Shown one piece after another: positions 1 through 64,000 of a stretch of DNA of 64,000 nucleotides. The notes under the pieces were generated by a model. It had not been told where the DNA came from. It ran no database searches and was given only the letters and a program-made list of their open reading frames with translations. The stretch comes from an uncultured delta proteobacterium (GTDB lineage: Bacteria > Myxococcota_A > Polyangia > Polyangiales > Polyangiaceae), in the NCBI GenBank assembly GCA_963850305.1, contig CAWKKR010000004.1, forward strand, positions 384,001 through 448,000, written 5' to 3'. A program made the translations under genes and the position numbers. How positions within the stretch are numbered: position 1 is the first letter of the stretch; every line of letters starts with the position of its first letter.

Positions 1-1
1 C

Positions 2-547
2 GCCACGGTGCTCGCCGGCTACGGCGATACCCATGACCCCCTGCGTCCGGTCGATACGACCGTGCTCGGTATCTATCGTGCAACCGCCCCGGGACTCGGT
101 TTCTCTCGCGCTTTTCAGGGACAGGTGGGTTGTCTCGGATTTGCGGACGGCAAACTCTACGTGTGCGGCGGTCACGACAGCGACGGGTTCGAGCTGGGCG
201 TCTCGACCGACGTCGGAACTACGGTGACGCGCCTCTTCGACTACGGGGACGTTCAAGGCCCGCTCGCGTGCGCTCCTTCGACCAGCCAGGCGCAGCAGTG
301 CGTCCCGGCCTGGCCTTACACCTGCGGGTCGCTCGCATCCTGTCACGATGGCGACGCGGGCGCGAACTCTGGAGCGACTTCGAGCGGTGGATGCGGCTGC
401 AACAGTCCAGGAAAGTCGAAAACCGACGCCATCGGAACGACCCGGCTCGAGTTGACGCCGGACGCGACGGATCTCGCCGGCGCGCTCGCGTTCGCGGCCA
501 TCACCGCCGCACGCCGCCTCTTGAAGAGACGTCGCGGTCGGTCCTGA
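2..547 (+). CDS. Partial (5'-truncated) secreted protein with C-terminal MYXO-CTERM-like sorting signal
   Basis: Frame is open from the window edge. It ends in SSGGCGC, a hydrophobic helix (LAGALAFAAITAA) and a basic tail (RRLLKRRR), preceded by a Cys-rich segment. Confidence 0.7.
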   Translation, partial: ATVLAGYGDTHDPLRPVDTTVLGIYRATAPGLGFSRAFQGQVGCLGFADGKLYVCGGHDSDGFELGVSTDVGTTVTRLFDYGDVQGPLACAPSTSQAQQCVPAWPYTCGSLASCHDGDAGANSGATSSGGCGCNSPGKSKTDAIGTTRLELTPDATDLAGALAFAAITAARRLLKRRRGRS

Positions 548-572
548 ACGAAGACGTCCGGGCGCGAATTGC

Positions 573-601
573 TGAGCCGTCGAACGGGGGGCTCGCGACT
601 A
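573..601 (+). promoter_or_regulatory. Putative ECF sigma promoter TGAGCC-N17-CGACTA upstream of GH6
   Basis: TGAGCC 573-578, 17-nt spacer, CGACTA 596-601; ATG at 611. Same layout at 2240 and 8538. Confidence 0.65.
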
Positions 602-610
602 TCCGGGCAA

Positions 611-2206
611 ATGCCGATCGAATTGATGTTTCCCGTGCGGGTCGCGCGTCAGGTCTTGCTGTTCGTACCGCTGACGGTCGTCGGATGCTCGGGTGGCAGC
701 GCCGCTTCCCCCGGTCCGACTTCCACTGGCGGAACGGAAACCTACGGTGGAGCCGCCGGCAACGTGTCCAGCGACGAAGCGTCCGGTGGATTCACGACTG
801 GTGGACCCACGAATGGCTCCGGAGGTGAAGCGCCAGACCAGAACGTCACGGGCTCAGGCGGTGCGAGTGCGGGAGGCACGGCGACGAACACGATGGGTGG
901 CGCATCGACGATCGGCTCGGGCGGAAGCGGGAGCGCGGTCACCTCGGACGCGGGCAGCGCGACCGGTATCGTGCACGTCGACAATCCGTTCGAGGGCATC
1001 ACGGGTTACGTGAACCCCGAGTGGCAAGCGAAGGCGAACGGGGAACCCGGCGGAAACAGGATCTCGGACACGCCGACGGCGGTCTGGCTCGATCGGATCG
1101 CGAGCATCGCGGGGACGCCGGATAGCGAGTCGAACGGCGCCATGGGGCTGCGAGACCATCTGAACGCGGCGCTGTCCCAGGGCGCCGGATACATCGAGTT
1201 CGTCATTTACGATCTGCCCGGGCGGGATTGCGCGGCGCTGGCGTCGAACGGGGAACTCGGCCCGACCGACCTTCCCACGTACGAGTCCGACTACATCGAC
1301 CCGATCGCGGCCATCATGAGCGACCCGACGTACGCGAGCCTCCGCATCGTGACGGTGATCGAGCCGGATTCCTTGCCGAATCTGGTGACGAACACCGACG
1401 TAGCGGAGTGCGCGACCATGAAGGCCAACGGCAACTACGTGCAGGGCGTCGCTTACGCGCTCGAAAAGCTCGGCGCGATCGCGAACGTGTACAACTATCT
1501 CGACGCGGGGCACCACGGGTGGGTCGGCTGGGATTCGAACTTTGGCCCCACCGCGGACCTCCTGACGCAGACCGCGCGGATCGCCGGCCTCGGGACGGTG
1601 CAGGGGTTCATCACCAACACGGCAAACTACTCGGCGCTCGTGGAGCCGTACTTCACGGCTGCCACCACCGTGAACGGCACGACGGTGAGGCAGTCCACGT
1701 GGGTGGACTGGAACACGTACGTCGACGAGCTCTCGTTCGCTCAGGCGCTCCGGCAGAAGCTCGTCTCGGAGGGGTTCGATTCGAAGATCGGCATGCTCAT
1801 CGACACCTCCCGGAACGGCTGGGGCGGGCCGGATCGCCCGACCGCAGCGAGCACCTCGACCGACGTCGACACGTTCGTGAACGACTCGCGCATCGACCGG
1901 CGGATCCAGGCGGGGAACTGGTGCAATCAGACCGGAGCGGGCATAGGTGAACGGCCGAGAGCGGATCCCGCGGACGGCGTCGACGCGTACGTTTGGATCA
2001 AGCCGCCCGGAGAGTCCGACGGCTCGAGCACGGCGATCGCGAACAGCGATGGCAAGGGCTTCGACCGGATGTGCGATCCCACCTACGACGGCAACGAGCG
2101 GAACGGAAACAACCCGACCGGCGCGCTCGCGAACGCACCGCTCGCCGGAGCCTGGTTCTCCGCCGAGTTCCAGACACTCATGCAGAACGCCTACCCGCCT
2201 CTTTGA
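611..2206 (+). CDS. GH6 cellobiohydrolase/cellulase, predicted lipoprotein
   Basis: GH6 motifs YDLPGRDCAALASNGE, IEPDSLPNLVTN, DTSRNGWGG, GNWCNQ and WIKPPGESDG. Lipobox-like TVVGC and a Gly/Ser/Thr linker. Start is 611 or 626. Confidence 0.93.
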   Translation: MPIELMFPVRVARQVLLFVPLTVVGCSGGSAASPGPTSTGGTETYGGAAGNVSSDEASGGFTTGGPTNGSGGEAPDQNVTGSGGASAGGTATNTMGGASTIGSGGSGSAVTSDAGSATGIVHVDNPFEGITGYVNPEWQAKANGEPGGNRISDTPTAVWLDRIASIAGTPDSESNGAMGLRDHLNAALSQGAGYIEFVIYDLPGRDCAALASNGELGPTDLPTYESDYIDPIAAIMSDPTYASLRIVTVIEPDSLPNLVTNTDVAECATMKANGNYVQGVAYALEKLGAIANVYNYLDAGHHGWVGWDSNFGPTADLLTQTARIAGLGTVQGFITNTANYSALVEPYFTAATTVNGTTVRQSTWVDWNTYVDELSFAQALRQKLVSEGFDSKIGMLIDTSRNGWGGPDRPTAASTSTDVDTFVNDSRIDRRIQAGNWCNQTGAGIGERPRADPADGVDAYVWIKPPGESDGSSTAIANSDGKGFDRMCDPTYDGNERNGNNPTGALANAPLAGAWFSAEFQTLMQNAYPPL

Positions 2207-2239
2207 TGCTGGTTGATTGCCGCGGATCCCGTTCTTGCT

Positions 2240-2268
2240 TGAGCCGCGAGCGGGGAGCCCGGCGACTA
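2240..2268 (+). promoter_or_regulatory. Putative ECF sigma promoter TGAGCC-N17-CGACTA
   Basis: TGAGCC 2240-2245, CGACTA 2263-2268; ATG at 2278. Confidence 0.65.
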
Positions 2269-2277
2269 CTCGAACAC

Positions 2278-4253
2278 ATGCAGCAGACAGACCCGCGAAC
2301 CCAAGACGCGCTCCGCTCACGCGGCTTGTCTCTGCTCTTCGCAGTATCAATGGCCTGTGCCGTCGCGGCCGCCTGTGCCACGGACGCATCCGGCCCTTCC
2401 CCGGGCTCCGGCGGAGGGAGCTCCCTCTTCAGTGGCGCAGGGGGTGAGTTCGGTTTCGATCCGGTCACGGGGGTCAACTCGACGGACACCGGCGTCGTCG
2501 TGCCGGCGTGCACCAGCGGCTGCACGGACTTGCCGTCGAGTCCGGTGTTCGACATGGCTGGGTCCACGCCGGTGCCGTCGAACGCACCGTCACTGTTCGG
2601 CCCCGCGGGAAACTTCGACGCAACCAGCGGGCCGTGCGTCGTTGAACCTGGGCTGGCGAGCGGCTCGCGTCCGGGCGCGCTCTTTCCGTCCAACTGGCTG
2701 CGGCCGCGGTTCCGCTTCGTTCCCGCGAACGGGGAGAACCTCTTCGAAATCCGCATCAGCGCGCCGGTCGAGAAAGACGCGCTCGTCGCGTACACGACGA
2801 GTACCTCGTGGGCCATCCCGCGAGACATCTGGCAGAAGCTCGCCGCGAACGCGGTCGATCAGCCGATCACCGTCACCATCCGCGCGATCGATGCCAACGC
2901 CCCGGGGCGTCCCTCGGGCACCAGCGGCACGTTCCAGATCGCTCCGGTGCTCGCCGGCGGCGCGATGATCTACTGGGCGGCGACGTCCTCCGACGTGAAC
3001 GCGACCACGAGCAAGCTCGTCGGCTTTCGCGTGGGCGACGAGAGCGTCGTGGACGCGCTCACGATTCCGCAGGTGCAGCAGTCAGGGCTTATCGCGGAGA
3101 GCGGCCAGACCCTTCGCGGTCAATACGGGGACGGCACCGGGATCCCCCGGGACAGGTGGAGTGTATCGGCTGCCACGCCACGACACCGGACGGCAACGCG
3201 GTCGGCTTCACCGATCACTGGCCATGGAACGTGGTCGTCTCGTCGGTGGAGGCCACGTCGGTCGGAGCCGTGCCGGGTTATCTCACCGCGGGCGCAGAGC
3301 TGCTGCTCGATCAACCATGGCTCGGCATGGTCACCTTCTCCGGGGCTCACTTCAGCGTAGGCGATCGCATCCTCGTGACGTCGTACTCACATCGTCAGGT
3401 GAACGACGCGGACAGCGTGGGATTCGCCGGCAGCGACCAGCAGGACGGTGACAGGCTCGCCTGGTTCGACCTCGAGACGACCGCGACCATCTCCTGGCAG
3501 AGCGGGCAGCCGGACTCGACGAACGCGGCGATCCAGAGCGCCTATGGAACGTCGTGGGGACTCCTTTCGCTCGACGGCGAGACACGGACCGCGCTCACGC
3601 CGAACTTCAGCCACGACGGGACGCGGATCGCGTACACGTCGGCCACCTCGTCGCAGGACGGTCGGATCGGGGACAACTCCGAGACGGACGTACACATCGT
3701 CCCGTACGGCGACCGCCAGGGCGGCACCGTGACGCCGCTCGCCGGCGCGTCCTCGCCGGGCATCTCCGAATATTACCCGGCGTTCTCCGCCGATGACGCG
3801 CTCGTCGCGTTCAATCGCGCGGATTCGACGAGCGGGAAAATATACTACAGACCGGACGCGGAGATCTTCGTCGTGCCGGCCACGGGCGGTACGCCGACGC
3901 GCCTCGCCGCCAACGATCCTCCCGCGTGCGGCGGAGAGGTGAGCCCGGGCGTGATCAACAGCTGGGCCAAGTGGTCGCCGTCGGTCGTCGGCACTGCCGG
4001 CAAGCACTATTACTTCCTGATCTTCTCGTCGGCGCGCGACTACCCGGGCACCTTCCGGATACCGGCGGATCAGTACAGTCCGAGCGACACGCGGGCGTCG
4101 CAGCTCTACATGGCCGCCATCGTCCGGGACGACGCGACCGGCGCGCTCACGACCTACGACGCTGTCTATCTGTGGAATCAGGAGCCTTCCACCACGAACC
4201 TCACCCCAGCGTGGGACGAGGCGAACATCCCGCAGGTCCCTCTGATCCATTGA
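2278..4253 (+). CDS. TolB/PD40 beta-propeller lipoprotein with CxxCH motif, split by a 1-nt frameshift at ~3144-3148
   Basis: ORFs 1993..3360 and 2808..4253 join as GIPPGQVECIGCH if one C is added to the C5 run. PD40-like repeats PNFSHDG, PAFSADD and AKWSP. Lipobox AAAC. Confidence 0.7.
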
Positions 4254-4328
4254 CCGCGGCACTTTTCCCCGGGCGACCCCTCAAACTTGAGCCGCCGGCA
4301 GCCCGTAACGCTACGACCGTTTGCGGAA

Positions 4329-4976
4329 ATGCGTCAGCCGTCCGAGCCGAAGCTCTACGTCGTGCGGGACACGACCCCTGCTGCGGCACGCGAGGCGGAC
4401 GACGCCACGATCGCGGTCGCCGCGGCGCGCGGGGAGACATGGGCCGCCGGCGCGGCCTGGGAACGCTACGCCGGTCTCGTCCGAGGAACGCTGCGGCGCT
4501 CGCTCGGCGCACAGGACGTGGACGACCACGTCCAGGAGGTCTTCTTGCGCTTCTTCCGTCACGCGAAGGAGCTCCGAGACCCCTCGGCCCTGCGCGCGTT
4601 TCTCATCGGCATCGCGTACCGGGTCGCGGGGACGGAGCTCCGGCGGCGCCGTGTGCGGCGCATCCTCGGCCTCACGGCGTCGGGTGAGGTGCCCTCCGCC
4701 ATTTCCCCACCTCCGGACGCGGTCGCCCGCGAGGGAGTCGTCCGGCTCTACGCAATCCTGGACCGTATCGAGCCCGACTCGCGACTGCTCTTCACGATGC
4801 GGTACGTCGAGGGCAGAGAGCTCACGGAGATCGCCGAAGCCCTGGGCGTGTCGCTCGCGACGATCAAGCGCCGCATCGCCAAGGCCGGCGAGCTCGTGTT
4901 CCGGATGGCCCGCCGCGATGAGGTGTTGATGGGTTATCTGTCCCGCGGGCTCCACGTGCCCGGAGAGACGTCATGA
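4329..4976 (+). CDS. ECF-type RNA polymerase sigma factor
   Basis: Region 2 DDHVQEVFLRF and region 4 YVEGRELTEIAEALGVSLATIKRRI. Start ATG 4329, inside ORF 4287. Confidence 0.9.
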   Translation: MRQPSEPKLYVVRDTTPAAAREADDATIAVAAARGETWAAGAAWERYAGLVRGTLRRSLGAQDVDDHVQEVFLRFFRHAKELRDPSALRAFLIGIAYRVAGTELRRRRVRRILGLTASGEVPSAISPPPDAVAREGVVRLYAILDRIEPDSRLLFTMRYVEGRELTEIAEALGVSLATIKRRIAKAGELVFRMARRDEVLMGYLSRGLHVPGETS

Positions 4977-6328
4977 ATCGACGAACGCCCGAACCGGATC
5001 GCGAGGCACTGCTGCAGCGCGTCGGCGCGATAGCTAGGGAGACGTGGTCCGACGACGTCTCCCCCGCGGCCGACGCGACCGGGCGTGCACGGCTCGAGGC
5101 CGCCCTCGTCTTCGGCAAAACGCGGCGCTCCGGCTTAGCCAGGCTCGCTCTCGCGGCGGTCGTCGCGGGCGCCGTCGCGCTCGCCCTCGCGTTCTTCTGG
5201 TCGCCCCCGCTCGGGTACGTGGTCGCGGGCTCGTCGTCGAGCGTGGGTGGCTACTTGCAGCCGGGGGACGCCGCGCCGGCGACGGCGAGGTTCACCGACG
5301 GCACGCTCGTGCGCGTCGCGCCGGGCGGCCGCGCGCGAGTCGTGGAGACGGATCGGCACGGCGCACGCGTCGCGCTCGAGCAGGGCCGCGCCATGCTCGA
5401 CGTCGTGCACCGCCCGGGCGCGCACTGGTCCGTCGAGGCGGGCCCCTACACGATCGCCGTGACCGGCACCGAGTTCGATGCGGAGTGGTCGGGCCCGGAC
5501 GAGCGGCTCGTCGTGGAGCTTCGAAGAGGCGCCGTCGTCGTGAGCGGCCCGATGGCGGTGAGCGGCATCGGTCTCGCCGCCGGGCAGCGCCTCGTCGCGA
5601 GCGTCCGCGACGGCCAGCTCCACATCGAGCCGCTCACCCGCAAGGAATCGACCAGCGGTGTTGCCGCACGCGTCGGAGCCCGGGCAGGGCTCGCCGCCGG
5701 GGCCTCTCCCGACGTGGCAGAAGCGACCACGCCGGAGGCCACGCCGACCACGCCGGAGCCCTCCGCGCCGGGAACCGCGCCGGACGAGCCGACCCGCGTG
5801 CCCCAAGAAAACCCGCTCCCCCCGCCGTCGAGCGCGCCCTCCTCCGCGCCCGGTCCGGCGCCCGAGATGAGCTGGGAAAAACGAGTACGTGAGGGCGACT
5901 TCACCGGCGTCGTGCACGACGCGGAGGCGCTCGGTCTCGACGCGACCCTGACGACGGGTTCGCGCGGTGATCTCACGGCGCTCGCCGACGCCGCTCGCTA
6001 CACCGGCAACACGACCGTCGCCGATCGTGCGCTCGTCGCCGTCATGCGGCGATTCCCCGGGTCGCCCGACGCAAGAGCCGCCCCATTTCTCCGCGGCCGA
6101 ATCGCAGAGAAACGCGGCGCCGGCTCCGAAGCCATTGCCCTCTACGATCGCTACCTCTCCGAATCACCGCGCGGTCCGTTCGTCGCGGAGGCACTCGGGC
6201 GAAAGATGCTAGCAGTGGAGGCGCGCGACGGAGCGGGCGCGGCGCGCACGATCGCACGCGACTACCTGGTACGCTTCCCGAGAGGCCCCTATGCGGATCC
6301 CGCCAGAAGGCTCGTGGATTCCGAGTAG
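4973..6328 (+). CDS. FecR-domain anti-sigma factor with Pro-rich linker and C-terminal TPR-like domain
   Basis: One TM helix, FecR motif AGPYTIAVTGTEFDAEW, TPR-like AIALYDRYLSESPRGPF. ATGA overlap with the sigma stop. Confidence 0.85.
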   Translation: MNRRTPEPDREALLQRVGAIARETWSDDVSPAADATGRARLEAALVFGKTRRSGLARLALAAVVAGAVALALAFFWSPPLGYVVAGSSSSVGGYLQPGDAAPATARFTDGTLVRVAPGGRARVVETDRHGARVALEQGRAMLDVVHRPGAHWSVEAGPYTIAVTGTEFDAEWSGPDERLVVELRRGAVVVSGPMAVSGIGLAAGQRLVASVRDGQLHIEPLTRKESTSGVAARVGARAGLAAGASPDVAEATTPEATPTTPEPSAPGTAPDEPTRVPQENPLPPPSSAPSSAPGPAPEMSWEKRVREGDFTGVVHDAEALGLDATLTTGSRGDLTALADAARYTGNTTVADRALVAVMRRFPGSPDARAAPFLRGRIAEKRGAGSEAIALYDRYLSESPRGPFVAEALGRKMLAVEARDGAGAARTIARDYLVRFPRGPYADPARRLVDSE

Positions 6329-7373
6329 CCGCCCCGGAACGTCGTGGGTGATCCTCGCGCTGATCCTGCTCTCGGGGGCGGCGCTCGGCGCGGAACCGCA
6401 GCCATCACGCGTTGCTCTGGTGGAAAGCCGGTCGCCGGACGCCCTGCTAGCAGAGGCCACGATGCGCGTCCGCGCGGAGCTCGCGGCAGCCGGCTTCGAC
6501 GTGGAGCTGCTCGAGGCTTCGCCCGGCGCGGATCCGCGAGCCGAGGTCGAATCCGCCGGTCTCGACCCGCCCCCCGTCGCGACCCTCGCGATCCTCCGCA
6601 CCAGCAGCGCGGCCGCAGTCGACATCTGGGTCGCGGATCGACTGACCGGAAAGACCCTGGTGCGCCGCATCGACGTGAACGACGTGAGCCGGGAGCGCGC
6701 CCCGACGGTCCTCGCCGTCCGCACGGTCGAGCTCCTGCGCGCGAGCTTGCTCGAGGCCACGACGGCCGGCGAACCGGAGACGCCGGAGAAGGCGCCAACG
6801 CCGCGGCCAGTGCCGACTGACGTCGCGCGCTGGATGACACCGCCCTCGATGCCGCCGAAAGATCGCGCCGTCGTCCGTGCCGAGATCGGCGCGGGCTTGC
6901 TCATCGGGTTCTCGGGTTCTCCTCCGGCGTTCGCGCCGGTCCTGCGCGTGGGTTACGGATCCGAGAGTTTGTCGGTGCGGATTTCCATCGTCGCTCCCGC
7001 CGTCGGCGCCGAGGTCGCGGCCCCGGACGGCTCCGCGACGCTGCGCCAGGCCCTCGGCCTCGTCGAGATCACCACCGCCTGGCCGAGGCGCGGCCCCGGG
7101 GCGATCCGCGGCTCGCTGGGCGCCGGCGCCGCCGAGACGCACGTGGTGGGCTCCGCGGAGGCGCCGTACGTCGCGCACCACGGCGACGACTGGAGCTTCG
7201 CGGGGGACGCGGGCCTCGGCGGCATGCTGCGCTTCGGACCGTCGGTGGCTCTCGTCGCCGACATGCACGCCGTGGTCCTCGCGAAGTCACTCGACGTCGA
7301 GCTCGGCGACGCCGCCGAACATGCTCGTCGCCCCATGGAGCTCGCGACACTCGGCCTCCGGGGGTCGTTTTGA
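6291..7373 (+). CDS. Exported protein with probable C-terminal outer-membrane beta-barrel
   Basis: Signal-like LALILLSGAALGA, alternating amphipathic Gly-rich strands and C-terminal Phe (LGLRGSF). Start uncertain (6291 or GTG 6348). Confidence 0.6.
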   Translation: MRIPPEGSWIPSSRPGTSWVILALILLSGAALGAEPQPSRVALVESRSPDALLAEATMRVRAELAAAGFDVELLEASPGADPRAEVESAGLDPPPVATLAILRTSSAAAVDIWVADRLTGKTLVRRIDVNDVSRERAPTVLAVRTVELLRASLLEATTAGEPETPEKAPTPRPVPTDVARWMTPPSMPPKDRAVVRAEIGAGLLIGFSGSPPAFAPVLRVGYGSESLSVRISIVAPAVGAEVAAPDGSATLRQALGLVEITTAWPRRGPGAIRGSLGAGAAETHVVGSAEAPYVAHHGDDWSFAGDAGLGGMLRFGPSVALVADMHAVVLAKSLDVELGDAAEHARRPMELATLGLRGSF

Positions 7374-8521
7374 CGGCAGGGCGCGCGCTCGCCGGATTCG
7401 CCGCGGTGCTCGCCGTCGCGTGCGGGACCGACACGCTCGTCGCCGTCTCCAAGCCCGGTCAGGGACTCACGGACGGAGGCGGACCCACGGCGCCCCTCCA
7501 CACCGATGGCAGCCGCATCGTGGATGGTTCGGGCAACACGGTGCGGCTGACGGGAGTCAGCTGGTTCGGGCTCGAGACGCCGAGCTACGCGCCCGGTGGC
7601 CTCGGGACGCGCTCCATGACGTCCCTGCTCGATCAGATCCGGGCGCTCGGGTTCAACTCCCTCCGCATCCCATTCAGCACCGAGCTCCTCGACCCCACGA
7701 GCCAGCCGCAGGGCATCGATTACACGAAGAACCCAGACCTCACAGGCCTGGACGGAGTCGGCGTGTTCGACGCGCTCGTCCGCGCTGCCACTGCCCGCGG
7801 CCTCGCGGTGATCCTCGATCGCCACGACATCGAGGCCGGGGCCCAGTCCGCGCTCTGGTATGACGGGCAGTATGACGAGGCGCGCTTCATTGCCGACTGG
7901 AAGATGCTCGCGTCGAAGTACCTCGACGAACCCCACGTCGTCGCGTTCGACCTCCACAACGACCCGCATGATCCGGCGACCTGGGGTGACGGGAGTCCGA
8001 CGACCGATTTCGCCGCCATGGCGGTCCGCGTGGGAAACGTCATTCTGGACGCCAATCCGAACCTCCTCGTCATGGTGGAAGGCATCCAGACCGTGGATGG
8101 CAATTCTTACTGGTGGGGCGGCAACCTCCGCGCCGCGGGCCGGAGCCCCGTCACGCTCGAGATCCCCGATCACGTGGTGTACGCGACGACGGACTATCCC
8201 GCGAGCGTCTCCGACCAGCCGTGGTTCCACGATGCCTCGTATCCCGCGAATCTGCCAGCGCTGTGGGACGCGACCTGGGGGTACCTCGTCACGACCGACA
8301 CGACCCCCGTCTATCTCGCCGAGTTCGGCTCCCTGCTGCAGACGGAGTCCGACGACGAATGGTTCTCGTCGATCACGAGTTACGTCGCAGCGCACGAGCT
8401 CAGTTACGGGTACTGGAGTCTCAACCCGGACTCGAGCGGCACCGGAGGCATCCTCGAGAGCGATTGGACGACGGTGAGAGAGCCGGTGATCGAGGGACTG
8501 GCGCCGACGCTCGCGAAATAA
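7370..8521 (+). CDS. GH5 (endoglucanase E1-like) lipoprotein with degenerate active site
   Basis: GVSWFGLET, FNSLRIPFS, ILDRH, WWGGNL, LAEFG and YWSLNPDS are present, but FDLHNDPH replaces NEP and YATTDY replaces YSxHDY. Lipobox LAVAC. TTGA overlap with the upstream stop. Confidence 0.88.
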   Translation: MTAGRALAGFAAVLAVACGTDTLVAVSKPGQGLTDGGGPTAPLHTDGSRIVDGSGNTVRLTGVSWFGLETPSYAPGGLGTRSMTSLLDQIRALGFNSLRIPFSTELLDPTSQPQGIDYTKNPDLTGLDGVGVFDALVRAATARGLAVILDRHDIEAGAQSALWYDGQYDEARFIADWKMLASKYLDEPHVVAFDLHNDPHDPATWGDGSPTTDFAAMAVRVGNVILDANPNLLVMVEGIQTVDGNSYWWGGNLRAAGRSPVTLEIPDHVVYATTDYPASVSDQPWFHDASYPANLPALWDATWGYLVTTDTTPVYLAEFGSLLQTESDDEWFSSITSYVAAHELSYGYWSLNPDSSGTGGILESDWTTVREPVIEGLAPTLAK

Positions 8522-8537
8522 CTGCCAGGTCGATTGC

Positions 8538-8566
8538 TGAGCCTCGGCGGCAGACCCGGGCGACCA
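8538..8566 (+). promoter_or_regulatory. Putative ECF sigma promoter TGAGCC-N17-CGACCA
   Basis: TGAGCC 8538-8543, CGACCA 8561-8566; ATG at 8573. Confidence 0.62.
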
Positions 8567-8572
8567 GCAGGC

Positions 8573-10513
8573 ATGTCCCCGAAGAGCTGGCTTGGCGTGT
8601 TCACTTCGTCGCTCGTGGCGGTCATCGCCATTGCTTGCTCGGCGAGCAACGGCCGAACGAGCGCGGGGCGCAATGACGCCGGCTCGACAGGCGGCTCGGC
8701 TTCGGGGGGCCAGAGTGCCTCGTCGAGCGGGGGCGGAGGCCCCGGCACCGGCTCGAGCGGAGGCGCGCCGGGAACCGAAGGCGGCGCGGGTCCTGGCGCC
8801 GGCGGCTTCGCGACGAACCTCGACGGAGGCCCAACGCCCGGGACCGGCGGAGCCAGCACGGGACCGGTCGCGGTGGACACTACACCGGGCCGTTGGCGAA
8901 CCGCGTTGAACCCCGCGACGGGTCGCTTCCGTTTCATCTCGCCCGACGGCACTCCCACCGTACTCCGTGGCGTTTCAATGACGGGATTCGAGACCGGTAC
9001 GCGCGAGACGGCTTCCGGCGGCGGCTTCTGGCTCTTCAACTCGGGACAGGCGCCGGAATCGACGAACGCGAAGACGGTGCTCGGCAACGTGGTCGACACG
9101 CTGGTCACGAACTGGAAGACGACCGTCGTCCGCATCCCGATCTGCGGCTCCGCGTGGGCTCAGAACTACACGGTGCACGACTATGGCAACGCGGAGATCG
9201 CCACGTACCGAGACTGGGTCGATCTCGCCGTGCAAAAGGCACGCAGCGACGGAGCGGTCGTGATCATCGACAACCATCTCTGGGCCATCGCCAAGATGGG
9301 CGACGGCACCGACGTCGATCGGGGCACGTTCACGAGCAATGGACAGACGTATCAGTACTCCCAGTTCGAAGACGGCTGCACGGGCGTCAACACGACCTCC
9401 GGCGTCGACAGCTGCGCGCCGTCCGACTGGTACACGGGCGATCCCTCGACGTGGGAGTGCCCGATCGCGAACGCGGACGGCGTGTCGATCTACAACGGGT
9501 ACAAGAACGAGAACGCAATCGGCTCCATGTGGGCGGACATCGCGACGCGCTACAAGGGCGACAGCGGCGTCTGGTTCGAGGTATTCAACGAGCCGTACGC
9601 GCGCAAGGCGACCACGCCGTTTCCGAGCTCGGGCGTCAACGAGGACGAGAAGGACTACCCGTGGGATCTCTGGACGTCCTACATGATGACGCAGATCCAG
9701 GCGATCCGCGATCAGGCGAAGGCGCCGAACATCGTCTTGGTGAACGGGCTCGACTTCGGTTACGATTTCGGCCCCGTGTACGGACCGATCGGAAATCCGG
9801 GGAAGTACCTGCCCTGGACCGCGACGTATCCGAACATCGCGTACGCGTTTCATCCGTACCAGCACGGTGCGTGCTGCGGCCAGATCGGAACCTCCGGCAC
9901 GGATCTGAGCCGGAGCGATCCGTACGAGTCCGGCTTCTGCTCCTATTACGAGGACGGCTCGACGTGGGGAACGGCGAGCGGCGCCGCCTTGCCAGGCGGG
10001 AACTCCTGCAGCAACGTCGGTTACGCGTCGACGCAGGACAAGAAGATGCCGCCGTGCACCTGGGTCGACGCCGCGTGGAATCCCAGTACGCAGTCGCTCG
10101 GCTTGTGCGCGGGCGATCGCACCGCGTGCGGGTCGAAGAACAAGGCCGAGTGCCTGGCCGTGGACCGGGGCTCACCTTCCGCCGGAGGCTGGTCGCAATA
10201 CGTCCTTCCGATGGCGAAGTTCGGTCCGCTGATCGCGACGGAGTTCGGCTCGTTCGACTGCAGCTCGCCCTTCGTCACAACGCTGCTCGACTACGCGAAC
10301 GCGTACGACATCTCGTACACCGCGTGGGCGCTCTGGCCCCAGAACAGTGGCGGCCCGGCAGGGCTCGGTTCCTGTGGCTACCCCTCGGTCATGACCTCGA
10401 GCCCGGACCCCGGAGATTTTCGTCAATGCTTCAGCCCCGCCGCCTGCGCATCGTTGATGCAACCCCTGCCCTGGTCGGGACAGGCGACCTTTCAGGATCT
10501 GATGAGTCACTGA
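8573..10513 (+). CDS. GH5-like glycoside hydrolase lipoprotein with Cys-rich insertions
   Basis: LRGVS, VVRIP, IIDNH, FEVFNEP (acid/base), YAFHPY, IATEFG (nucleophile) and YTAWA. Lipobox IAIAC and Gly-rich linker. Confidence 0.82.
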   Translation: MSPKSWLGVFTSSLVAVIAIACSASNGRTSAGRNDAGSTGGSASGGQSASSSGGGGPGTGSSGGAPGTEGGAGPGAGGFATNLDGGPTPGTGGASTGPVAVDTTPGRWRTALNPATGRFRFISPDGTPTVLRGVSMTGFETGTRETASGGGFWLFNSGQAPESTNAKTVLGNVVDTLVTNWKTTVVRIPICGSAWAQNYTVHDYGNAEIATYRDWVDLAVQKARSDGAVVIIDNHLWAIAKMGDGTDVDRGTFTSNGQTYQYSQFEDGCTGVNTTSGVDSCAPSDWYTGDPSTWECPIANADGVSIYNGYKNENAIGSMWADIATRYKGDSGVWFEVFNEPYARKATTPFPSSGVNEDEKDYPWDLWTSYMMTQIQAIRDQAKAPNIVLVNGLDFGYDFGPVYGPIGNPGKYLPWTATYPNIAYAFHPYQHGACCGQIGTSGTDLSRSDPYESGFCSYYEDGSTWGTASGAALPGGNSCSNVGYASTQDKKMPPCTWVDAAWNPSTQSLGLCAGDRTACGSKNKAECLAVDRGSPSAGGWSQYVLPMAKFGPLIATEFGSFDCSSPFVTTLLDYANAYDISYTAWALWPQNSGGPAGLGSCGYPSVMTSSPDPGDFRQCFSPAACASLMQPLPWSGQATFQDLMSH

Positions 10514-10541
10514 CCGCCCGTCGCGCCCGGGAGCGTCGCGG

Positions 10542-12182
10542 TCAGTCCTGAACGAAGTCTTCTTCGACGTAAAACGCAGCGCGCGTGCCGAAGCCGATCC
10601 CGGCGAGCAGCATCAGTCCAGCGAAGAGCCAGAAGAAGCTCACCAGAGGAAGCTTGGACAGCTCCGCCAGGACCGAGACGAGCACGTTGCCGATCGCCAC
10701 CGTGAGCAGCCAGAAGCCCATGATGGTCGACTTCATCCGCTTCGGCGCCTGGGAGTACGCAAACTCGAGACCGGTGATCGACACGAGCACCTCCGCGACC
10801 GTGATGATGACGTACGGCACGGCCTGCCACAGGATGCTCACCTTCCCCGGTCCGCTCCGATCGATTGCCGCCTGGATCAGCGCGACGGCCACGAACGAGA
10901 GCGACGCGACGATCATCCCGGCCGTCATGCGGCGCAGGGCCGTCGTGCGAACGCCGAGCTTCTCTACAACGGGATATCCGACGTAGTTCATGAAGGGAAT
11001 CAGGAGCATGACGAACACCGGGTTCAGCGCCTGCAGCTGAGCCGGCAAGATCTCGAAACCGAGAAAGCGCGCGCTTCGCATCATCTCCGCCTGCCGGACC
11101 CACGACGACCCGCTCTGGTCGAAGAGGGCCCAGAAGAGACTCACGAGAACGAACACGCTCATGATCTTGAGAACCGCGTGCGCGCCGCGCACGGTCTCCG
11201 CGCCGAAGTACCGAACGGCGGGTTGCAGGAAGCGACTCTCACCGGGCTCCGCGGAGGCGGTGCCGCGACCGCGGAGCCACTCTCGCGCAGCGCACAGCAC
11301 GATGGCCAGAAAGCCGTCGTCAGGTGCGCGGCGTTGTCGGATCGCGAAGAGGCCAAGCCCCGTTGCAAGGAAGCCGAGCGAGACGAGCACGATGACGAAC
11401 GCCGGCAGATCGGCGGTGAAGAACAGGTGCCCGAACGTCATGAACAGCGCAAACGACGACAGCGTGTCGAGGAGCCCGAGGGAGCCGCCCGGTGCGGGAG
11501 GCACGTGCACGAACACGTTCCGTCCCATGAAAAATACGATCGTTGCCAGGAGCATGAGCACGCCCGGGATGGCGAACGCGACGCTGATGGCGTGTCGCCC
11601 CCAGAAATCCGTCCGTGTATCGTGCCAGTCGAACACCCACGGGATGAGCAACATCGACAGCGTGCTGCCGAAGTTGATCATGAAATAGAAGATTTGATAG
11701 ATCGTCCGCAGGCGAAACCAGTTGTTCTTGCCGAACTGGTCACCGACGTGCGCGGACACACACGGCTTGATGCCACCAGAGCCGATCGCGACGAGCGTGA
11801 GCCCGCCCCACAGCCCGAGGAGCGAACCCTCGGTCAGCGAGAGAACCGCATGGCCGGCGCAGTACACGAGCGAGAGCCACAGGATGGTCCGGTACTTTCC
11901 GAGATAGCGGTCCGCGACGATCGCGCCGACCATCGGGAGCGCGTAGACCCCGGCGGCGAAGAGATGATAGTGCGCGGTCGCGACGTCGGCGACGTGTGCC
12001 GCGTACTCCGGATGGCGCGGGTAGAGCTGACCCGCCATGTACACGTAGAGGATCGATCGCATGCCGTAGTAGCTGAAACGCTCGCACCCCTCGTTGCCGA
12101 CGATGTACGGCACACCCGGCGGCCACTCCGTGGTGAAGGGGTCCGGCGCCGTGCGCGGTCCGCGTGCCGGCACGACGCTCAC
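10542..12182 (-). CDS. POT/PTR family proton-dependent oligopeptide transporter
   Basis: NEGCERFSYYG, GSGGIKPCVSAHVGDQF and GLEFAYSQAP. GTG start overlaps the upstream stop. Confidence 0.93.
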   Translation of the reverse strand: MSVVPARGPRTAPDPFTTEWPPGVPYIVGNEGCERFSYYGMRSILYVYMAGQLYPRHPEYAAHVADVATAHYHLFAAGVYALPMVGAIVADRYLGKYRTILWLSLVYCAGHAVLSLTEGSLLGLWGGLTLVAIGSGGIKPCVSAHVGDQFGKNNWFRLRTIYQIFYFMINFGSTLSMLLIPWVFDWHDTRTDFWGRHAISVAFAIPGVLMLLATIVFFMGRNVFVHVPPAPGGSLGLLDTLSSFALFMTFGHLFFTADLPAFVIVLVSLGFLATGLGLFAIRQRRAPDDGFLAIVLCAAREWLRGRGTASAEPGESRFLQPAVRYFGAETVRGAHAVLKIMSVFVLVSLFWALFDQSGSSWVRQAEMMRSARFLGFEILPAQLQALNPVFVMLLIPFMNYVGYPVVEKLGVRTTALRRMTAGMIVASLSFVAVALIQAAIDRSGPGKVSILWQAVPYVIITVAEVLVSITGLEFAYSQAPKRMKSTIMGFWLLTVAIGNVLVSVLAELSKLPLVSFFWLFAGLMLLAGIGFGTRAAFYVEEDFVQD

Positions 12183-13471
12183 CCCGGGCGCGAGAGCCAC
12201 GCGAGCGTCTCCAGGTGATGCGTCGAGGGAAACATGTCGAAACCGCGAATCTCGTCGAGCCCATAACCGGCGTCACGGAGTAGCCGGATGTCGCGCGCGA
12301 GAGTGGCGGGGTCGCACGAACAGTACACGACGAAAGGAGGCGACAGAGCCACCACGCTCGCGAGACATTCGCGAGCGCCGGCCCGCGGCGGGTCCAGCAG
12401 GATCAGGTCCAACCGTTCGTGCGCACGGACACACTCGGCGAGGCGCGTCGCGGCATCGCCCTCGAGAAATCCGTCGCTCGGAAGCCCGCGGGCGGCCGCC
12501 GCGCGACGCGCAGCATCCACGGCGCGCGCGTCGCGCTCCACGCCGATGCCGGACATATCGGCCGCGAGCAGGGGGAGCGAGAAATTGCCGGCGCCCGCGT
12601 ACGCGTCGAGGAAGCGACGGACTTTCCGCGTCCTCGCGCCGTCGATGACGGCCTCGACGAGCGCAACGTTGACGTCCCAGTTCACCTGCGTGAACACGCC
12701 GACGGGCGCGAAAAGCTCGACGTCGAGAGGCAACGGGTAACGCTGCTCGCGACCCACGGTGCCGCTCACTCCGTCGACGCAGAGAGTCCAGTCGCTCGGT
12801 AGCGCGTTCCGCACTGCCTTGACCGCGGGTGCGGCGCCGCCGGGGACGCGAGAGACGAGATGCACTGCGACGCGAGGTCCTCGCTCTGCCACGCGGACGT
12901 CGATTTCCGAGAATGCCGAGAGCGATGCTCTCGGCACGCGACGGATCGCGTCGAGGGCGAGCGAGATCTCACTCCGGCACGCGATGCACGATGGGATCTC
13001 GACGAGCTTCTGCGTGCCGCGCGCGAAGTAGCCGACTGCGCCGCCGGCATCGACGTGAAAGCGAGTGCGGCTCCGGTAGCCCAGGTCCGGCCCGAACGCA
13101 TCGACGCGGACGTCCTCCCCGAGCCGGACGCCCGCGGTTCGTTCGAGGGCCTCTCGGAGAAGCGCCTGCTTTGCAACGCGCTGTGCCCCGCAGTCGAGCG
13201 CCATCCAGTCGCACCCTCCGCAGTCCGCCGCCACCTTGCACGGTGGGTTTACCCTCGTCGTGGCGGCGACGACGAGCGACCACCGCGTGGCACGGACGTG
13301 ACCCTTTCTGGCCTCGATCGCGACGGGACGGATGACGTCTCCCGGGAACGCTCCGTCCGCAAATCCGACGCGACCATCCTCGAGCCGAGCCATCCCCTCG
13401 CCGCCCGGGACGACCTTCTGGATCGTCCAGTCGCGGCGCTCCGCGTCCGCTCGCGCGGGGGCTCTCGTCAC
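12179..13471 (-). CDS. RlmD/TrmA-family RNA (uracil-C5)-methyltransferase with TRAM domain
   Basis: C...CGGC Fe-S motif, FTQVN, LDAYAGAGNF, LDPPRAG, SCDPATLARD and DMFPSTHHLE. Real start likely GTG 13471. Confidence 0.88.
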   Translation of the reverse strand: MTRAPARADAERRDWTIQKVVPGGEGMARLEDGRVGFADGAFPGDVIRPVAIEARKGHVRATRWSLVVAATTRVNPPCKVAADCGGCDWMALDCGAQRVAKQALLREALERTAGVRLGEDVRVDAFGPDLGYRSRTRFHVDAGGAVGYFARGTQKLVEIPSCIACRSEISLALDAIRRVPRASLSAFSEIDVRVAERGPRVAVHLVSRVPGGAAPAVKAVRNALPSDWTLCVDGVSGTVGREQRYPLPLDVELFAPVGVFTQVNWDVNVALVEAVIDGARTRKVRRFLDAYAGAGNFSLPLLAADMSGIGVERDARAVDAARRAAAARGLPSDGFLEGDAATRLAECVRAHERLDLILLDPPRAGARECLASVVALSPPFVVYCSCDPATLARDIRLLRDAGYGLDEIRGFDMFPSTHHLETLAWLSRPG

Positions 13472-14082
13472 TGCCCGGGAGGCGCGAGCGTACCGAACAC
13501 ATGGTCCCAGAGCCGGGACGAAACGCCGAAGCGCGAACCATGGTCCTTGAAGTGATGAAGCATGTGGTGCTTCTTCAGGGTCCGCCCGTATTCGGTCTTC
13601 GGGCTGAAGTGGTGGATGTAGTAGTGCGTGAGGTCGTAAAACATGTAGCCGGCCGTGAACCCGGCTTGAAAGCCCCAGGTCAGGGTGTGGCCCAGCGTCA
13701 CGAGGAAGAGCCCGAGAAATAGCCAGAACAGGGAAATACTGACGGCAGGGGGCATCACCAGCCGGTATTTGTCCCGGGGCCAGGTATGGTGGACGCCGTG
13801 CACGAGAAAGTGCATCCGGTCGCCCCACGCGCCCTTCGGGATCCAGTGGAAGAAGGTTCGATGCAGCCAGTACTCCACGAACGTCCAGGACAGAAAGCCG
13901 CCGGCGAAGAGCGCCGCCGTCTCGAGCGGGCTGACTGCCGCGCGCGCGATGCTGTACCAGACCAGGGCGAACGACGCCGGGACGAACAGGATCGGCACGA
14001 TGGCCGCGTGAGTCCGGGAGAAGAGATCGACGAAATCGCTCTCGAACATCCGCGGCGATTCTGGGGTCGCCTTGAGCAGCAT
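13468..14082 (-). CDS. Fatty acid hydroxylase (FA2H-like, sterol desaturase superfamily)
   Basis: His boxes EYWLHRTFFH, HGVHH, HYYIHH and HHMLHHF; RLVMPP; FGVSSRLWDHVFGT. Confidence 0.9.
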   Translation of the reverse strand: MLLKATPESPRMFESDFVDLFSRTHAAIVPILFVPASFALVWYSIARAAVSPLETAALFAGGFLSWTFVEYWLHRTFFHWIPKGAWGDRMHFLVHGVHHTWPRDKYRLVMPPAVSISLFWLFLGLFLVTLGHTLTWGFQAGFTAGYMFYDLTHYYIHHFSPKTEYGRTLKKHHMLHHFKDHGSRFGVSSRLWDHVFGTLAPPGQ

Positions 14083-14221
14083 CGGTCCTTTATCCTACAT
14101 GTAAGCAACGAAGGCCGCTCCGACCATAGAACGGCGCGCATCCGTTGAAAAGCGGGCGACGGCCCGGACGCCGTGCACTCATGGTCAGTTTGTCGCGTTA
14201 GCGCACGGAATTCACCACCCT

Positions 14222-14239
14222 CCTGACACGGATGTCAGG
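14222..14239. promoter_or_regulatory. Palindromic candidate operator CCTGACA-N4-TGTCAGG
   Basis: Perfect 7-bp inverted repeat in a divergent intergenic region, with a second CCTGACA half-site near 14324. Confidence 0.4.
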
Positions 14240-14464
14240 GCCCGGTTCGACCGCGGCAGGCCGTTCCAGCCGCAGAGGACGAGGGAACGCGACCGGAGAA
14301 ATGACTTTGCGGGGGTCAACGCGCCTGACAGCGCTGGTCTTTCGCGGGGTTACAGCAGATCCGAGCTCCATTCAAATCTTCGTAGGGCAACGCGCGTCTT
14401 AAGCAGGACGGGAACAAGATGCGCGGCATCGTTGTTGCTGCTGTCGAAGGGACTGGAAGACGAG

Positions 14465-14830
14465 ATGCCTGACAACCTAAAGAGCGATCGGCCCCCGCGA
14501 GCTCCCTTCGATTCGCAATTTCCGAAGGAGGAGAGCCACGTGCGCGCCCGCGGCGAGACGCAGGAGCGATCGTCGGATTCCGGAACGCACTCGGCGGTCA
14601 TGCCGGCGACGGCCTGGCCGGAGAGCGTCGGGGAACGCACGATGCGCATCGATCGGAAGATCACGATCGCGACGCTAGTGCTCGAGCGCATTCCGCCAGC
14701 GGATCCACGCGCGCGCCTCCTGTCGTCGGCCATGCTGCGTCGCGACGAGGTGCTCCTCGACGCGGTGCTCGCGCAGATCACGGGAGATGCGGCGATCCCG
14801 CCGTCGAATCGCCCGAAGCCTGCGCGATGA
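14465..14830 (+). CDS. Hypothetical protein
   Basis: ORF with purine-rich upstream sequence and host-like codon usage; helical C-terminal half. Confidence 0.55.
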   Translation: MPDNLKSDRPPRAPFDSQFPKEESHVRARGETQERSSDSGTHSAVMPATAWPESVGERTMRIDRKITIATLVLERIPPADPRARLLSSAMLRRDEVLLDAVLAQITGDAAIPPSNRPKPAR

Positions 14831-14888
14831 AACGACCCGTGGCGGGCGGGCTGCTTTCAGCGAAGAAGGTAGTGCTACTCTCCGTGGG

Positions 14889-16415
14889 ATGCACCCGACA
14901 CGAGAGCCGCGCGTCATCATCCGGCACTGCGATTCGTACGATCCGGAGGTGATCCGGAAGATCGTTCGGGAGGGACTGGACGAACTCGGACTCAAGCCGT
15001 TCGGACGGACCTTGCTCAAGCCGAACCTCGTCGCGTCGGGCCCGCTGTTCCCACACGCCTTCACCCGCCCCGAATTCACCGAGGGCGTTCTCCGCGCACT
15101 CCGCGACCGAGACGACGGCCAGGTCGAGGAACTGGCCGTCGGTGAACGCTGCGGCATCACCGTTCCCACGCGGGAAGCGTTCCGGGGCGCGGGCTACAAC
15201 GAGATGCTCGATCGCGTCGGGGGCGTCAAAAAGTACTTCTTCGAAGAGGAGCCCCAGGTCGAAATCCGGCTCACTCACGAGGAGCGGCTCCGCGACTACA
15301 TCTTCACCCCGGAACCCGTCGCGCGGGCGGACTTCTTCGTCAACTGTCCGAAGTTCAAGGCGCACCCGTGGACCACCGTGACGTTCTCGAACAAGGCTTA
15401 CATCGGCATCCAGGACGATCGGCATCGGCTCATCGATCACGATCACCGGTTGAACGAAAAAATCGCCGACCTCCAGTACGTCATTCAACCGGAGTTCATC
15501 TGTATCGACGCCATCACCGCCGGTGAAGGCCGAATGCTCACGCCGATCCCTTACGACCTTCACCTGATCGTGATGGGCAACAACCAGGTGGCGTTCGACA
15601 CCGTATGCTGCAACATCATCGGGGTGGATCCGCACGAGGTCGATCACATCCGTTTCGCCGCCGAGCGCGGGTTCGGCACCATGAACCTGGACGAGATCCG
15701 GATCACCGGCGACGTGGCGCTCGAAAGCGCGCGTGAGCGCGGGAAGAATTTCCGGACCGGGCTCATCCGCGTCGAGAAGTATTTCGAGGGGACCCACATC
15801 AGCGCCTACGCCGGGCCACCTCCCGAGAACGAATACACGGATTATTGCTGGGGCGGATGCCCGGGCGCCATCGAGGAGGCAATCGAAATCTTGCGTCTCT
15901 ACGATGCCGAGTGCGACTCGAGGATGGCGCGAATGCACGTCGTCTTCGGCGCCTACAAGGGCCCCATCGACGCGCAGCCGGGCGAGAAGGTCGTGTTCAT
16001 CGGCGACTGCGTCCACTTCGAGGGCGAAGTGAACGGAAAGCTGATCGAAATACCGAATCTGTACAAAGACAGGTCGACGAAAGACCCGTATTCGGCCCAA
16101 GCAGAGGACATTTTCGTGAAACTGGCGAAGGTGAAAAAGCAGGTTCAGAACGCGGAAGGCATCGACTTTCTGCGCTTCGAGGGTTGCCCGGTGAGCGTTG
16201 CCGAGCATGTGCTGCTTCTATCCATGCTGGGCGGAACGAAGAACCCCTACACCGACGCGGGCAACAACTTCGGCTTCGTGCACAGCTACCTTGCGTGGCG
16301 AACGTCGACGATGGCCAAGCGCCTCCGCGGTGTGCCGTACCAGGTACGCGGACCGGGCCCGCGCGGCGCCGCGAAGCCGGAAGTCGTGCCTCCTCGGTCG
16401 CCCGGCGCCGAGTAG
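14889..16415 (+). CDS. DUF362 domain putative Fe-S protein
   Basis: LLKPNLV, NCPKFKAH, DAITAGEG and VAFDTVCC, plus Cys motifs CWGGCPG, GDC and EGCP. Confidence 0.82.
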   Translation: MHPTREPRVIIRHCDSYDPEVIRKIVREGLDELGLKPFGRTLLKPNLVASGPLFPHAFTRPEFTEGVLRALRDRDDGQVEELAVGERCGITVPTREAFRGAGYNEMLDRVGGVKKYFFEEEPQVEIRLTHEERLRDYIFTPEPVARADFFVNCPKFKAHPWTTVTFSNKAYIGIQDDRHRLIDHDHRLNEKIADLQYVIQPEFICIDAITAGEGRMLTPIPYDLHLIVMGNNQVAFDTVCCNIIGVDPHEVDHIRFAAERGFGTMNLDEIRITGDVALESARERGKNFRTGLIRVEKYFEGTHISAYAGPPPENEYTDYCWGGCPGAIEEAIEILRLYDAECDSRMARMHVVFGAYKGPIDAQPGEKVVFIGDCVHFEGEVNGKLIEIPNLYKDRSTKDPYSAQAEDIFVKLAKVKKQVQNAEGIDFLRFEGCPVSVAEHVLLLSMLGGTKNPYTDAGNNFGFVHSYLAWRTSTMAKRLRGVPYQVRGPGPRGAAKPEVVPPRSPGAE

Positions 16416-16513
16416 CGGCGGACGCGGTGAGCGTCGTACATCATCGTCCAAAAATACGAAAGCGGTCACGTTTGGGTTCACGAAGCGTCGGGGTCCGAGC
16501 CATGATCTAGGTC

Positions 16514-17899
16514 GTGAGAAGACATCTTTCGATCGGATTGCTCGCGGTGGTGCTGGGCACTGCCGGAACCGCTGGTGCAACCAGCGTCGTGGACCACGTG
16601 ACGTCGGGAGGCGTCAACGCGAACGCCGCGACCATCCTCGCTGGCAAGGACGGCGCAACTTACGAGCTTCGCGGCGGCGCCCTCGTGGCGTTCTCGCCGG
16701 GGGCCGAGTTTGCGTTCGAGCCATCCACGCATCTGAAGATCAGAAAGCCGGGAGACCCCGAGACGCCCGCCCGCGTCGTCCGTGTGGTTCGCGGGCGTGC
16801 CGAGGTGACGATCCCTGCTTCCGCGCGCGAGTTAACCGCGGTTTTGCTTCGAGGGCCGGGAAAGATGAGCGCCGTCGCCAAGGAGGGTGTCTGCGTGTTC
16901 GTCGTGGGAAGAGATCAGACGACGGCCGCTTCGCGACAGGGGGAGATGCTCGTCGGCATCGGGAACGATTGGAAGCCGCTCCACGAAGGGATGGCCCGCT
17001 CGCTCGCGCCGGACGACCCCGCGGCGTTTCCTCATCCGATCCTCGCGGCACCTGGCGTCGTGGTGGATCCCGCGCTGGTCCTGCGCGAGGGGGACGATGC
17101 GCCGCCCGCGTCCGTACGATGGTCGGCGGTGAAGGACGCAACGAGTTACGAAATCACTCTGAGCCGCGTTACCGGCGCGTCGAGCGACGTGACGTCCCTG
17201 ATCGTTTCATCCGGAACGAGCGCGTCGCTCGGGGTCCTTGCTCCGGGATCGTATCTCGCGAGCGTGGTTGCCATCGATCGTCGTGGCTTGCCGGGCGTCG
17301 CCTCCTCGCCGCGGAGCCTTCGTGTCGTGGGAGTCGCGCTCCCCGCAGGCACGGAGCTGTCCAGGGACGGCGCTATCCTTCTCGGCGCCGACGACCGCGT
17401 CTCGCTGCTGGAAGCCGGTGGACTCGAGGTGAGCTACGGCGGGTCGTCCGTGTTCGGCGGGGCACCGGGCTCGCTCGGGCTCGCTCACGGAGAGGCCACG
17501 ACCGTGCGGCTCCGCGCTCGCGGATCGAGCGAGGAAGCGCTCCTCCGCTTCGAGCCCAAGGGCCTGCGTGCAAGGATCGACATCGGTCCGCACGAGGCTC
17601 GATGGCCCGTCGATCACGTCGCGATCCGGATCGACCTCTACGACGCGAGCGGACGCGCCGTTCCCGACGATGCGCCGGTGACGCCGTCCGTGACCGTGAA
17701 CCTGCAGCCGATCGACGCGAACTGGGCTCGCACCGGACACATTCTTCGCGCGACGTTGCCAGCCGGCACGAGTCCGGGACCATGGGTGGTGCGCGCGGAA
17801 GTACGCGACGCGCGAGGCGATCTCATCGGAAGGAATTTCCTCGAAGTGGCGCGGAGCAATTCCGGAGCCAAGACCGAACTCGCGAACCGCTGGCCCTGA
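16514..17899 (+). CDS. Secreted protein, FecR-like N-terminal region followed by Ig/FN3-like domains
   Basis: Signal peptide, beta-rich VRVVRGRAEV, and FN3-like VRWSAVKDATSYEITL...PGSYLASVVAID. Confidence 0.55.
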   Translation: MRRHLSIGLLAVVLGTAGTAGATSVVDHVTSGGVNANAATILAGKDGATYELRGGALVAFSPGAEFAFEPSTHLKIRKPGDPETPARVVRVVRGRAEVTIPASARELTAVLLRGPGKMSAVAKEGVCVFVVGRDQTTAASRQGEMLVGIGNDWKPLHEGMARSLAPDDPAAFPHPILAAPGVVVDPALVLREGDDAPPASVRWSAVKDATSYEITLSRVTGASSDVTSLIVSSGTSASLGVLAPGSYLASVVAIDRRGLPGVASSPRSLRVVGVALPAGTELSRDGAILLGADDRVSLLEAGGLEVSYGGSSVFGGAPGSLGLAHGEATTVRLRARGSSEEALLRFEPKGLRARIDIGPHEARWPVDHVAIRIDLYDASGRAVPDDAPVTPSVTVNLQPIDANWARTGHILRATLPAGTSPGPWVVRAEVRDARGDLIGRNFLEVARSNSGAKTELANRWP

Positions 17900-17900
17900 T

Positions 17901-18722
17901 TCAGGCCCCCGCCAGGAACGGCATGATGGCCGACACTGTCTCCGCGGGGGCCTCCAGCATCGGCATGTGACCCACGCCCTCCAGGAGGGCCAGTCGTGCC
18001 CCTGGGATCCGCTGGGCAAGCGCCTTCGCGTTCGACGGAGGGATCAATTTGTCGAGCGCGCCGTGCAAAACCAGCGTGGGCCGCCGGATCTCGCGGACCC
18101 GCTCCGATCGGTCGCTGGTCAGGATGGCCTGAACTTGAGCCATGAACGTGTTCGCCGGCGTAGGCTGGCCGCGCGCATTGTCGAGCATCATGCGATACAT
18201 CTCCGGCGCGCGTTGCTCGAATCCGGGCGCGGCGATGACGCTGAGCGTGAAGCGCATCATCGCTTCCGGATCTCGGCCACGGCTCAAAAACTCGGCTGGA
18301 TCGAAGAGACGCATCGCGTCCGGGTGCGGGGGTTCGACCGTATGACCCCCGTAATGCGTGGACATGAGCACGAGTCGATCCACGCGGGCGGCGTGTTCGA
18401 TCGCGACGAGCTGCGCGATCATGCCGCCCATGGAAATACCGATGACGTGCGCGCGAGCTGCACCCACCGCGTCGAGGACCGCAGTCACGTCCCGCGCGAG
18501 ATCGGACAGCGAGTAACCGCCGGACGCGGGCGGCGACGCGCCCGCACCCCGGTTGTCCATTCGCACGACGCGATAGCGTTCGGCGAGCGCCGCGGGAAGC
18601 GAAGCGCCCCAATCCGTGGCGCGTCCACCCAGACCCATGATGAGGATTACCGTCTCGGCGCCGTTCCCCTCGACGATGTAGGCGACTTCGACCTCTCCCG
18701 ACCTGGCTGTTCCGTTTTTCAT
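17901..18722 (-). CDS. Alpha/beta-fold hydrolase
   Basis: DNRGAG, nucleophile elbow GISMGG, HGALD and GVGHM. Confidence 0.9.
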   Translation of the reverse strand: MKNGTARSGEVEVAYIVEGNGAETVILIMGLGGRATDWGASLPAALAERYRVVRMDNRGAGASPPASGGYSLSDLARDVTAVLDAVGAARAHVIGISMGGMIAQLVAIEHAARVDRLVLMSTHYGGHTVEPPHPDAMRLFDPAEFLSRGRDPEAMMRFTLSVIAAPGFEQRAPEMYRMMLDNARGQPTPANTFMAQVQAILTSDRSERVREIRRPTLVLHGALDKLIPPSNAKALAQRIPGARLALLEGVGHMPMLEAPAETVSAIMPFLAGA

Positions 18723-18806
18723 CGAGGCTCGGTGTGGTACGTACCCCGGACGGCCGGGCGCCTCAAGCGAGAGCCTCGACACTTCCGGACCACGAATTCC
18801 CCTGCG

Positions 18807-19460
18807 ATGGCGCTCACGCACGTTCTCTTCGACCTCGACGGCGTCCTCCTCGACACCGAACCATTGTATTCCCGAGCAACGCAGGCAATCGTCGGCAGAT
18901 TCGGCAAAACGTTCGACTGGTCCATCAAGCGACGGATCATGGGGTCGGATGCGCGCGTCGGCGCGACCTACCTGCTGGAGCAGCTCGGGATCCCACTCAG
19001 CGCCGATGAATTTCTCGCGCAGCAGCGCCCAATTCTCGAGGAGTTACTCGCGAACGCGCCCGCGATGCCCGGCGTGGAAACCTTCGTGCGCGGACTCGCC
19101 GCACGCAAAGTCCCGATGGCGGTCGCGACGAGTAGCGCGCGACACTTGTTCGACCTCAAGAGCGCGCGACACTCCTTCTTCGAAGCGTTCGAGGCGATCG
19201 TGTGCGGTGACGATCCGCGCGTGTCCGCCAAGAAGCCGTCACCGCAGCTCTTCCTCGTGGCCGCGCTCGAGCTCCGCGCCGCACCCGCGTCATGCCTCGT
19301 GTTCGAAGACTCGCCCGCGGGCGTAACGGCCGCGCTCGCCGCGGGCATGCGCGTCGTTGCGATTCCGGATCCGGAGCTCGGCATCGAGCATTGCGCCGGG
19401 GCTCACCGAATTTTACCGGATTGGAACGCGATCAGCGCGATCGGTTTCGACAGACTGTAG
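18807..19460 (+). CDS. HAD-IA family phosphatase (pseudouridine-5'-phosphatase-like)
   Basis: FDLDGVLLDTE, VATSS, KKPSP and FEDSPAG. Confidence 0.9.
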   Translation: MALTHVLFDLDGVLLDTEPLYSRATQAIVGRFGKTFDWSIKRRIMGSDARVGATYLLEQLGIPLSADEFLAQQRPILEELLANAPAMPGVETFVRGLAARKVPMAVATSSARHLFDLKSARHSFFEAFEAIVCGDDPRVSAKKPSPQLFLVAALELRAAPASCLVFEDSPAGVTAALAAGMRVVAIPDPELGIEHCAGAHRILPDWNAISAIGFDRL

Positions 19461-19587
19461 TGATCTCGTGACGCTGGCATCCGGTGTGTTCGACTTTTGC
19501 GCGACCATGAGGCCGAGGCATCAGCGCGCATAGTGCATCTTGCCAGGGACGACGGACCGCGATACGTCGGTCGACGTCAGCGGACAC

Positions 19588-20475
19588 ATGATGTCGCCGG
19601 GTCGCGGAAAGGATTCGATATTTTCTCGTGCAGTGCGCGAGACGCTGGATGCGCTCGTCGCGCCGGTCGTTCGGGACGCGCTGATTCACGACGCTCTGAT
19701 CCTTGCGCGCATGAGCAACCTCCCTGAAGAGGGGACGGCGATCCGATCGTTCGCGACCGGCGCGCTCAGAACCGTGACCGAACGCGCACTCGGCATCGAG
19801 CTTGCTCGATGCGTGACGGAGGAGATCCTGCTCGTCATCCGCCCCCGCGAGGAAGGTCCGGACGGGAAGACCCCCCGCATCCCTCTGCCCCGCGAGCGGC
19901 GCCCCTCGTCGCCCGGTTTCCGAAGAACTTCCACGCCACCCGTGACCGCGCGCAGGACCCCGAGGGTGCCGCTGCAAACGGACCCCGCGTGGCCGCCCGG
20001 CAGAGGGTCGCACATCCGGCAGAACACTCCGCGCTGCAGCGACTCCGAGCCGCCGCCGCCTGGAATGACGCCCGGCACGAGTTCCTCGCGGCCCCCGCGG
20101 TCGCTTGCAGACGCACCATTCGTCATCGTGTCGACCGAAGACGTCGCGCTGTTCGAAACGCTGGGCGATTGGTTTCGCGAACGGGCACGCGTGTGTCGTG
20201 TGCGGTCAGCGTCGGCTCTGGTGCGCCACCTCGACGGTGCGAACGGGCACCGTTGCATCGTGATCCTGGACGGCAAGAGTCCGTCGATCCGGCCCGCCGC
20301 GGCGGTCGTACTGCTCGAAGATCTGCCACACGCCGAAGTCGTGCTGTGCCGCGCCGCACCCGCGACGGAGCAAGTGGTGCTCGCGGCGTCGCCGAGTACC
20401 CAGAAATGGCTCGTCTATCGTGAGCCAGCGTCGCTCGAGCACGTCGCCGCGGAGTGCCTTCGCCTGGTGTCGTGA
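19588..20475 (+). CDS. Hypothetical protein with Pro-rich linker and degenerate receiver-like C-terminal region
   Basis: Long ORF with host-like codon usage; start uncertain (19540-19591). Confidence 0.6.
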   Translation: MMSPGRGKDSIFSRAVRETLDALVAPVVRDALIHDALILARMSNLPEEGTAIRSFATGALRTVTERALGIELARCVTEEILLVIRPREEGPDGKTPRIPLPRERRPSSPGFRRTSTPPVTARRTPRVPLQTDPAWPPGRGSHIRQNTPRCSDSEPPPPGMTPGTSSSRPPRSLADAPFVIVSTEDVALFETLGDWFRERARVCRVRSASALVRHLDGANGHRCIVILDGKSPSIRPAAAVVLLEDLPHAEVVLCRAAPATEQVVLAASPSTQKWLVYREPASLEHVAAECLRLVS

Positions 20476-20503
20476 GGGCATTCGACGACACCGACGGTAG
20501 ACG

Positions 20504-22080
20504 TCAATATGGCGAATCGTACGCGTTCGGATCGGGCGACGCGCTGGGCTGCGCCTTCGCCCCACTCGGGCTCCCGTTCGAGGGGGACGCCGTATTTCCG
20601 TCCCCTCGTCGCATGTCCATCAGCACGTCCTTCAACGGACGCCAGCCGTGCCGTCGCAAATACTCCCTGTAACCCTGCTCGCGTCGCGCCGCTTCGGCCT
20701 CCGCATCGACAGGCGCGACCTCGCCCTTCGCGGGGGTCGAGCCCGGGAGGCGGGGCTTGATTTTTGGGGGACCGCCGGCTTCTCGTCGGACACCGAGCGC
20801 CCCGCGACGGCGACAGGGTCGTCCAGGTCGTCGTCGGTTGCCTCGGGCTCTGGTTCGGCCGCAACGAACGGCACGTCCGGCACCCGGGAAATCTCCCCGA
20901 ACGGACCGACGAAGTACGGCTCCGCCCACCGCGCCGGCTCGACGGAGCCCTCCTCGCTCGCATTCAGGTGTGCTTGCCGTGCGAAGGCGCGCCAAAAGGA
21001 CGTCCCTTCGCGCGATCTGGCGATCGCGCTGGCGCCGCTGATGACGACCAGCCACGCGATTAGGGCCGCGACCGGAACCGCGCGAACGCGGACGGGCGGA
21101 CGCGACGGGATGGCGACGGGCGCGTCGCTCCGCACGCGACGTGGCTCCGGCGTGCGCGCGTCAGGCAGCTCGACGGCGGGCAAATAGCTCGGCGCTGGCG
21201 CGACTGCGGGACTCGTGCGGAGGAGCGCCGCCGCACGGTAGACACGTAAGGCATCGACGAGCTCCCCGACCGAGTAAAATCGATCCGCCGGATTCTTCTC
21301 GAGACACCGCCGCACGATACCGTCGAGCTGTCGATCGATCTCCGGCCGGAGCTCTCCCAGCGGTCGCGGTGCAGCGTTGGCGACACGCGCGAACACTTCC
21401 ACCACCGTGTCGCCGTCGAACGGCAGCTCTCCCGATAGAAACTGATAGAGCACGACCCCGAGAGACCAGATGTCGGTCCGGCTGTCGATCGTTCGCGGGG
21501 AGCTCATCTGCTCGGGCGACATGTAGCAAGGGGAGCCCATGTTCTCCTGCGGCCCCGTCTCGATCTTCGCCCGGCTCGCGTCGAGGCGCTTCGCGATCCC
21601 GAAGTCGACCACCTTGACGATCGACCGGCGTGACGGTCCCTGAACCAGGAAGAGATTTTCCGGCTTGATGTCGCGGTGGACGATCGATACGGCGTGCGCC
21701 TCGGCCAGAGCCTCGCACGCCTGCAGAACGTAATCGACGGCGCGATCCGGCGGAAACGGCCCCTCCTTTCGGAGGAGCGCCTCGAGATCGGTTCCCTCGA
21801 GGTACTCCATGACGAAGTAGGGAACGCCATCGGAGAGCTGCCCGACATCCATCACGCGCACGACGTGTTCGCCCCGAAGCGCCGCGGCCGCGCGAGCCTC
21901 TTCGAGGAAGCGCCCTACGAGCGCCGCGTTCCGCGCGAGTTCCGGGTGAAGGAATTTGAGCGCGACCGGTTGCCCGAGCTCGACGTGCCGCGCGAGCCAG
22001 ACGACGCCCATACCGCCGCTCGCGAGAACCCGTTCCAGGGCGTAGCGCTCCGCAATCGAAGCCCCTGGCGCGAGCTGCAT
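20504..22080 (-). CDS. Membrane Ser/Thr protein kinase, tail frameshifted at ~20761-20770
   Basis: SGGMGVV, VALK, HRDIKPEN, DFG and YMSPE, plus a TM helix. Adding one base in the T5G5 run continues into PPKIKPRL...AYDSPY (ORF 20504..21055). Confidence 0.88.
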
Positions 22081-22225
22081 CGCGCACGCGTAGCACGGCC
22101 CAGTTACGCGGGACCAATGACAGGCGAAAGATCGGCGGGCCGTCCGGCAGCGCGACGAACCACCGGATCGCGGCCGAGACGACCTTCGTCTTCGGGCCCG
22201 CCGGGATCGAGACGAAGCTCGTACT

Positions 22226-22375
22226 TCAATACCGGAACCCCCGTCCCCGCGGGCCGCGGATCATTTGTTCGTACAGGCGCCGCTGGTCGGGATCGAGCAC
22301 GTCGCGCACCTCGGCATCGACCTCGAGTTCCTTCGCGCGGAGCTCCTGCCCGCATCGATCGTACATATCGTTCAT
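22226..22375 (-). pseudogene. Fragment resembling the C-terminus of a Spy/CpxP (LTxxQ-type) helical protein
   Basis: Hand translation: MNDMYDRCGQELRAKELEVDAEVRDVLDPDQRRLYEQMIRGPRGRGFRY*. Confidence 0.4.
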
Positions 22376-22512
22376 GAGCCGACGACGTTCCCCGACGAGA
22401 GGATGTCGGCGATCTCCGGCGAGCTGAAGCCCTCGACCGACCTCAGGATCAATGCCGTCTGCTGATCGATCGGCAACGTCCCGATGGCACTCTCCGAGCG
22501 GGCGCTGCTCAT
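22372..22512 (-). pseudogene. Fragment of ECF sigma region 4
   Basis: Hand translation: MSSARSESAIGTLPIDQQTALILRSVEGFSSPEIADILSSGNVVGS*, matching the LP..Q...L.L...EG.S..EIA..L pattern. Confidence 0.55.
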
Positions 22513-22606
22513 CTCCCTGGTTCGACGCTCGTCATACCGGCTTCCCTACGCTCGCCCCGTCGATTTCCCCGAGCGCCGCGGCTCGTACCCACGGAACCAT
22601 TCGAAA

Positions 22607-23839
22607 TCATTCCACGAAATCCAAATCCTTGCCGTACGTCTCCTCGAGCGACCCGAGCGAGACGGCGGCGATGAGCATCGTGACGACACCCACGGCGATC
22701 GCCCCTCCCGTGACGCCGAGCACGCCTTTCAAGAGCTTGAATGCGGAGGTCAAAAGCACGACCGCGCCGCGAACGAAGTTCGGAATGGTCGTGGTCGCGG
22801 TCGCGCGAATGTTCGTACCGAACTGCTCCGACGCCACGGTGACGAAGACCGCCCAGTAACCGCCGGCCACCCCGAGCGCGAAGCAGCAAGCGTAAAAGAC
22901 CGTCAGCGACATGGATGCGATCGTGAAATAGGCCACGATTCCCGAGGCAGTCAGCCCGAGGAAAAGCCCCACGACCTTCTTTCGACTGCGAAGGAGCTGA
23001 CTCAGCCATCCGCTCGCGAAATCTCCGACCGAGAGCCCGATATACGTGAGCATGACCGCGTGACTCGCCGTGGGCAGCGGGTTCATCCCCATGTCCTTCG
23101 CGATCTCCGGGGAGAGGCCGATGAGAATGCTCACCACGAACCAGATCGGCACGCCGATGAAGATGACCGCAAGGTATTTTCTGGCGCGCGGTAACGACGT
23201 GAGCAGTCGAAGGAACTGGCCGCGCGGCGCGGCGCGGTTCTTGGCACTGTCGAACATGCCCGACTCGAGGAGCCCGATACGCAGAAGCAAGAGCGCAATG
23301 CCGAGCCCGCCGCCGACGAAGTAAGCGACGCGCCAGGAGAACGTGTCGCCGACGAGGGCGGCGATGACCGCACCGAGCACACCCACCGTCGCGACGATCG
23401 TCGTCCCGTAGCCGCGCGAATCCCGATCCATGACCTCGCTGACGAGCGTGATCCCCGCGCCGAGCTCGCCGGCGAGCCCGACGCCCGCGAGGAACCGCAT
23501 GACCGCATACTGTTCGACCGTCGTCACGAAGCCGTTCGCGATGTTGGCGATCGAATAGAGAAAGATCGACCCAAACAGCACCGAAAGGCGTCCGCGCTTG
23601 TCGCCGAGGATCCCCCACAAGATCCCGCCGAGCAGCATGCCGATCATCTGCATGTTCAAGAGATCCACGCCTTGCTCGAGGATCGCCGGCGCGGGAACGC
23701 CGAGTCCTTTGAGGCTCTTCACGCGCACGATCAGAAACAGGATGAGATCGTAGATATCGACGAAATAACCGAGGGCCGCGACGAGCACCGTGAGGAAGAT
23801 CGAGCGCGCGGTCGTGCGTGAGGGTCGTGTTTCAGCCAT
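22607..23839 (-). CDS. MFS transporter
   Basis: GYFVDIYD, GILGDKRGR, RFLAGVGLAGE and EQFGTNIRAT; about 12 hydrophobic segments. Confidence 0.92.
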   Translation of the reverse strand: MAETRPSRTTARSIFLTVLVAALGYFVDIYDLILFLIVRVKSLKGLGVPAPAILEQGVDLLNMQMIGMLLGGILWGILGDKRGRLSVLFGSIFLYSIANIANGFVTTVEQYAVMRFLAGVGLAGELGAGITLVSEVMDRDSRGYGTTIVATVGVLGAVIAALVGDTFSWRVAYFVGGGLGIALLLLRIGLLESGMFDSAKNRAAPRGQFLRLLTSLPRARKYLAVIFIGVPIWFVVSILIGLSPEIAKDMGMNPLPTASHAVMLTYIGLSVGDFASGWLSQLLRSRKKVVGLFLGLTASGIVAYFTIASMSLTVFYACCFALGVAGGYWAVFVTVASEQFGTNIRATATTTIPNFVRGAVVLLTSAFKLLKGVLGVTGGAIAVGVVTMLIAAVSLGSLEETYGKDLDFVE

Positions 23840-23881
23840 GGTTTGCCGCCGAGCCTACGCTGGGTCCTCTCCCCAAGTCGA

Positions 23882-25056
23882 TCAGGACGCCCGCGGTCGA
23901 CCGAAGTTCGTCGTCTTGCTGACCTCGAGACGGCTCTGATTATATCCCCACTCCAGAGCGCGACGAAGCGCGCGGGACCGGTGGAAATCGTATTTCACGA
24001 CGAACGTTGCGGCGGCTTCGAGTCCGCGCCGGAGCGCGGTCGGCACGCTCACCGTTCGGCGCACCTCGCGCCAATAGTTGCGAACGGCGGCCTCGTCCAA
24101 TCCCGAAGCTCCGAGCGCCGATGCCGACGCCGCGCCCGCAAGGCAACCAGTATGCATCGCGTGCCAGATGCCCTCCCCGGTGAGCGGATCGATGAGACGG
24201 GCCGCGTCGCCACAGGTGAGGAGCCCCGGCGCGCACGGCGGACCGCGAAAGGTCGCGAGGGGCAACGACCAGGTCCTCGTGACGCCGCACGCTCGCGCGT
24301 GCCGAAACCGCGCCGGGTTCGCCTCCACGAAGCGACGCATCAGCTCGGGCAGACGCTGCGCGCCGGAGCGATAGCGATCGACGCGCAAGTACACCCCCAC
24401 GTTGGACCGGCCCTCGACCGGCGGAAAATCCACGCGTATCCCGTGGGTAGATATTTTTCGAAAAAGTGCTCGCTGTAGCCGGCGTCGGACGACTCTTCGA
24501 CTTGCTCGTAGTACGCCGTCGCAGAGATCCCGAGTGCGGTCGCGCCCGGCGGTGGCAGCCCGAGCGCGTTCCACGCGAGCGACGCAGTTCCGTCCGCGAC
24601 GATGATCGCGCCGGCTTTCCACTCGAACCCAGGACCCTCCGCGCGGTCGAAATGATCGCCGTTCCGGATGAGCCGGCGAATCGTGACTCCTTCGCGAACG
24701 TCGACCCCTTCCCGTTCGGCGGCGCGACGGAGCAGATCGTCGAAATCGATTCGCTCGACGATGAGCCCCGGTTCCGAGCCATAGCTCCGGCGGACGCGAC
24801 TGCCGCCCGGGAAGATCGCGGCGGCACCGCGCACGGTGGCCTGCCGAACCCGAGCGACGCCGTCCTCTCCCGCGAGCGACCGAGCTATGTGGAGCGCCGC
24901 GTTCGGGATGGCGTCGCCGCAGGTCTTCTGGCGCGGAAAATGAGCCTTGTCGACGAGGCAGACTCGCGCGCCGGCACGCGCCGCGGAGATCGCCGCTGCG
25001 GAACCCGCCGGCCCCGCGCCGATGACGAGGATGTCGCTCGTTCCGACCGCACTCAT
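23882..25056 (-). CDS. Geranylgeranyl-reductase-family FAD oxidoreductase, frameshift at ~24423-24428
   Basis: IGAGPAG, FPRQKTCGD and ADG in ORF 24340..25056; GDAARLIDPLTGEGI in ORF 23882..24622. One added base restores GYAWIFPPVEGRSNVG. Confidence 0.85.
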
Positions 25057-25165
25057 GGTCGCTCTATATCACTCCCCGCTTCGGCGGAGATGCACGCCGC
25101 CGCGAGCCCGGGTCGTTCCAGCGGCCGCCCGGCGCCCACGGACAGCCCCGGCCACGCGAGCCACG

Positions 25166-25954
25166 CTAAGCCGTACCTCGGATGGCGTGAAGTTCGCGCT
25201 GCATGTTGGAGCGAACGATCTCGAGCAAGCGCTTGTGATCGTTGTCGACCGACTCGGGATGAACGGGGTCGAGCACACGCAGCAGCACGGGGCGCGGTCG
25301 AATGAAGAACTGATTCTTCGGAAGAATTTCCTGCGTGCCGTCGATGACGACGGGGACGATCGGAATGCGGTTTCTGACCGCCAATCGGAATGCCCCGGGA
25401 TAAAAGCGAATGAGCTCGCCGGAACTCGAGCGCGTGCCCTCCGGGAACACGAACAGGCTATGTCCCGCCCGTACCTTCCTGTGACACTGCCGGACCATGC
25501 GCATGATGCTCGGCAAATAACCGCGCCGGATGGGAACGTACCCATTCAGCCACATGTTCCATCCGAGGAACGGCACGTAAAAGTTCTCCACCTTGCTCAC
25601 CCAGAGGAATGGCGTTCGGAGGGCGAACACGGCGAGCACGTCCACCATGGACTGGTGATTCGAGACGTAGATGCAGGGCCCCGCCGCGCGCGCGCGTTCG
25701 ATGCCCTCGACCCGCACACCGGCCAACGGCGCCCACGCAAGATAATGGGCGCCCCACAGACACGTGTAAGCATGGAGCGCACGTCGCTTCGGGTCGAACG
25801 GCGCGGTCACGACGAAGATGGCCAGCGCCGGCACGAAGAACAGCGCGCACGTCGAGAACAGGTACGGCCAGTAGAACAGATTGTAAACTGCGAGGACGAG
25901 GCCGGTGACCGGCGCGGCTCGTCCGCGGGCTCCGCTCGCGAGAGCCGGCTCCAC
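25166..25954 (-). CDS. 1-acyl-sn-glycerol-3-phosphate acyltransferase (PlsC family)
   Basis: NHQSMVD, FPEGTRS and IVPVVIDG. Confidence 0.9.
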   Translation of the reverse strand: MEPALASGARGRAAPVTGLVLAVYNLFYWPYLFSTCALFFVPALAIFVVTAPFDPKRRALHAYTCLWGAHYLAWAPLAGVRVEGIERARAAGPCIYVSNHQSMVDVLAVFALRTPFLWVSKVENFYVPFLGWNMWLNGYVPIRRGYLPSIMRMVRQCHRKVRAGHSLFVFPEGTRSSSGELIRFYPGAFRLAVRNRIPIVPVVIDGTQEILPKNQFFIRPRPVLLRVLDPVHPESVDNDHKRLLEIVRSNMQRELHAIRGTA

Positions 25955-25960
25955 GGGAAC

Positions 25961-27250
25961 CTACTTGCTGCCGGTCGGCAGGTGCTTCGTGCCGCGGTCT
26001 TCGAACACCCGTTCCGTCTCACCCGTGTAGATCTGCCGGGGACGATGAATCCGATCCTCGGGATCCCGGCGCTGCTCCATCCAGTGAGCAATCCAGCCTG
26101 GAAGGCGGCCGAGCGTGAACATGACGGTGAACATCTCCGTCGGAATGCCCATCGCGCGATAGATGATCCCGCTGTAGAAATCGACGTTCGGGTAGAGCTT
26201 GCGCTTCACGAAATATTCGTCCTTGAGCGCGTGCTCCTCGAGCTTCTTGGCCAGATCCAGCAGCGGATCGTGGATGCCGAGTTGCTCGAACACCCGATCG
26301 CACGTCTTCTTGAGCAGAGTCGCGCGCGGATCGAAATTCTTGTAGACGCGGTGTCCGAATCCCATGAGTCGGATCTTCGACTCGCCCTTCTTCACCAGGT
26401 CGAGGAACCTCTCACAGTTGCCACCATCCTTCCGAATGGCTTCGAGCATCTCGATGACGCTCTGATTCGCGCCTCCGTGCCGCGGACCCCACAGGCCGCA
26501 GATCGCTGCCGAGACGGACGCGAAGAGATTCGCGCCGCTCGAGCCGACCATGCGCATCGTGGACGTGCTGCAGTTCTGCTCGTGGTCGGCGTGAATGATC
26601 AAGAGCAGGTTGAGGGCGTCCTCGAGAACGGGGTTGACCTCGTAATCCTCGGCAGGCACCGCGAACATCATCCGCAGGAAATTGCCTGGCCACGAAAGGT
26701 CGTTACGCGGATAAACGAAGGGCTGACCGACGCTCTTCTTGTGCGCAAACGCGGCGAGCGTCTTTGCCTTGGCCAGAATGCGGACGATGTTCCGGTCGAG
26801 CGTCTCTTCCGTCTCGGGATAGAAGCTCGACAGCGACGCGACCATCGCCGCCATGATCGCCATCGGGTGTGCGCCGGGCGGATAGCCCTCGTAGAACTTC
26901 TTCATGTCCTCATGAAGAAGCGTGTGGCGATTCATCTTGTCGCGGAACTCCTTGAGTTCCTCGACCGACGGGCGCTTGCCGTAGATGAGCAGGAAACAGA
27001 CCTCGGTGAAGCGCGCGCGCTCCGCGACTTGCTCTATGGGATACCCGCGATAACGGAGGATCCCCTTCTCGCCGTCGATGAACGTGATCGCGCTCTCGCA
27101 CGATCCGGTATTGCCGTAACCCGGATCGAGCGTGATGAGGCCCGTGTGCTTCCGGAGATCGGCAATGACGATGCCGCGCTCGCCTTCGGACCCTTCTACG
27201 ATCGGCAGATCGTAGTCTTTACCTTCGTAGGTCAGTTTGACGGTGCTCAT
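25961..27250 (-). CDS. gltA: Citrate synthase
   Basis: DHEQNCST, GPRHGGAN, MGFGHRVYKNFDPR and LYPNVDFYSG. Confidence 0.97.
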   Translation of the reverse strand: MSTVKLTYEGKDYDLPIVEGSEGERGIVIADLRKHTGLITLDPGYGNTGSCESAITFIDGEKGILRYRGYPIEQVAERARFTEVCFLLIYGKRPSVEELKEFRDKMNRHTLLHEDMKKFYEGYPPGAHPMAIMAAMVASLSSFYPETEETLDRNIVRILAKAKTLAAFAHKKSVGQPFVYPRNDLSWPGNFLRMMFAVPAEDYEVNPVLEDALNLLLIIHADHEQNCSTSTMRMVGSSGANLFASVSAAICGLWGPRHGGANQSVIEMLEAIRKDGGNCERFLDLVKKGESKIRLMGFGHRVYKNFDPRATLLKKTCDRVFEQLGIHDPLLDLAKKLEEHALKDEYFVKRKLYPNVDFYSGIIYRAMGIPTEMFTVMFTLGRLPGWIAHWMEQRRDPEDRIHRPRQIYTGETERVFEDRGTKHLPTGSK

Positions 27251-27349
27251 TTGCTCCGACTCTACAACAGCATCAGGGGTGCGGCGACAGATCTTCGGGA
27301 CCGGCGCCGCGCGAACGGAACCTCGCGGCGGAGGCGAGAAATTCCGGGC

Positions 27350-28738
27350 TCACACCGCGCGCAGATGGTAGCTCTTCGGCCGCGTCAGGGATTCGAAACC
27401 GACGCGGGATAGCGTGCAGCCGCGCCCGGAGTCCTTTGCGCCCGTCCACGCGAGCGCGGGGTCCAGATAGTCGCACCGGTTCATGAAGACGGTTCCGGTG
27501 TCGACGAGATCGCCGAGGGTGATCGCGGCGAGCTCGTCGCGCGTCCAGATCGACGCGGTGAGTCCGTAGGGACTGTCGTTCATGAGCGTGACTGCTTCCT
27601 CGTCGCCCTTGACTTTCATGATGCCCACGACCGGGCCGAAGCTTTCTTCCTTCATCACGCGCATGGAGTGATCGACCGAGACCAGCACCTGCGGCGCGAG
27701 ATATGGCGTGCCGGGAGCGTTCGCCGGGAAGGATCCGGGGTCGAGCAGCGCACGCGCGCCGCCCCGAACCGCCTCGTCGATCTGCCCGCGGACGAAATCC
27801 GCGGCGGACGAGCGAACGAGAGGGCCGAGGTTCGTCGCGGGATCGAGCGGGTCACCGAGTCGGTATTCCTTCGTCAACGCGACGAAGCCATCGACGAACC
27901 GATCGTAGGCGTCCTCGTGGACGTAGATGCGTTCCACGCCGCAGCAGGATTGCCCGCTGTTGAAGAACGCGCCATCGACGAGGTTCTCGACCGCATGATC
28001 GAGCTTCGCGTCGCCTCGAACGTAAGCCGGATCCTTGCCGCCGAGCTCGAGGCCGACCCCGATGAATCGCTCCGAGGCGAACCGCTGCACGAGGTGTCCG
28101 ACTCGCACCGAGCCCGTGAAGGCGACGAAGTCCACCCCCGGCGTCGCGATGAGCCGGTCCGTGTCGTCGTCGGTGGTGTGCAGGAACTGAAAGACGCCCG
28201 GCGGGAGTCCCGCTGCACGAAACGCCTCGTCGAGGCGCTCGGAGCACAGCGGCGTCTGCGGCGAATGCCGGAGAAGCACCACGTTTCCCGCCAGCAGCGC
28301 CGGCACGACCGAGTTCACGGCCGTGAGATACGGATAGTTCCAGGGCGCGATCGCCAGCACGACGCCCAGCGGTTCTCGACGAATGAAGCGCCGGAACCCG
28401 GGTTTCGGACCGACGTCGATGTCGGCGAGCGCCTGCTCGGCGACGGCGATCATGAAACGTGCGCGCTCCTCGAAGCCGCGGATCTCGCCCGGGCTCTGCG
28501 AAATAGGACGTCCCATCTGGCGCGTGATCTCGTCGGCATGCGCGTCGCGCTTCGACACGAATGCGTCGACGGCCTTCGAGACGAGCACCGCGCGTTCCGC
28601 GACGGGTACACGCTTCCACTCGCCGCGAGCTCGAACCGCGGCGTCGAGAGCACGCTTCACCTCGGTGGAGGACGCGAAACGGCGCTCCACGTAGGGCTTG
28701 CCGTCGATCGGAGAATGAGTGACGAGCCGATCGGCCAT
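27350..28738 (-). CDS. Aldehyde dehydrogenase family protein
   Basis: PWNYP, FTGS, LELGGKD, GQSCCG, EESFGP and YGLTAS. Confidence 0.95.
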   Translation of the reverse strand: MADRLVTHSPIDGKPYVERRFASSTEVKRALDAAVRARGEWKRVPVAERAVLVSKAVDAFVSKRDAHADEITRQMGRPISQSPGEIRGFEERARFMIAVAEQALADIDVGPKPGFRRFIRREPLGVVLAIAPWNYPYLTAVNSVVPALLAGNVVLLRHSPQTPLCSERLDEAFRAAGLPPGVFQFLHTTDDDTDRLIATPGVDFVAFTGSVRVGHLVQRFASERFIGVGLELGGKDPAYVRGDAKLDHAVENLVDGAFFNSGQSCCGVERIYVHEDAYDRFVDGFVALTKEYRLGDPLDPATNLGPLVRSSAADFVRGQIDEAVRGGARALLDPGSFPANAPGTPYLAPQVLVSVDHSMRVMKEESFGPVVGIMKVKGDEEAVTLMNDSPYGLTASIWTRDELAAITLGDLVDTGTVFMNRCDYLDPALAWTGAKDSGRGCTLSRVGFESLTRPKSYHLRAV

Positions 28739-28807
28739 TTCTTCTCCGCGGACTATAGCTCGTCTCCGACGCGCCGGAACGCCCGCCCGCGCGATGTCAT
28801 CGATCCG

Positions 28808-30208
28808 TCACCCGTCCGGATAAAGCGCCCCGGGATTCATGAACCCGACGGGATCGAGCGCGTCCTTCACCGCGCGAAGTGCGGCGAGCCCGGGCCCGCC
28901 GAGCTCCCTCGCGAGCCACTCCTTTCGGATGCGCCCGATACCGTGGTGGTGCGCGATGCCGCCGCCTCCATCGATCGTCGCCGCCATGACCCGGCGCCAG
29001 CAGTCCAGATACGTCTCGCGCATGTCGTCTTTCGCGGCCGGGTGCGCGGCGAACGTGAAGTACAGGTTCACGCCCGAGCGGTACGCGTGCGAGCTGTGCG
29101 CGGACGCCGTGAGCAAGCCGGAGACGCCGCGCAGCGACGCGAGAACGTCGCGATAGATGGCGCCGATGCGATCCCAGGTCGCCGCGATCTCGACGGTGTC
29201 GAGCACGACCCCGTTTTCGAGGAACTGGAGGAACGATGGCACGTGGTTGCGCTCCGCGAGCCAACGTTCCGTCGCTCCAGGCGACGCTGGAACTGCACCC
29301 ATGGCGGCCGCGAGCTCCGCGACGGCGCGCGCTTCGACCTCGGCGCAGACCGCGGGCCCCTCATGGACGGCGAGGAGCAGTGCGTCGTCGCCGCGCGCGT
29401 GAGCGGAGAACATGCGTTGCGCCTCGGTGGAATCGTACTGGCGCAGCACGACGGGGCGGAAGCCTCGCGCGACGATCTCGCGCTGAAGCGCGAAGCCGGC
29501 ATCCATGTCCGCAACGTGAAAGGCCGCGAGCGCGCGTTTCTCCGGGATGCGCCGGACCGACAGAGTGACGCGCGTGATGATCCCGAGCGTCCCCTCGCTG
29601 CCGAGCAGGAGGTGTCGCAGGTCGGGCCCAGTCGATGCGCGGGGAGTCTCCCGCGTCTCGAGCACGTCGCCGCTCGGGAGAACGGCCTGGAGCGAGAAAA
29701 GCACGTCCTCGATGTTGCCGTAGCCCGTCGAGAACTGGCCCGCCGCACGAGTTGCAACCCAGCCGCCGACGCTGCTCACACCGATCGACTGCGGGTAGTG
29801 CCCGAGAGTGAGTCCGTGCGCGTTCAGCGTCGCCTCCGCGTCCGTGCCGCGAACGCCGGCCTCGAATGTCCCGAGGAGATTCTCGCCGTCGACGCGCTGC
29901 ACACGGCACATGGCACCGAGGTCGAGAACGACCGCGTCCTGCGACGCCACGACGCCTCCGCACACCCCGCTTCCCAGTCCGAAGGGGATCAATGGCGTGC
30001 GCGTCTCCCTGCACGCATTCACGGTCGCAACGACGTCCGCGGTCTCGGTCGGCCGGACCACGCAGGCCGGGGCAGGCGGCGGGGCACCCACCAGATCCTC
30101 CAGCTGCGAGAGCATCCAGTAGTCGTGACGGCGCGCCTGCGTCACGGCCGCGTCGACGACGACCTTGCCGTCGCCGAGGGCGGTCCGGAGCCGGTCGAAG
30201 ACGGTCAC
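28808..30208 (-). CDS. FAD-binding oxidoreductase, alkylglycerone-phosphate synthase-like
   Basis: GHYPQS, GGWVATRAAGQFSTGYGNIED, GSEGTLG, HSSHAY and HHHGIG. GTG start overlaps the upstream stop. Confidence 0.82.
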   Translation of the reverse strand: MTVFDRLRTALGDGKVVVDAAVTQARRHDYWMLSQLEDLVGAPPPAPACVVRPTETADVVATVNACRETRTPLIPFGLGSGVCGGVVASQDAVVLDLGAMCRVQRVDGENLLGTFEAGVRGTDAEATLNAHGLTLGHYPQSIGVSSVGGWVATRAAGQFSTGYGNIEDVLFSLQAVLPSGDVLETRETPRASTGPDLRHLLLGSEGTLGIITRVTLSVRRIPEKRALAAFHVADMDAGFALQREIVARGFRPVVLRQYDSTEAQRMFSAHARGDDALLLAVHEGPAVCAEVEARAVAELAAAMGAVPASPGATERWLAERNHVPSFLQFLENGVVLDTVEIAATWDRIGAIYRDVLASLRGVSGLLTASAHSSHAYRSGVNLYFTFAAHPAAKDDMRETYLDCWRRVMAATIDGGGGIAHHHGIGRIRKEWLARELGGPGLAALRAVKDALDPVGFMNPGALYPDG

Positions 30209-31770
30209 GTCGCGCGAAGCTCGCGTTTCAATATCTTGCCCGTCGCATTCTTGGGGAGCTCCGCACGCGTCTCGACGTGTCGCGGCACCTTGAACGCGGC
30301 GAGGTGCTCCCGGCAAAAGTCCGCAATTTCCTTCGGTTCCGTGCTCTGACCCGGTCGAAGCACGAGAATCGCCTTCACGGACTCACCCTGATACTCGTCG
30401 GGAACGCCGACGACCGCGGCGTCGAGCACCTTCGGGTGACGGAGAAGGACGTTCTCCACCTCGATCGGATAGACGTTGAACCCGCTGACGAGGATCATGT
30501 CCTTCTTGCGATCGACGATCGTGTAATACCCGTCCGCGTCCACCCGGCCGAGATCGCCGGTGTGGAACCATCCCCCACCGAGAGCCTCCGCGGATTCGGC
30601 TGGGCGCTTCCAGTAGCCTCGAAAGACGTTGGGACCGCGTGCGAGGATCTCGCCCACTTCGCCGGGAGCGACGTCCCTGCCCTGCTCGTCGACGAGGCGC
30701 AACTGGACGCCAGGGATGGGGGGGCCGACCGAGCCGGGCTTGTTCACGGGACCGGCGGCATTCGAGCAGAGCGTCGGCGCGGTTTCACTCAAGCCATAGC
30801 CCTCGCAGATCTCGACGCCCGTCCGTGCCCTGAAACGCTCCAGGATCACGACGGGTAGAGGGGCCGCGCCCGAAAAGGCGAGACGGAGCGAGGACACGTC
30901 GACGTCCTCGAGGCCCGGCGTGTTGACGAACGCGAAGTACATCGGAGGCGCGCCGTAGAACACGGTCACCCGGTGCCGCTCCATGAGCGAGAAGACCCGC
31001 GCCGCATCGAAACGCGAGACGAGCACGAACGGCGTCGCCCCGAGCAGGGCGCGGTTCAGAGCGAGGTTCAGAGCGTACGCGTGAAACAGCGGCAGCACGA
31101 GAAGAGCGACATCCTCTTCGGTGGCAGGGGGCACGCCCGGCAGATCGAGCGTGTTGTCGATGACGGCCAAGACGTTCGCGTGGGACACCATGGCCCCCTT
31201 GGGCTTGCCGGTGGTTCCCGAGGTGTACTGGATGAACGCGATGGCGTGCTTGTCCACCGGGATTGACGGACGCGACTCCGCGGCTCGCGCCTTGAACCCG
31301 TCGTAGCCGACGACACCCGGTGTCGCCTCCTTGCCGATGGCGACGATCTCGCGAAGCTCGGGCAGCGACGAGCGCAGTCCGGCGATCTTCGGCGTCAGAT
31401 CGGCACGGGTGAACACGACCTTGGCGCCGCTGTCCGCGAGGATGTGCGCCATCTCCTCGGCCGTGTACATCACGTTGGTCCCCACGAGCGTCGCCCCGGC
31501 CCGCATGACGCCCTGGTAGACCTCGATGAACTCGGGCCGGTTGTCCACGTGGATCGCAACGCGATCTCCCGGTGTCACACCGAGATCGACGAGCGCGTTC
31601 GCCACGCGGTTCGCGGCGCGGTCGAGCTCCGCGTACGTGATCCGACGCTCCTCGAAATAGATCGCGACCCGATCTCCATCGATGGACAGACCGACGGAAA
31701 GTACGTCTGCCAGCGTTTCTCGTTCGCGATCCCGGCGCGACAGGCACTCCAGCGCCCACGGTGAAATCAT
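30205..31770 (-). CDS. Long-chain fatty acid-CoA ligase
   Basis: YTSGTTGKPKG, EGYGLSET, TGDLG, DRKKD and LPKNATGK. Confidence 0.93.
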   Translation of the reverse strand: MISPWALECLSRRDRERETLADVLSVGLSIDGDRVAIYFEERRITYAELDRAANRVANALVDLGVTPGDRVAIHVDNRPEFIEVYQGVMRAGATLVGTNVMYTAEEMAHILADSGAKVVFTRADLTPKIAGLRSSLPELREIVAIGKEATPGVVGYDGFKARAAESRPSIPVDKHAIAFIQYTSGTTGKPKGAMVSHANVLAVIDNTLDLPGVPPATEEDVALLVLPLFHAYALNLALNRALLGATPFVLVSRFDAARVFSLMERHRVTVFYGAPPMYFAFVNTPGLEDVDVSSLRLAFSGAAPLPVVILERFRARTGVEICEGYGLSETAPTLCSNAAGPVNKPGSVGPPIPGVQLRLVDEQGRDVAPGEVGEILARGPNVFRGYWKRPAESAEALGGGWFHTGDLGRVDADGYYTIVDRKKDMILVSGFNVYPIEVENVLLRHPKVLDAAVVGVPDEYQGESVKAILVLRPGQSTEPKEIADFCREHLAAFKVPRHVETRAELPKNATGKILKRELRAT

Positions 31771-32375
31771 GAATCCCGCTCCGTTTCACCGGGCCGCTTC
31801 ATGAACCAGAGCTTCACCTCGACGCCCGGCAAAGTCTCCTCGGACGTTACCGCGTAGCCGTGTTTCTCGTACAGACGAACGCTCGTTGCCTTGTCCGTTT
31901 CCAGATAGCACGGCATTTTCAGAGAGCGCGCGCTGAGGGACCGGAGAAGCTCCGAACCGAGTCCCTGCCCCTGGCATTCCGGTTCGACCCCGAGGATCCA
32001 GAGATACCAGTGCGGGTATTTCGGATGCCGCTTGCGCATCTCGTGATCGATCCGTGCGAAGCGGAGCGCGCGCCGCAACCCGGCGGCGATGGGACCTCGC
32101 GCACCGATGAGCTGCGCGACGATCGGGGGCGGATACCCGCCCGGGGGGAAGGACAGCGCGACCGCCGCGACTCTCCCCTCTACCCTCACGATTTCCGCGA
32201 CCCCATACCGGCGAACCGCCTCGGTGAACCCGATCATGGCCCGCTCGAGTACCCGCAGTCGCACTTCGGGAGGATCCCCGGCAAGCACCGCGGTCATGGC
32301 CGGGTTGTCCCGAAACGCGCGCGCGAGCACGAGGCCCGCAGCCGAGCCGTCCGCCGCGGAGAGTGGCTCGACCAT
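31767..32375 (-). CDS. GNAT family N-acetyltransferase
   Basis: HWYLWILGVEPECQGQGLG, YLET and LYEKHGY. Confidence 0.88.
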   Translation of the reverse strand: MVEPLSAADGSAAGLVLARAFRDNPAMTAVLAGDPPEVRLRVLERAMIGFTEAVRRYGVAEIVRVEGRVAAVALSFPPGGYPPPIVAQLIGARGPIAAGLRRALRFARIDHEMRKRHPKYPHWYLWILGVEPECQGQGLGSELLRSLSARSLKMPCYLETDKATSVRLYEKHGYAVTSEETLPGVEVKLWFMKRPGETERDS

Positions 32376-32458
32376 GCCCCGGGACCATAACACCGAAGGC
32401 CGCGCCGTGATGCGCCGGCCCCTCGCGCTCCCGACGAGTAGTGTTACGTTCCAGGAAA

Positions 32459-33478
32459 ATGAGCTTCGGCCACGACGTGGACCTCGCAGCGGGCAAGCTG
32501 TCCCACATCCTTCACGGCTTCCGCGGGCCGAAGATCAACACCGCCGGCGATCTGGGCCCGTATCTCGACCTCGATCTCGCGACGTTGAACCCCGCGCCGC
32601 CGCCTCTCACGAACGTGGCCGTCCACCGTTCCGTCGCGTCGCCGTTTCGCTCGACGACCACGCTCTCATGGACGAGCACGCATCGGATCCTGTCGCCCGC
32701 GTACGAGCGACGCCACGAAAAGGAATATCGAAGGAACCTGACGGTGTGGGCGCGCTGGCTCCGCCCCGACGGGGTGCGGCGACGCGACTGTCTCGTCTAC
32801 GTCCACGGTTGGCTCGAGCCGGGCTCCTGGGTCGAAGAGGCTCTGGTGTTTCCAAGCTGGGTCCGCGAGCTCGACGTGGATGTCATGCACGTCGCGTTGC
32901 CCTTTCACGGCCGGCGCAATCCACGCGGCGCGCTCTTCTCGGGCGAGTACTTCTGGACCGCCGATCTGGTGCGTTCGTTCGAAGGCACGCGCCAGGCGCT
33001 CCACGACACACGTTCCGCGGTCGACTGGCTGCGCCGGCAGGGATATCGAACGGTGGGCATCACCGGCATCAGCCTCGGAGGGTCGCTCACGATGCTCCTC
33101 GGGTGCCTTGCGCCGCTTCCGGACTACATCATTCCGATCGTCGCCCACCTGAGGCTCGCCGAGGCCGTCGAGAACGCGTCCATCCTCTGGCGCATGAAGA
33201 GTGACCTCGAACGATTCGGCGTTCATGAAGCGGAGCGCCGCCAGATCTTCCAGCGCCTGGGCTTCGACACGGCCGAGCCACTGCTCCCGCCGTCGAAACA
33301 GCTCTGGGTCGAGGCGCGCGAGGACGCGCACATCGATCCCGACCTCGTGCGAGAACAATGGAACGCCTGGGGTCGACCCCCCATTCACTGGATCCCGGGC
33401 GGACACATGACGTTCCCGTTGCACCTCCCGGAGATCACGCGCGCCATGAAGGACTTTCTCACGCGCGCGGTGTGGTGA
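32459..33478 (+). CDS. Alpha/beta hydrolase family protein
   Basis: VHGW, LPFHGRR, GISLGG and PGGH. Confidence 0.82.
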   Translation: MSFGHDVDLAAGKLSHILHGFRGPKINTAGDLGPYLDLDLATLNPAPPPLTNVAVHRSVASPFRSTTTLSWTSTHRILSPAYERRHEKEYRRNLTVWARWLRPDGVRRRDCLVYVHGWLEPGSWVEEALVFPSWVRELDVDVMHVALPFHGRRNPRGALFSGEYFWTADLVRSFEGTRQALHDTRSAVDWLRRQGYRTVGITGISLGGSLTMLLGCLAPLPDYIIPIVAHLRLAEAVENASILWRMKSDLERFGVHEAERRQIFQRLGFDTAEPLLPPSKQLWVEAREDAHIDPDLVREQWNAWGRPPIHWIPGGHMTFPLHLPEITRAMKDFLTRAVW

Positions 33479-33552
33479 GCCAGGCTACTGGAAGTGGGTC
33501 CTACACTTCCACCTCGGTTTCCTCACGGCTGCCCGCCGCATCCCCGAAGGTC

Positions 33553-33586
33553 GTCGCGGGGAGCTCCTTGCGGAGCCCCCCGCGAC
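33553..33586. terminator. GC-rich hairpin between convergent genes
   Basis: GTCGCGGGG-A-GCTCC-ttgc-GGAGC-C-CCCCGCGAC, located between stops at 33478 (+) and 33604 (-). Confidence 0.55.
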
Positions 33587-33603
33587 TTCGGTCATTCACT
33601 CAC

Positions 33604-34191
33604 TCAATGCGTCGCGCCGTTCACGACCGGCGTGGTGCTCGCCGCGCCGTTGGTCCCCGCGTCAGCGGGAGGCCCAACGGATGGCGGCGCGTTCGCGGCG
33701 GGCGCGAGGCTCGCCGCGGAAGCCGGCGCGACGGCGACGTTCGCCGTCGGAGTCGTCGGCACGACGCCGTGGATCGCTGCACGCTGGCGCTTGCCCATCG
33801 TGTGACGGGCAACGCGCGTTGCGCGCAGCTTCTCCGCGGCCTCGGCCTTCGATTCGACCGTCCGGTGAGCGACCTTCTTCGGCGCGAAGCCGAAGGAGGA
33901 GAACTCCGGACTGGTCTCTCCGAACGTCCCGGCCGCGTAGCTCCGGATGGCTGCAAGCACGGGTGCCAGGTCCTCGCGGCTCGACTTGTCGAGACCGACG
34001 AGCTGCGAAAACTTCGCATGCGCGTCGTTCACCGAGTTCATCGTATCCACGTGGGCCTGGAGCTGCGCTTGCAGATCCTTGCTCGCGACCGGCTTGCCCG
34101 CGATGGGCACGCTGGCGTCGGGAGCGAGCTTCGCGAGTGCCGCGATCACGCTCCCTTCCAGATTGAGGAGATCCGTTTTGCTGGTGTTCAT
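33604..34191 (-). CDS. Hypothetical helical protein with basic motif and Pro/Ala tail
   Basis: RBS AAGGAAG before ATG 34191. Contains KLRATRVARHTMGKRQRAAIHG; AT-rich sequence upstream. Confidence 0.75.
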   Translation of the reverse strand: MNTSKTDLLNLEGSVIAALAKLAPDASVPIAGKPVASKDLQAQLQAHVDTMNSVNDAHAKFSQLVGLDKSSREDLAPVLAAIRSYAAGTFGETSPEFSSFGFAPKKVAHRTVESKAEAAEKLRATRVARHTMGKRQRAAIHGVVPTTPTANVAVAPASAASLAPAANAPPSVGPPADAGTNGAASTTPVVNGATH

Positions 34192-34333
34192 GATGCTAAC
34201 TTCCTTTTCTCGATTCACGACGCCCGACATGAGCGCCGTGTTCCCTGCTTAAACCCCCACGCACAACGAATTCTTCCAAGATTTATTTTTTCTAATTACG
34301 ACACACAATCCAGACCCAGCAGCCGGATCCCTC

Positions 34334-34909
34334 GTGTTCGACGTGCACGCGCAGGCTGTCCGTGACGCCCGCGGCGCGATCGCGAATGATCCCGCCAAGA
34401 TCACGAACGATCGAGACGTGATCCACGATGATCTCATCGAGGACGTGCATGATCTCATCGAGGACGTGCATGATCTCGGCGAGGACGGACGCGTCCTCGC
34501 TCAGGACGGACGCGTCCTCGGCGCGGATGTCGACGTCCTCGCTCAGGACGGACGCGTCCTCGACGCGGATGTCGACGTCCTCGCTCAGGACGGACGCGTC
34601 CTCGCTCAGGACGGACGCATCCTCGCTCAGGACGGACGCGTCCTCGCTCAGGACGGACGCGTCCTCGACGCGGATGTCGACGTCCGCGCTCAGGATGGAC
34701 GCGTCCTCGGCGCGGATGTCGACGTCCTCGCTCAGGATGGACGCGCCCGCGCTGCGGACATGGCCATTCGCGACGGCTCGAGCACGATCCGCGCCAAGAT
34801 GTCACGCAGACCGGGAGCAACCGGACGGCAGGCCGCGCCGTCGAAGTGTGGAGGCGCCGCCTCCGACGTCGCGCGCACCGAGGTTGCAGCGCTTCACTCG
34901 AACCAGTGA
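34334..34909 (+). CDS. Possible heptad-repeat protein (DGRVLAQ/DVDVLAQ)n; coding status uncertain
   Basis: Open frame across the array, but other frames are also open and there is no clear RBS. Confidence 0.25.
   Translation: MFDVHAQAVRDARGAIANDPAKITNDRDVIHDDLIEDVHDLIEDVHDLGEDGRVLAQDGRVLGADVDVLAQDGRVLDADVDVLAQDGRVLAQDGRILAQDGRVLAQDGRVLDADVDVRAQDGRVLGADVDVLAQDGRARAADMAIRDGSSTIRAKMSRRPGATGRQAAPSKCGGAASDVARTEVAALHSNQ
34430..34756. repeat. 21-bp tandem repeat array, about 15 units
   Basis: Two GACGTGCATGATCTCRKCGAG units from 34442, then 13 units built mostly from GA(C/T)GGACGC or GATGTCGAC + GTCCTC + GCTCAG/GGCGCG/GACGCG (34484-34756). Confidence 0.95.
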
Positions 34910-35523
34910 TCGAGGAGGATCGTGTCGTACCCCGTCGTGGCCTTCAGCTTGCCGTCGTAGCGCGCGAGGATCGCGGTGAGTTCCCCGGGTTGGTACTTCG
35001 ATGAGTCGTAGCCATTGATGTTGGTGAACTCGATCGAGACCCAGACGCTCGTGAGTCCGAGAGGGTCGTTCTGGTCCTTCGGCGTGTAGCGGATCGGGAG
35101 CTGGAACGTCCCCGGCGTCACTCCGCCGATGTTTCCCGTGAAGAGGACCCATTTCCCCTTGGCAAGACGGTCGAGCGCTTTCACGGCATCCGCGTCCACG
35201 CCGCGCTTGAGCTGGAGCTTGTACAGCGCTTCCTCGAGGGCCAGGCTCGTCGTGAATCCGCGCGCCTCCGGGGCGAAATGTTCGAGCCTCGCGCGGATGG
35301 AGGGCGTGAGGATCAGGTCGTTCGAGTCGCCGGGGCGTCGCGGCCCGGGTTTCTCGGGCGCGGGCGGCGTCGCCGTCGCGGAGCTCGGCGCGCGAACGGC
35401 CAGGCTCTCCGACGCGATCGCCGCGATCGCTCCTGCCGGAGCCGCGTCGGTGGACGACGTGCACGCGGATGCCACCAGCGAGAGGAGCACGGCCGCGTTC
35501 CGTGTGGCGCTGGCTACGTTCAT
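34894..35523 (-). CDS. Hypothetical lipoprotein
   Basis: GGAGG RBS, lipobox LVASAC and a globular beta-rich C-terminal domain. Confidence 0.7.
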   Translation of the reverse strand: MNVASATRNAAVLLSLVASACTSSTDAAPAGAIAAIASESLAVRAPSSATATPPAPEKPGPRRPGDSNDLILTPSIRARLEHFAPEARGFTTSLALEEALYKLQLKRGVDADAVKALDRLAKGKWVLFTGNIGGVTPGTFQLPIRYTPKDQNDPLGLTSVWVSIEFTNINGYDSSKYQPGELTAILARYDGKLKATTGYDTILLDHWFE

Positions 35524-35542
35524 CGTCAGGCCTCCCTCTCTT

Positions 35543-36436
35543 TCAGTCTCGGTCGCCCTTGGCGGAGAACGCTGCGGCGTGCTCTGGCCAGCGCTCTTCG
35601 GGCCAGGGTTGGATCCGGATTTCGGGCATCGGCTCGGGATCCGGGATGGGCCAGGAGCTTCCCCAGAGTGAGCCGCCGCCGTCCACGCGGATCGTTTCAC
35701 CCGTCACGAAGTCGCCCGCGGGCGAGAGCAGGTACGCGACGGCCCACGCGACGTCTTCCGGCCGTCCGAGGCGCTTCAAGGGAACTTGACTCTGCGCGTG
35801 CTCCGGGAGGCCCTTGGGGTAGTTGTGCATGCCCGTGGACACGATGACTCCCGGCGCGACCGCGTTCACGAGGATGCCGTGGCGCGCCCACTCGACGGCG
35901 AGTGTCTTCGTCATGTTCACGACACCGGCGCGCGCGGCGCCCGTGTGGACCATGCCCGGAAAGCCGTCCCACATGTCCGCGACGATGGTCACGATCCTTC
36001 CGCCGTGGTCGAGCATCCATTTGACGGCCGCAGCCTGGGCCATGTTGAAGGGGCCGGTGAGGTTCGTCTCGATGACGGCGCGCCAGCCCTTCTCGGAGAT
36101 GCTCTCCGCGGGCGACGGGAATTGTCCGCCGCCGTTGTTGACGACGTAGTCCACCTTGCCGAACCGCGTGAGCGTCTCGTCGAAGAGTGCGTCGACCTCC
36201 GCACGCTCGCGAACGTTACAGCGGATCGGGACGACCTGGGCGCCGTAGTCCACCGAGAGTCCGCGCGCGGCGACCACCAGGCGTTCGAGCTTCCGCGACG
36301 CGATGACGACCTTCGCGCCGAGCTGCGCGAGCTCCTCGGCAATGGCGAGACCGATACCCGATCCGCCGCCGGTCACGATCGCAACCCGATCACGGAATAG
36401 ATCGCGGCTGAAGATCGACCGGTGACCTCCGGGCAT
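35543..36436 (-). CDS. SDR oxidoreductase (trans-2-enoyl-CoA / 2,4-dienoyl-CoA reductase-like)
   Basis: TGGGSGIG, NNGGGQF, HTGAARAG and VDGG. Confidence 0.9.
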   Translation of the reverse strand: MPGGHRSIFSRDLFRDRVAIVTGGGSGIGLAIAEELAQLGAKVVIASRKLERLVVAARGLSVDYGAQVVPIRCNVRERAEVDALFDETLTRFGKVDYVVNNGGGQFPSPAESISEKGWRAVIETNLTGPFNMAQAAAVKWMLDHGGRIVTIVADMWDGFPGMVHTGAARAGVVNMTKTLAVEWARHGILVNAVAPGVIVSTGMHNYPKGLPEHAQSQVPLKRLGRPEDVAWAVAYLLSPAGDFVTGETIRVDGGGSLWGSSWPIPDPEPMPEIRIQPWPEERWPEHAAAFSAKGDRD

Positions 36437-36458
36437 GAGCCAAAGATTACCAGGAAGT

Positions 36459-37217
36459 CTAAAGGTCTCCCAGATCCGTCATCAGCTCCTTGAACTTGAA
36501 GCCGACGGGCGCTTTCTGCGTGGCCTTGTCGATGAAGTCCTTGCTGAGCACGGCGTAGGCCTCGTCACAGTACGCATCCCAGAATGCCCACGTCATGCGG
36601 AGCGGCGCACCCCACGTGATGACGGTGAGCCCGTGCACGTCGTATTCCACGACGTTCACGGCGTGACCACCCCATGATCCCGGCGCACCCTGCCCGGTCG
36701 CTCCGCCCGCCGGCACGGCCCACAGGGTCTGCCCTTGCGCCGAGATCGGTAGCTGCACGCCGATATACGCTCCGCCGAAGAGGTCCACGGCCTGCTTGAC
36801 GTGCAGATGACTCCCCGGTTCGACCGCGACGAAGCCCCCGATCTTGTGTCCCCCGAATCCGGTGTTCCGGAAGTACTTCAGAACGTCGAGTTCGACGGCA
36901 CCGTTGTCGTTCTTGCCGGTCGATGGGTCGTAACCGCTCACGGCCTCGTACGCCTTCAACACCGCCGCGTCACTGATCGCCGCCACGGTCTTCTGTGCGG
37001 CAGCGGTCCACGCCTCGATCATGTGACCGACGGCCGCGCACGTACAATCGCCGATCTTGTCGTTGTCGTACATCGGCCACTTCTTCACGGCCTTGCCGTA
37101 GTCGACCGCGGGCGGCGGTGCGGGCACCTCGGGCGTGACGTATTTGGCCATCATCAACGTGCGCGCGTCGTGACGCGCGGGAAGCTTCCCCAACTTCACC
37201 TCTCGATGCGAACCCAT
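36459..37217 (-). CDS. Papain-fold (C1-like) cysteine peptidase-like protein, no signal peptide
   Basis: NDKIGDCTCAA (putative Cys nucleophile), GGHAV (His) and VITWG; AGGAG RBS. Confidence 0.65.
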   Translation of the reverse strand: MGSHREVKLGKLPARHDARTLMMAKYVTPEVPAPPPAVDYGKAVKKWPMYDNDKIGDCTCAAVGHMIEAWTAAAQKTVAAISDAAVLKAYEAVSGYDPSTGKNDNGAVELDVLKYFRNTGFGGHKIGGFVAVEPGSHLHVKQAVDLFGGAYIGVQLPISAQGQTLWAVPAGGATGQGAPGSWGGHAVNVVEYDVHGLTVITWGAPLRMTWAFWDAYCDEAYAVLSKDFIDKATQKAPVGFKFKELMTDLGDL

Positions 37218-37352
37218 CTGTCCCTCTCCTTCGAGACCCGATACCGCTCGGGTGGCCGCTCGACATTGCCCATCGAGTCGTGCCCCGTCCAGCAGGAAAG
37301 ATTGCGGGGACTACCGGACCCAGGGGCCGGATCGTGCGCTAACATCGGCGCC

Positions 37353-38102
37353 ATGCATCCGATGCAAACCGCAGCTCCGATCGCACGGATACGCGCCGAG
37401 GAGCGGCTCTTGCCCACCAGCGAACAGCTCTTCACGGATCCCTACGCCCAGCTCTTCTTCGATGACGAGGCGAATAGCGAGGCCGGCCAGATGTTCGATC
37501 AGCTGCCGTTCTTCAGACCTCACATCCGCGTTCGCACGCGCTACATCGACGATACGGTGCGGCGCGCGCTCGCCGACGGCGTTCGCGACATCGTGCTTCC
37601 GGGCGCCGGCTTCGACACGCGAGCCCTGCGCTTGCCGGAAGTCGCGGCGTCGGGTGCGCGTGTCGTGGAGATCGATCACGCGGAACAGCTCGACGAGAAG
37701 CGCCGTCGTCTGACTGCGGCCGGCGTCGCGCTTCCGAGCCACGTCGTGCAGGCGCCCGCGGATCTGGCCGTCGCAGGCGAGCTCGAACGCGCGCTCGACG
37801 CCGCGGGAGTGCGTGCCGGCACGCGCATCCTCTGGGTGTGCGAGGGACTCCTCGGGTACCTCTCTCCCGACGCGGTCGTCGATCTCGCGGAGCGCACCGG
37901 GCTCCGTTCGGGTGCAGGCTCGTCCTTCATCGGAAATCATTCCATCTATTCACACAGCGTCGCGGCTCTCACCGAGGCCTTCGCCCGATCCGGATGGAGG
38001 GGGCACGCGGGGCCGAACTGCGAGGAGCTCTACCGAGCCCTCATCGGCCCCGAGCCGCCCCCGGGCGGCGAAGTCTACGCATTTTTCGAGGCCGAGCGCT
38101 GA
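37353..38102 (+). CDS. Class I SAM-dependent methyltransferase (LCM-like family)
   Basis: DPYA, RTRYID, GAGFDTRA, EID and EGLLGYL. Confidence 0.85.
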   Translation: MHPMQTAAPIARIRAEERLLPTSEQLFTDPYAQLFFDDEANSEAGQMFDQLPFFRPHIRVRTRYIDDTVRRALADGVRDIVLPGAGFDTRALRLPEVAASGARVVEIDHAEQLDEKRRRLTAAGVALPSHVVQAPADLAVAGELERALDAAGVRAGTRILWVCEGLLGYLSPDAVVDLAERTGLRSGAGSSFIGNHSIYSHSVAALTEAFARSGWRGHAGPNCEELYRALIGPEPPPGGEVYAFFEAER

Positions 38103-38131
38103 AGCTGGACCCAGGGTCAGGCGGCGCCGCC

Positions 38132-39157
38132 CTACGGCGAAGGTATCCGCTCGCGTTCCTCGAGCGGCTCCGTCTTGGTGGAATCGTGGAGGTCGAAGTT
38201 CCACGCGAAGAGGGCGTACACGAAAGACTGCACGACACCGCGCGCCTCGGGGGCCACCGGCGCCTCGTCGTCCGCGGTGGTGCTGAGCGGCATGTCGCGT
38301 TCGTACGCAAGGTGCACCTCGAACGGCGCGCGATGAAAGATGAGCTCGGGCGTGAAGTCGAGCTCCGACGGCGCGAACGGACGATCGCCGCGATCGGTGA
38401 ACATCGTCGCGTCGAGCGCGACGGCGAGCACATCGTCGTAAACGGAGAGCTGCGAGTGAATCGCATAACGAAACAGCGCCCGCCCGGAGTTGTCGGGGCG
38501 TGCCGCGTACGACGGATTCAGGGCAAAATAGCCGAGCATGAGCCACCCTGAAATATCGCCGCGAGCGAGAGCCCGTCGCAGATCGGGGGCGAGCGCCGAA
38601 AGCGAATAGAGGTATCGCGCGCGAGCATCCACGTAGGTCTGGGTGCAAAGGCCGCCCCGACCGCAGGCGACGCCGCCCACACTGGCGAGCTCGGACGTCT
38701 GGGTGGGCCCTACCTGCGCATCGTGTTCCAGACGGCTCGCGAGCTCCAGCGCTCCCGGACCGAGCGGCCACGTCGACGTGACGCCGCTGATGAAGTCGAG
38801 CTCCGTCGGCACGAGCGCTTTCGCGCCGCCGAGCTTGCGGTCGGTGAACATGTTGACGTCGATGGGAATCGAGAGCCGGCGTCCGATGAGATCGACGTCG
38901 GAGTGCAGGGCATAGCGCATGAGCGTGAGCCCCGTGTTGTCGGGGCGCGCCGCGTAAGTCGGGTTGTAGAGGGAGACGCCGAGCGTCGCGGACCCGCTGA
39001 CGTCGAAGCCGGAGTTCGAGCCCGCGATATCCCCGTCGTGCGCGCTCCCCTGCTTGTCGAGCGCCCGACACGGGCTCGCCGCGAGCACCAGGATCACGGC
39101 CGACGAGAGCGCGAACGCGGACGCGCGGATGGAGCGCTGCCTGGACGAGGGAGACAT
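38132..39157 (-). CDS. Secreted protein with internal duplication, probable beta-barrel
   Basis: Signal peptide; NP(T/S)YAARPDN(T/S)G...RYA.H...MFTDR...P(T/S)ELDF occurs twice. Confidence 0.7.
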   Translation of the reverse strand: MSPSSRQRSIRASAFALSSAVILVLAASPCRALDKQGSAHDGDIAGSNSGFDVSGSATLGVSLYNPTYAARPDNTGLTLMRYALHSDVDLIGRRLSIPIDVNMFTDRKLGGAKALVPTELDFISGVTSTWPLGPGALELASRLEHDAQVGPTQTSELASVGGVACGRGGLCTQTYVDARARYLYSLSALAPDLRRALARGDISGWLMLGYFALNPSYAARPDNSGRALFRYAIHSQLSVYDDVLAVALDATMFTDRGDRPFAPSELDFTPELIFHRAPFEVHLAYERDMPLSTTADDEAPVAPEARGVVQSFVYALFAWNFDLHDSTKTEPLEERERIPSP

Positions 39158-39172
39158 GGGGGCGCGCGCCTT

Positions 39173-40576
39173 CTACCTGAACCACTGACTCGGAGGTGGA
39201 ATGTAGATCCCGCCGGGGCCGGTTCGCCGATGATGGTCTTCCTGACGGCGCTCGTAGCGCCGGGCGTGCGCTCTGTCGGGGCGCGGTCGCCCCGTGGCGG
39301 TCTCGGACTCCGTGCTCGGAGCCGCACTCGGCGCCGTCGAGTCGGTCGCGCTCGCGGAGGGAGCTAGCTCGGCGGACGGAGCTGGCAATCCGAGCGCAGA
39401 CGGCACGGGCGCCGAGGGCTCGAGGACCGGCGCGGCGGTCGCGCTCGACGTCGGCGCGACGTCAGCGCTTCCCTCGTGCGGCCCAGCGGCGCCGCGTGAG
39501 CGATAGATCGCACCGAGCGCGAGGATCGCCGCCACGGCACCCGCGGCGATGAGCGCCCCTCTGCGCTTCGAATGCACCGGTGGGGCCACCGCGGACGACG
39601 CGTCGAAAGTCGTGGCTGCCGTCGCGAGCGGCGCGGCTGGCGGCCCGCCGAGGGGCGAGCTTCGAACTCCCACGACGGATACCGGGTGCGCTTCGAACAC
39701 GCCCATGCTCCCCCGGAGCCGCCCCAGTTCCGCGGAGAGCTCGGCAGCCGTCTGAATGCGTGCATCCGGCTTCTGCGCCAGCAGTCGCTGGATGAGCTCG
39801 AACACGTCCGGGGGCACGCCGGGCAGCGGGGGGACGGCCTCGGTCAGCTGTTTCGCGACGATCTGGGCAGGCTCCTCTGCCGTGAAGGGGCAATGCCCGG
39901 CCAGTATCTCGTAGAGCACGATGCCGCACGAGTAGAGGTCGGCACGAAGGTCCACGGCGAGCCCGAGCGCTTGCTCGGGCGCCATGTAGCCCGCGGTTCC
40001 CATGACGGTCCCGAACCGGGTCAGGTTGCGTGCCGGTTCCGCTGCCTCCGGAGCGCCGGACACCTTCGCGATCCCGAAATCCAGCACCTTCACGACCTCG
40101 CGGCCGTCGGGCTGCGGGACGAGCATCACGTTGTCGGGCTTCAGGTCGCGATGAACGACGCCCGCGGCATGGGCGGCGACCAGGGCCTCGGCGACCTGGT
40201 GCGCAATCCCCAGGGCCCGTGCCGGGTCGAGCGGCCCCTGCTCGACGAGCGACCGCAAGCTATGGCCCGCGACGTATTCGAGAGCCAGGTAAAAAGAGCC
40301 GTCCGGGAGACGCCCGAAGTCCATCGCTGCCGCGACGTTCGGGTGGTCGATGCGCGCGGCCGCGACCGCTTCGCGCTCGAACCGCGCCGCGATCTCGCCG
40401 TTCCCGCTCATCTCGGCGTGCAGCACCTTCACCGCCACGGCCTTCTTCATCAGGACGTGTTCGGCGAGATAGACGGACCCCATGCCGCCGGACCCGAGGA
40501 GTCGCTCGACGCGGTACCTGCCGGCGAGCACGGTGCCGACGAGGGCATGATCCTGGGGACTCGGGTCTTCGCTCAT
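39173..40576 (-). CDS. Membrane Ser/Thr protein kinase
   Basis: GSGGMG, VAVK, HRDLKPDN, DFG and YMAPE; TM helix; C-terminal GPGGIYIPPPSQWF. Confidence 0.93.
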   Translation of the reverse strand: MSEDPSPQDHALVGTVLAGRYRVERLLGSGGMGSVYLAEHVLMKKAVAVKVLHAEMSGNGEIAARFEREAVAAARIDHPNVAAAMDFGRLPDGSFYLALEYVAGHSLRSLVEQGPLDPARALGIAHQVAEALVAAHAAGVVHRDLKPDNVMLVPQPDGREVVKVLDFGIAKVSGAPEAAEPARNLTRFGTVMGTAGYMAPEQALGLAVDLRADLYSCGIVLYEILAGHCPFTAEEPAQIVAKQLTEAVPPLPGVPPDVFELIQRLLAQKPDARIQTAAELSAELGRLRGSMGVFEAHPVSVVGVRSSPLGGPPAAPLATAATTFDASSAVAPPVHSKRRGALIAAGAVAAILALGAIYRSRGAAGPHEGSADVAPTSSATAAPVLEPSAPVPSALGLPAPSAELAPSASATDSTAPSAAPSTESETATGRPRPDRAHARRYERRQEDHHRRTGPGGIYIPPPSQWFR

Positions 40577-40654
40577 CGCCGACAAGGCCATTCTGGCCCG
40601 AACGGAGATAGGTTACCCTCGAATCTCCGAGGGTCTCAGGAAGAAAGGTTCACG

Positions 40655-40753
40655 ATGGCAAAGGGACAAGAGAAAAAGAAAAAGAACAACGCGCCGAAGC
40701 TCAGCATCGACGAGAAGAAGAAGAAAAAGAAAGAAAAGGCCGCCGCAAAGTAG
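40655..40753 (+). CDS. 32-aa Lys-rich small protein
   Basis: MAKGQEKKKKNNAPKLSIDEKKKKKKEKAAAK*, with AGGAAGAAAGG upstream. A-rich composition stands out from the background. Confidence 0.7.
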   Translation: MAKGQEKKKKNNAPKLSIDEKKKKKKEKAAAK

Positions 40754-40790
40754 TCGCATCGACGACAGTGCCGTCATGAATGAAAACCGC

Positions 40791-41000
40791 TTGGTCCCGG
40801 CGATTCACGGCCCGCTCGCGCAGCGAGCCCGCCGAAGGCGGCAGGGGGAGCGGTCGCGAAGCAAGCCGCGGGGGGCAAAGGCCCCCCCGGGACCCAAGGC
40901 GCGGTTGCGAAGCAAGCCGCGGGGGGCAAAGGCCCCCCCGGGACCCAAGGCGCGGTTGCGAAGCAAGCCGCGGGGGCGGGTCACGTGGGTCACGCCCCCC
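40791..41000. repeat. Structured REP/MITE-like element with internal 51-bp tandem duplication
   Basis: 40791-40897 matches 45511-45616. 51-bp units start at 40850, 40901 and 40952 (partial). Several hairpins. Confidence 0.85.
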
Positions 41001-41013
41001 AAAAACCAATCGA

Positions 41014-41454
41014 TCAGCTGAAGTTCATGTTGAACCAGCCCTGCTGCGTGAGGGCAAACATCATGTCGCCCGCGAGCTTCAGCTTGCCACTGAAGAACGC
41101 CTGCTGGCCATTGAGCTTCCCGGTGACGATCCTGAGAAAGTCCGGCAGCGCGAGGGTGAGCGTCACGCGCGACGGCTGCTCCGAGCCTGCCTTCACGTCG
41201 CAAGTGCCGTTGGCGACGATCACCTGGTACTTGTGGCTCTGGCCCTGCGCCTGGACATCCCACTGAATGATGGCGCTCTGACCAGCGGCCTTGTTCGGCA
41301 AGAACTGGTCCTTCATCCCCTCGAACACCTTCGCGAGCGCGACCTCGACGCCGATGGCGGCCACTGCGTCGTTGATCTCGGTGTCGGAACGATCCTGGAT
41401 GAGGGCCGCGAGTTGTTTCGGGGTGCTGATGTCGGCTGCGTTGATGGCGGTCAT
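41014..41454 (-). CDS. SCP2 sterol-binding domain protein
   Basis: IQWDV and GKLNGQQAFFSGKLKLAGDM; AGGAG RBS before ATG 41454. Confidence 0.88.
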   Translation of the reverse strand: MTAINAADISTPKQLAALIQDRSDTEINDAVAAIGVEVALAKVFEGMKDQFLPNKAAGQSAIIQWDVQAQGQSHKYQVIVANGTCDVKAGSEQPSRVTLTLALPDFLRIVTGKLNGQQAFFSGKLKLAGDMMFALTQQGWFNMNFS

Positions 41455-41596
41455 CGGGGTCTCCTGTTTGGATTCGCGCCTGGGCGCGGGGGCAAAACCG
41501 TGACCCTTCCTACGCCTGCGAGCGAGTGCCGTCGCGGCCAAATCGACAACCCCGAGCGGCCAGCTCGGCTTTACGACAGCCAGACGGACCGGTAGC

Positions 41597-42628
41597 GTGG
41601 CGCCCGTGATCGGATCGGATCGCGGCGAATTCGAGACGATTTCGCTGCGTCTCGTCCAGCCGTTCACGCGGGCACTCGCAGCGGCTGGCATCGACCCTTC
41701 CAGGCTGCTCGCGGGGCTGCCCCTCGACGCGGCGCTGTTCCTGGACCCGGACGGACGGATCTCCCAGGAGCTCGCGATGCGATTGCTGGAGCGCGCCGTC
41801 GAAGCCTCGGGCGACGACGCCATCGGCATCCATGCTGCGGAACTGCTGCGCCCTGGTGACTTCGACGCGCTCGAGTATGTGGCGAGATCGAGTCAGACGC
41901 TGAGGGGCGCGCTCGAAACGGTGGGCCGCTACATCCGCCTCATGCACGAAGCGGCGAGCTGCTCGCTCGCACGCGCCGGGGAGGCGGAGGTGTGGACGCT
42001 GCATCTCCCCGCCGGGCACCCGCGCGTCGCCGCCGAGTACGCGTTCGCGGCGATCATTCTCACGGGAAGGTCCGTCACGGGACGCAACCAGACGCCAAAG
42101 GCGGTGCGCCTCGCCTTCCCGAAGCCCGCCGTGACGGCGGAGCAGGAGCGCCTGTTCCGTTGCCCCATCGAGTGGGACGCCCAGGAGACGTCCCTGGTGT
42201 TCGAATCCACGCAGCTCGACTGGTCGCTCGCGCAAGCGAACCCGGCGCTCTCCGCGACCCTGCACCGACACGCCGAGCAGCTCCTCGCCGACCTCGCCGC
42301 GTCACGCAAGTTCTCGACGCGCGTGCGCGAGCACGTGATCGCGGTGCTACAAGCCGGCGAACCGAGCGCCGACGACGTGGCCGCTCGTCTCAAGGTGAGC
42401 GAGCGTACGCTTCGGCGGCGGCTGAAGGACGAGGGCACCACCTACACCGACCTCCTGTCCGACGTGCGCCGGGAGCTGTCGCTTCGATATCTGCACGAAC
42501 CGAGCGTGTCGGTCGCCGAAATAGCTTTTCTCCTCGGCTTCTCGAACGCGAGCGGCTTTCACCGCGCGTTCCGGCGCTGGACCGGGACGACGCCGTCGGA
42601 ACACCGGAAGCGCGGGGCGAGAAGTTGA
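41597..42628 (+). CDS. AraC family transcriptional regulator
   Basis: N-terminal ligand-binding domain plus HTH VSERTLRRRL...EIAFLLGFS...FHRAFRRWTG. Confidence 0.92.
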   Translation: MAPVIGSDRGEFETISLRLVQPFTRALAAAGIDPSRLLAGLPLDAALFLDPDGRISQELAMRLLERAVEASGDDAIGIHAAELLRPGDFDALEYVARSSQTLRGALETVGRYIRLMHEAASCSLARAGEAEVWTLHLPAGHPRVAAEYAFAAIILTGRSVTGRNQTPKAVRLAFPKPAVTAEQERLFRCPIEWDAQETSLVFESTQLDWSLAQANPALSATLHRHAEQLLADLAASRKFSTRVREHVIAVLQAGEPSADDVAARLKVSERTLRRRLKDEGTTYTDLLSDVRRELSLRYLHEPSVSVAEIAFLLGFSNASGFHRAFRRWTGTTPSEHRKRGARS

Positions 42629-42652
42629 GCCGGCGCTGGCGGCATTCGCGGT

Positions 42653-43705
42653 ATGCTGCCAGGTGGAATGCGGCGGTGGCTCGCGGTGAGCGCGTGGTGC
42701 GCGGTCGTGTTCTCCTTGCAAAAGAGAGGACGCGCGGACGAAGAGCCGCCTTTCCTCATCGCGCTCGACACCTGCGATGAACTGAACGAGGCGGACGTGC
42801 GACGGATCACCGCTGCCGAGCTCGGGGCGCGCCCGACGACGGAGCCGGGCCTCGACGTGACGGTGGTCAACGTCACGTGCACGGGCGCGCGCGTGACGAT
42901 CCGGGTGCATGACCCTTTGAGCCGAAAAAACGTGCGAAGGTCATTCGACCTCGAGCTCTCGGATCCGCGGGCACGCGACCGGCTCGTGTCCTTGGCGGCG
43001 ACGGAGCTCGTTCTCGCGAGCTGGGCGGAGCTGCAAGCGAGTCCCAAGCTTCGCGTCGAGCCCGAAGGACCGAAACCTCCGCCCGCGACGGTCCACGCTG
43101 CGCAGAGGATCGCGCAAGAACGCGTTCCCTATGTGCCCAAGATCATCACCTGGGCGGACGAGGAGACCCCCGCGGACCGTATGTTCCGCATCGTCGGCCT
43201 GGTCTCGACGCGGTCGTTCTTCGGACATGGCGGCGCGCTCTGGGGCGGCGGCGTTCGGGTCGGGGAAGAACGGTTTCGCTTCGTCGGCTGGTCCGCTGAC
43301 CTCCTGGTCGAGCGTGGAACTCTATCCGGTCCCGATGGCCCCTACGACGTGTTCACCACGACCCTGGGAGGCGGGTTGTTCGCGGCGCTGCAAACTCGTT
43401 TCGTGACAGCGCGTCTCGGTGCGGGCCTGCGGCTGGGCACGGCGAGTGCGACGCTCCGCGGCGATCCGAGCGCGGGCTCCGCGCTCGTGCCCTGGGGCTG
43501 GCCGCTCGGGGGTGCTCAGCTTTCATTCCGCCTGGCATCCTCGTTGGTCCTCGATCTGGCGGGCGAGGGCGGCTACGCTGTGTTGCCGCTCGGCGACAAC
43601 GCGGAGCACAGTCTCTCGGGCGGATGGTATTCGCTGCAGGCGGGCCTCGGGTTCGTGCCTTTCCCACCGGCGTCGGCGTCCTCGGCGGACGCGCCGGAAG
43701 ATTAG
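42653..43705 (+). CDS. Exported protein with probable C-terminal beta-barrel (partner of ECF/FecR pair)
   Basis: Signal peptide; RLVSLAATELVLASW resembles TVLAVRTVELLRASL of 6291..7373; Gly/aromatic strands. Confidence 0.6.
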   Translation: MLPGGMRRWLAVSAWCAVVFSLQKRGRADEEPPFLIALDTCDELNEADVRRITAAELGARPTTEPGLDVTVVNVTCTGARVTIRVHDPLSRKNVRRSFDLELSDPRARDRLVSLAATELVLASWAELQASPKLRVEPEGPKPPPATVHAAQRIAQERVPYVPKIITWADEETPADRMFRIVGLVSTRSFFGHGGALWGGGVRVGEERFRFVGWSADLLVERGTLSGPDGPYDVFTTTLGGGLFAALQTRFVTARLGAGLRLGTASATLRGDPSAGSALVPWGWPLGGAQLSFRLASSLVLDLAGEGGYAVLPLGDNAEHSLSGGWYSLQAGLGFVPFPPASASSADAPED

Positions 43706-43795
43706 GCGCCCGGCGAGACAAAAGACGCCGTCTTCGGCGCAGAAGAACGACGAATGAGCCGTTTCCGGAACCCGCGTCCACTGAGAGACGGACCC

Positions 43796-44347
43796 ATGCC
43801 CGGCGACCCTCCGGCCCTCCACGTCGTCGCGTCGCTGGACGCTTCGGCGGGCGATTCCGCGATGGACCTGGACGCCCTGTTTCGCCGGTACGCGTCGTAT
43901 GTCGCCGCCGTCGCACACCGTCTCCTCGGCCGCGACGACGACGTGGACGACACGGTTCAAGACGTGTTCGTCGCCGCCGTGCGCGGACTGCACAACATCC
44001 GGGACCCGAACGCCGTGAAGGCGTGGCTCGCGCGCATTGCGGTTCGCTCGGCCCGGCGACGGCTCCAGAAGCGCCGCGTGCGCTCGTTTCTCGGGCTCGA
44101 CGAGCCGTCGGTGTACGCCGAGGTCACGGACCGCTCGGCGAATCCGGAGCAGAAGGCGCTGCTGAGCCGCGTCTACCGGGTGCTCGAGGGCATCCCGGTG
44201 AACGAACGCATCGCCTGGACGCTTCGCTTCGTGGAAGGGGAACCGCTCGAAAACGTGGCGCAGCTCTCCGGGTGCTCCCTCGCGACGGCCAAGCGCCGCA
44301 TTGCGTCCGCGTCGAGGACGATCGAAGGGGCGTTTGCCGATGTCTGA
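43796..44347 (+). CDS. ECF-type RNA polymerase sigma factor
   Basis: DDTVQDVF, AWLARIA and FVEGEPLENVAQLSGCSLATAKRRI. Start is 43796 or 43754. Confidence 0.9.
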   Translation: MPGDPPALHVVASLDASAGDSAMDLDALFRRYASYVAAVAHRLLGRDDDVDDTVQDVFVAAVRGLHNIRDPNAVKAWLARIAVRSARRRLQKRRVRSFLGLDEPSVYAEVTDRSANPEQKALLSRVYRVLEGIPVNERIAWTLRFVEGEPLENVAQLSGCSLATAKRRIASASRTIEGAFADV

Positions 44348-45497
44348 GCTCGCCAAGCGTGTCGAGGAAGCGCGCGGGCACGTCGTGCCCGAATGGACGC
44401 CCGCGCGTGAGCGAGAAGTGCGCGACCGCGCGGAACGCGAGCTCGGACGCGCATGGCGAAGACGCGCGACCGGCGTCGCGCTCGCGGCGCTGGTCGCGTG
44501 CGCCGTCGGCCTCCTGCTCGTCTGGAATCACGCCGTGCGTCGGGCGCCGCAAGCGCCGCCGGTCGCGGTGGTCGCGCCCGCGTCGCCGGACCTCCTGCAC
44601 ATGGAAGACGGCACCGTCGTCACCGCGACGACGAGCGGCGCGCAGGTGGAACCCATTGAAGTCGCTCCACACTCGGTCGCGGTCCGGCTCGCGTCGGGCG
44701 GCGCGCGTTTCTCGGTGACGCCGAATCCGGAGCGGACCTTCCGCGTCGTGGCAAAGAACGTGACCGTGACGGTGCTGGGCACGGTGTTCACGGTCGACCT
44801 CGAAGCGGGAGGGGTGCGCGTCGGTGTGGAGCGAGGCAAGGTGCACGTCGCGTGGCCGTCCGGGGATCGCGTGCTCGCGGTCGGGGAACGCATGCTCGTG
44901 CGCGACGAGCCCGAACCTGCCCTGTCGAGCCCCATACCTGCGGACGCGACGCCGCCCCCGGACGCCGCCGCCACGCCCATGGCGCGCACGGGGCGCAACG
45001 CCGTCCATTCGCCGTCGGAACCGTCGTGGCGCGCGCTCGCGGATGAGGGCGCCTACGCGCGCGCATTCGCCCGGATGGACGCCGAGGGACCGAGTGCCGT
45101 CCATGACGAACCCGGCGATCTGCTCCTCGCCGCGGACGTCGCGCGCCTCGGCGGTCATCCCGAGAAGGCAGTGCCGCCCCTCGAGCGCGTGGTCAGCGCC
45201 CACGCTGACGATTCACGGGCGCCGCTCGCCGCGTTCACGCTCGGTCGGACGCTCCTCGATCAACTGGGACGACCGCGCGAAGCCGCCCAGGCCTTCGCCA
45301 CCGCGCGCCGCCTCGCGCCCCGCGGTGCGCTCGCCCAGGACGCGCTCGCACGCGAGGTCGAGGGCTGGTCTCGCGCCGGAGAGGCGTCCGTCGCGCACGA
45401 CCGCGCCGCGGAGTACGTGAAAGATTATCCGAATGGACGGCGGATAGCGGCAGTGAAGCAGCTCGGGTCGATCGACGAACCGCCCAGCGCGCCGTGA
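44340..45497 (+). CDS. FecR-domain anti-sigma factor with C-terminal TPR-like domain
   Basis: TM helix, VTVLGTVFTV...VERGKV and TPR-like AAFTLGR...YVKDYPNGR. Overlaps the sigma stop. Confidence 0.85.
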   Translation: MSELAKRVEEARGHVVPEWTPAREREVRDRAERELGRAWRRRATGVALAALVACAVGLLLVWNHAVRRAPQAPPVAVVAPASPDLLHMEDGTVVTATTSGAQVEPIEVAPHSVAVRLASGGARFSVTPNPERTFRVVAKNVTVTVLGTVFTVDLEAGGVRVGVERGKVHVAWPSGDRVLAVGERMLVRDEPEPALSSPIPADATPPPDAAATPMARTGRNAVHSPSEPSWRALADEGAYARAFARMDAEGPSAVHDEPGDLLLAADVARLGGHPEKAVPPLERVVSAHADDSRAPLAAFTLGRTLLDQLGRPREAAQAFATARRLAPRGALAQDALAREVEGWSRAGEASVAHDRAAEYVKDYPNGRRIAAVKQLGSIDEPPSAP

Positions 45498-45510
45498 TCA
45501 CCGACCCCGA

Positions 45511-45616
45511 TTGGTCCAGCCGATTCACGGCCCGCTCGCGGTGCGAGCCCGCCGAAGGCGGCGGGGGGAGCGGTTGCGAAGCAAGCCGCGGGGGGCAAAG
45601 GCCCCCCGGAACCCAA
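45511..45616. repeat. Second copy of the structured REP/MITE-like element
   Basis: Colinear with 40791-40897 (a few substitutions, one C fewer); lies between convergent genes. Confidence 0.85.
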
Positions 45617-45626
45617 TCCCACGCTC

Positions 45627-47285
45627 CTACTCCTCGGTTCCCCCCGGCACGAACGGGTACTCGATGCGCAGCGCGGCCCCGACGGTCCGCGCGTGAAACG
45701 ATTCCCCCGGACGTCGTCGCTCGAGAAACCATACCGCGCGCCCGCGCCGGGCATCCACGATGCGACCACTGACGAAGCCGTGGACGATGTCCATGTACCG
45801 GCCGATGGCGTCCGTCTGCCACACCGCGCGAACGACGTCCGCGTGATTCCTGAACGCGTTCGGCCGGCGCACGAGCGGTTGCATGGTGTGGAAGTATTCC
45901 GGATGAAGCTCCGGGTAGCACGCGGGGCAGGTCTTTCCGTAAATCGGATTCACTCCGGCGGTCGAGCCGCGCAGCGCGATCATGGCGTTGCAGAGGCCCC
46001 ACATCTCGATGGGCGCGGCCTCCGTGTAATAGGCCATGACGCCGCCGTAATCCGTGACGAGACGGCCGTGCGGTGGCACCACGAGCGAAAGGTAACTCGC
46101 GGCTTCCTTCAGACTGGCGACGTGCCGGGTCTGGTCGGCCGCGAGCGCGAGCTTCCCTCGCACATAGGGGTCGTCCGAGAGGTGGGGCTCGGCTTTTTCG
46201 ACCAGGAACGCGAACGTCGCGACGCCGGCCGCGCTCACGGCGAGGCGAACTGGAAGCGCTCGCTCGGCGACGACTGACCGAAGCTCGACGAGGGCCCACG
46301 CGATCAGGGCAATCAGCAGCGGCACCGCGGGCAACACGAAGCGTCCGGATGGCATCCAATCCCCGCCGACGCGCGCCGCGTACGCGAGCTGCACCAACGC
46401 GAAAGTGCCCGCGATGGCGGCCGGGCGATGACGGCGCCAGAGCAAGAACGCATACGCGGGCAACGCGAGGTAAAGGCCGGCGCTCGCGACTTCATCCATC
46501 ACGTACTCGGCGCCGTGGCGCGGCAAGAGCTCGGGAATGAGCGCCTTCGCGTAATACGTCGCGGGAAGCGGCAAGCCGTAATAGGCCCATTGCCAGACGA
46601 ACCACGCAACCCAGGGCACGACGCCGGGCAGGGCCCACTTCACGTACGCACGCACGTCGAGCCGCCGCTCGGTCCATGCCGCGACCTTTTCGACGACGAG
46701 CACGTACCCGAGCGGGATGAAGCCGTCGACTCGAGTGAGGGCCGCGGCGCCGAGAACGACGACGCTCCACCGCTTCGCGCGCGGGCTGTCGAGCCCGCGC
46801 ACGTAGAGCAAGAACCCCGTCGTGGTGAGCGCCACGTACGGGATCGTCTCGAGCCCGGATTCGAACGCCAGCACCACGTTCGTGCTGACCGCGAGCACGA
46901 GCGCCGCACCGATCGCGATGACCGCGTTCGCGCGCGTTTTCACGAGCCCATACGTCGACGCGAACAGCACCACGACGAACGGCACCGTGGCGATCCGCGC
47001 GAGCACGAGTGGATCGGTCGCCTTCGCGAACACGAGTTCCACCGCGACGACGACCATCCAGAGAAAGTTCGAATACCCCTCGACGCGAACGCCGTTGCCG
47101 TAGATCGGTCCCAGGCCACGCGCGAGGTTCTTCGAGAAGGAGAAGGTGATGTACGCGTCGTCGACCGCGAACGGCGGCGCGCCCCACACTTCCCATACGA
47201 ACACGCCGCACACCGCCACGAAGAGCGCGAACGAGAGCCACGCGGCACGGCCCTTCGGAAGGGTTCTCAGGATGACACCGGGCAT
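45627..47285 (-). CDS. GT-C fold membrane glycosyltransferase (AftB-like)
   Basis: VDDAYITF...NLARGLG...RVEGYSNFLW, LPATYYAK and GGDWMP.GRF; multiple TM segments. Confidence 0.75.
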   Translation of the reverse strand: MPGVILRTLPKGRAAWLSFALFVAVCGVFVWEVWGAPPFAVDDAYITFSFSKNLARGLGPIYGNGVRVEGYSNFLWMVVVAVELVFAKATDPLVLARIATVPFVVVLFASTYGLVKTRANAVIAIGAALVLAVSTNVVLAFESGLETIPYVALTTTGFLLYVRGLDSPRAKRWSVVVLGAAALTRVDGFIPLGYVLVVEKVAAWTERRLDVRAYVKWALPGVVPWVAWFVWQWAYYGLPLPATYYAKALIPELLPRHGAEYVMDEVASAGLYLALPAYAFLLWRRHRPAAIAGTFALVQLAYAARVGGDWMPSGRFVLPAVPLLIALIAWALVELRSVVAERALPVRLAVSAAGVATFAFLVEKAEPHLSDDPYVRGKLALAADQTRHVASLKEAASYLSLVVPPHGRLVTDYGGVMAYYTEAAPIEMWGLCNAMIALRGSTAGVNPIYGKTCPACYPELHPEYFHTMQPLVRRPNAFRNHADVVRAVWQTDAIGRYMDIVHGFVSGRIVDARRGRAVWFLERRRPGESFHARTVGAALRIEYPFVPGGTEE

Positions 47286-47403
47286 TTCGAGGCCGACGGA
47301 GAATCGCACAGTCCAGCCGGCTCGGGTTCGCGTTCCCTCTGGAAGTCCCCGTTTCGAGTACCAGGGCGCCGATTCACCCGGGTGAGCCCGCGCCGCACCG
47401 CGC

Positions 47404-48915
47404 TCAATAAACCGAACCGAAGCGCGGTCGTGAGCTCGAATCGCCGCGTGATCGTGGCCACGTGTAGAGCACCCACTTCTCGGTGCCTCTGGTGCGCAAG
47501 GTCGTCTGCACTGGGGTTCCCAGAACCTTGTTCGGGATCAACACGCCGAAGAGTTCGTAGCCGGCGACCAACCGGGGAAGCCACGCGGAGTCATGATAAA
47601 TGACGGCGCTGGGGCGATACCGAAGGAACGTCGGCTGGGTGTATCGGAGCGCTTTGCTGCGGGCGCCCTCGAACAGCAGCGCTTCGCCTGCAGGGACGAA
47701 CTGCACGATCGACGACGGCTCTCTCCGTCCGAGATCTCGAAGCCCCGCCGAGACGACGGCGACGTCTTCGTCCGTCGCGTAAACGGCGAGATGACCCGTC
47801 CGCGCCACGGTGGCGCGGTCCACGGAGCGACTCAGATAACCGTCGCGATCCACGAACCCGAGCACACCGAGCGCAAACGCAAGCCCGGAGACGGCGAGAG
47901 CGGCGGCGCGACGGCGCGGGCCCCACCCCTCCACCGTCGCCGACACCACCTCGATGACGACGAACGCGGTCACGAGAATCGCGAAGGCGGTATACGACTC
48001 GTAAAGCCAGCCCACGGTGGCTGCGGTCTGGACGAAGAGACTCGCGGCCAGCGCTCCCAGCGCGAAAACACGAGCTCCGACCCGGCGAGCGGCGAAGAGC
48101 GCCACCAGGAGAGCCAGCGCTGGAACGTACACGACGGCGTGCGACGCGCGAGCGAGAGGTCCGCCGTCGAGCGCGGACATCCCACGTTTGGCCCGGAGCT
48201 GATTGCCCATGTCGATGCGGAACGCGGCGAAGTGCGTGCCCGCATACCCCGCGTAGGCGGCCCACGCCGCGACCGCCGCGCACAGAACGAGGACGTCCAC
48301 CCCGTTCATCGGACGTCGCTCGCGACGCGCAGCGACGCCGTAGACGACGCCCGCGAGCAGCAGGAAGAGCCCGTTGGGGTGAACGAGCGGCGCAAGCGCC
48401 AGAAGGCCGAGCCCGGCGACGCGACCGCGAGTCAGAAGGAAGAAGCCGGCAGCTCCGAGGAGCAATACGAGGCTCTCCATCCGCGCAACGTTCCCGACGA
48501 GGAGAAAGACTGGACAGAAGGTGAATGCCGCGATGACGCAGGAATGCGCGAGCCGGGCCCGCGACCGTGCGACGCACCCGAAGGCGAACGCGAACGCGCC
48601 GCTCATGCACAGGGCCGAGACGCAACGCGCACGGGAGAGGGAGAACGCCATCACCTTGAGGAGCAGTCCGTGAAGCAGCATGAACCCCGGCGGCATCCAG
48701 AACAGATCCCGATGCGGATTCATCTCGGGAGCGAACAACGACCACGTGTCGCGAAACGCGAGCGCGGGCCAGAGAAACGAGCTCTCGTCGGACCAGGGCA
48801 CGGGATAGCCGAGCCCGAGGCGTCGCGTTCGAATGAAGTACACGACGATCGCGAGAGCCACTCCGCCGAAAGCGACGGCAGTTGCCCGTCTGCCGTGCCG
48901 TGACGCCTGCGCCAT
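47404..48915 (-). CDS. Polytopic membrane protein, GT-C/ArnT-like
   Basis: PWSDE after the first TM helix, WMPP, ARME and HPNG; many TM segments. Confidence 0.6.
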   Translation of the reverse strand: MAQASRHGRRATAVAFGGVALAIVVYFIRTRRLGLGYPVPWSDESSFLWPALAFRDTWSLFAPEMNPHRDLFWMPPGFMLLHGLLLKVMAFSLSRARCVSALCMSGAFAFAFGCVARSRARLAHSCVIAAFTFCPVFLLVGNVARMESLVLLLGAAGFFLLTRGRVAGLGLLALAPLVHPNGLFLLLAGVVYGVAARRERRPMNGVDVLVLCAAVAAWAAYAGYAGTHFAAFRIDMGNQLRAKRGMSALDGGPLARASHAVVYVPALALLVALFAARRVGARVFALGALAASLFVQTAATVGWLYESYTAFAILVTAFVVIEVVSATVEGWGPRRRAAALAVSGLAFALGVLGFVDRDGYLSRSVDRATVARTGHLAVYATDEDVAVVSAGLRDLGRREPSSIVQFVPAGEALLFEGARSKALRYTQPTFLRYRPSAVIYHDSAWLPRLVAGYELFGVLIPNKVLGTPVQTTLRTRGTEKWVLYTWPRSRGDSSSRPRFGSVY

Positions 48916-49018
48916 ACCGGGATCGGTCGTGTATCACACGGGCGTCTCTACGAGAAATGTCCGTCGGATGCGAAATGCGCGTTTCCGGGTGGGACTCTGG
49001 TCTAGAAAGCGTCTCTCG

Positions 49019-51451
49019 ATGCCCGGTGAACCGCGCCCCAAAATCTACGCGGGGTTGTTCTTCGTCACGCTCGCGACGTTGATGCACGAGATCCTGCTCA
49101 CGCGGATCTTCAGCGTGACCATGTGGTACCACTTCGCGTTCATGGCGATTTCGATCGCCATGTTCGGGATGACCGTCGGGGCCATCGTCGTGTTCCTGAC
49201 GAAGCCCCCGGAACGGGAGGCGCTGGAAGCGCGCCTCGCCTCGACGGCTCTCGCCTACGCGGTGTCGATCGTCGTCGGGTTCCTCGTCTACCTGCGGATC
49301 CCGTTCATCGGCAACGCGACGCCGAAGAGCATCCTCTTTCTCACGCTCAGCTACGTGGTCATCGCCATTCCGTTCGTGTGGAGCGGCGTGACGGTCGCGC
49401 TCGTGCTCTCGACGTTCCAGAAGCGTGTGAGCTCGCTCTACGCGACCGACCTGCTCGGCGCGGCGCTCGGGTGCGTGTGTCTCGTCGTCGCCCTCGAGAT
49501 GACGGACGCGGCGAGCGTGGTGCTGATCGTCGGCGCGCTGGCGGCCGTTGGCGCGGCCTGCTTCGCCCTGGGCAACCCTTCGGCGCGGCTGTGGACCGCA
49601 GTGTCGCTCGTGAGCGTTCTTGCCGTGGCCGCCGTCGCGAACACGATTTTGACGCGTGAAAATCGTTCTCTCATTCCGATCAGGGACACCGCGTCGAACT
49701 CGAACGACGCCTACCGATGGGTCCGCTGGAACTCGCACTCGCGTGTAACGGTCTCCGGAAATCCCCTCCGGACGTCGCTCGCCGCGGGCTGGGGACTCAG
49801 CTGGAAGACCGGGGCCACGGACGTCCGTGTGCGCCAGCTGGGGATGAACATCGACACCTGGGCGGGCACGATCATCACGGAGTTCAGAGGAGACACGGCT
49901 CCGCTCTGGTACCTGCGCGACGACGTGACGAACATCGCGCACTACCTGCGGCCCAATTCCAACGTGTTCGTGGTCGGCGTGGGCGGCGGCAGGGACGTGC
50001 TCGCGGGGCTGGTGTTCGACCAGAAATCGGTCACGGGAGTGGAAGTGAACCGGGACGTGCTCCGTGCGACGACGGACGTATTCGGCGACTTCGCGGGACA
50101 CCTGGATCGAAACCCTAAGGTCACGTTGGTCGTCGACGAGGCACGGAGCTATCTCACGCGGCTGGATCGTCACTTCGACATCATCCAGCTGTCGCTCATC
50201 GATACCTGGGCGGCGACGGCCGCGGGCGCGTTCGTGCTGACAGAGAACTCGCTCTACACGGTCGAAGCATGGAAGACGTTCCTTTCGCACCTCACGCCGC
50301 GCGGCATTCTGACGGTGAGCCGCTGGTATTACCCAAACCGCCCGGCCGAGGCGATCCGCATCACCGCGCTCGCGCGCGCCGGACTCGAGGCGATCGGAGT
50401 GAAGGATCCCGCTTCGCACGTGGCCCTCGTGCTCGCGCCCAAGGCGCAAGGCGTACCGGGCGCGCTCGGGAACGGCATCGCGACGATCCTCGTGAGCCCG
50501 ACGGCCTTCAGCGCCGCCGATCTCGCGACGCTGGACGCACAGACGGCACGCCTGGGATTCGAATACATCGCCCGCCCCGGAGTGAAGGAACCCGGGCCCT
50601 ACGGCTCGATCCTCGGGAGCGCTGACCCGTCGGCGTTTTATCGCTCGTTCTCGCTCGACGTCTCACCGCCGACCGACGACCGTCCCTTTTTCTTCCAGAT
50701 GCTCCGGCTCCGCGACGTGATGAAGTCCCTTTCCGTGAGCTGGCTCGATCCGAATCGCTCGAACCTCGAGGCCATCCGGGTCCTCGTCGTGCTGCTCGGA
50801 ATCGTCACCGTGCTCACGGTGCTGTGCATCGGGATGCCGCTCGCGCTCCGGGCCCGGACGGGGTTGCCGCCAGGGTCCATGTCGCTCCTTTCGTTCTTCG
50901 TCGCGATTGGATTGGGTTTCATGTTCGTCGAAGTGTCGGAGATGCAGCGACTGATGGTGCTCCTCGGGAAACCGACGTACGCGCTGTCGGTGGTGTTGTT
51001 CACGCTCCTCGTCGGAAGCGGGCTCGGGAGCTTCGCGAGCGCGCGCATCTCGACGGAGCACGGACCGAAGAACGGTCTTCTGGCGCTGATCATTCTCCTG
51101 GGCGTGCTCGCGGTCGCTGGCCTCGCGACACCGTTCGTGGTGCGCGCGCTCGCCGGCTCGCCGACGTCCGTCCGCATCGCCGCGGCGGGGAGCACTCTGC
51201 TCCCACTCGGTTTTTTCATGGGGATGCCGTTTCCGCTCGGACTCCGCGCCGCCAAGAGGAGCCCGTTGCTCGTACCGTGGCTCTGGGGCGTGAACGGGGC
51301 AGCGTCGGTCCTCTGCTCGGTGCTGGCGATCGTCGTCGCGCTCGGCGCGGGGATCGCCGCATCGTTCTGGATGGGCGTGGCGTGTTACGGCGCAGCGCTC
51401 CTCGCGTATCTTTCGACCACGAAAGGGGCGGAGCCGACCGGCGCTCACTGA
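49019..51451 (+). CDS. Membrane-fused spermidine-synthase-like SAM-dependent transferase
   Basis: EILLTRIFS, LYATDLLGA, VGVGGGRD, VEVN, ENSLYTVEA, TDDRPFF and WGVNG. Confidence 0.82.
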   Translation: MPGEPRPKIYAGLFFVTLATLMHEILLTRIFSVTMWYHFAFMAISIAMFGMTVGAIVVFLTKPPEREALEARLASTALAYAVSIVVGFLVYLRIPFIGNATPKSILFLTLSYVVIAIPFVWSGVTVALVLSTFQKRVSSLYATDLLGAALGCVCLVVALEMTDAASVVLIVGALAAVGAACFALGNPSARLWTAVSLVSVLAVAAVANTILTRENRSLIPIRDTASNSNDAYRWVRWNSHSRVTVSGNPLRTSLAAGWGLSWKTGATDVRVRQLGMNIDTWAGTIITEFRGDTAPLWYLRDDVTNIAHYLRPNSNVFVVGVGGGRDVLAGLVFDQKSVTGVEVNRDVLRATTDVFGDFAGHLDRNPKVTLVVDEARSYLTRLDRHFDIIQLSLIDTWAATAAGAFVLTENSLYTVEAWKTFLSHLTPRGILTVSRWYYPNRPAEAIRITALARAGLEAIGVKDPASHVALVLAPKAQGVPGALGNGIATILVSPTAFSAADLATLDAQTARLGFEYIARPGVKEPGPYGSILGSADPSAFYRSFSLDVSPPTDDRPFFFQMLRLRDVMKSLSVSWLDPNRSNLEAIRVLVVLLGIVTVLTVLCIGMPLALRARTGLPPGSMSLLSFFVAIGLGFMFVEVSEMQRLMVLLGKPTYALSVVLFTLLVGSGLGSFASARISTEHGPKNGLLALIILLGVLAVAGLATPFVVRALAGSPTSVRIAAAGSTLLPLGFFMGMPFPLGLRAAKRSPLLVPWLWGVNGAASVLCSVLAIVVALGAGIAASFWMGVACYGAALLAYLSTTKGAEPTGAH

Positions 51452-53376
51452 TGGAACGGGCGCGGCGGACCCTCGAGCTCGCCGCTTACGCCGCGGCGCT
51501 CGTCCTCGTCACTCTGTACTTCTTTCAATCCGCGACGCTCGCGCCGAACCACGCCGATGGCGGGCTGCTGCTCCAGTACATCGACGGCATGGCGCACGGG
51601 CAGCGGCCCTTCTATGATTTTGCGGACGCCTATGGCCCGTTGAACTGGGTCTTCCCGGTCGCGTTCTATCGAGCGTTCGGCGACAGGGTCTGGGGAGTGA
51701 GGATGTGGCTCGTCCTCATGAAGGTCGTGACGGTCGTCGCCACGTTCGTGCTCGTGCGGCGGCTGTCGCAGACACCGCACGCGGCGAAGGAAGAAGGCCC
51801 CCCTTTCCCGGAGGGAACGTTCTACGGCGCAGTCGGGGGCTTCTTCACTGCGATCCTGCTCGGCGCACGATGGCAATCGCTGGAGACGGCGTACGCGTTC
51901 CTGACGGTAATGCCACTCGTACTCTCGACCTGGTACCTCGTGCTGTGCGCGCCTCTCTCGACACCGAGAAAGAACGTGACCCTCGCCGCCCTGCTCACGG
52001 CCGCGACGATCTGGACGAAGCTCAACACGGGGATGTACCTCTTCGCCGCCGGGCTCTTCGCGTACTTCTTCCTGACGCCGTACCCCGCCGACCCCACGCG
52101 GGAGCCTGGGCGCGAAGTCGTCACCCCGCGCACCTTCCGACGAATGAGGTACGCGGGAGGCGCTGCATACGTCCTCATGTTCTCCCTCATGATCCGACGT
52201 TACTTCGACGTCTGGTTCTTCCTGTACCTGTTCGTCCCGCTGCTACTCGGCGTCGCGTGGACGCTCCGCGTGATGCCGAGCACGTCGGATGACGAGCGCC
52301 CGTCTCGATACCTCTCCCCATGGCTCCGGTACCTGACGACGACGGTAATCGTATCCCTCATGGTGCTCGTCGGGTACTACGGATCCCATTCGAAGGAGTA
52401 CCTCTCGGAGCTCGCGACGATCCTGGCCGTCGTGAAATACACAGCGCCGTTTGCGGCGCTCCTCGTGCCGGGTCACTACGTCGGATTGAACGAGTACGGC
52501 TGGTTGCAGCTTCCTCTGCTCGCAACGACCCTCTTCGTCGTCTGGATCGGTTCTTCGCGGCGCGCCGGCCCGCACGCCTTCGGGGCGGCCTGGCGGCAGC
52601 GACGCGCGCAGGTCGGCGGCCTCTTCGTCATGGTGACGCTCCACACCTTCGGAATGTACGCGCGCTGCGACGAGACGCACATCTTCCAGGTTCTGGTGCT
52701 CGCGGTGCCCGCCATCACCGTGTTCGTCGCGCATCTGGAGGCGTTCGTCACGAGCCGACTTCCATCGAGGAAGCCCCCGTTTCGACTTGCGGTCGTCGGC
52801 GTCGGCATATTTTTCGCGCAGAGCCTGTTCGTGGTCCCCACGGCGGCCGCGTTCGAGATCGGAAAGGGGGATTGGAGCTCCCCTGCGCTGGAGCACCTGA
52901 GGTATCGGGGTTCCAATCGCTACGTCAAGCAAGACAGTCCTAGCCTCACCGACCGCGCGTGGGACGCGGCGATGGACCGCACCGCGCAGTACATCAAAAG
53001 CGTCTCGTCACCGAACGACCGGATGCTCATGCTCACGGCGGATCGGATCCTCTATGTCGCGACCGGGACGCGCCCGGTGGGCGATCGTTATCATTTCTTT
53101 TTTTATCTCGCGAGCGTCGGGCTCATCGATCGAGAAGGCTTCGACCGCCTCGTGCCTGAAGCCGTCTTGCAGGACATCCTGGAACATCCACCCCACGTCC
53201 TCGTGAGCGCCTACGGAGGCGCGCCCCTGGAAGTCGTGTTCCCCGAGCTCCGAGATCTCCGCGATCATCGATACGTCCTGACCCGGCACTACCGCCACAT
53301 CTTGGTCTACGAGTTGAGAACCGATGGACAGCTCCCTCCTCGACAGCCAGCGCAAGGCGCCAAGTCTGTTGATTGA
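51451..53376 (+). CDS. Polytopic membrane protein, probable GT-C glycosyltransferase
   Basis: ADGG...GQRPFYDF..YGP loop after TM1, many TM segments and a periplasmic C-terminal domain. TGATG overlap with the upstream gene. Confidence 0.6.
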   Translation: MERARRTLELAAYAAALVLVTLYFFQSATLAPNHADGGLLLQYIDGMAHGQRPFYDFADAYGPLNWVFPVAFYRAFGDRVWGVRMWLVLMKVVTVVATFVLVRRLSQTPHAAKEEGPPFPEGTFYGAVGGFFTAILLGARWQSLETAYAFLTVMPLVLSTWYLVLCAPLSTPRKNVTLAALLTAATIWTKLNTGMYLFAAGLFAYFFLTPYPADPTREPGREVVTPRTFRRMRYAGGAAYVLMFSLMIRRYFDVWFFLYLFVPLLLGVAWTLRVMPSTSDDERPSRYLSPWLRYLTTTVIVSLMVLVGYYGSHSKEYLSELATILAVVKYTAPFAALLVPGHYVGLNEYGWLQLPLLATTLFVVWIGSSRRAGPHAFGAAWRQRRAQVGGLFVMVTLHTFGMYARCDETHIFQVLVLAVPAITVFVAHLEAFVTSRLPSRKPPFRLAVVGVGIFFAQSLFVVPTAAAFEIGKGDWSSPALEHLRYRGSNRYVKQDSPSLTDRAWDAAMDRTAQYIKSVSSPNDRMLMLTADRILYVATGTRPVGDRYHFFFYLASVGLIDREGFDRLVPEAVLQDILEHPPHVLVSAYGGAPLEVVFPELRDLRDHRYVLTRHYRHILVYELRTDGQLPPRQPAQGAKSVD

Positions 53377-53405
53377 ACGCACGGCGGTAGTAAGCTCCGA
53401 CGCGC

Positions 53406-54080
53406 ATGCGCAGCTCTCGCTCCGGGACATCCACCCGAATCGCCGCCTTTGCGGCGCTCGTGACCTTCTCGCTCGTGGCGTGTCACGATGATCCGCCTCG
53501 AATCCACGTCGCGGATGTCGAGCGTTGCGAGCAGGGCGTCGCCCAGGCCAACGATGCAAAGTCGGAACAGGCCGCCGCGACCGCCTTCTACACGGGGTGC
53601 GCCAACGTGTTCGCCGAGTCCGCGTGCAGCAAGGCGATGGTCACGGCGGCGAGCGCCGACGCTGCTGCGCGGACGATGATCGTCGCCAACGGATGCCGGC
53701 AGGTCTATTGCCGGGCTCTGCCGGCTGCGGTCGACCTCGAGATGTGTCAACCGGATTTCAAGCCGACGACCGACTCCGTTGCGCGGGCCTGGCCTGCGCT
53801 GCAAACGGCGATCGTCGACTACGACGCTGACGATCTGGCGCCCCGAGTCCTTGCGGCGATGCTCCGATTCTTCTTGATCGAGGTGAAGTGGCAAAAGAAG
53901 CCGGCGGCTGCACTCGGCGCACCTCCGGCGCCGGGAAGCGCCGCATCGCCCGCGCCATCGGCAACGTCGACGCCAGCAGCGTCGGGCGGTCCGGCCGTGG
54001 CGGCGTCAGGGAACACACCGACGCCTCCTGCGAGCGCGCCCGTACGGAAGAAGAGTCAGGTCAAAACTGAAAGTAAATGA
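53406..54080 (+). CDS. Cys-rich hypothetical lipoprotein
   Basis: Lipobox LVAC, several Cys residues and a Pro/Ala tail. Confidence 0.65.
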   Translation: MRSSRSGTSTRIAAFAALVTFSLVACHDDPPRIHVADVERCEQGVAQANDAKSEQAAATAFYTGCANVFAESACSKAMVTAASADAAARTMIVANGCRQVYCRALPAAVDLEMCQPDFKPTTDSVARAWPALQTAIVDYDADDLAPRVLAAMLRFFLIEVKWQKKPAAALGAPPAPGSAASPAPSATSTPAASGGPAVAASGNTPTPPASAPVRKKSQVKTESK

Positions 54081-55461
54081 ACTCGACCCCGCCGCCGGAC
54101 GCGAGCACGGACGCGGCGAGAACGACACCGAGCAAGCTGCCTTCGAGCGCGGGACCCCACGCCGCATCGGCGACTCTCGCGTGAATTGCAGGCAGGTGCG
54201 TCCGGAGCGCGCGCTCCGCACCGTGCAGAGCGCAGCAGACCACGACCGTGATCGTCGGCAATATGGGCCAGCCATGAAGCAGGCTGCTGTGGGTCAGGCC
54301 GCGCACGAAGGCGGTCGAATCGGCCCAGCTGCCTGCACGGAACGGGATCCAGGCGAGGCTCACTAGATTGAACATCGAGAGGATCGCGGGTAGGTCCGAC
54401 CAAGTGATCGGTCGATTCTCGTCGATCCCGTGCTTCCGGACGAGGCGGCCCAGCGCCAGCAAGACCCCGTGGATGCCGCCCCACACGACGAAGTTCAGCC
54501 CTGCGCCGTGCCAGAGTCCGCCGAGGAGCATCGTGACGAACAGGTTCACGAGGGTGCGAGCTCCGCCGCGACGATTGCCGCCGAGCGGAATGTAAAGGTA
54601 GTCCCTCAGCCATCGCGACAGAGTGATGTGCCAGCGCCGCCAGAACTCCGAAGGGCTACGCGACAGATACGGTTCTTCGAAGTTCATCGGAAGCTCGAAC
54701 CCGAGCACACACGCGAGCCCGCGGGCCATATCGCTGTAGCCGGAGAAGTCGAAGTAGATCTGGAATGCGAACGAGTACGCGGCGATGAGATGACAGGGCG
54801 CGTTCGTCGCGCCCGGAACGCCGAAGATCTCCGTGACGAAAGGCAACAGCAGGTAGTCGGAGAGAATCGCCTTCTTGACGAGCCCGACCGAAAAGAGCCA
54901 GAGCCCGCGGCGCGTCCGCTCGCGCGTCCGTCGTCCACCTTGCTCGAGCTGAGGCAACAGTTCGTCCCCGCGCATGATCGGACCGGCGATCAGATGCGGA
55001 AAGAACGTGACGAAGAGCATGTACTTCCCGAACGACGGGCACGGTCGCTTACCCCCGTACACGTCGACCGCGAGGCTGATGATCTCGAAGCTGTAAAAGG
55101 AGATCCCGAGCGGGAGCGTGATCTCGGGAATGCGCGGCATCCTGCCGATGCGCGCGAGGATCGGCATCGCGAGCCCGAGTCCGAAGGCGGCGTACTTGAA
55201 GATCGCGAGGATCGAGAGGGTCAACGTGATGGACGCAATCAGGTAGCGCCGAGGATGGGCGCTGCGGCTCATCTGCCTGGTCAGGAGGAAGTTCGCAGCA
55301 AGCGTGCCGACCAGCAGAAGCACATAGCTCGGAACCCAGAGCGTGTAGAACGTGAGGCTCGCGGCGAGGAGTACCGCGGTGCGATAACGCGCCGGAGCGG
55401 CCACGAACGCGGCGAACACGAGCGCGAAGAACGCGGCGAACTGGAAGCTATTGAACAGCAT
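54061..55461 (-). CDS. MBOAT O-acyltransferase (AlgI/DltB family)
   Basis: MLFNS, LPLGISFYSF, FFPHLIAGPI, DFSGYSDMA, FWRRWHITLS, GLWHGA and FIYFQF. Confidence 0.95.
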   Translation of the reverse strand: MLFNSFQFAAFFALVFAAFVAAPARYRTAVLLAASLTFYTLWVPSYVLLLVGTLAANFLLTRQMSRSAHPRRYLIASITLTLSILAIFKYAAFGLGLAMPILARIGRMPRIPEITLPLGISFYSFEIISLAVDVYGGKRPCPSFGKYMLFVTFFPHLIAGPIMRGDELLPQLEQGGRRTRERTRRGLWLFSVGLVKKAILSDYLLLPFVTEIFGVPGATNAPCHLIAAYSFAFQIYFDFSGYSDMARGLACVLGFELPMNFEEPYLSRSPSEFWRRWHITLSRWLRDYLYIPLGGNRRGGARTLVNLFVTMLLGGLWHGAGLNFVVWGGIHGVLLALGRLVRKHGIDENRPITWSDLPAILSMFNLVSLAWIPFRAGSWADSTAFVRGLTHSSLLHGWPILPTITVVVCCALHGAERALRTHLPAIHARVADAAWGPALEGSLLGVVLAASVLASGGGVEFIYFQF

Positions 55462-55660
55462 GACGTCGTGGGCGAGGGCGGCGGCGAGGCGGGGGGGCAC
55501 GGAATCGCGGCGCGTTCGTCAGGATGGCGCGGGCCAGCGCGTCGCCGACGATCTCCGCGCCGTCGTAGGCGCCGGCGGCGCCGCACGCGAAGGCGGCGAA
55601 CAGTGTGACCGATGCCACAGCGCAGCAAACATGGCGAGGCGGCTCCTCGGGTGGCGTCAC
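55448..55660 (-). pseudogene. Short ORF, possibly an internally deleted SGNH/AlgJ-like paralog
   Basis: GTG overlaps the upstream TGA. Encodes anchor-like CAVASVTLFAAFACGAA joined to GAEIVGDALARAIL. Confidence 0.35.
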
Positions 55661-56789
55661 GGGTGGCGCCCTCTCATTTTCGCCACGGCCGCCGCGAGCT
55701 CCCCGCCGAGAATGTGCGCTGCGCTGGACTTGCCCGCGGTGGTGAAGTGATCCCCGGGGTCGAGGAACGCCGCGTCCGGGAAGCGCGCGTGGAAATCGAC
55801 GAAGGTCGCGCCGCTCGCCTCGGTCATCGAGCGAAACGTCGCTATGGTGCGGTCCAGCCCGTCGAGCGAATACCCGAGCGCGCGCAGATGGTCGACGTTG
55901 AGCGGCGTGGTCCACACGAGCAACGGAACCCCCGCGCGTCGGTAATCGTCCAGGAGGGCCGCGAAGACACGAACGCGCGGCGAGCTCGGGTCGACGCCGC
56001 GAAGGACGTTGCCGAGTTGCTGCTCCGCGTACAGCCTCGAGTCGCGCGGTCTGGCGCCGGGCGCAACGACGAGCTGCTCGAGACCCAATCGGGCCGACCA
56101 GAGCCACGCCGTCGTGCCTAGCCCGGTCGGACCGTCGATGGCGCGCTCGAGTCGCCGATCCAAAGATGCTCGCAGATCGAAGATCCGCCCCTGGCGCTCG
56201 ACGAGCGCCGCCCACTCGTCTTCGAGGCCGAGGTCGATGAGAAGTCGGTAAGAAAGAAGCCGATTCAACGTGATGCCCGTGTACGAGAGCGGCAGCCAGG
56301 CGGCCTCCCACAGGCGTGAGCCGTGAATCAACCCGGCCAGCTCGGGGAACGACGCGAAACCGGGCGGCGCAGGGCCCCAGAGCTGCAGGTTGAGCTCGAA
56401 AACCACGCGATCCGGGTGCGGCGCTAGCACCTCGTCGACGAGGCAGTAGTGTCCGGCGATGCCGAGCGCGGGCCAGCTGAGCGCGTGAACGGCCAGATGA
56501 CGGACACCACCGCGATGACGCCAGAGCGCCCGCTGGAGCAGAGCGGGAAGTGACTCATTGCGTCCGGTTGCCCAGAGCTTCGAGTCCCCGACCATCGCGA
56601 GACGCGCGTGGCGACAATCCCCGCGGTCTCGCGTCGCCACGATTCCACGCCCGACATGAGCCCGACGACGGTGGTGACCTTGGCGATGCCCGACACCGCG
56701 AGAGCGGCGTCGGCAGCCGCCATCACTAGCCCCGCACTGACGATGAATGACGCCAGAAACGTCGCGCTCGCCCAGAGGCCGCGAGCCAA
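55657..56789 (-). CDS. SGNH/GDSL (AlgJ/DltD-like) acyl-transfer partner, frameshift at ~56619-56622
   Basis: N-terminal anchor in ORF 56424..56789; MVGDS and DPGDH in ORF 55657..56859. One added G restores ETAGDCRHARLAMVGDS. Confidence 0.7.
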
Positions 56790-56833
56790 AGTTCAGCTCC
56801 GCCTCCGGAGCTCGCCCGACCTCGCCGAGGGAG

Positions 56834-59224
56834 TCACGACGCCTCGCGTGCGGGTGCATCTGGAAAGCTCATCAACGCGAGGGCTCCCACGACGTAAGCC
56901 GCGAGCGAAAGGACGATGAGCACCCGAAAGCCGAAGACCATGGCGACAATCGTCGAGAGGATCGACGCGATCACGGAGAAGAAGCCGTTCACCGCCCACG
57001 CCCATGCAACGTACTCGCGAGGCCGCGGCGTGGACCTCGCGACCGTGCGGAGGCCTAGCGGCATGAAAGTGCCGAGACACAGACCCACGGGGGAGACAAT
57101 CGCTATGGTGATCGCAATCCGCACGATCAGCGAGCACCCGAGGAAGGCCGCCACGACGGACGGAAGCACGAACTCCGCGAACGCGACGAGCACGGCGAGA
57201 AACAGGAGCAGGAAGACCAGCGCGCGGTTTCGCGCGATCGTGTGGCGGCCCGAGAGGAAGCTCCCGGCACCGGACGACAGGAGGAGCGCGAACAGCGTCA
57301 CCGAGAGCGAGTACGTCGGATATCCGAGTAGCAAGGTCAGCTTCTGGATGAGCCCCACCTCGAGGAACATGAATCCGAGGCCGAGCGCGGCGAAGTAAAT
57401 GCCGGCGGCCCCCTTGCGGGGCATCTCCGACCACGCGCTCCGGATCGTGACGAGTGGGAGCAGCAACATCACGGCAGCAAGGATCGTCACGATGACGAGA
57501 AAGCCCATCGTGAGTTGCTCGGCGATCGAGTCCTCTTGATCGACGACGACGTTCCCGAACGGGAGCGGAGCGAACGCGGCGTCGCGAAATCTGGCGAAAT
57601 GCCAGAAAAACGGCGCATCGTCGTGCACGGCGCTCACCTGATACCGATAATTCTTCAGGAAGCCGGGAAGCTCGTCGTCGTGGAGAGTGATCACCTGATT
57701 CGGAGGTGTCGCGTCCGGAGCGTTCCCCGGGAGATACCGGACTTCTCCCTGATCCATACCGCGCGCACGCTTGTCGAACGCGGCGCTCTGCGCCCGCGTG
57801 AATGGCTTCTTTCCGAGCAGAATGGCGACCTCGCGAAAAGGAGGATACCCGACGGAGCTCGCCAGCATGACGCGGTCCGAAAAGTCGTCGACGCCCTGCT
57901 CGCGGAAGGCCTCACGCGCAGTCGCGAGGTAGCGCGTCGTTCGGTTCGGTTTGCGGTCGTAATCCAGCTCTCCGAACTGCGTGCAGATGACGCCGTCGTC
58001 GGTCAGATGCCGGAGGCTCGCTTTGACCATCTCCGTCGTGTAGAGGTAGCTCTCCGAGAGCACGAACGCGCCGGAGGTCGCGACGTTCATCGCAGCGTAG
58101 GAATCCGGCGCTACGAACCATACGAGATCGTATTTTTCCTTACTCTGCCCGAGAAACCAGCGACCGTCGCCGTTGATCAGCGTCACCTTCGGGTTTTCTG
58201 CGAGGTGCCCGGTGATATCGGCGAAGACGTTCGTCAGAAGCGAATAGGTGACGGGGTTCAGTTCGACGCCCGTGACGTGGCTGGCCTTGAAATACAGGGA
58301 AGCCACGACCTCGTGCCCGCCCGCGGCGCCGATGATCAGGACCTTCGGGTGCTTCGGGAGCACGTCGAATGGCAGCGCGCGGGGGTCGTGCTCGAGATAG
58401 GCGAATCGCTGGAAGGTGCCGTCGAAGCGCCGAAGACCGGACCCCGGTTGCCCGTCGTGAAACACGAGAAACAGGTCGCCGGGGAAGAGCGGATGGTTCG
58501 CGACGTCGATGCGGAACACCGGGCTCCACTTCGAGAAGATGACGCTCCGCCGAAAGGATTCGTACGATTTGCTCTTGGCGACGACCGGATCCGTGAGCAG
58601 CGCGCCGGTCGCGACGACCGCGCCGAGCAGCGCCACGAGCGGCCACCCGATCGCCATGAGCGCACGTGAATCGCGAGAGAGACGCAACCCCGCCGCCGCG
58701 AGCACCATGCCCGCCAGGATCACGGTCCTCGGAGGCGACAGGACCGAGACGAGCGGCACGGCAAGCGTGCAGCCGAGCGCGGCCCCGAACAGGTCCGCAG
58801 CGTAGAGCCGCTGCACGGCCTCGGGGTCACGACTCAGGATCGTGGAGAGGACGAGCCCGACGGCAAAGAACGAACTCGTGAGGAGCAACGCGACGACGAT
58901 GAGCTTCAGGACTTCGATCGGCTGGTTCATCGAGTCGGCGATGTTGAGCTGGATCCTGGCGATGCAGAGGTACGAGAAGAGGACGCTCGCGCCCGCCGCG
59001 AAGCTCGCGACGGAGATGAGCCGTTCGGGACGAATCCGGCGCAGACGTTCGGACGTCGCGATCGCGATCCCGCCGGACCCGATCCCGAGCAAGCCGAGAC
59101 CGAGAATCAGGTACGTGAAATAGTAAAAAACCTTGAACGAGAAGATGCGCGTGTACGAAATCTCGAGGAGCAGCGCTCCGAGCGAAGTCGCGAAAATCTC
59201 GAAGAAGGGCAGCTTTCGGGCCAT
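56834..59224 (-). CDS. Second membrane-fused spermidine-synthase-like SAM-dependent transferase
   Basis: EISYTRIFS, LYAADLFGA, IGAAGGHE, VELN, ESYLYTTE, DDAPFF and WAVNG. Confidence 0.82.
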   Translation of the reverse strand: MARKLPFFEIFATSLGALLLEISYTRIFSFKVFYYFTYLILGLGLLGIGSGGIAIATSERLRRIRPERLISVASFAAGASVLFSYLCIARIQLNIADSMNQPIEVLKLIVVALLLTSSFFAVGLVLSTILSRDPEAVQRLYAADLFGAALGCTLAVPLVSVLSPPRTVILAGMVLAAAGLRLSRDSRALMAIGWPLVALLGAVVATGALLTDPVVAKSKSYESFRRSVIFSKWSPVFRIDVANHPLFPGDLFLVFHDGQPGSGLRRFDGTFQRFAYLEHDPRALPFDVLPKHPKVLIIGAAGGHEVVASLYFKASHVTGVELNPVTYSLLTNVFADITGHLAENPKVTLINGDGRWFLGQSKEKYDLVWFVAPDSYAAMNVATSGAFVLSESYLYTTEMVKASLRHLTDDGVICTQFGELDYDRKPNRTTRYLATAREAFREQGVDDFSDRVMLASSVGYPPFREVAILLGKKPFTRAQSAAFDKRARGMDQGEVRYLPGNAPDATPPNQVITLHDDELPGFLKNYRYQVSAVHDDAPFFWHFARFRDAAFAPLPFGNVVVDQEDSIAEQLTMGFLVIVTILAAVMLLLPLVTIRSAWSEMPRKGAAGIYFAALGLGFMFLEVGLIQKLTLLLGYPTYSLSVTLFALLLSSGAGSFLSGRHTIARNRALVFLLLFLAVLVAFAEFVLPSVVAAFLGCSLIVRIAITIAIVSPVGLCLGTFMPLGLRTVARSTPRPREYVAWAWAVNGFFSVIASILSTIVAMVFGFRVLIVLSLAAYVVGALALMSFPDAPAREAS

Positions 59225-59325
59225 CTCGAACCCGGGCGTGTGTATCACACGACGCGTCCGCCGCGTGGTAACTTGCGCCTGTCTCGTGCCCGCGCGCTTC
59301 GCCGGACGCTCTGACGGTAGTGCCA

Positions 59326-60394
59326 ATGGCGGATGGTCGAGTCGCTCACGTTCCGGAGATCGACTGGCTGAAAGGGTTCGCGATCCTCTCGGTGGTATGC
59401 ATCCACGCGAAGGTTTACGAAGGATCGATCTTCTACGACCGCGTCATCAATCGAGCGGTCCCCATCTTCCTCGTCCTCTTCGGGGTCACGTCCGAGTTCT
59501 GGTGGCAACAGCCGAGCGATGAGGCGACCGTGCAACGGCTCGCCCGGTGGTACCGGGGTCGCTCGCGGCGACTCTTGGTCCCCGTGTGGGCATTGGCCAC
59601 CGTCTGGTGGCTCGCCGTCGTGCGGCTCGGTGACGCGCGAGCCCTTCATTTCGGCTCGAGCCAGGTGCTCGCGGCCTATGTCGGGTTCGCTCCGAGCATG
59701 GGGACGAGCTGGTTCATCTGCGTGATCCTCCAGCTCGTCCTGGTCTTCCCGGTGTTTCATTGGCTCTATGATCGCGTGGGCGCACTCAGCCTCGTGTGGT
59801 CGACGGGGTTGCTTTGCGCCTTTTGCGTCTGGCACGTGTACGACATCGTCGCTGCCGGCAATGCGTGCTTCGGGACTCGCGGGGCCTACCCGGGGTGGTA
59901 TTATTTCCTGGATCTTCTCCCCGCGTCTCTTCTACGACGTTGCGGTCGGCGTGGTCGTCGCGAGACGCTGGGGCGGCCGACCGACGCCGCTGGTCACGTT
60001 CGGGGCCCTCGTGCTCGCAATCGGCGGTGTGTTCGCCGCGCAGGCAGCCAATGATCACTCGATCATCGGCCCCATCAAGGAGCAGATCGTACAGTATCTG
60101 TTCGACGCGCCGCTCGCTGTCGCGCTCCTCGGGCTCATCCGCGGCCTCGCGCCGCTGGCGCCGCTAACCCGCTTTCTCGCGTGGTGCGGTCTGTCGTCCT
60201 GGGGCATTTACCTCGGCCACCTCCTTTTCCACGAGATCCTGCACCTGAAGGGCTTCGCTCCGGAGCGAGTCGGCGAGAACGGTCGCATGGTGTACGCGGT
60301 GGTGCTATTCGCGGTCGGCGCGGTGCTGGCGGTCGTCGGTACAGCTGCCACGCGCGTAGTCCGAAGAGCATCTTTGGCCCTGACCGGACCTTGA
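59326..60394 (+). CDS. Acyltransferase family 3 (OafA-like), frameshift at ~59904-59908
   Basis: IDWLKGFAILSVVCIH, AVPIF and WF in the first ORF; SWGIYLGH in the second. Removing one base gives GWYYFWIFSPR. Confidence 0.8.
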
Positions 60395-60406
60395 GCATCC
60401 AGTAAA

Positions 60407-61189
60407 ATGGCCCGCACGAGAACGGATTACCCGACCCTGGTGCTCCTCGGCGCGATGTACGCGCTTCTTCTCGGCAACGTCTGGCTGTACCTCGTCCGGC
60501 CCGTGCACCCCATCTTGCACGTCCTGATCTCGGCGGTGGCCATTCATCTCGCCTTCACCATCTGGCACGAAGCCGTCCACGGAACGCTGTCCTCCAAACC
60601 GCGCGTCAACGATGTGGTCGGCGTGCTCGGAATGCTGCCGTACATGACGCCCTACTTCATTCAGCGCTGGGTGCACCTGGAGCATCATCGCAAGCTGAAC
60701 CTCGTGGAGGACCCGAACTTCATCTACACGGACGGCTCGCTCCTCTCACTTCCGCTTCGCTATCCGCGTGCGCTCGCGTACGGCAAGAAGCTCCTGCGCG
60801 GGGACCCGCGCACTCGCTCCGAAAAGATCAGCGACACGACGACGACGCTCCTGGTCCTTGCCACGTATGCCGCAGCGCTCGTCACGGGACACACGAAGGA
60901 AATCGTCCTGTTGTGGTTCATCCCGGTCGTGCTGGCGAAACTCGTGATGGACTGGTACGTGAATTACCTACCGCACCGCGGCCTGCCGCCCGATCGATTC
61001 AAGGGCACTCGCATCATCGCCGTCGCGTGGTTCACGCCGCTCGTCCTGAATCACAATTATCACGCGATTCACCACCTCTGGCCGACGGTACCGTGGCACC
61101 GGTACCGCCAGATCTACGCGAAGAAACGCGACTACCTGGAGCGTAATGGCGTCCCCATCGAGAGAAGAGTTTTCGGCAGCCGGGCGTAA
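60407..61189 (+). CDS. Membrane fatty-acid desaturase/hydroxylase (CrtR-like)
   Basis: His boxes HEAVH, HLEHH and HNYHAIHH; YLPHR; LWPTVPW. Confidence 0.82.
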   Translation: MARTRTDYPTLVLLGAMYALLLGNVWLYLVRPVHPILHVLISAVAIHLAFTIWHEAVHGTLSSKPRVNDVVGVLGMLPYMTPYFIQRWVHLEHHRKLNLVEDPNFIYTDGSLLSLPLRYPRALAYGKKLLRGDPRTRSEKISDTTTTLLVLATYAAALVTGHTKEIVLLWFIPVVLAKLVMDWYVNYLPHRGLPPDRFKGTRIIAVAWFTPLVLNHNYHAIHHLWPTVPWHRYRQIYAKKRDYLERNGVPIERRVFGSRA

Positions 61190-62139
61190 CCCTCACGGCT
61201 CCACCGCGGCTGAGCTCGAGCTGGTGGACGCGCGCTGCGCGCTCTGCGGAGCAGAGGATGCGACGCCCGAAGCGTACGGCTACGACTTCGAATACAACAC
61301 TGCGAACAACCCATTCCGGTTCGTGCGGTGCAGAGCGTGCAGTCACGTGTACCTCCATCCGAGGCCGGGCCCGGCGGACCTCGGGGTGATCTATCCCGCG
61401 AGCTACTACACGCTCTCGGGCACGGGGAGCCTGGTCGCCTGGATGCGGCGCGCGTGGGAAGGCCGCAAGGTGGATGTGTATCGACGCGCGGTCGGCGATG
61501 GCAAGAAGCGCATCCTGGACGTGGGGTGCGGGGACGGCCGTTTTTTGCAGGTGCTCCGCGACTTCGGCCCGGACGAATGGGAGCTCGTCGGGGTGGATTT
61601 CGATCCCGTGGCGGTCGAACGGTGCCGCGCCCGCGGCTTCGACGCCTTCGCCGAGCGCGTGGAAGATCTGGAGATCCGAAGACGGCAGTTTCGACGCGGT
61701 CGTCATGCTGCAGCTCCTCGAACACGTGGAGGATCCCGCGGCGCTCGCGGAGCGCGTCTTCGCGTTGTTGCGACCGGGTGGCGTGTTCGTGGTGGAAACA
61801 CCGAACCTTGCCGGCTGGGATTACGCGCTCTTCAGAAGACGGTGGTGGGGCCATTACCACTTCCCTCGACACTGGAACCTGTTTTCCGCGCACTCACTCC
61901 ATTCGATGCTCGCCCGAGCGGGCTTCGTCGTCGAAAAGAGTGACCAGCTCATCAGCACGAGCGCCTGGACGATATCTCTCGGCAATTACTTTCTCGACCG
62001 CGGGTATCCGCGCTGGTTCTCGGGCTTCTTCAATTACAAGAATCCCGCGCTCCTCGCGCTCTTCGTCGCCGTCGACGCGGCGCGCGCTCGACTTGGCCAC
62101 GAGACGTCCAATCAACGGGTCATCGCGCGAAGGCCGTGA
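61146..62139 (+). CDS. Class I SAM methyltransferase with N-terminal Zn-ribbon, frameshift at ~61676
   Basis: CALC...CRAC and LDVGCGDG in the first ORF; FDAVVMLQLLEHVEDP, ETPN and PRH in the second. Removing one C gives LEIEDGSFD. Confidence 0.83.
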
Positions 62140-63856
62140 CGGCGTCGTCCGGACGGTGGACTGGCGTCGCCCGCCGCGATCTCGCCGCACCCACTTTGCG
62201 ACAGACGAACAGCTTGATATCTCCGAAGCGAAACGGGATCTCGGCGCGCCCGAGCGCGCTCTGGGCCATGGTGGACGACAGCGTGGAAGCGAAGGGGATG
62301 CCGAGCGTCCCGAGCTTCGCGAGGAGATAGTCGAGCGTCACGACGTGGCAATATTTGCCCTCGTCGATGATCTCGAACCCGGCGTCGCCGAGCACGTTCC
62401 GGATGGTCGTCTCGGTGAAATAGAAGAGATGCATATCCATGAGCCATGGCCAATATTTGCCCATGACCCGCGGAAACCAGTTGTCGATCATGAGCGTCGA
62501 GAACAAGAAGGTTCCCCCGCTCGGAAGGAGTTCGTTGATCTTGCGGAGCTCATCGACCGGATTCGCGAAATGCTCGAGCACGTCCCACGCGACGACGACG
62601 TCGAACGAGCGCTCCGCGCTGGGCAGATCGTCGACCGTGCCGCACCAGACTGGCGCATCGACGACCTTCGCCGAAGCTTCGACGGCCCACGCGCTCGGTT
62701 CGACGCCCACGACGTTCAGGCCGGCCTCGCGCGCGACCTTCAGGAACGCGCCGCAGTAGCTTCCAATTTCGAGGACGCGATCCGCGGCGCGAAAGTGACG
62801 ACGGACCTGGTCGAGGTTGTACCGGAACGTCGTTTCGCGAGCCTGGATGTGCTCGAGGTAGACGGGATCGACCGCGTGAGCATACTCGCCGACTAGCTCG
62901 TCCGAGGAGAGCTTCGGGCGCATGAAGATGAGCCCGCAGCGGAGGCAGCGCAATATCTGCCCGTGCGACCGGCTCGAATGCGTGGCGCAGCTGTACGGAG
63001 AAACGTCGCGAGCCGTGGCGCCTTTTCGTTCCTCGGTCGCCGGAAACACTTCGAGATGGTGCGTCCCGCTGCAGGAGCAGCACGCAACCGGAGCCGGCGC
63101 AGGGAACTCACGGTCGTGCAGGAACGGCAGCAGGCGCTGCAATCCGAGGCGCTGGATCGTCAGGACCGCCTTGTAGATCTCGCTCTCGGAGATCTTCGAC
63201 GCGCCCGTAGCGCGATTCTCGAAGTGAATCGGAAATTCGGCGAGCCGATCCGTCACCTGGGACACCCTATGCAGCGATTCGACCGCGAAGGAGTATCCCT
63301 CGGAGCGAATCGCCTCGATGTTCATGCGACGCAGCAACTTCGCAGTGAAGCCGCGGTACATCGTCGTGTTCTCTTCGAGCGGCAACCCGAGCGCCGCCTT
63401 GGCAAACAAGTTGGCGGTCCGGGAGATGAGGGTGCGCCCGAAGCCGTAGTCGGATTTACCCCCCGCCATGTAACGCGACCCCGTGACGAAGTCAGCGCGG
63501 TCCCCGAGGAGAAGCTCGAGGAACGTGGGTAAGTATCTGGGATGATGTGAAAAATCCGCATCCATGGTGATGAGGACGTCGAACCCGGCGTCGCGTGCAT
63601 ACAGCATGGCAAGCTTGTGGGCCGAGCCCAGCCCGAGCTTGCCGGGGCGGTGGATGATGGAGAGCCGGGGCAGCTCGACCGACAGGCGGTCGAGCAGGGC
63701 GCCCGTGCCGTCGGGCGAAGCGTCGTCGACGACCAAAATGTGACAATCGGGAGAAAAATCGCGGACCGTCCTCACGAGGCGCTCGACGTTTCCAGCTTCA
63801 TTAAACGTCGGAAAAAAGACCAAGATTCTGGGTGGATCCGCCCCCTGTGCCGCCAT
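62120..63856 (-). CDS. Fusion of GT2 polyprenol-phosphate glycosyltransferase (DPM1-like) and Zn-ribbon class I methyltransferase
   Basis: PTFNEAGN, DDASPDGT, KLGLGSA, MDADFSH and GSRY; then CCSC...CLRC, LEIGSYCG and WDVLEH. Start ATG 63856 or GTG 63931. Confidence 0.87.
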   Translation of the reverse strand: MAAQGADPPRILVFFPTFNEAGNVERLVRTVRDFSPDCHILVVDDASPDGTGALLDRLSVELPRLSIIHRPGKLGLGSAHKLAMLYARDAGFDVLITMDADFSHHPRYLPTFLELLLGDRADFVTGSRYMAGGKSDYGFGRTLISRTANLFAKAALGLPLEENTTMYRGFTAKLLRRMNIEAIRSEGYSFAVESLHRVSQVTDRLAEFPIHFENRATGASKISESEIYKAVLTIQRLGLQRLLPFLHDREFPAPAPVACCSCSGTHHLEVFPATEERKGATARDVSPYSCATHSSRSHGQILRCLRCGLIFMRPKLSSDELVGEYAHAVDPVYLEHIQARETTFRYNLDQVRRHFRAADRVLEIGSYCGAFLKVAREAGLNVVGVEPSAWAVEASAKVVDAPVWCGTVDDLPSAERSFDVVVAWDVLEHFANPVDELRKINELLPSGGTFLFSTLMIDNWFPRVMGKYWPWLMDMHLFYFTETTIRNVLGDAGFEIIDEGKYCHVVTLDYLLAKLGTLGIPFASTLSSTMAQSALGRAEIPFRFGDIKLFVCRKVGAARSRRATPVHRPDDAVTAFAR

Positions 63857-64000
63857 TCCCGAACCAAATCGCGAACCGAGCGAGTCGTCGGACGCTCTGT
63901 ACCGATCGTGCTCGAAGGATTTACTTGTCACGATTCGTATGATAGCAAGTCACAATCCTTTCGTGCTGAACCCGTCATTTCCTTTTTCGATCCTCTGAGG

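Follow-up and report, generated by a model that had tools for sequence, protein, structure and literature searches.

A conserved, catalytically degenerate GH5 lipoprotein as candidate glucan receptor of a TonB-independent sigma-factor cassette in Polyangiaceae

The GH5 lipoprotein that closes a four-gene cassette of an uncultured delta proteobacterium (Polyangiaceae, assembly GCA_963850305.1) appears to be a conserved pseudo-cellulase. On balance, we favour the view that a four-gene sigma switch uses it as its glucan receptor, docked on the barrel protein encoded in front of it, with the sigma factor probably inducing cellulases. The locus is likely best read as a cell-surface-signalling relay that works without TonB, takes its input through a pseudo-cellulase and drives a cellulase regulon. 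How cellulolytic myxobacteria detect their insoluble substrate is a question for which we found no explanation in the searchable literature; the cassette suggests a concrete component for each step, from receptor, barrel and anti-sigma to sigma factor, promoter and target genes, all testable in cultured Sorangium. All positions are relative to the window, that is, the whole 64-kb stretch analysed (contig CAWKKR010000004.1, 384,001-448,000; Table 1).

Table 1. Features of the cassette and its surroundings, in window positions
Feature	Position	Strand	Basis or remark
Predicted promoter TGAGCC-N16-GCGAC before GH6 gene	573..599	+	Exact match; ATG 11 nt downstream
Lipoprotein of the GH6 cellulase family, putatively in the regulon	611..2206	+	PF01341 E=1e-93; lipobox
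Predicted promoter before PD40-repeat lipoprotein	2240..2266	+	Exact match; ATG 11 nt downstream
Lipoprotein of PD40/propeller type, putatively in the regulon	2278..4253	+	Orthologues L133, L144, L150; PD40 match in L150
Predicted autoregulatory cassette promoter TGAGCC-N16-GCTAC	4288..4314	+	Before sigma gene
ECF sigma factor, 215 aa, ECF267-like	4329..4976	+	Pfam PF04542 (Sigma70_r2), PF08281 (r4_2)
Predicted anti-sigma, FecR + C-terminal TPR	4973..6328	+	Pfam PF04773, PF13432
Secreted protein, alpha/beta domain + linker + 8-stranded OmpW/OmpA-like barrel	6291..7373	+	AlphaFold2, structure comparison
Parts of the barrel protein: alpha/beta domain, linker, barrel	~6402-6764 (alpha/beta), ~6861-7370 (barrel)	+	C-terminal residue Phe
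Catalytically degenerate GH5_1-type lipoprotein, 383 aa	7370..8521	+	Lipobox Cys18 at 7421-7423
Post-Cys hydrophobic motif (+5 to +8), candidate barrel-docking strand	7436..7447	+	Common to fourth-slot lipoproteins
Asp198, in place of acid/base Glu (E1 Glu162)	7961..7963	+	E1 alignment; Asp in 11/11 clade members
Thr274 (ACG), in place of E1 His238	8189..8191	+	E1 alignment; Ser or Gln in other 10 clade members
Glu318, nucleophile position (faces E1 Glu282)	8321..8323	+	Gly or Ala in other 10 clade members
Predicted promoter before second GH5	8538..8564	+	Exact match; ATG 8 nt downstream
Second GH5 lipoprotein, predicted regulon member	8573..10513	+	PF00150; NEP + EFG motifs intact in translation

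Active site of the GH5 lipoprotein and its clade

The best solved match of the GH5 lipoprotein is Acidothermus E1 (1ECE, E=2e-102 over GH5 residues 43-376), which we take to be a member of GH5 subfamily 1. The 11 best solved matches are all E1/Pyrococcus-type GH5_1 catalytic domains (E 2e-102 to 2e-60), and structure 2ZUN is listed as GH5_1. The similarity to endoglucanase E1 spans the full catalytic domain, but in the alignment Glu162 is replaced by Asp, His238 by Thr, His39 and Trp42 by Gly, and Tyr245 by Ser. Glu162 and Glu282 are given as the catalytic pair of E1 in the accessible part of PMC5491509. The alignment to GH5_1 structures, which the initial annotation had proposed, and the codons (AAC GAC CCG at 7958-7966, NDP instead of NEP) confirmed the acid/base and His changes that it had reported. 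Its statements that the nucleophile and the binding Trp residues are kept proved partly right: the former holds for the window copy and fails in the rest of the clade, and the equivalents of W212, W213 and W319 are retained while that of W42 is Gly. Arg99, His152, Asn197 and Tyr276 are also retained.

Glu, His and Glu occupy the three sites in 113 out of 119 top homologues, and the His is present in all 113 NEP-bearing homologues. The remaining six, which include the five closest homologues, are altered at all three sites. We aligned 11 members of the clade, the window copy among them; the genomes compared are kin rather than independent. All 11 carry Asp in place of the acid/base Glu and have lost the His, and the nucleophile is missing in 10. 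In the tree, 13 pseudo-enzyme rows lie on one side of a branch with support 99/96, and dN/dS was 0.23-0.41 in all six pairs tested (0.24 against the nearest orthologue). At the level of sequence, these data show a conserved degeneration and a fold under purifying selection. The Glu318 codon is GAG in the window copy versus GGC in its two nearest relatives, and since Gly or Ala occupies this position in the other 10 members, the Glu was likely regained secondarily. Across the clade, the first Trp of the cleft WW pair is found in 7 out of 11 members and the second in 4 out of 11. As the cleft is not uniformly kept and the window copy lacks the H39/W42 equivalents, the ligand may differ or vary.

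Decay or an assembly error confined to this genome is extremely improbable. The neighbouring PD40 gene does have a broken frame near a C run (3144-3148), with its three orthologues aligning across two frames, owing either to an assembly indel or to a pseudogene, so the assembly may carry indels; moreover, reads of one run match only 6749-7028, at full identity, and the active-site codons fall outside this covered part. However, the same loss of the acid/base Glu and the His recurs with intact frames in six other genomes of the genus and four metagenomic proteins, and the gene itself combines an intact frame and a GC3 of 0.86, like its neighbours, with the dN/dS of 0.24 mentioned above. Judged by its orthologues, the degeneration is genuine rather than a sequencing artefact, in agreement with the initial annotation, which had considered a sequencing error unlikely; decay or error is largely refuted, and an assembly error could concern Glu318 only. 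Slow hydrolysis or transglycosylation by the protein, through the invariant Asp and the Glu nucleophile of the window copy, is also very unlikely. Such activity would suit the invariance of Asp198, the presence of Glu318 and the four retained residues, but neither 10 out of the 11 clade members nor the homologue from another genus (G331) has a nucleophile, the His is lost throughout the clade, and the acid/base site of G331 is Gly.

The cassette, its fourth slot and its barrel

The four genes share the + strand, and their coordinates were confirmed, together with the overlap of the GH5 start TTG (7370-7372) and the barrel-gene stop TGA (7371-7373). Overlap throughout the cassette, as described initially, depends on the start of the barrel gene: its overlap with the FecR gene requires ATG 6291, whereas the in-frame GTG 6348 would leave a gap. 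The complete order sigma, FecR/TPR, barrel and dead GH5 was found in six out of six same-genus genomes and in G331, supporting the idea that the genes travel as a unit. A survey of GH5 genes behind barrel cassettes had been suggested in the initial annotation. In a gene-order search of 401 genomes (30 loci), the six distinct GH5 genes that immediately follow a barrel gene all lacked the acid/base Glu, while it was present at 21 out of 22 GH5 loci without a barrel, the remaining one being an alignment slip.

Sigma and FecR genes lie upstream at 51 out of 63 barrel loci. By Pfam, the gene after the barrel encodes a dead GH5 at 6 loci, LamG/ConA at 12, a PL1 fold at 4 and GH12 at 1; the slot includes PL1 with a CBM-like domain and LamG with ricin-B. 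Some of these loci have no same-strand fourth gene, and the second cassette of the genome, on C8, has no adjacent one. The GH5 had been described as a stand-alone pseudo-cellulase; it is degenerate and conserved, yet from gene order it is one of several seemingly interchangeable domains in a fixed fourth slot. Recruitment and killing of a GH5 in this slot possibly occurred more than once, because the G331 protein has different substitutions and falls outside the main dead clade. The post-Cys motif was counted by eye in 25 out of 35 fourth-slot lipoproteins versus 0 out of 20 regulon lipoproteins. It also occurs in three convergently encoded Sorangium LamG + ricin-B lipoproteins and in G331, none of which was used for defining it. 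The degenerate GH5 lipoproteins are annotated as endoglucanases despite their missing catalytic set, which calls for caution in annotation.

The cassette sigma is ~48% identical to the Sorangium cassette sigmas. The predicted anti-sigma has ~57 cytoplasmic residues, a single TM helix spanning residues 58-76 (by hydropathy), a FecR domain (101-188) with Gly-Thr at 165-166, kept in 54 out of 55 homologues, and a Pro-rich linker before the TPR; its C-terminal region matches TPR_16 in Pfam, with no STN-like domain there. The barrel protein has no Pfam or NCBIfam family match. Its AlphaFold2 model (pLDDT 92.7) compares with OmpW at VIA Z 18.1 (rmsd 2.8 over 167 residues) and with OmpW, OprF, NspA and OmpA at Z 17-18, and Foldseek matches OmpA/NspA/OmpX. 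These models support a small outer-membrane-type barrel with a periplasmic alpha/beta domain, in line with the small beta-barrel first proposed, here predicted to have eight strands. The N-terminal domain (model pLDDT 62.7) resembles TolB-N, PelC and LpoB-type interaction domains, with structure-atlas leads scoring 0.84-0.86.

A co-fold of the barrel with the GH5 lipoprotein, which had also been proposed, gave a weak-grade pass (0.52 versus 0.00 for the best control) and no interface; runs agreed in at least 71% of contacts, with partner pLDDT no lower than 90. Among 157 solved pairs 116 reached the mark, as did 2 out of 215 mismatched pairs, and scores up to 0.60 comprise 18 of the 157 solved pairs and both mismatches. 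Passes this weak are rated by the method as more often wrong than right unless the pairing is likely beforehand.

The lipoprotein might instead face the periplasm, its post-Cys strand pairing with the alpha/beta domain, and sense cello-oligosaccharides imported by other transporters, with the barrel as a mere anchor. We regard this as unlikely. An 8-stranded barrel has no obvious pore, the N-terminal domain is of an interaction type, and eight TonB-dependent receptors (PF00593) are encoded elsewhere in the genome; as had been stated, none lies within the 64-kb window, the nearest match being ~44 kb past its end. Against this stand the polymer-binding folds that also occupy the slot (PL1 with CBM-like domain; LamG with ricin-B) and the dedicated barrel of every cassette, for which a periplasmic sensor would have no obvious need.

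A promoter-like motif shared with glucanase genes

As a motif, TGAGCC-N16-GC(T/G)AC, which had gone unseen in the initial annotation, links the sigma gene to glucanase genes. It has 19 exact matches in the genome, and the four that lie within 40 nt of an ATG gene are all at this locus; with control spacers, 0-2 of 5-19 matches precede an ATG gene within that distance. The same motif and spacing precede the sigma gene in G001, G002, G003, G004 and G006 (G005 was excluded, as its sigma start lies off the contig), and the Sorangium cassettes carry it too. An extended motif, derived partly from glucanase promoters, occurred 33 times in five relatives versus 12 for a reversed control. The 30 motif loci examined in relatives precede GH5 (8), GH6 (4), GH43 (1), Cip1-like (1), sigma (4), PD40 (3), Cys-rich (4), VWA (1) and DUF1592 (1) genes or no called gene (3); 16 out of 30, counting the four sigma genes, are neither a sigma-independent glucanase nor Cip1. 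The third GH5 of the genome (C8:921187) is not among the motif matches. We infer that the motif is the promoter read by the cassette sigma, although another sigma could read it.

The dead GH5 shares an operon with the sigma gene and so belongs to the regulon in any case. It could be output rather than input, a barrel-held surface protein for glucan capture or adhesion co-induced with cellulases, the signal entering through the barrel, the TPR or a kinase. Cassettes without an adjacent fourth gene, the inactive GH5_1 modules found with expansin in Xanthomonas and the kinase control suggested for ECF267 (accessible part of PMC7826278) agree with such a role. Gene contexts of ECF267 contain 1-3 protein kinases; none was found at 1-16 kb of the window, and kinase-like ORFs were noted by eye at 20632-22080 and 39173-40591. 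We nevertheless hold an output role to be unlikely: the regulon enzymes lie elsewhere, each under a separate copy of the promoter-like motif, and are devoid of the post-Cys motif (0/20). The slot, in contrast, is always filled by a single domain of binding type whose translation is coupled to that of the barrel, and here this domain corresponds to the enzymes nearby (GH5 with GH5/GH6).

A putative relay and its relation to known systems

In the favoured receptor reading, a GH5 with a disrupted catalytic set and a fold maintained by selection would act from its fixed slot behind sigma, FecR/TPR and barrel, with the motif as putative promoter ahead of the cassette, GH6, PD40 and the intact GH5. 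The post-Cys strand would anchor the lipoprotein to the barrel, and its outward-facing GH5 cleft may bind the ends of cellulose chains or cello-oligosaccharides and leave them uncut. The periplasmic domain of the barrel protein, by analogy to FoxA/FoxR, would contact and shield the TPR end of the anti-sigma. Ligand would change this contact, leading to proteolysis of the Gly-Thr-split anti-sigma, and the freed sigma would raise expression of the cassette and the glucanases. If true, the orphan group ECF267 would gain a stimulus and a promoter, an 8-stranded barrel would be shown to pass on a signal, and a modular sensor coupling sugar to transcription, its receptor domains exchangeable, would become available. 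More tentatively, it may represent a third trans-envelope route of transcription control in Myxococcota that needs neither TonB nor a large receptor, combining a small barrel, a swappable surface lipoprotein, enzymes recruited then killed, and a matched CAZyme regulon.

The accessible description of ECF267 (Casas-Pastor et al. 2021, PMC7826278) covers Sorangium/Chondromyces ECFs whose +1 gene encodes a FecR-like anti-sigma carrying TPR, a FecA-like receptor being absent. The window cassette likewise has a FecR+TPR anti-sigma in +1 and no TonB receptor in its context, a likeness of context beside the ~48% identity to the Sorangium cassette sigmas. That part of the description names no barrel, lipoprotein or stimulus and reports promoter motifs as not conserved, whereas here both a barrel and a lipoprotein in the fourth slot were found, along with a motif that is conserved. 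With FecI/FecR/FecA and FoxI/FoxR/FoxA the cassette shares an ECF sigma adjoining a single-pass FecR-domain anti-sigma. Pseudomonas FoxR self-cleaves at Gly-Thr (PMC11637429, accessible part); here, the dipeptide is conserved in the homologues as described above, and the linked outer-membrane protein is predicted to carry its N-terminal domain in the periplasm. Unlike both systems, the cassette includes no TonB-dependent transducer, TPR takes the place of an STN-like domain at the C terminus of its anti-sigma, its outer-membrane partner is an 8-stranded barrel, and ligand binding probably falls to a separate lipoprotein.

Clostridium thermocellum Rsi24C-GH5 is described as having lost the acid/base residue and binding crystalline cellulose (PMC3526467, accessible part), and RsgI sensors as having interchangeable domains (CBM, PA14, GH) and a sigma that autoregulates and controls CAZymes (PMC6852018, likewise). 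The window GH5 shares the lost acid/base residue; cellulose binding, shown for Rsi24C, is predicted here. Unlike these Gram-positive sensors, which are fused to the anti-sigma, it is encoded separately and has a lipobox of its own, and the signal would have to cross the outer membrane. In Bacteroides thetaiotaomicron Dma1/Das1, as far as the accessible part of PMC10927553 describes it, an 8-stranded outer-membrane barrel is coupled to an ECF anti-sigma without TonB; Dma1 is one polypeptide across both membranes, of ECF21, controls vesiculation and is reported from Bacteroidota only. In contrast to Dma1, which has no FecR/TPR and no partner pseudo-enzyme, anti-sigma and barrel are separate genes in different frames in the window and in six out of six same-genus cassettes.

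A conserved GH5 pseudo-enzyme and its genomic slot

We aligned the GH5 protein to the Acidothermus GH5_1 endoglucanase E1, whose catalytic pair is Glu162 and Glu282 (excerpted text of PMC5491509). As the initial annotation had reported, the acid/base Glu is changed to Asp (E1 Glu162 corresponds to Asp198) and the conserved His to Thr (E1 His238 to Thr274). Its statement that the nucleophile is kept is true of this copy (Glu318, E1 Glu282) but not of the clade, where the position is Gly or Ala in 10 of 11 members. Likewise, the binding residues W212, W213 and W319 are retained, but W42 and H39 are Gly and Y245 is Ser (E1 numbering). Glu, His and Glu occupy the three sites in 113 of the 119 homologues listed out of 425 matches; the other six, which include the five closest among the matches listed, carry Asp, then Ser or Gln, then Gly. 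The dead gene is present in all six same-genus genomes, five of which encode a second GH5_1, nearer the consensus, elsewhere (sites intact in the four read out). With this query, the source genome and G003, a same-genus genome, have the dead GH5_1 and no second close GH5_1, differing from the other five genomes of the genus. Catalytic losses of other kinds were also seen in unrelated GH5_1-like domains (homologues P0242, P0257, P0336 and P0359), part of which come from proteins with several GH5 domains in tandem.

All 11 aligned clade members have Asp at the acid/base site, none has the His, and each has another residue in place of the Gly preceding the nucleophile. The cleft aromatics are only partly conserved, with the first Trp of the WW pair present in seven members and the second in four. 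In a 36-row tree, a 99/96 branch separates 13 dead rows from the rest; the 150 best representative matches contributed two more clade members. The GH5 of the window nests with those of G003, P0003 and P0004 (99/99), all three Gly-bearing at the nucleophile, and Glu318 was therefore likely regained secondarily, its codon being GAG versus GGC, GGG or GCG in relatives. Alternatively, GAG may be a sequence error. Read coverage lies elsewhere: in one DNA run (share 0.05), the full-identity match spans only 6749-7028, outside the codons of Asp198, Thr274 and Glu318; no RNA run came up. A frameshift-pair error behind the Thr274 codon was rejected because orthologues carry Ser or Gln there. The dN/dS ratio was 0.23-0.41 in the six pairs tested (Nei-Gojobori, with dS near saturation), and GC3 is the same as in neighbouring genes. 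The GH5 observation is real and conserved, that of a pseudo-enzyme; decay or error is scarcely credible as an explanation, and a cleft with altered catalysis seems improbable.

An order-wide search matched 26 of 401 genomes and returned 30 loci. The acid/base loss seen in the GH5 behind the barrel recurs in this survey, the Glu being absent from all six distinct GH5 genes directly behind a barrel. Among barrel-less loci, the Glu was present in 21 of 22, and the 22nd has Glu at this site in the alignment of listed homologues. One of the six barrel-adjacent genes belongs to a full cassette in another genus (G331) and has different changes: Gly at the acid/base site, the His retained and Ala at the nucleophile. 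It lies outside the 11-member clade in a quick unrooted tree (SH-aLRT 95, open fork), and thus may possibly represent a second, independent recruitment of GH5 into the slot.

The cassette, its barrel and the exchangeable fourth gene

All four genes were found as first described, including the overlap of the GH5 TTG start with the TGA of the barrel gene, which is identical in orthologues at loci L034, L037 and L040.

Genes of the cassette, in window positions
Feature	Position
ECF sigma	4329-4976
FecR+TPR protein	4973-6328
Unnamed secreted protein (barrel)	6291-7373
GH5	7370-8521

The order sigma, FecR/TPR, barrel and dead GH5 is kept in G001-G006 across several differing neighbourhoods, and the cassette genes also occur in Polyangiaceae-titled records. 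Sigma and FecR lie upstream of the barrel in 51 of 63 genome loci; the remaining 12 are mostly on short contigs, but in L055 and L066 5 kb of sequence gave no match. A metagenome pattern scan yielded only two loci, both with the cassette.

The third protein, modelled with 120 sequences (pLDDT 92.7, replacing a seven-sequence model at 62.7), comprises an alpha/beta domain joined by a linker to an 8-stranded barrel. The barrel resembles OmpW, OprF, NspA and OmpA (VIA Z 17-18, with concordant Foldseek results). For the N-terminal domain, VIA rows (Z 9-10) are generic alpha/beta folds, and its modelled resemblance to TolB-N/PelC is a lead only. The family matched nothing in Pfam or NCBIfam; it numbers 398 homologues, and its atlas clusters are chiefly from Myxococcota.

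The gene after the barrel is the dead GH5 in six loci. In 24 other loci scanned, it encodes LamG/ConA (12), PL1 (4), GH12 (1) or no Pfam family (4); the last three genes, for a cytochrome c protein, a glucuronoyl esterase and a Cys-rich protein, do not overlap the barrel gene. A post-Cys motif, [IVL]-x-[AVI]-[VIAT] at +5 to +8, is present in 25 of 35 fourth-slot lipoproteins versus none of 20 regulon lipoproteins, counted by eye on the same hand-picked sets that defined it, leaving out L076 (no called lipobox) and with a variant motif in six PL1-type lipoproteins. The regulon lipoproteins mostly have Ser/Gly linkers after the Cys. Four of the six Sorangium loci inspected encode a LamG+ricin-B lipoprotein convergently after the barrel gene; three of these proteins, viewed in part, have the motif.

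Co-folding of barrel and lipoprotein scored 0.52 versus 0.00 for the best control (contact agreement at least 71%, partner pLDDT at least 90). Of 157 solved pairs, 116 reached the mark, as did 2 of 215 mismatched pairs; at a score of 0.60 or under, it was reached by only 18 of the 157 and by both of those mismatched pairs. The model lends weak support to a barrel-lipoprotein pairing as such, not to an interface.

PL1-fold lipoproteins occupy the slot in L055 (6011-7681), L064, L070 and L079. By eye, the Arg of the RxPxxR-type motif is absent in L055 and L061, and the first Arg is retained in L064, L070 and L079; these sequences hint at a possible graded loss of lyase activity. Fourth-slot lipoproteins of L053, L054 (5978-7486) and L056 (5948-7261) share an unnamed domain of ~400 aa with no Pfam match, a candidate new ligand-binding family.

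A promoter-like motif and its genes

In the window, as in five relatives, the sigma gene is preceded by TGAGCC-N16-GCTAC. Allowing GC(T/G)AC, the window has only four exact matches, 8-14 nt before the ATG of genes for a GH6, a PD40 lipoprotein, the sigma and an intact GH5. Genome-wide, 4 of 19 matches have an ATG gene within 40 nt downstream, exactly these four; with control spacer lengths, 0-2 of 5-19 matches do. A position-weight scan of the source genome ranked the four on top (fourth 15.9, next 15.8), and no further convincing regulon member was found in it. The motif was not found in the 404 nt before the intact GH5 of G001 or before those of genomes G060, G026 and G013, nor was a sigma-70 promoter in 400-10700. 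Sorangium cassette loci bear the same motif. ECF sigmas autoregulate; hence, we infer that the cassette sigma reads it.

An extended motif, derived partly from glucanase promoters, has 33 copies in the related genomes G001, G002, G004, G005 and G006, versus 12 for a reversed control. At the 30 sites examined, the next gene is a GH5 (8), GH6 (4), GH43 (1), Cip1-like (1), sigma (4), PD40 orthologue (3), Cys-rich lipoprotein (4), VWA (1) or DUF1592 gene (1), with no called gene in three. That the dead GH5 is itself an output, a capture protein, is unlikely.

The PD40-type gene (2278-4253) adjoins the cassette here and in L035; its frame is broken near the C run at 3144-3148, where orthologues read through. 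The Cys-rich lipoproteins that follow the motif in four relatives (L135, L141, L149, L156) are small, at 174-204 aa, and have no Pfam match. DUF1592/1588/1595 proteins repeatedly follow the motif or adjoin the cassette (L137:2-1477, L187:1-1863, L051:603-2522, L052:7133-9001), hinting at a role of this family in polysaccharide use.

Proposed signalling and related systems

On balance, we lean towards the dead GH5 lipoprotein as the receptor of the cassette. Its post-Cys strand would likely hold it on the barrel, where it would bind beta-1,4-glucan without cleavage; the periplasmic domain of the barrel protein would likely contact the TPR of the anti-sigma, and proteolysis would free the sigma, raising the cassette and glucanases. 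By analogy, the barrel/anti-sigma step could follow FoxA, which shields FoxR, a protein self-cleaving at Gly-Thr (PMC11637429, in part); 54 of 55 anti-sigma homologues have this dipeptide. Sensing in the periplasm, the likeliest rival to such a surface receptor, is itself rather unlikely.

The working resembles cell-surface signalling, but the cassette falls outside that class: no TonB transducer was found in the window, in line with the initial annotation, and the anti-sigma has TPR instead of STN. Its gene context agrees with that given for ECF267, where the available portion of the description names neither a barrel nor a lipoprotein nor a promoter (PMC7826278); the cassette has a barrel, a lipoprotein and a promoter-like motif. 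Dead GH5 sensors have a precedent in Rsi24C-GH5, where module and anti-sigma form one fusion (sections of PMC3526467, PMC6852018), whereas the GH5 here is a separate gene. Dma1 is a precedent for the 8-stranded barrel, but as a single chain, unlike the separate cassette genes (extract of PMC10927553). The accessible part of a hemicellulase-regulation review has myxobacteria only among its references (PMC10766802). No description of this architecture was found in a literature search mostly confined to papers outside subscription. The cassette type builds on known kinds of signalling; the contributions of this window are the dead GH5 clade, its link with the fourth slot and a promoter-like motif with a predicted cellulase regulon.

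Another sigma-FecR/TPR-barrel cassette lies in the source genome (L033, contig C8, about 101600-104500, minus strand), with no match to the promoter motif and no lipoprotein directly behind the barrel; a PA14 lipoprotein follows about 2 kb further on. In the window itself, 42653-45497 (+) holds a further cassette in another order: a secreted protein with faint similarity to the barrel family (hhalign probability 18%), an ECF sigma and a FecR protein with a TPR-like tail. A TGAGCC hexamer stands just upstream of it, and its -10 region differs.
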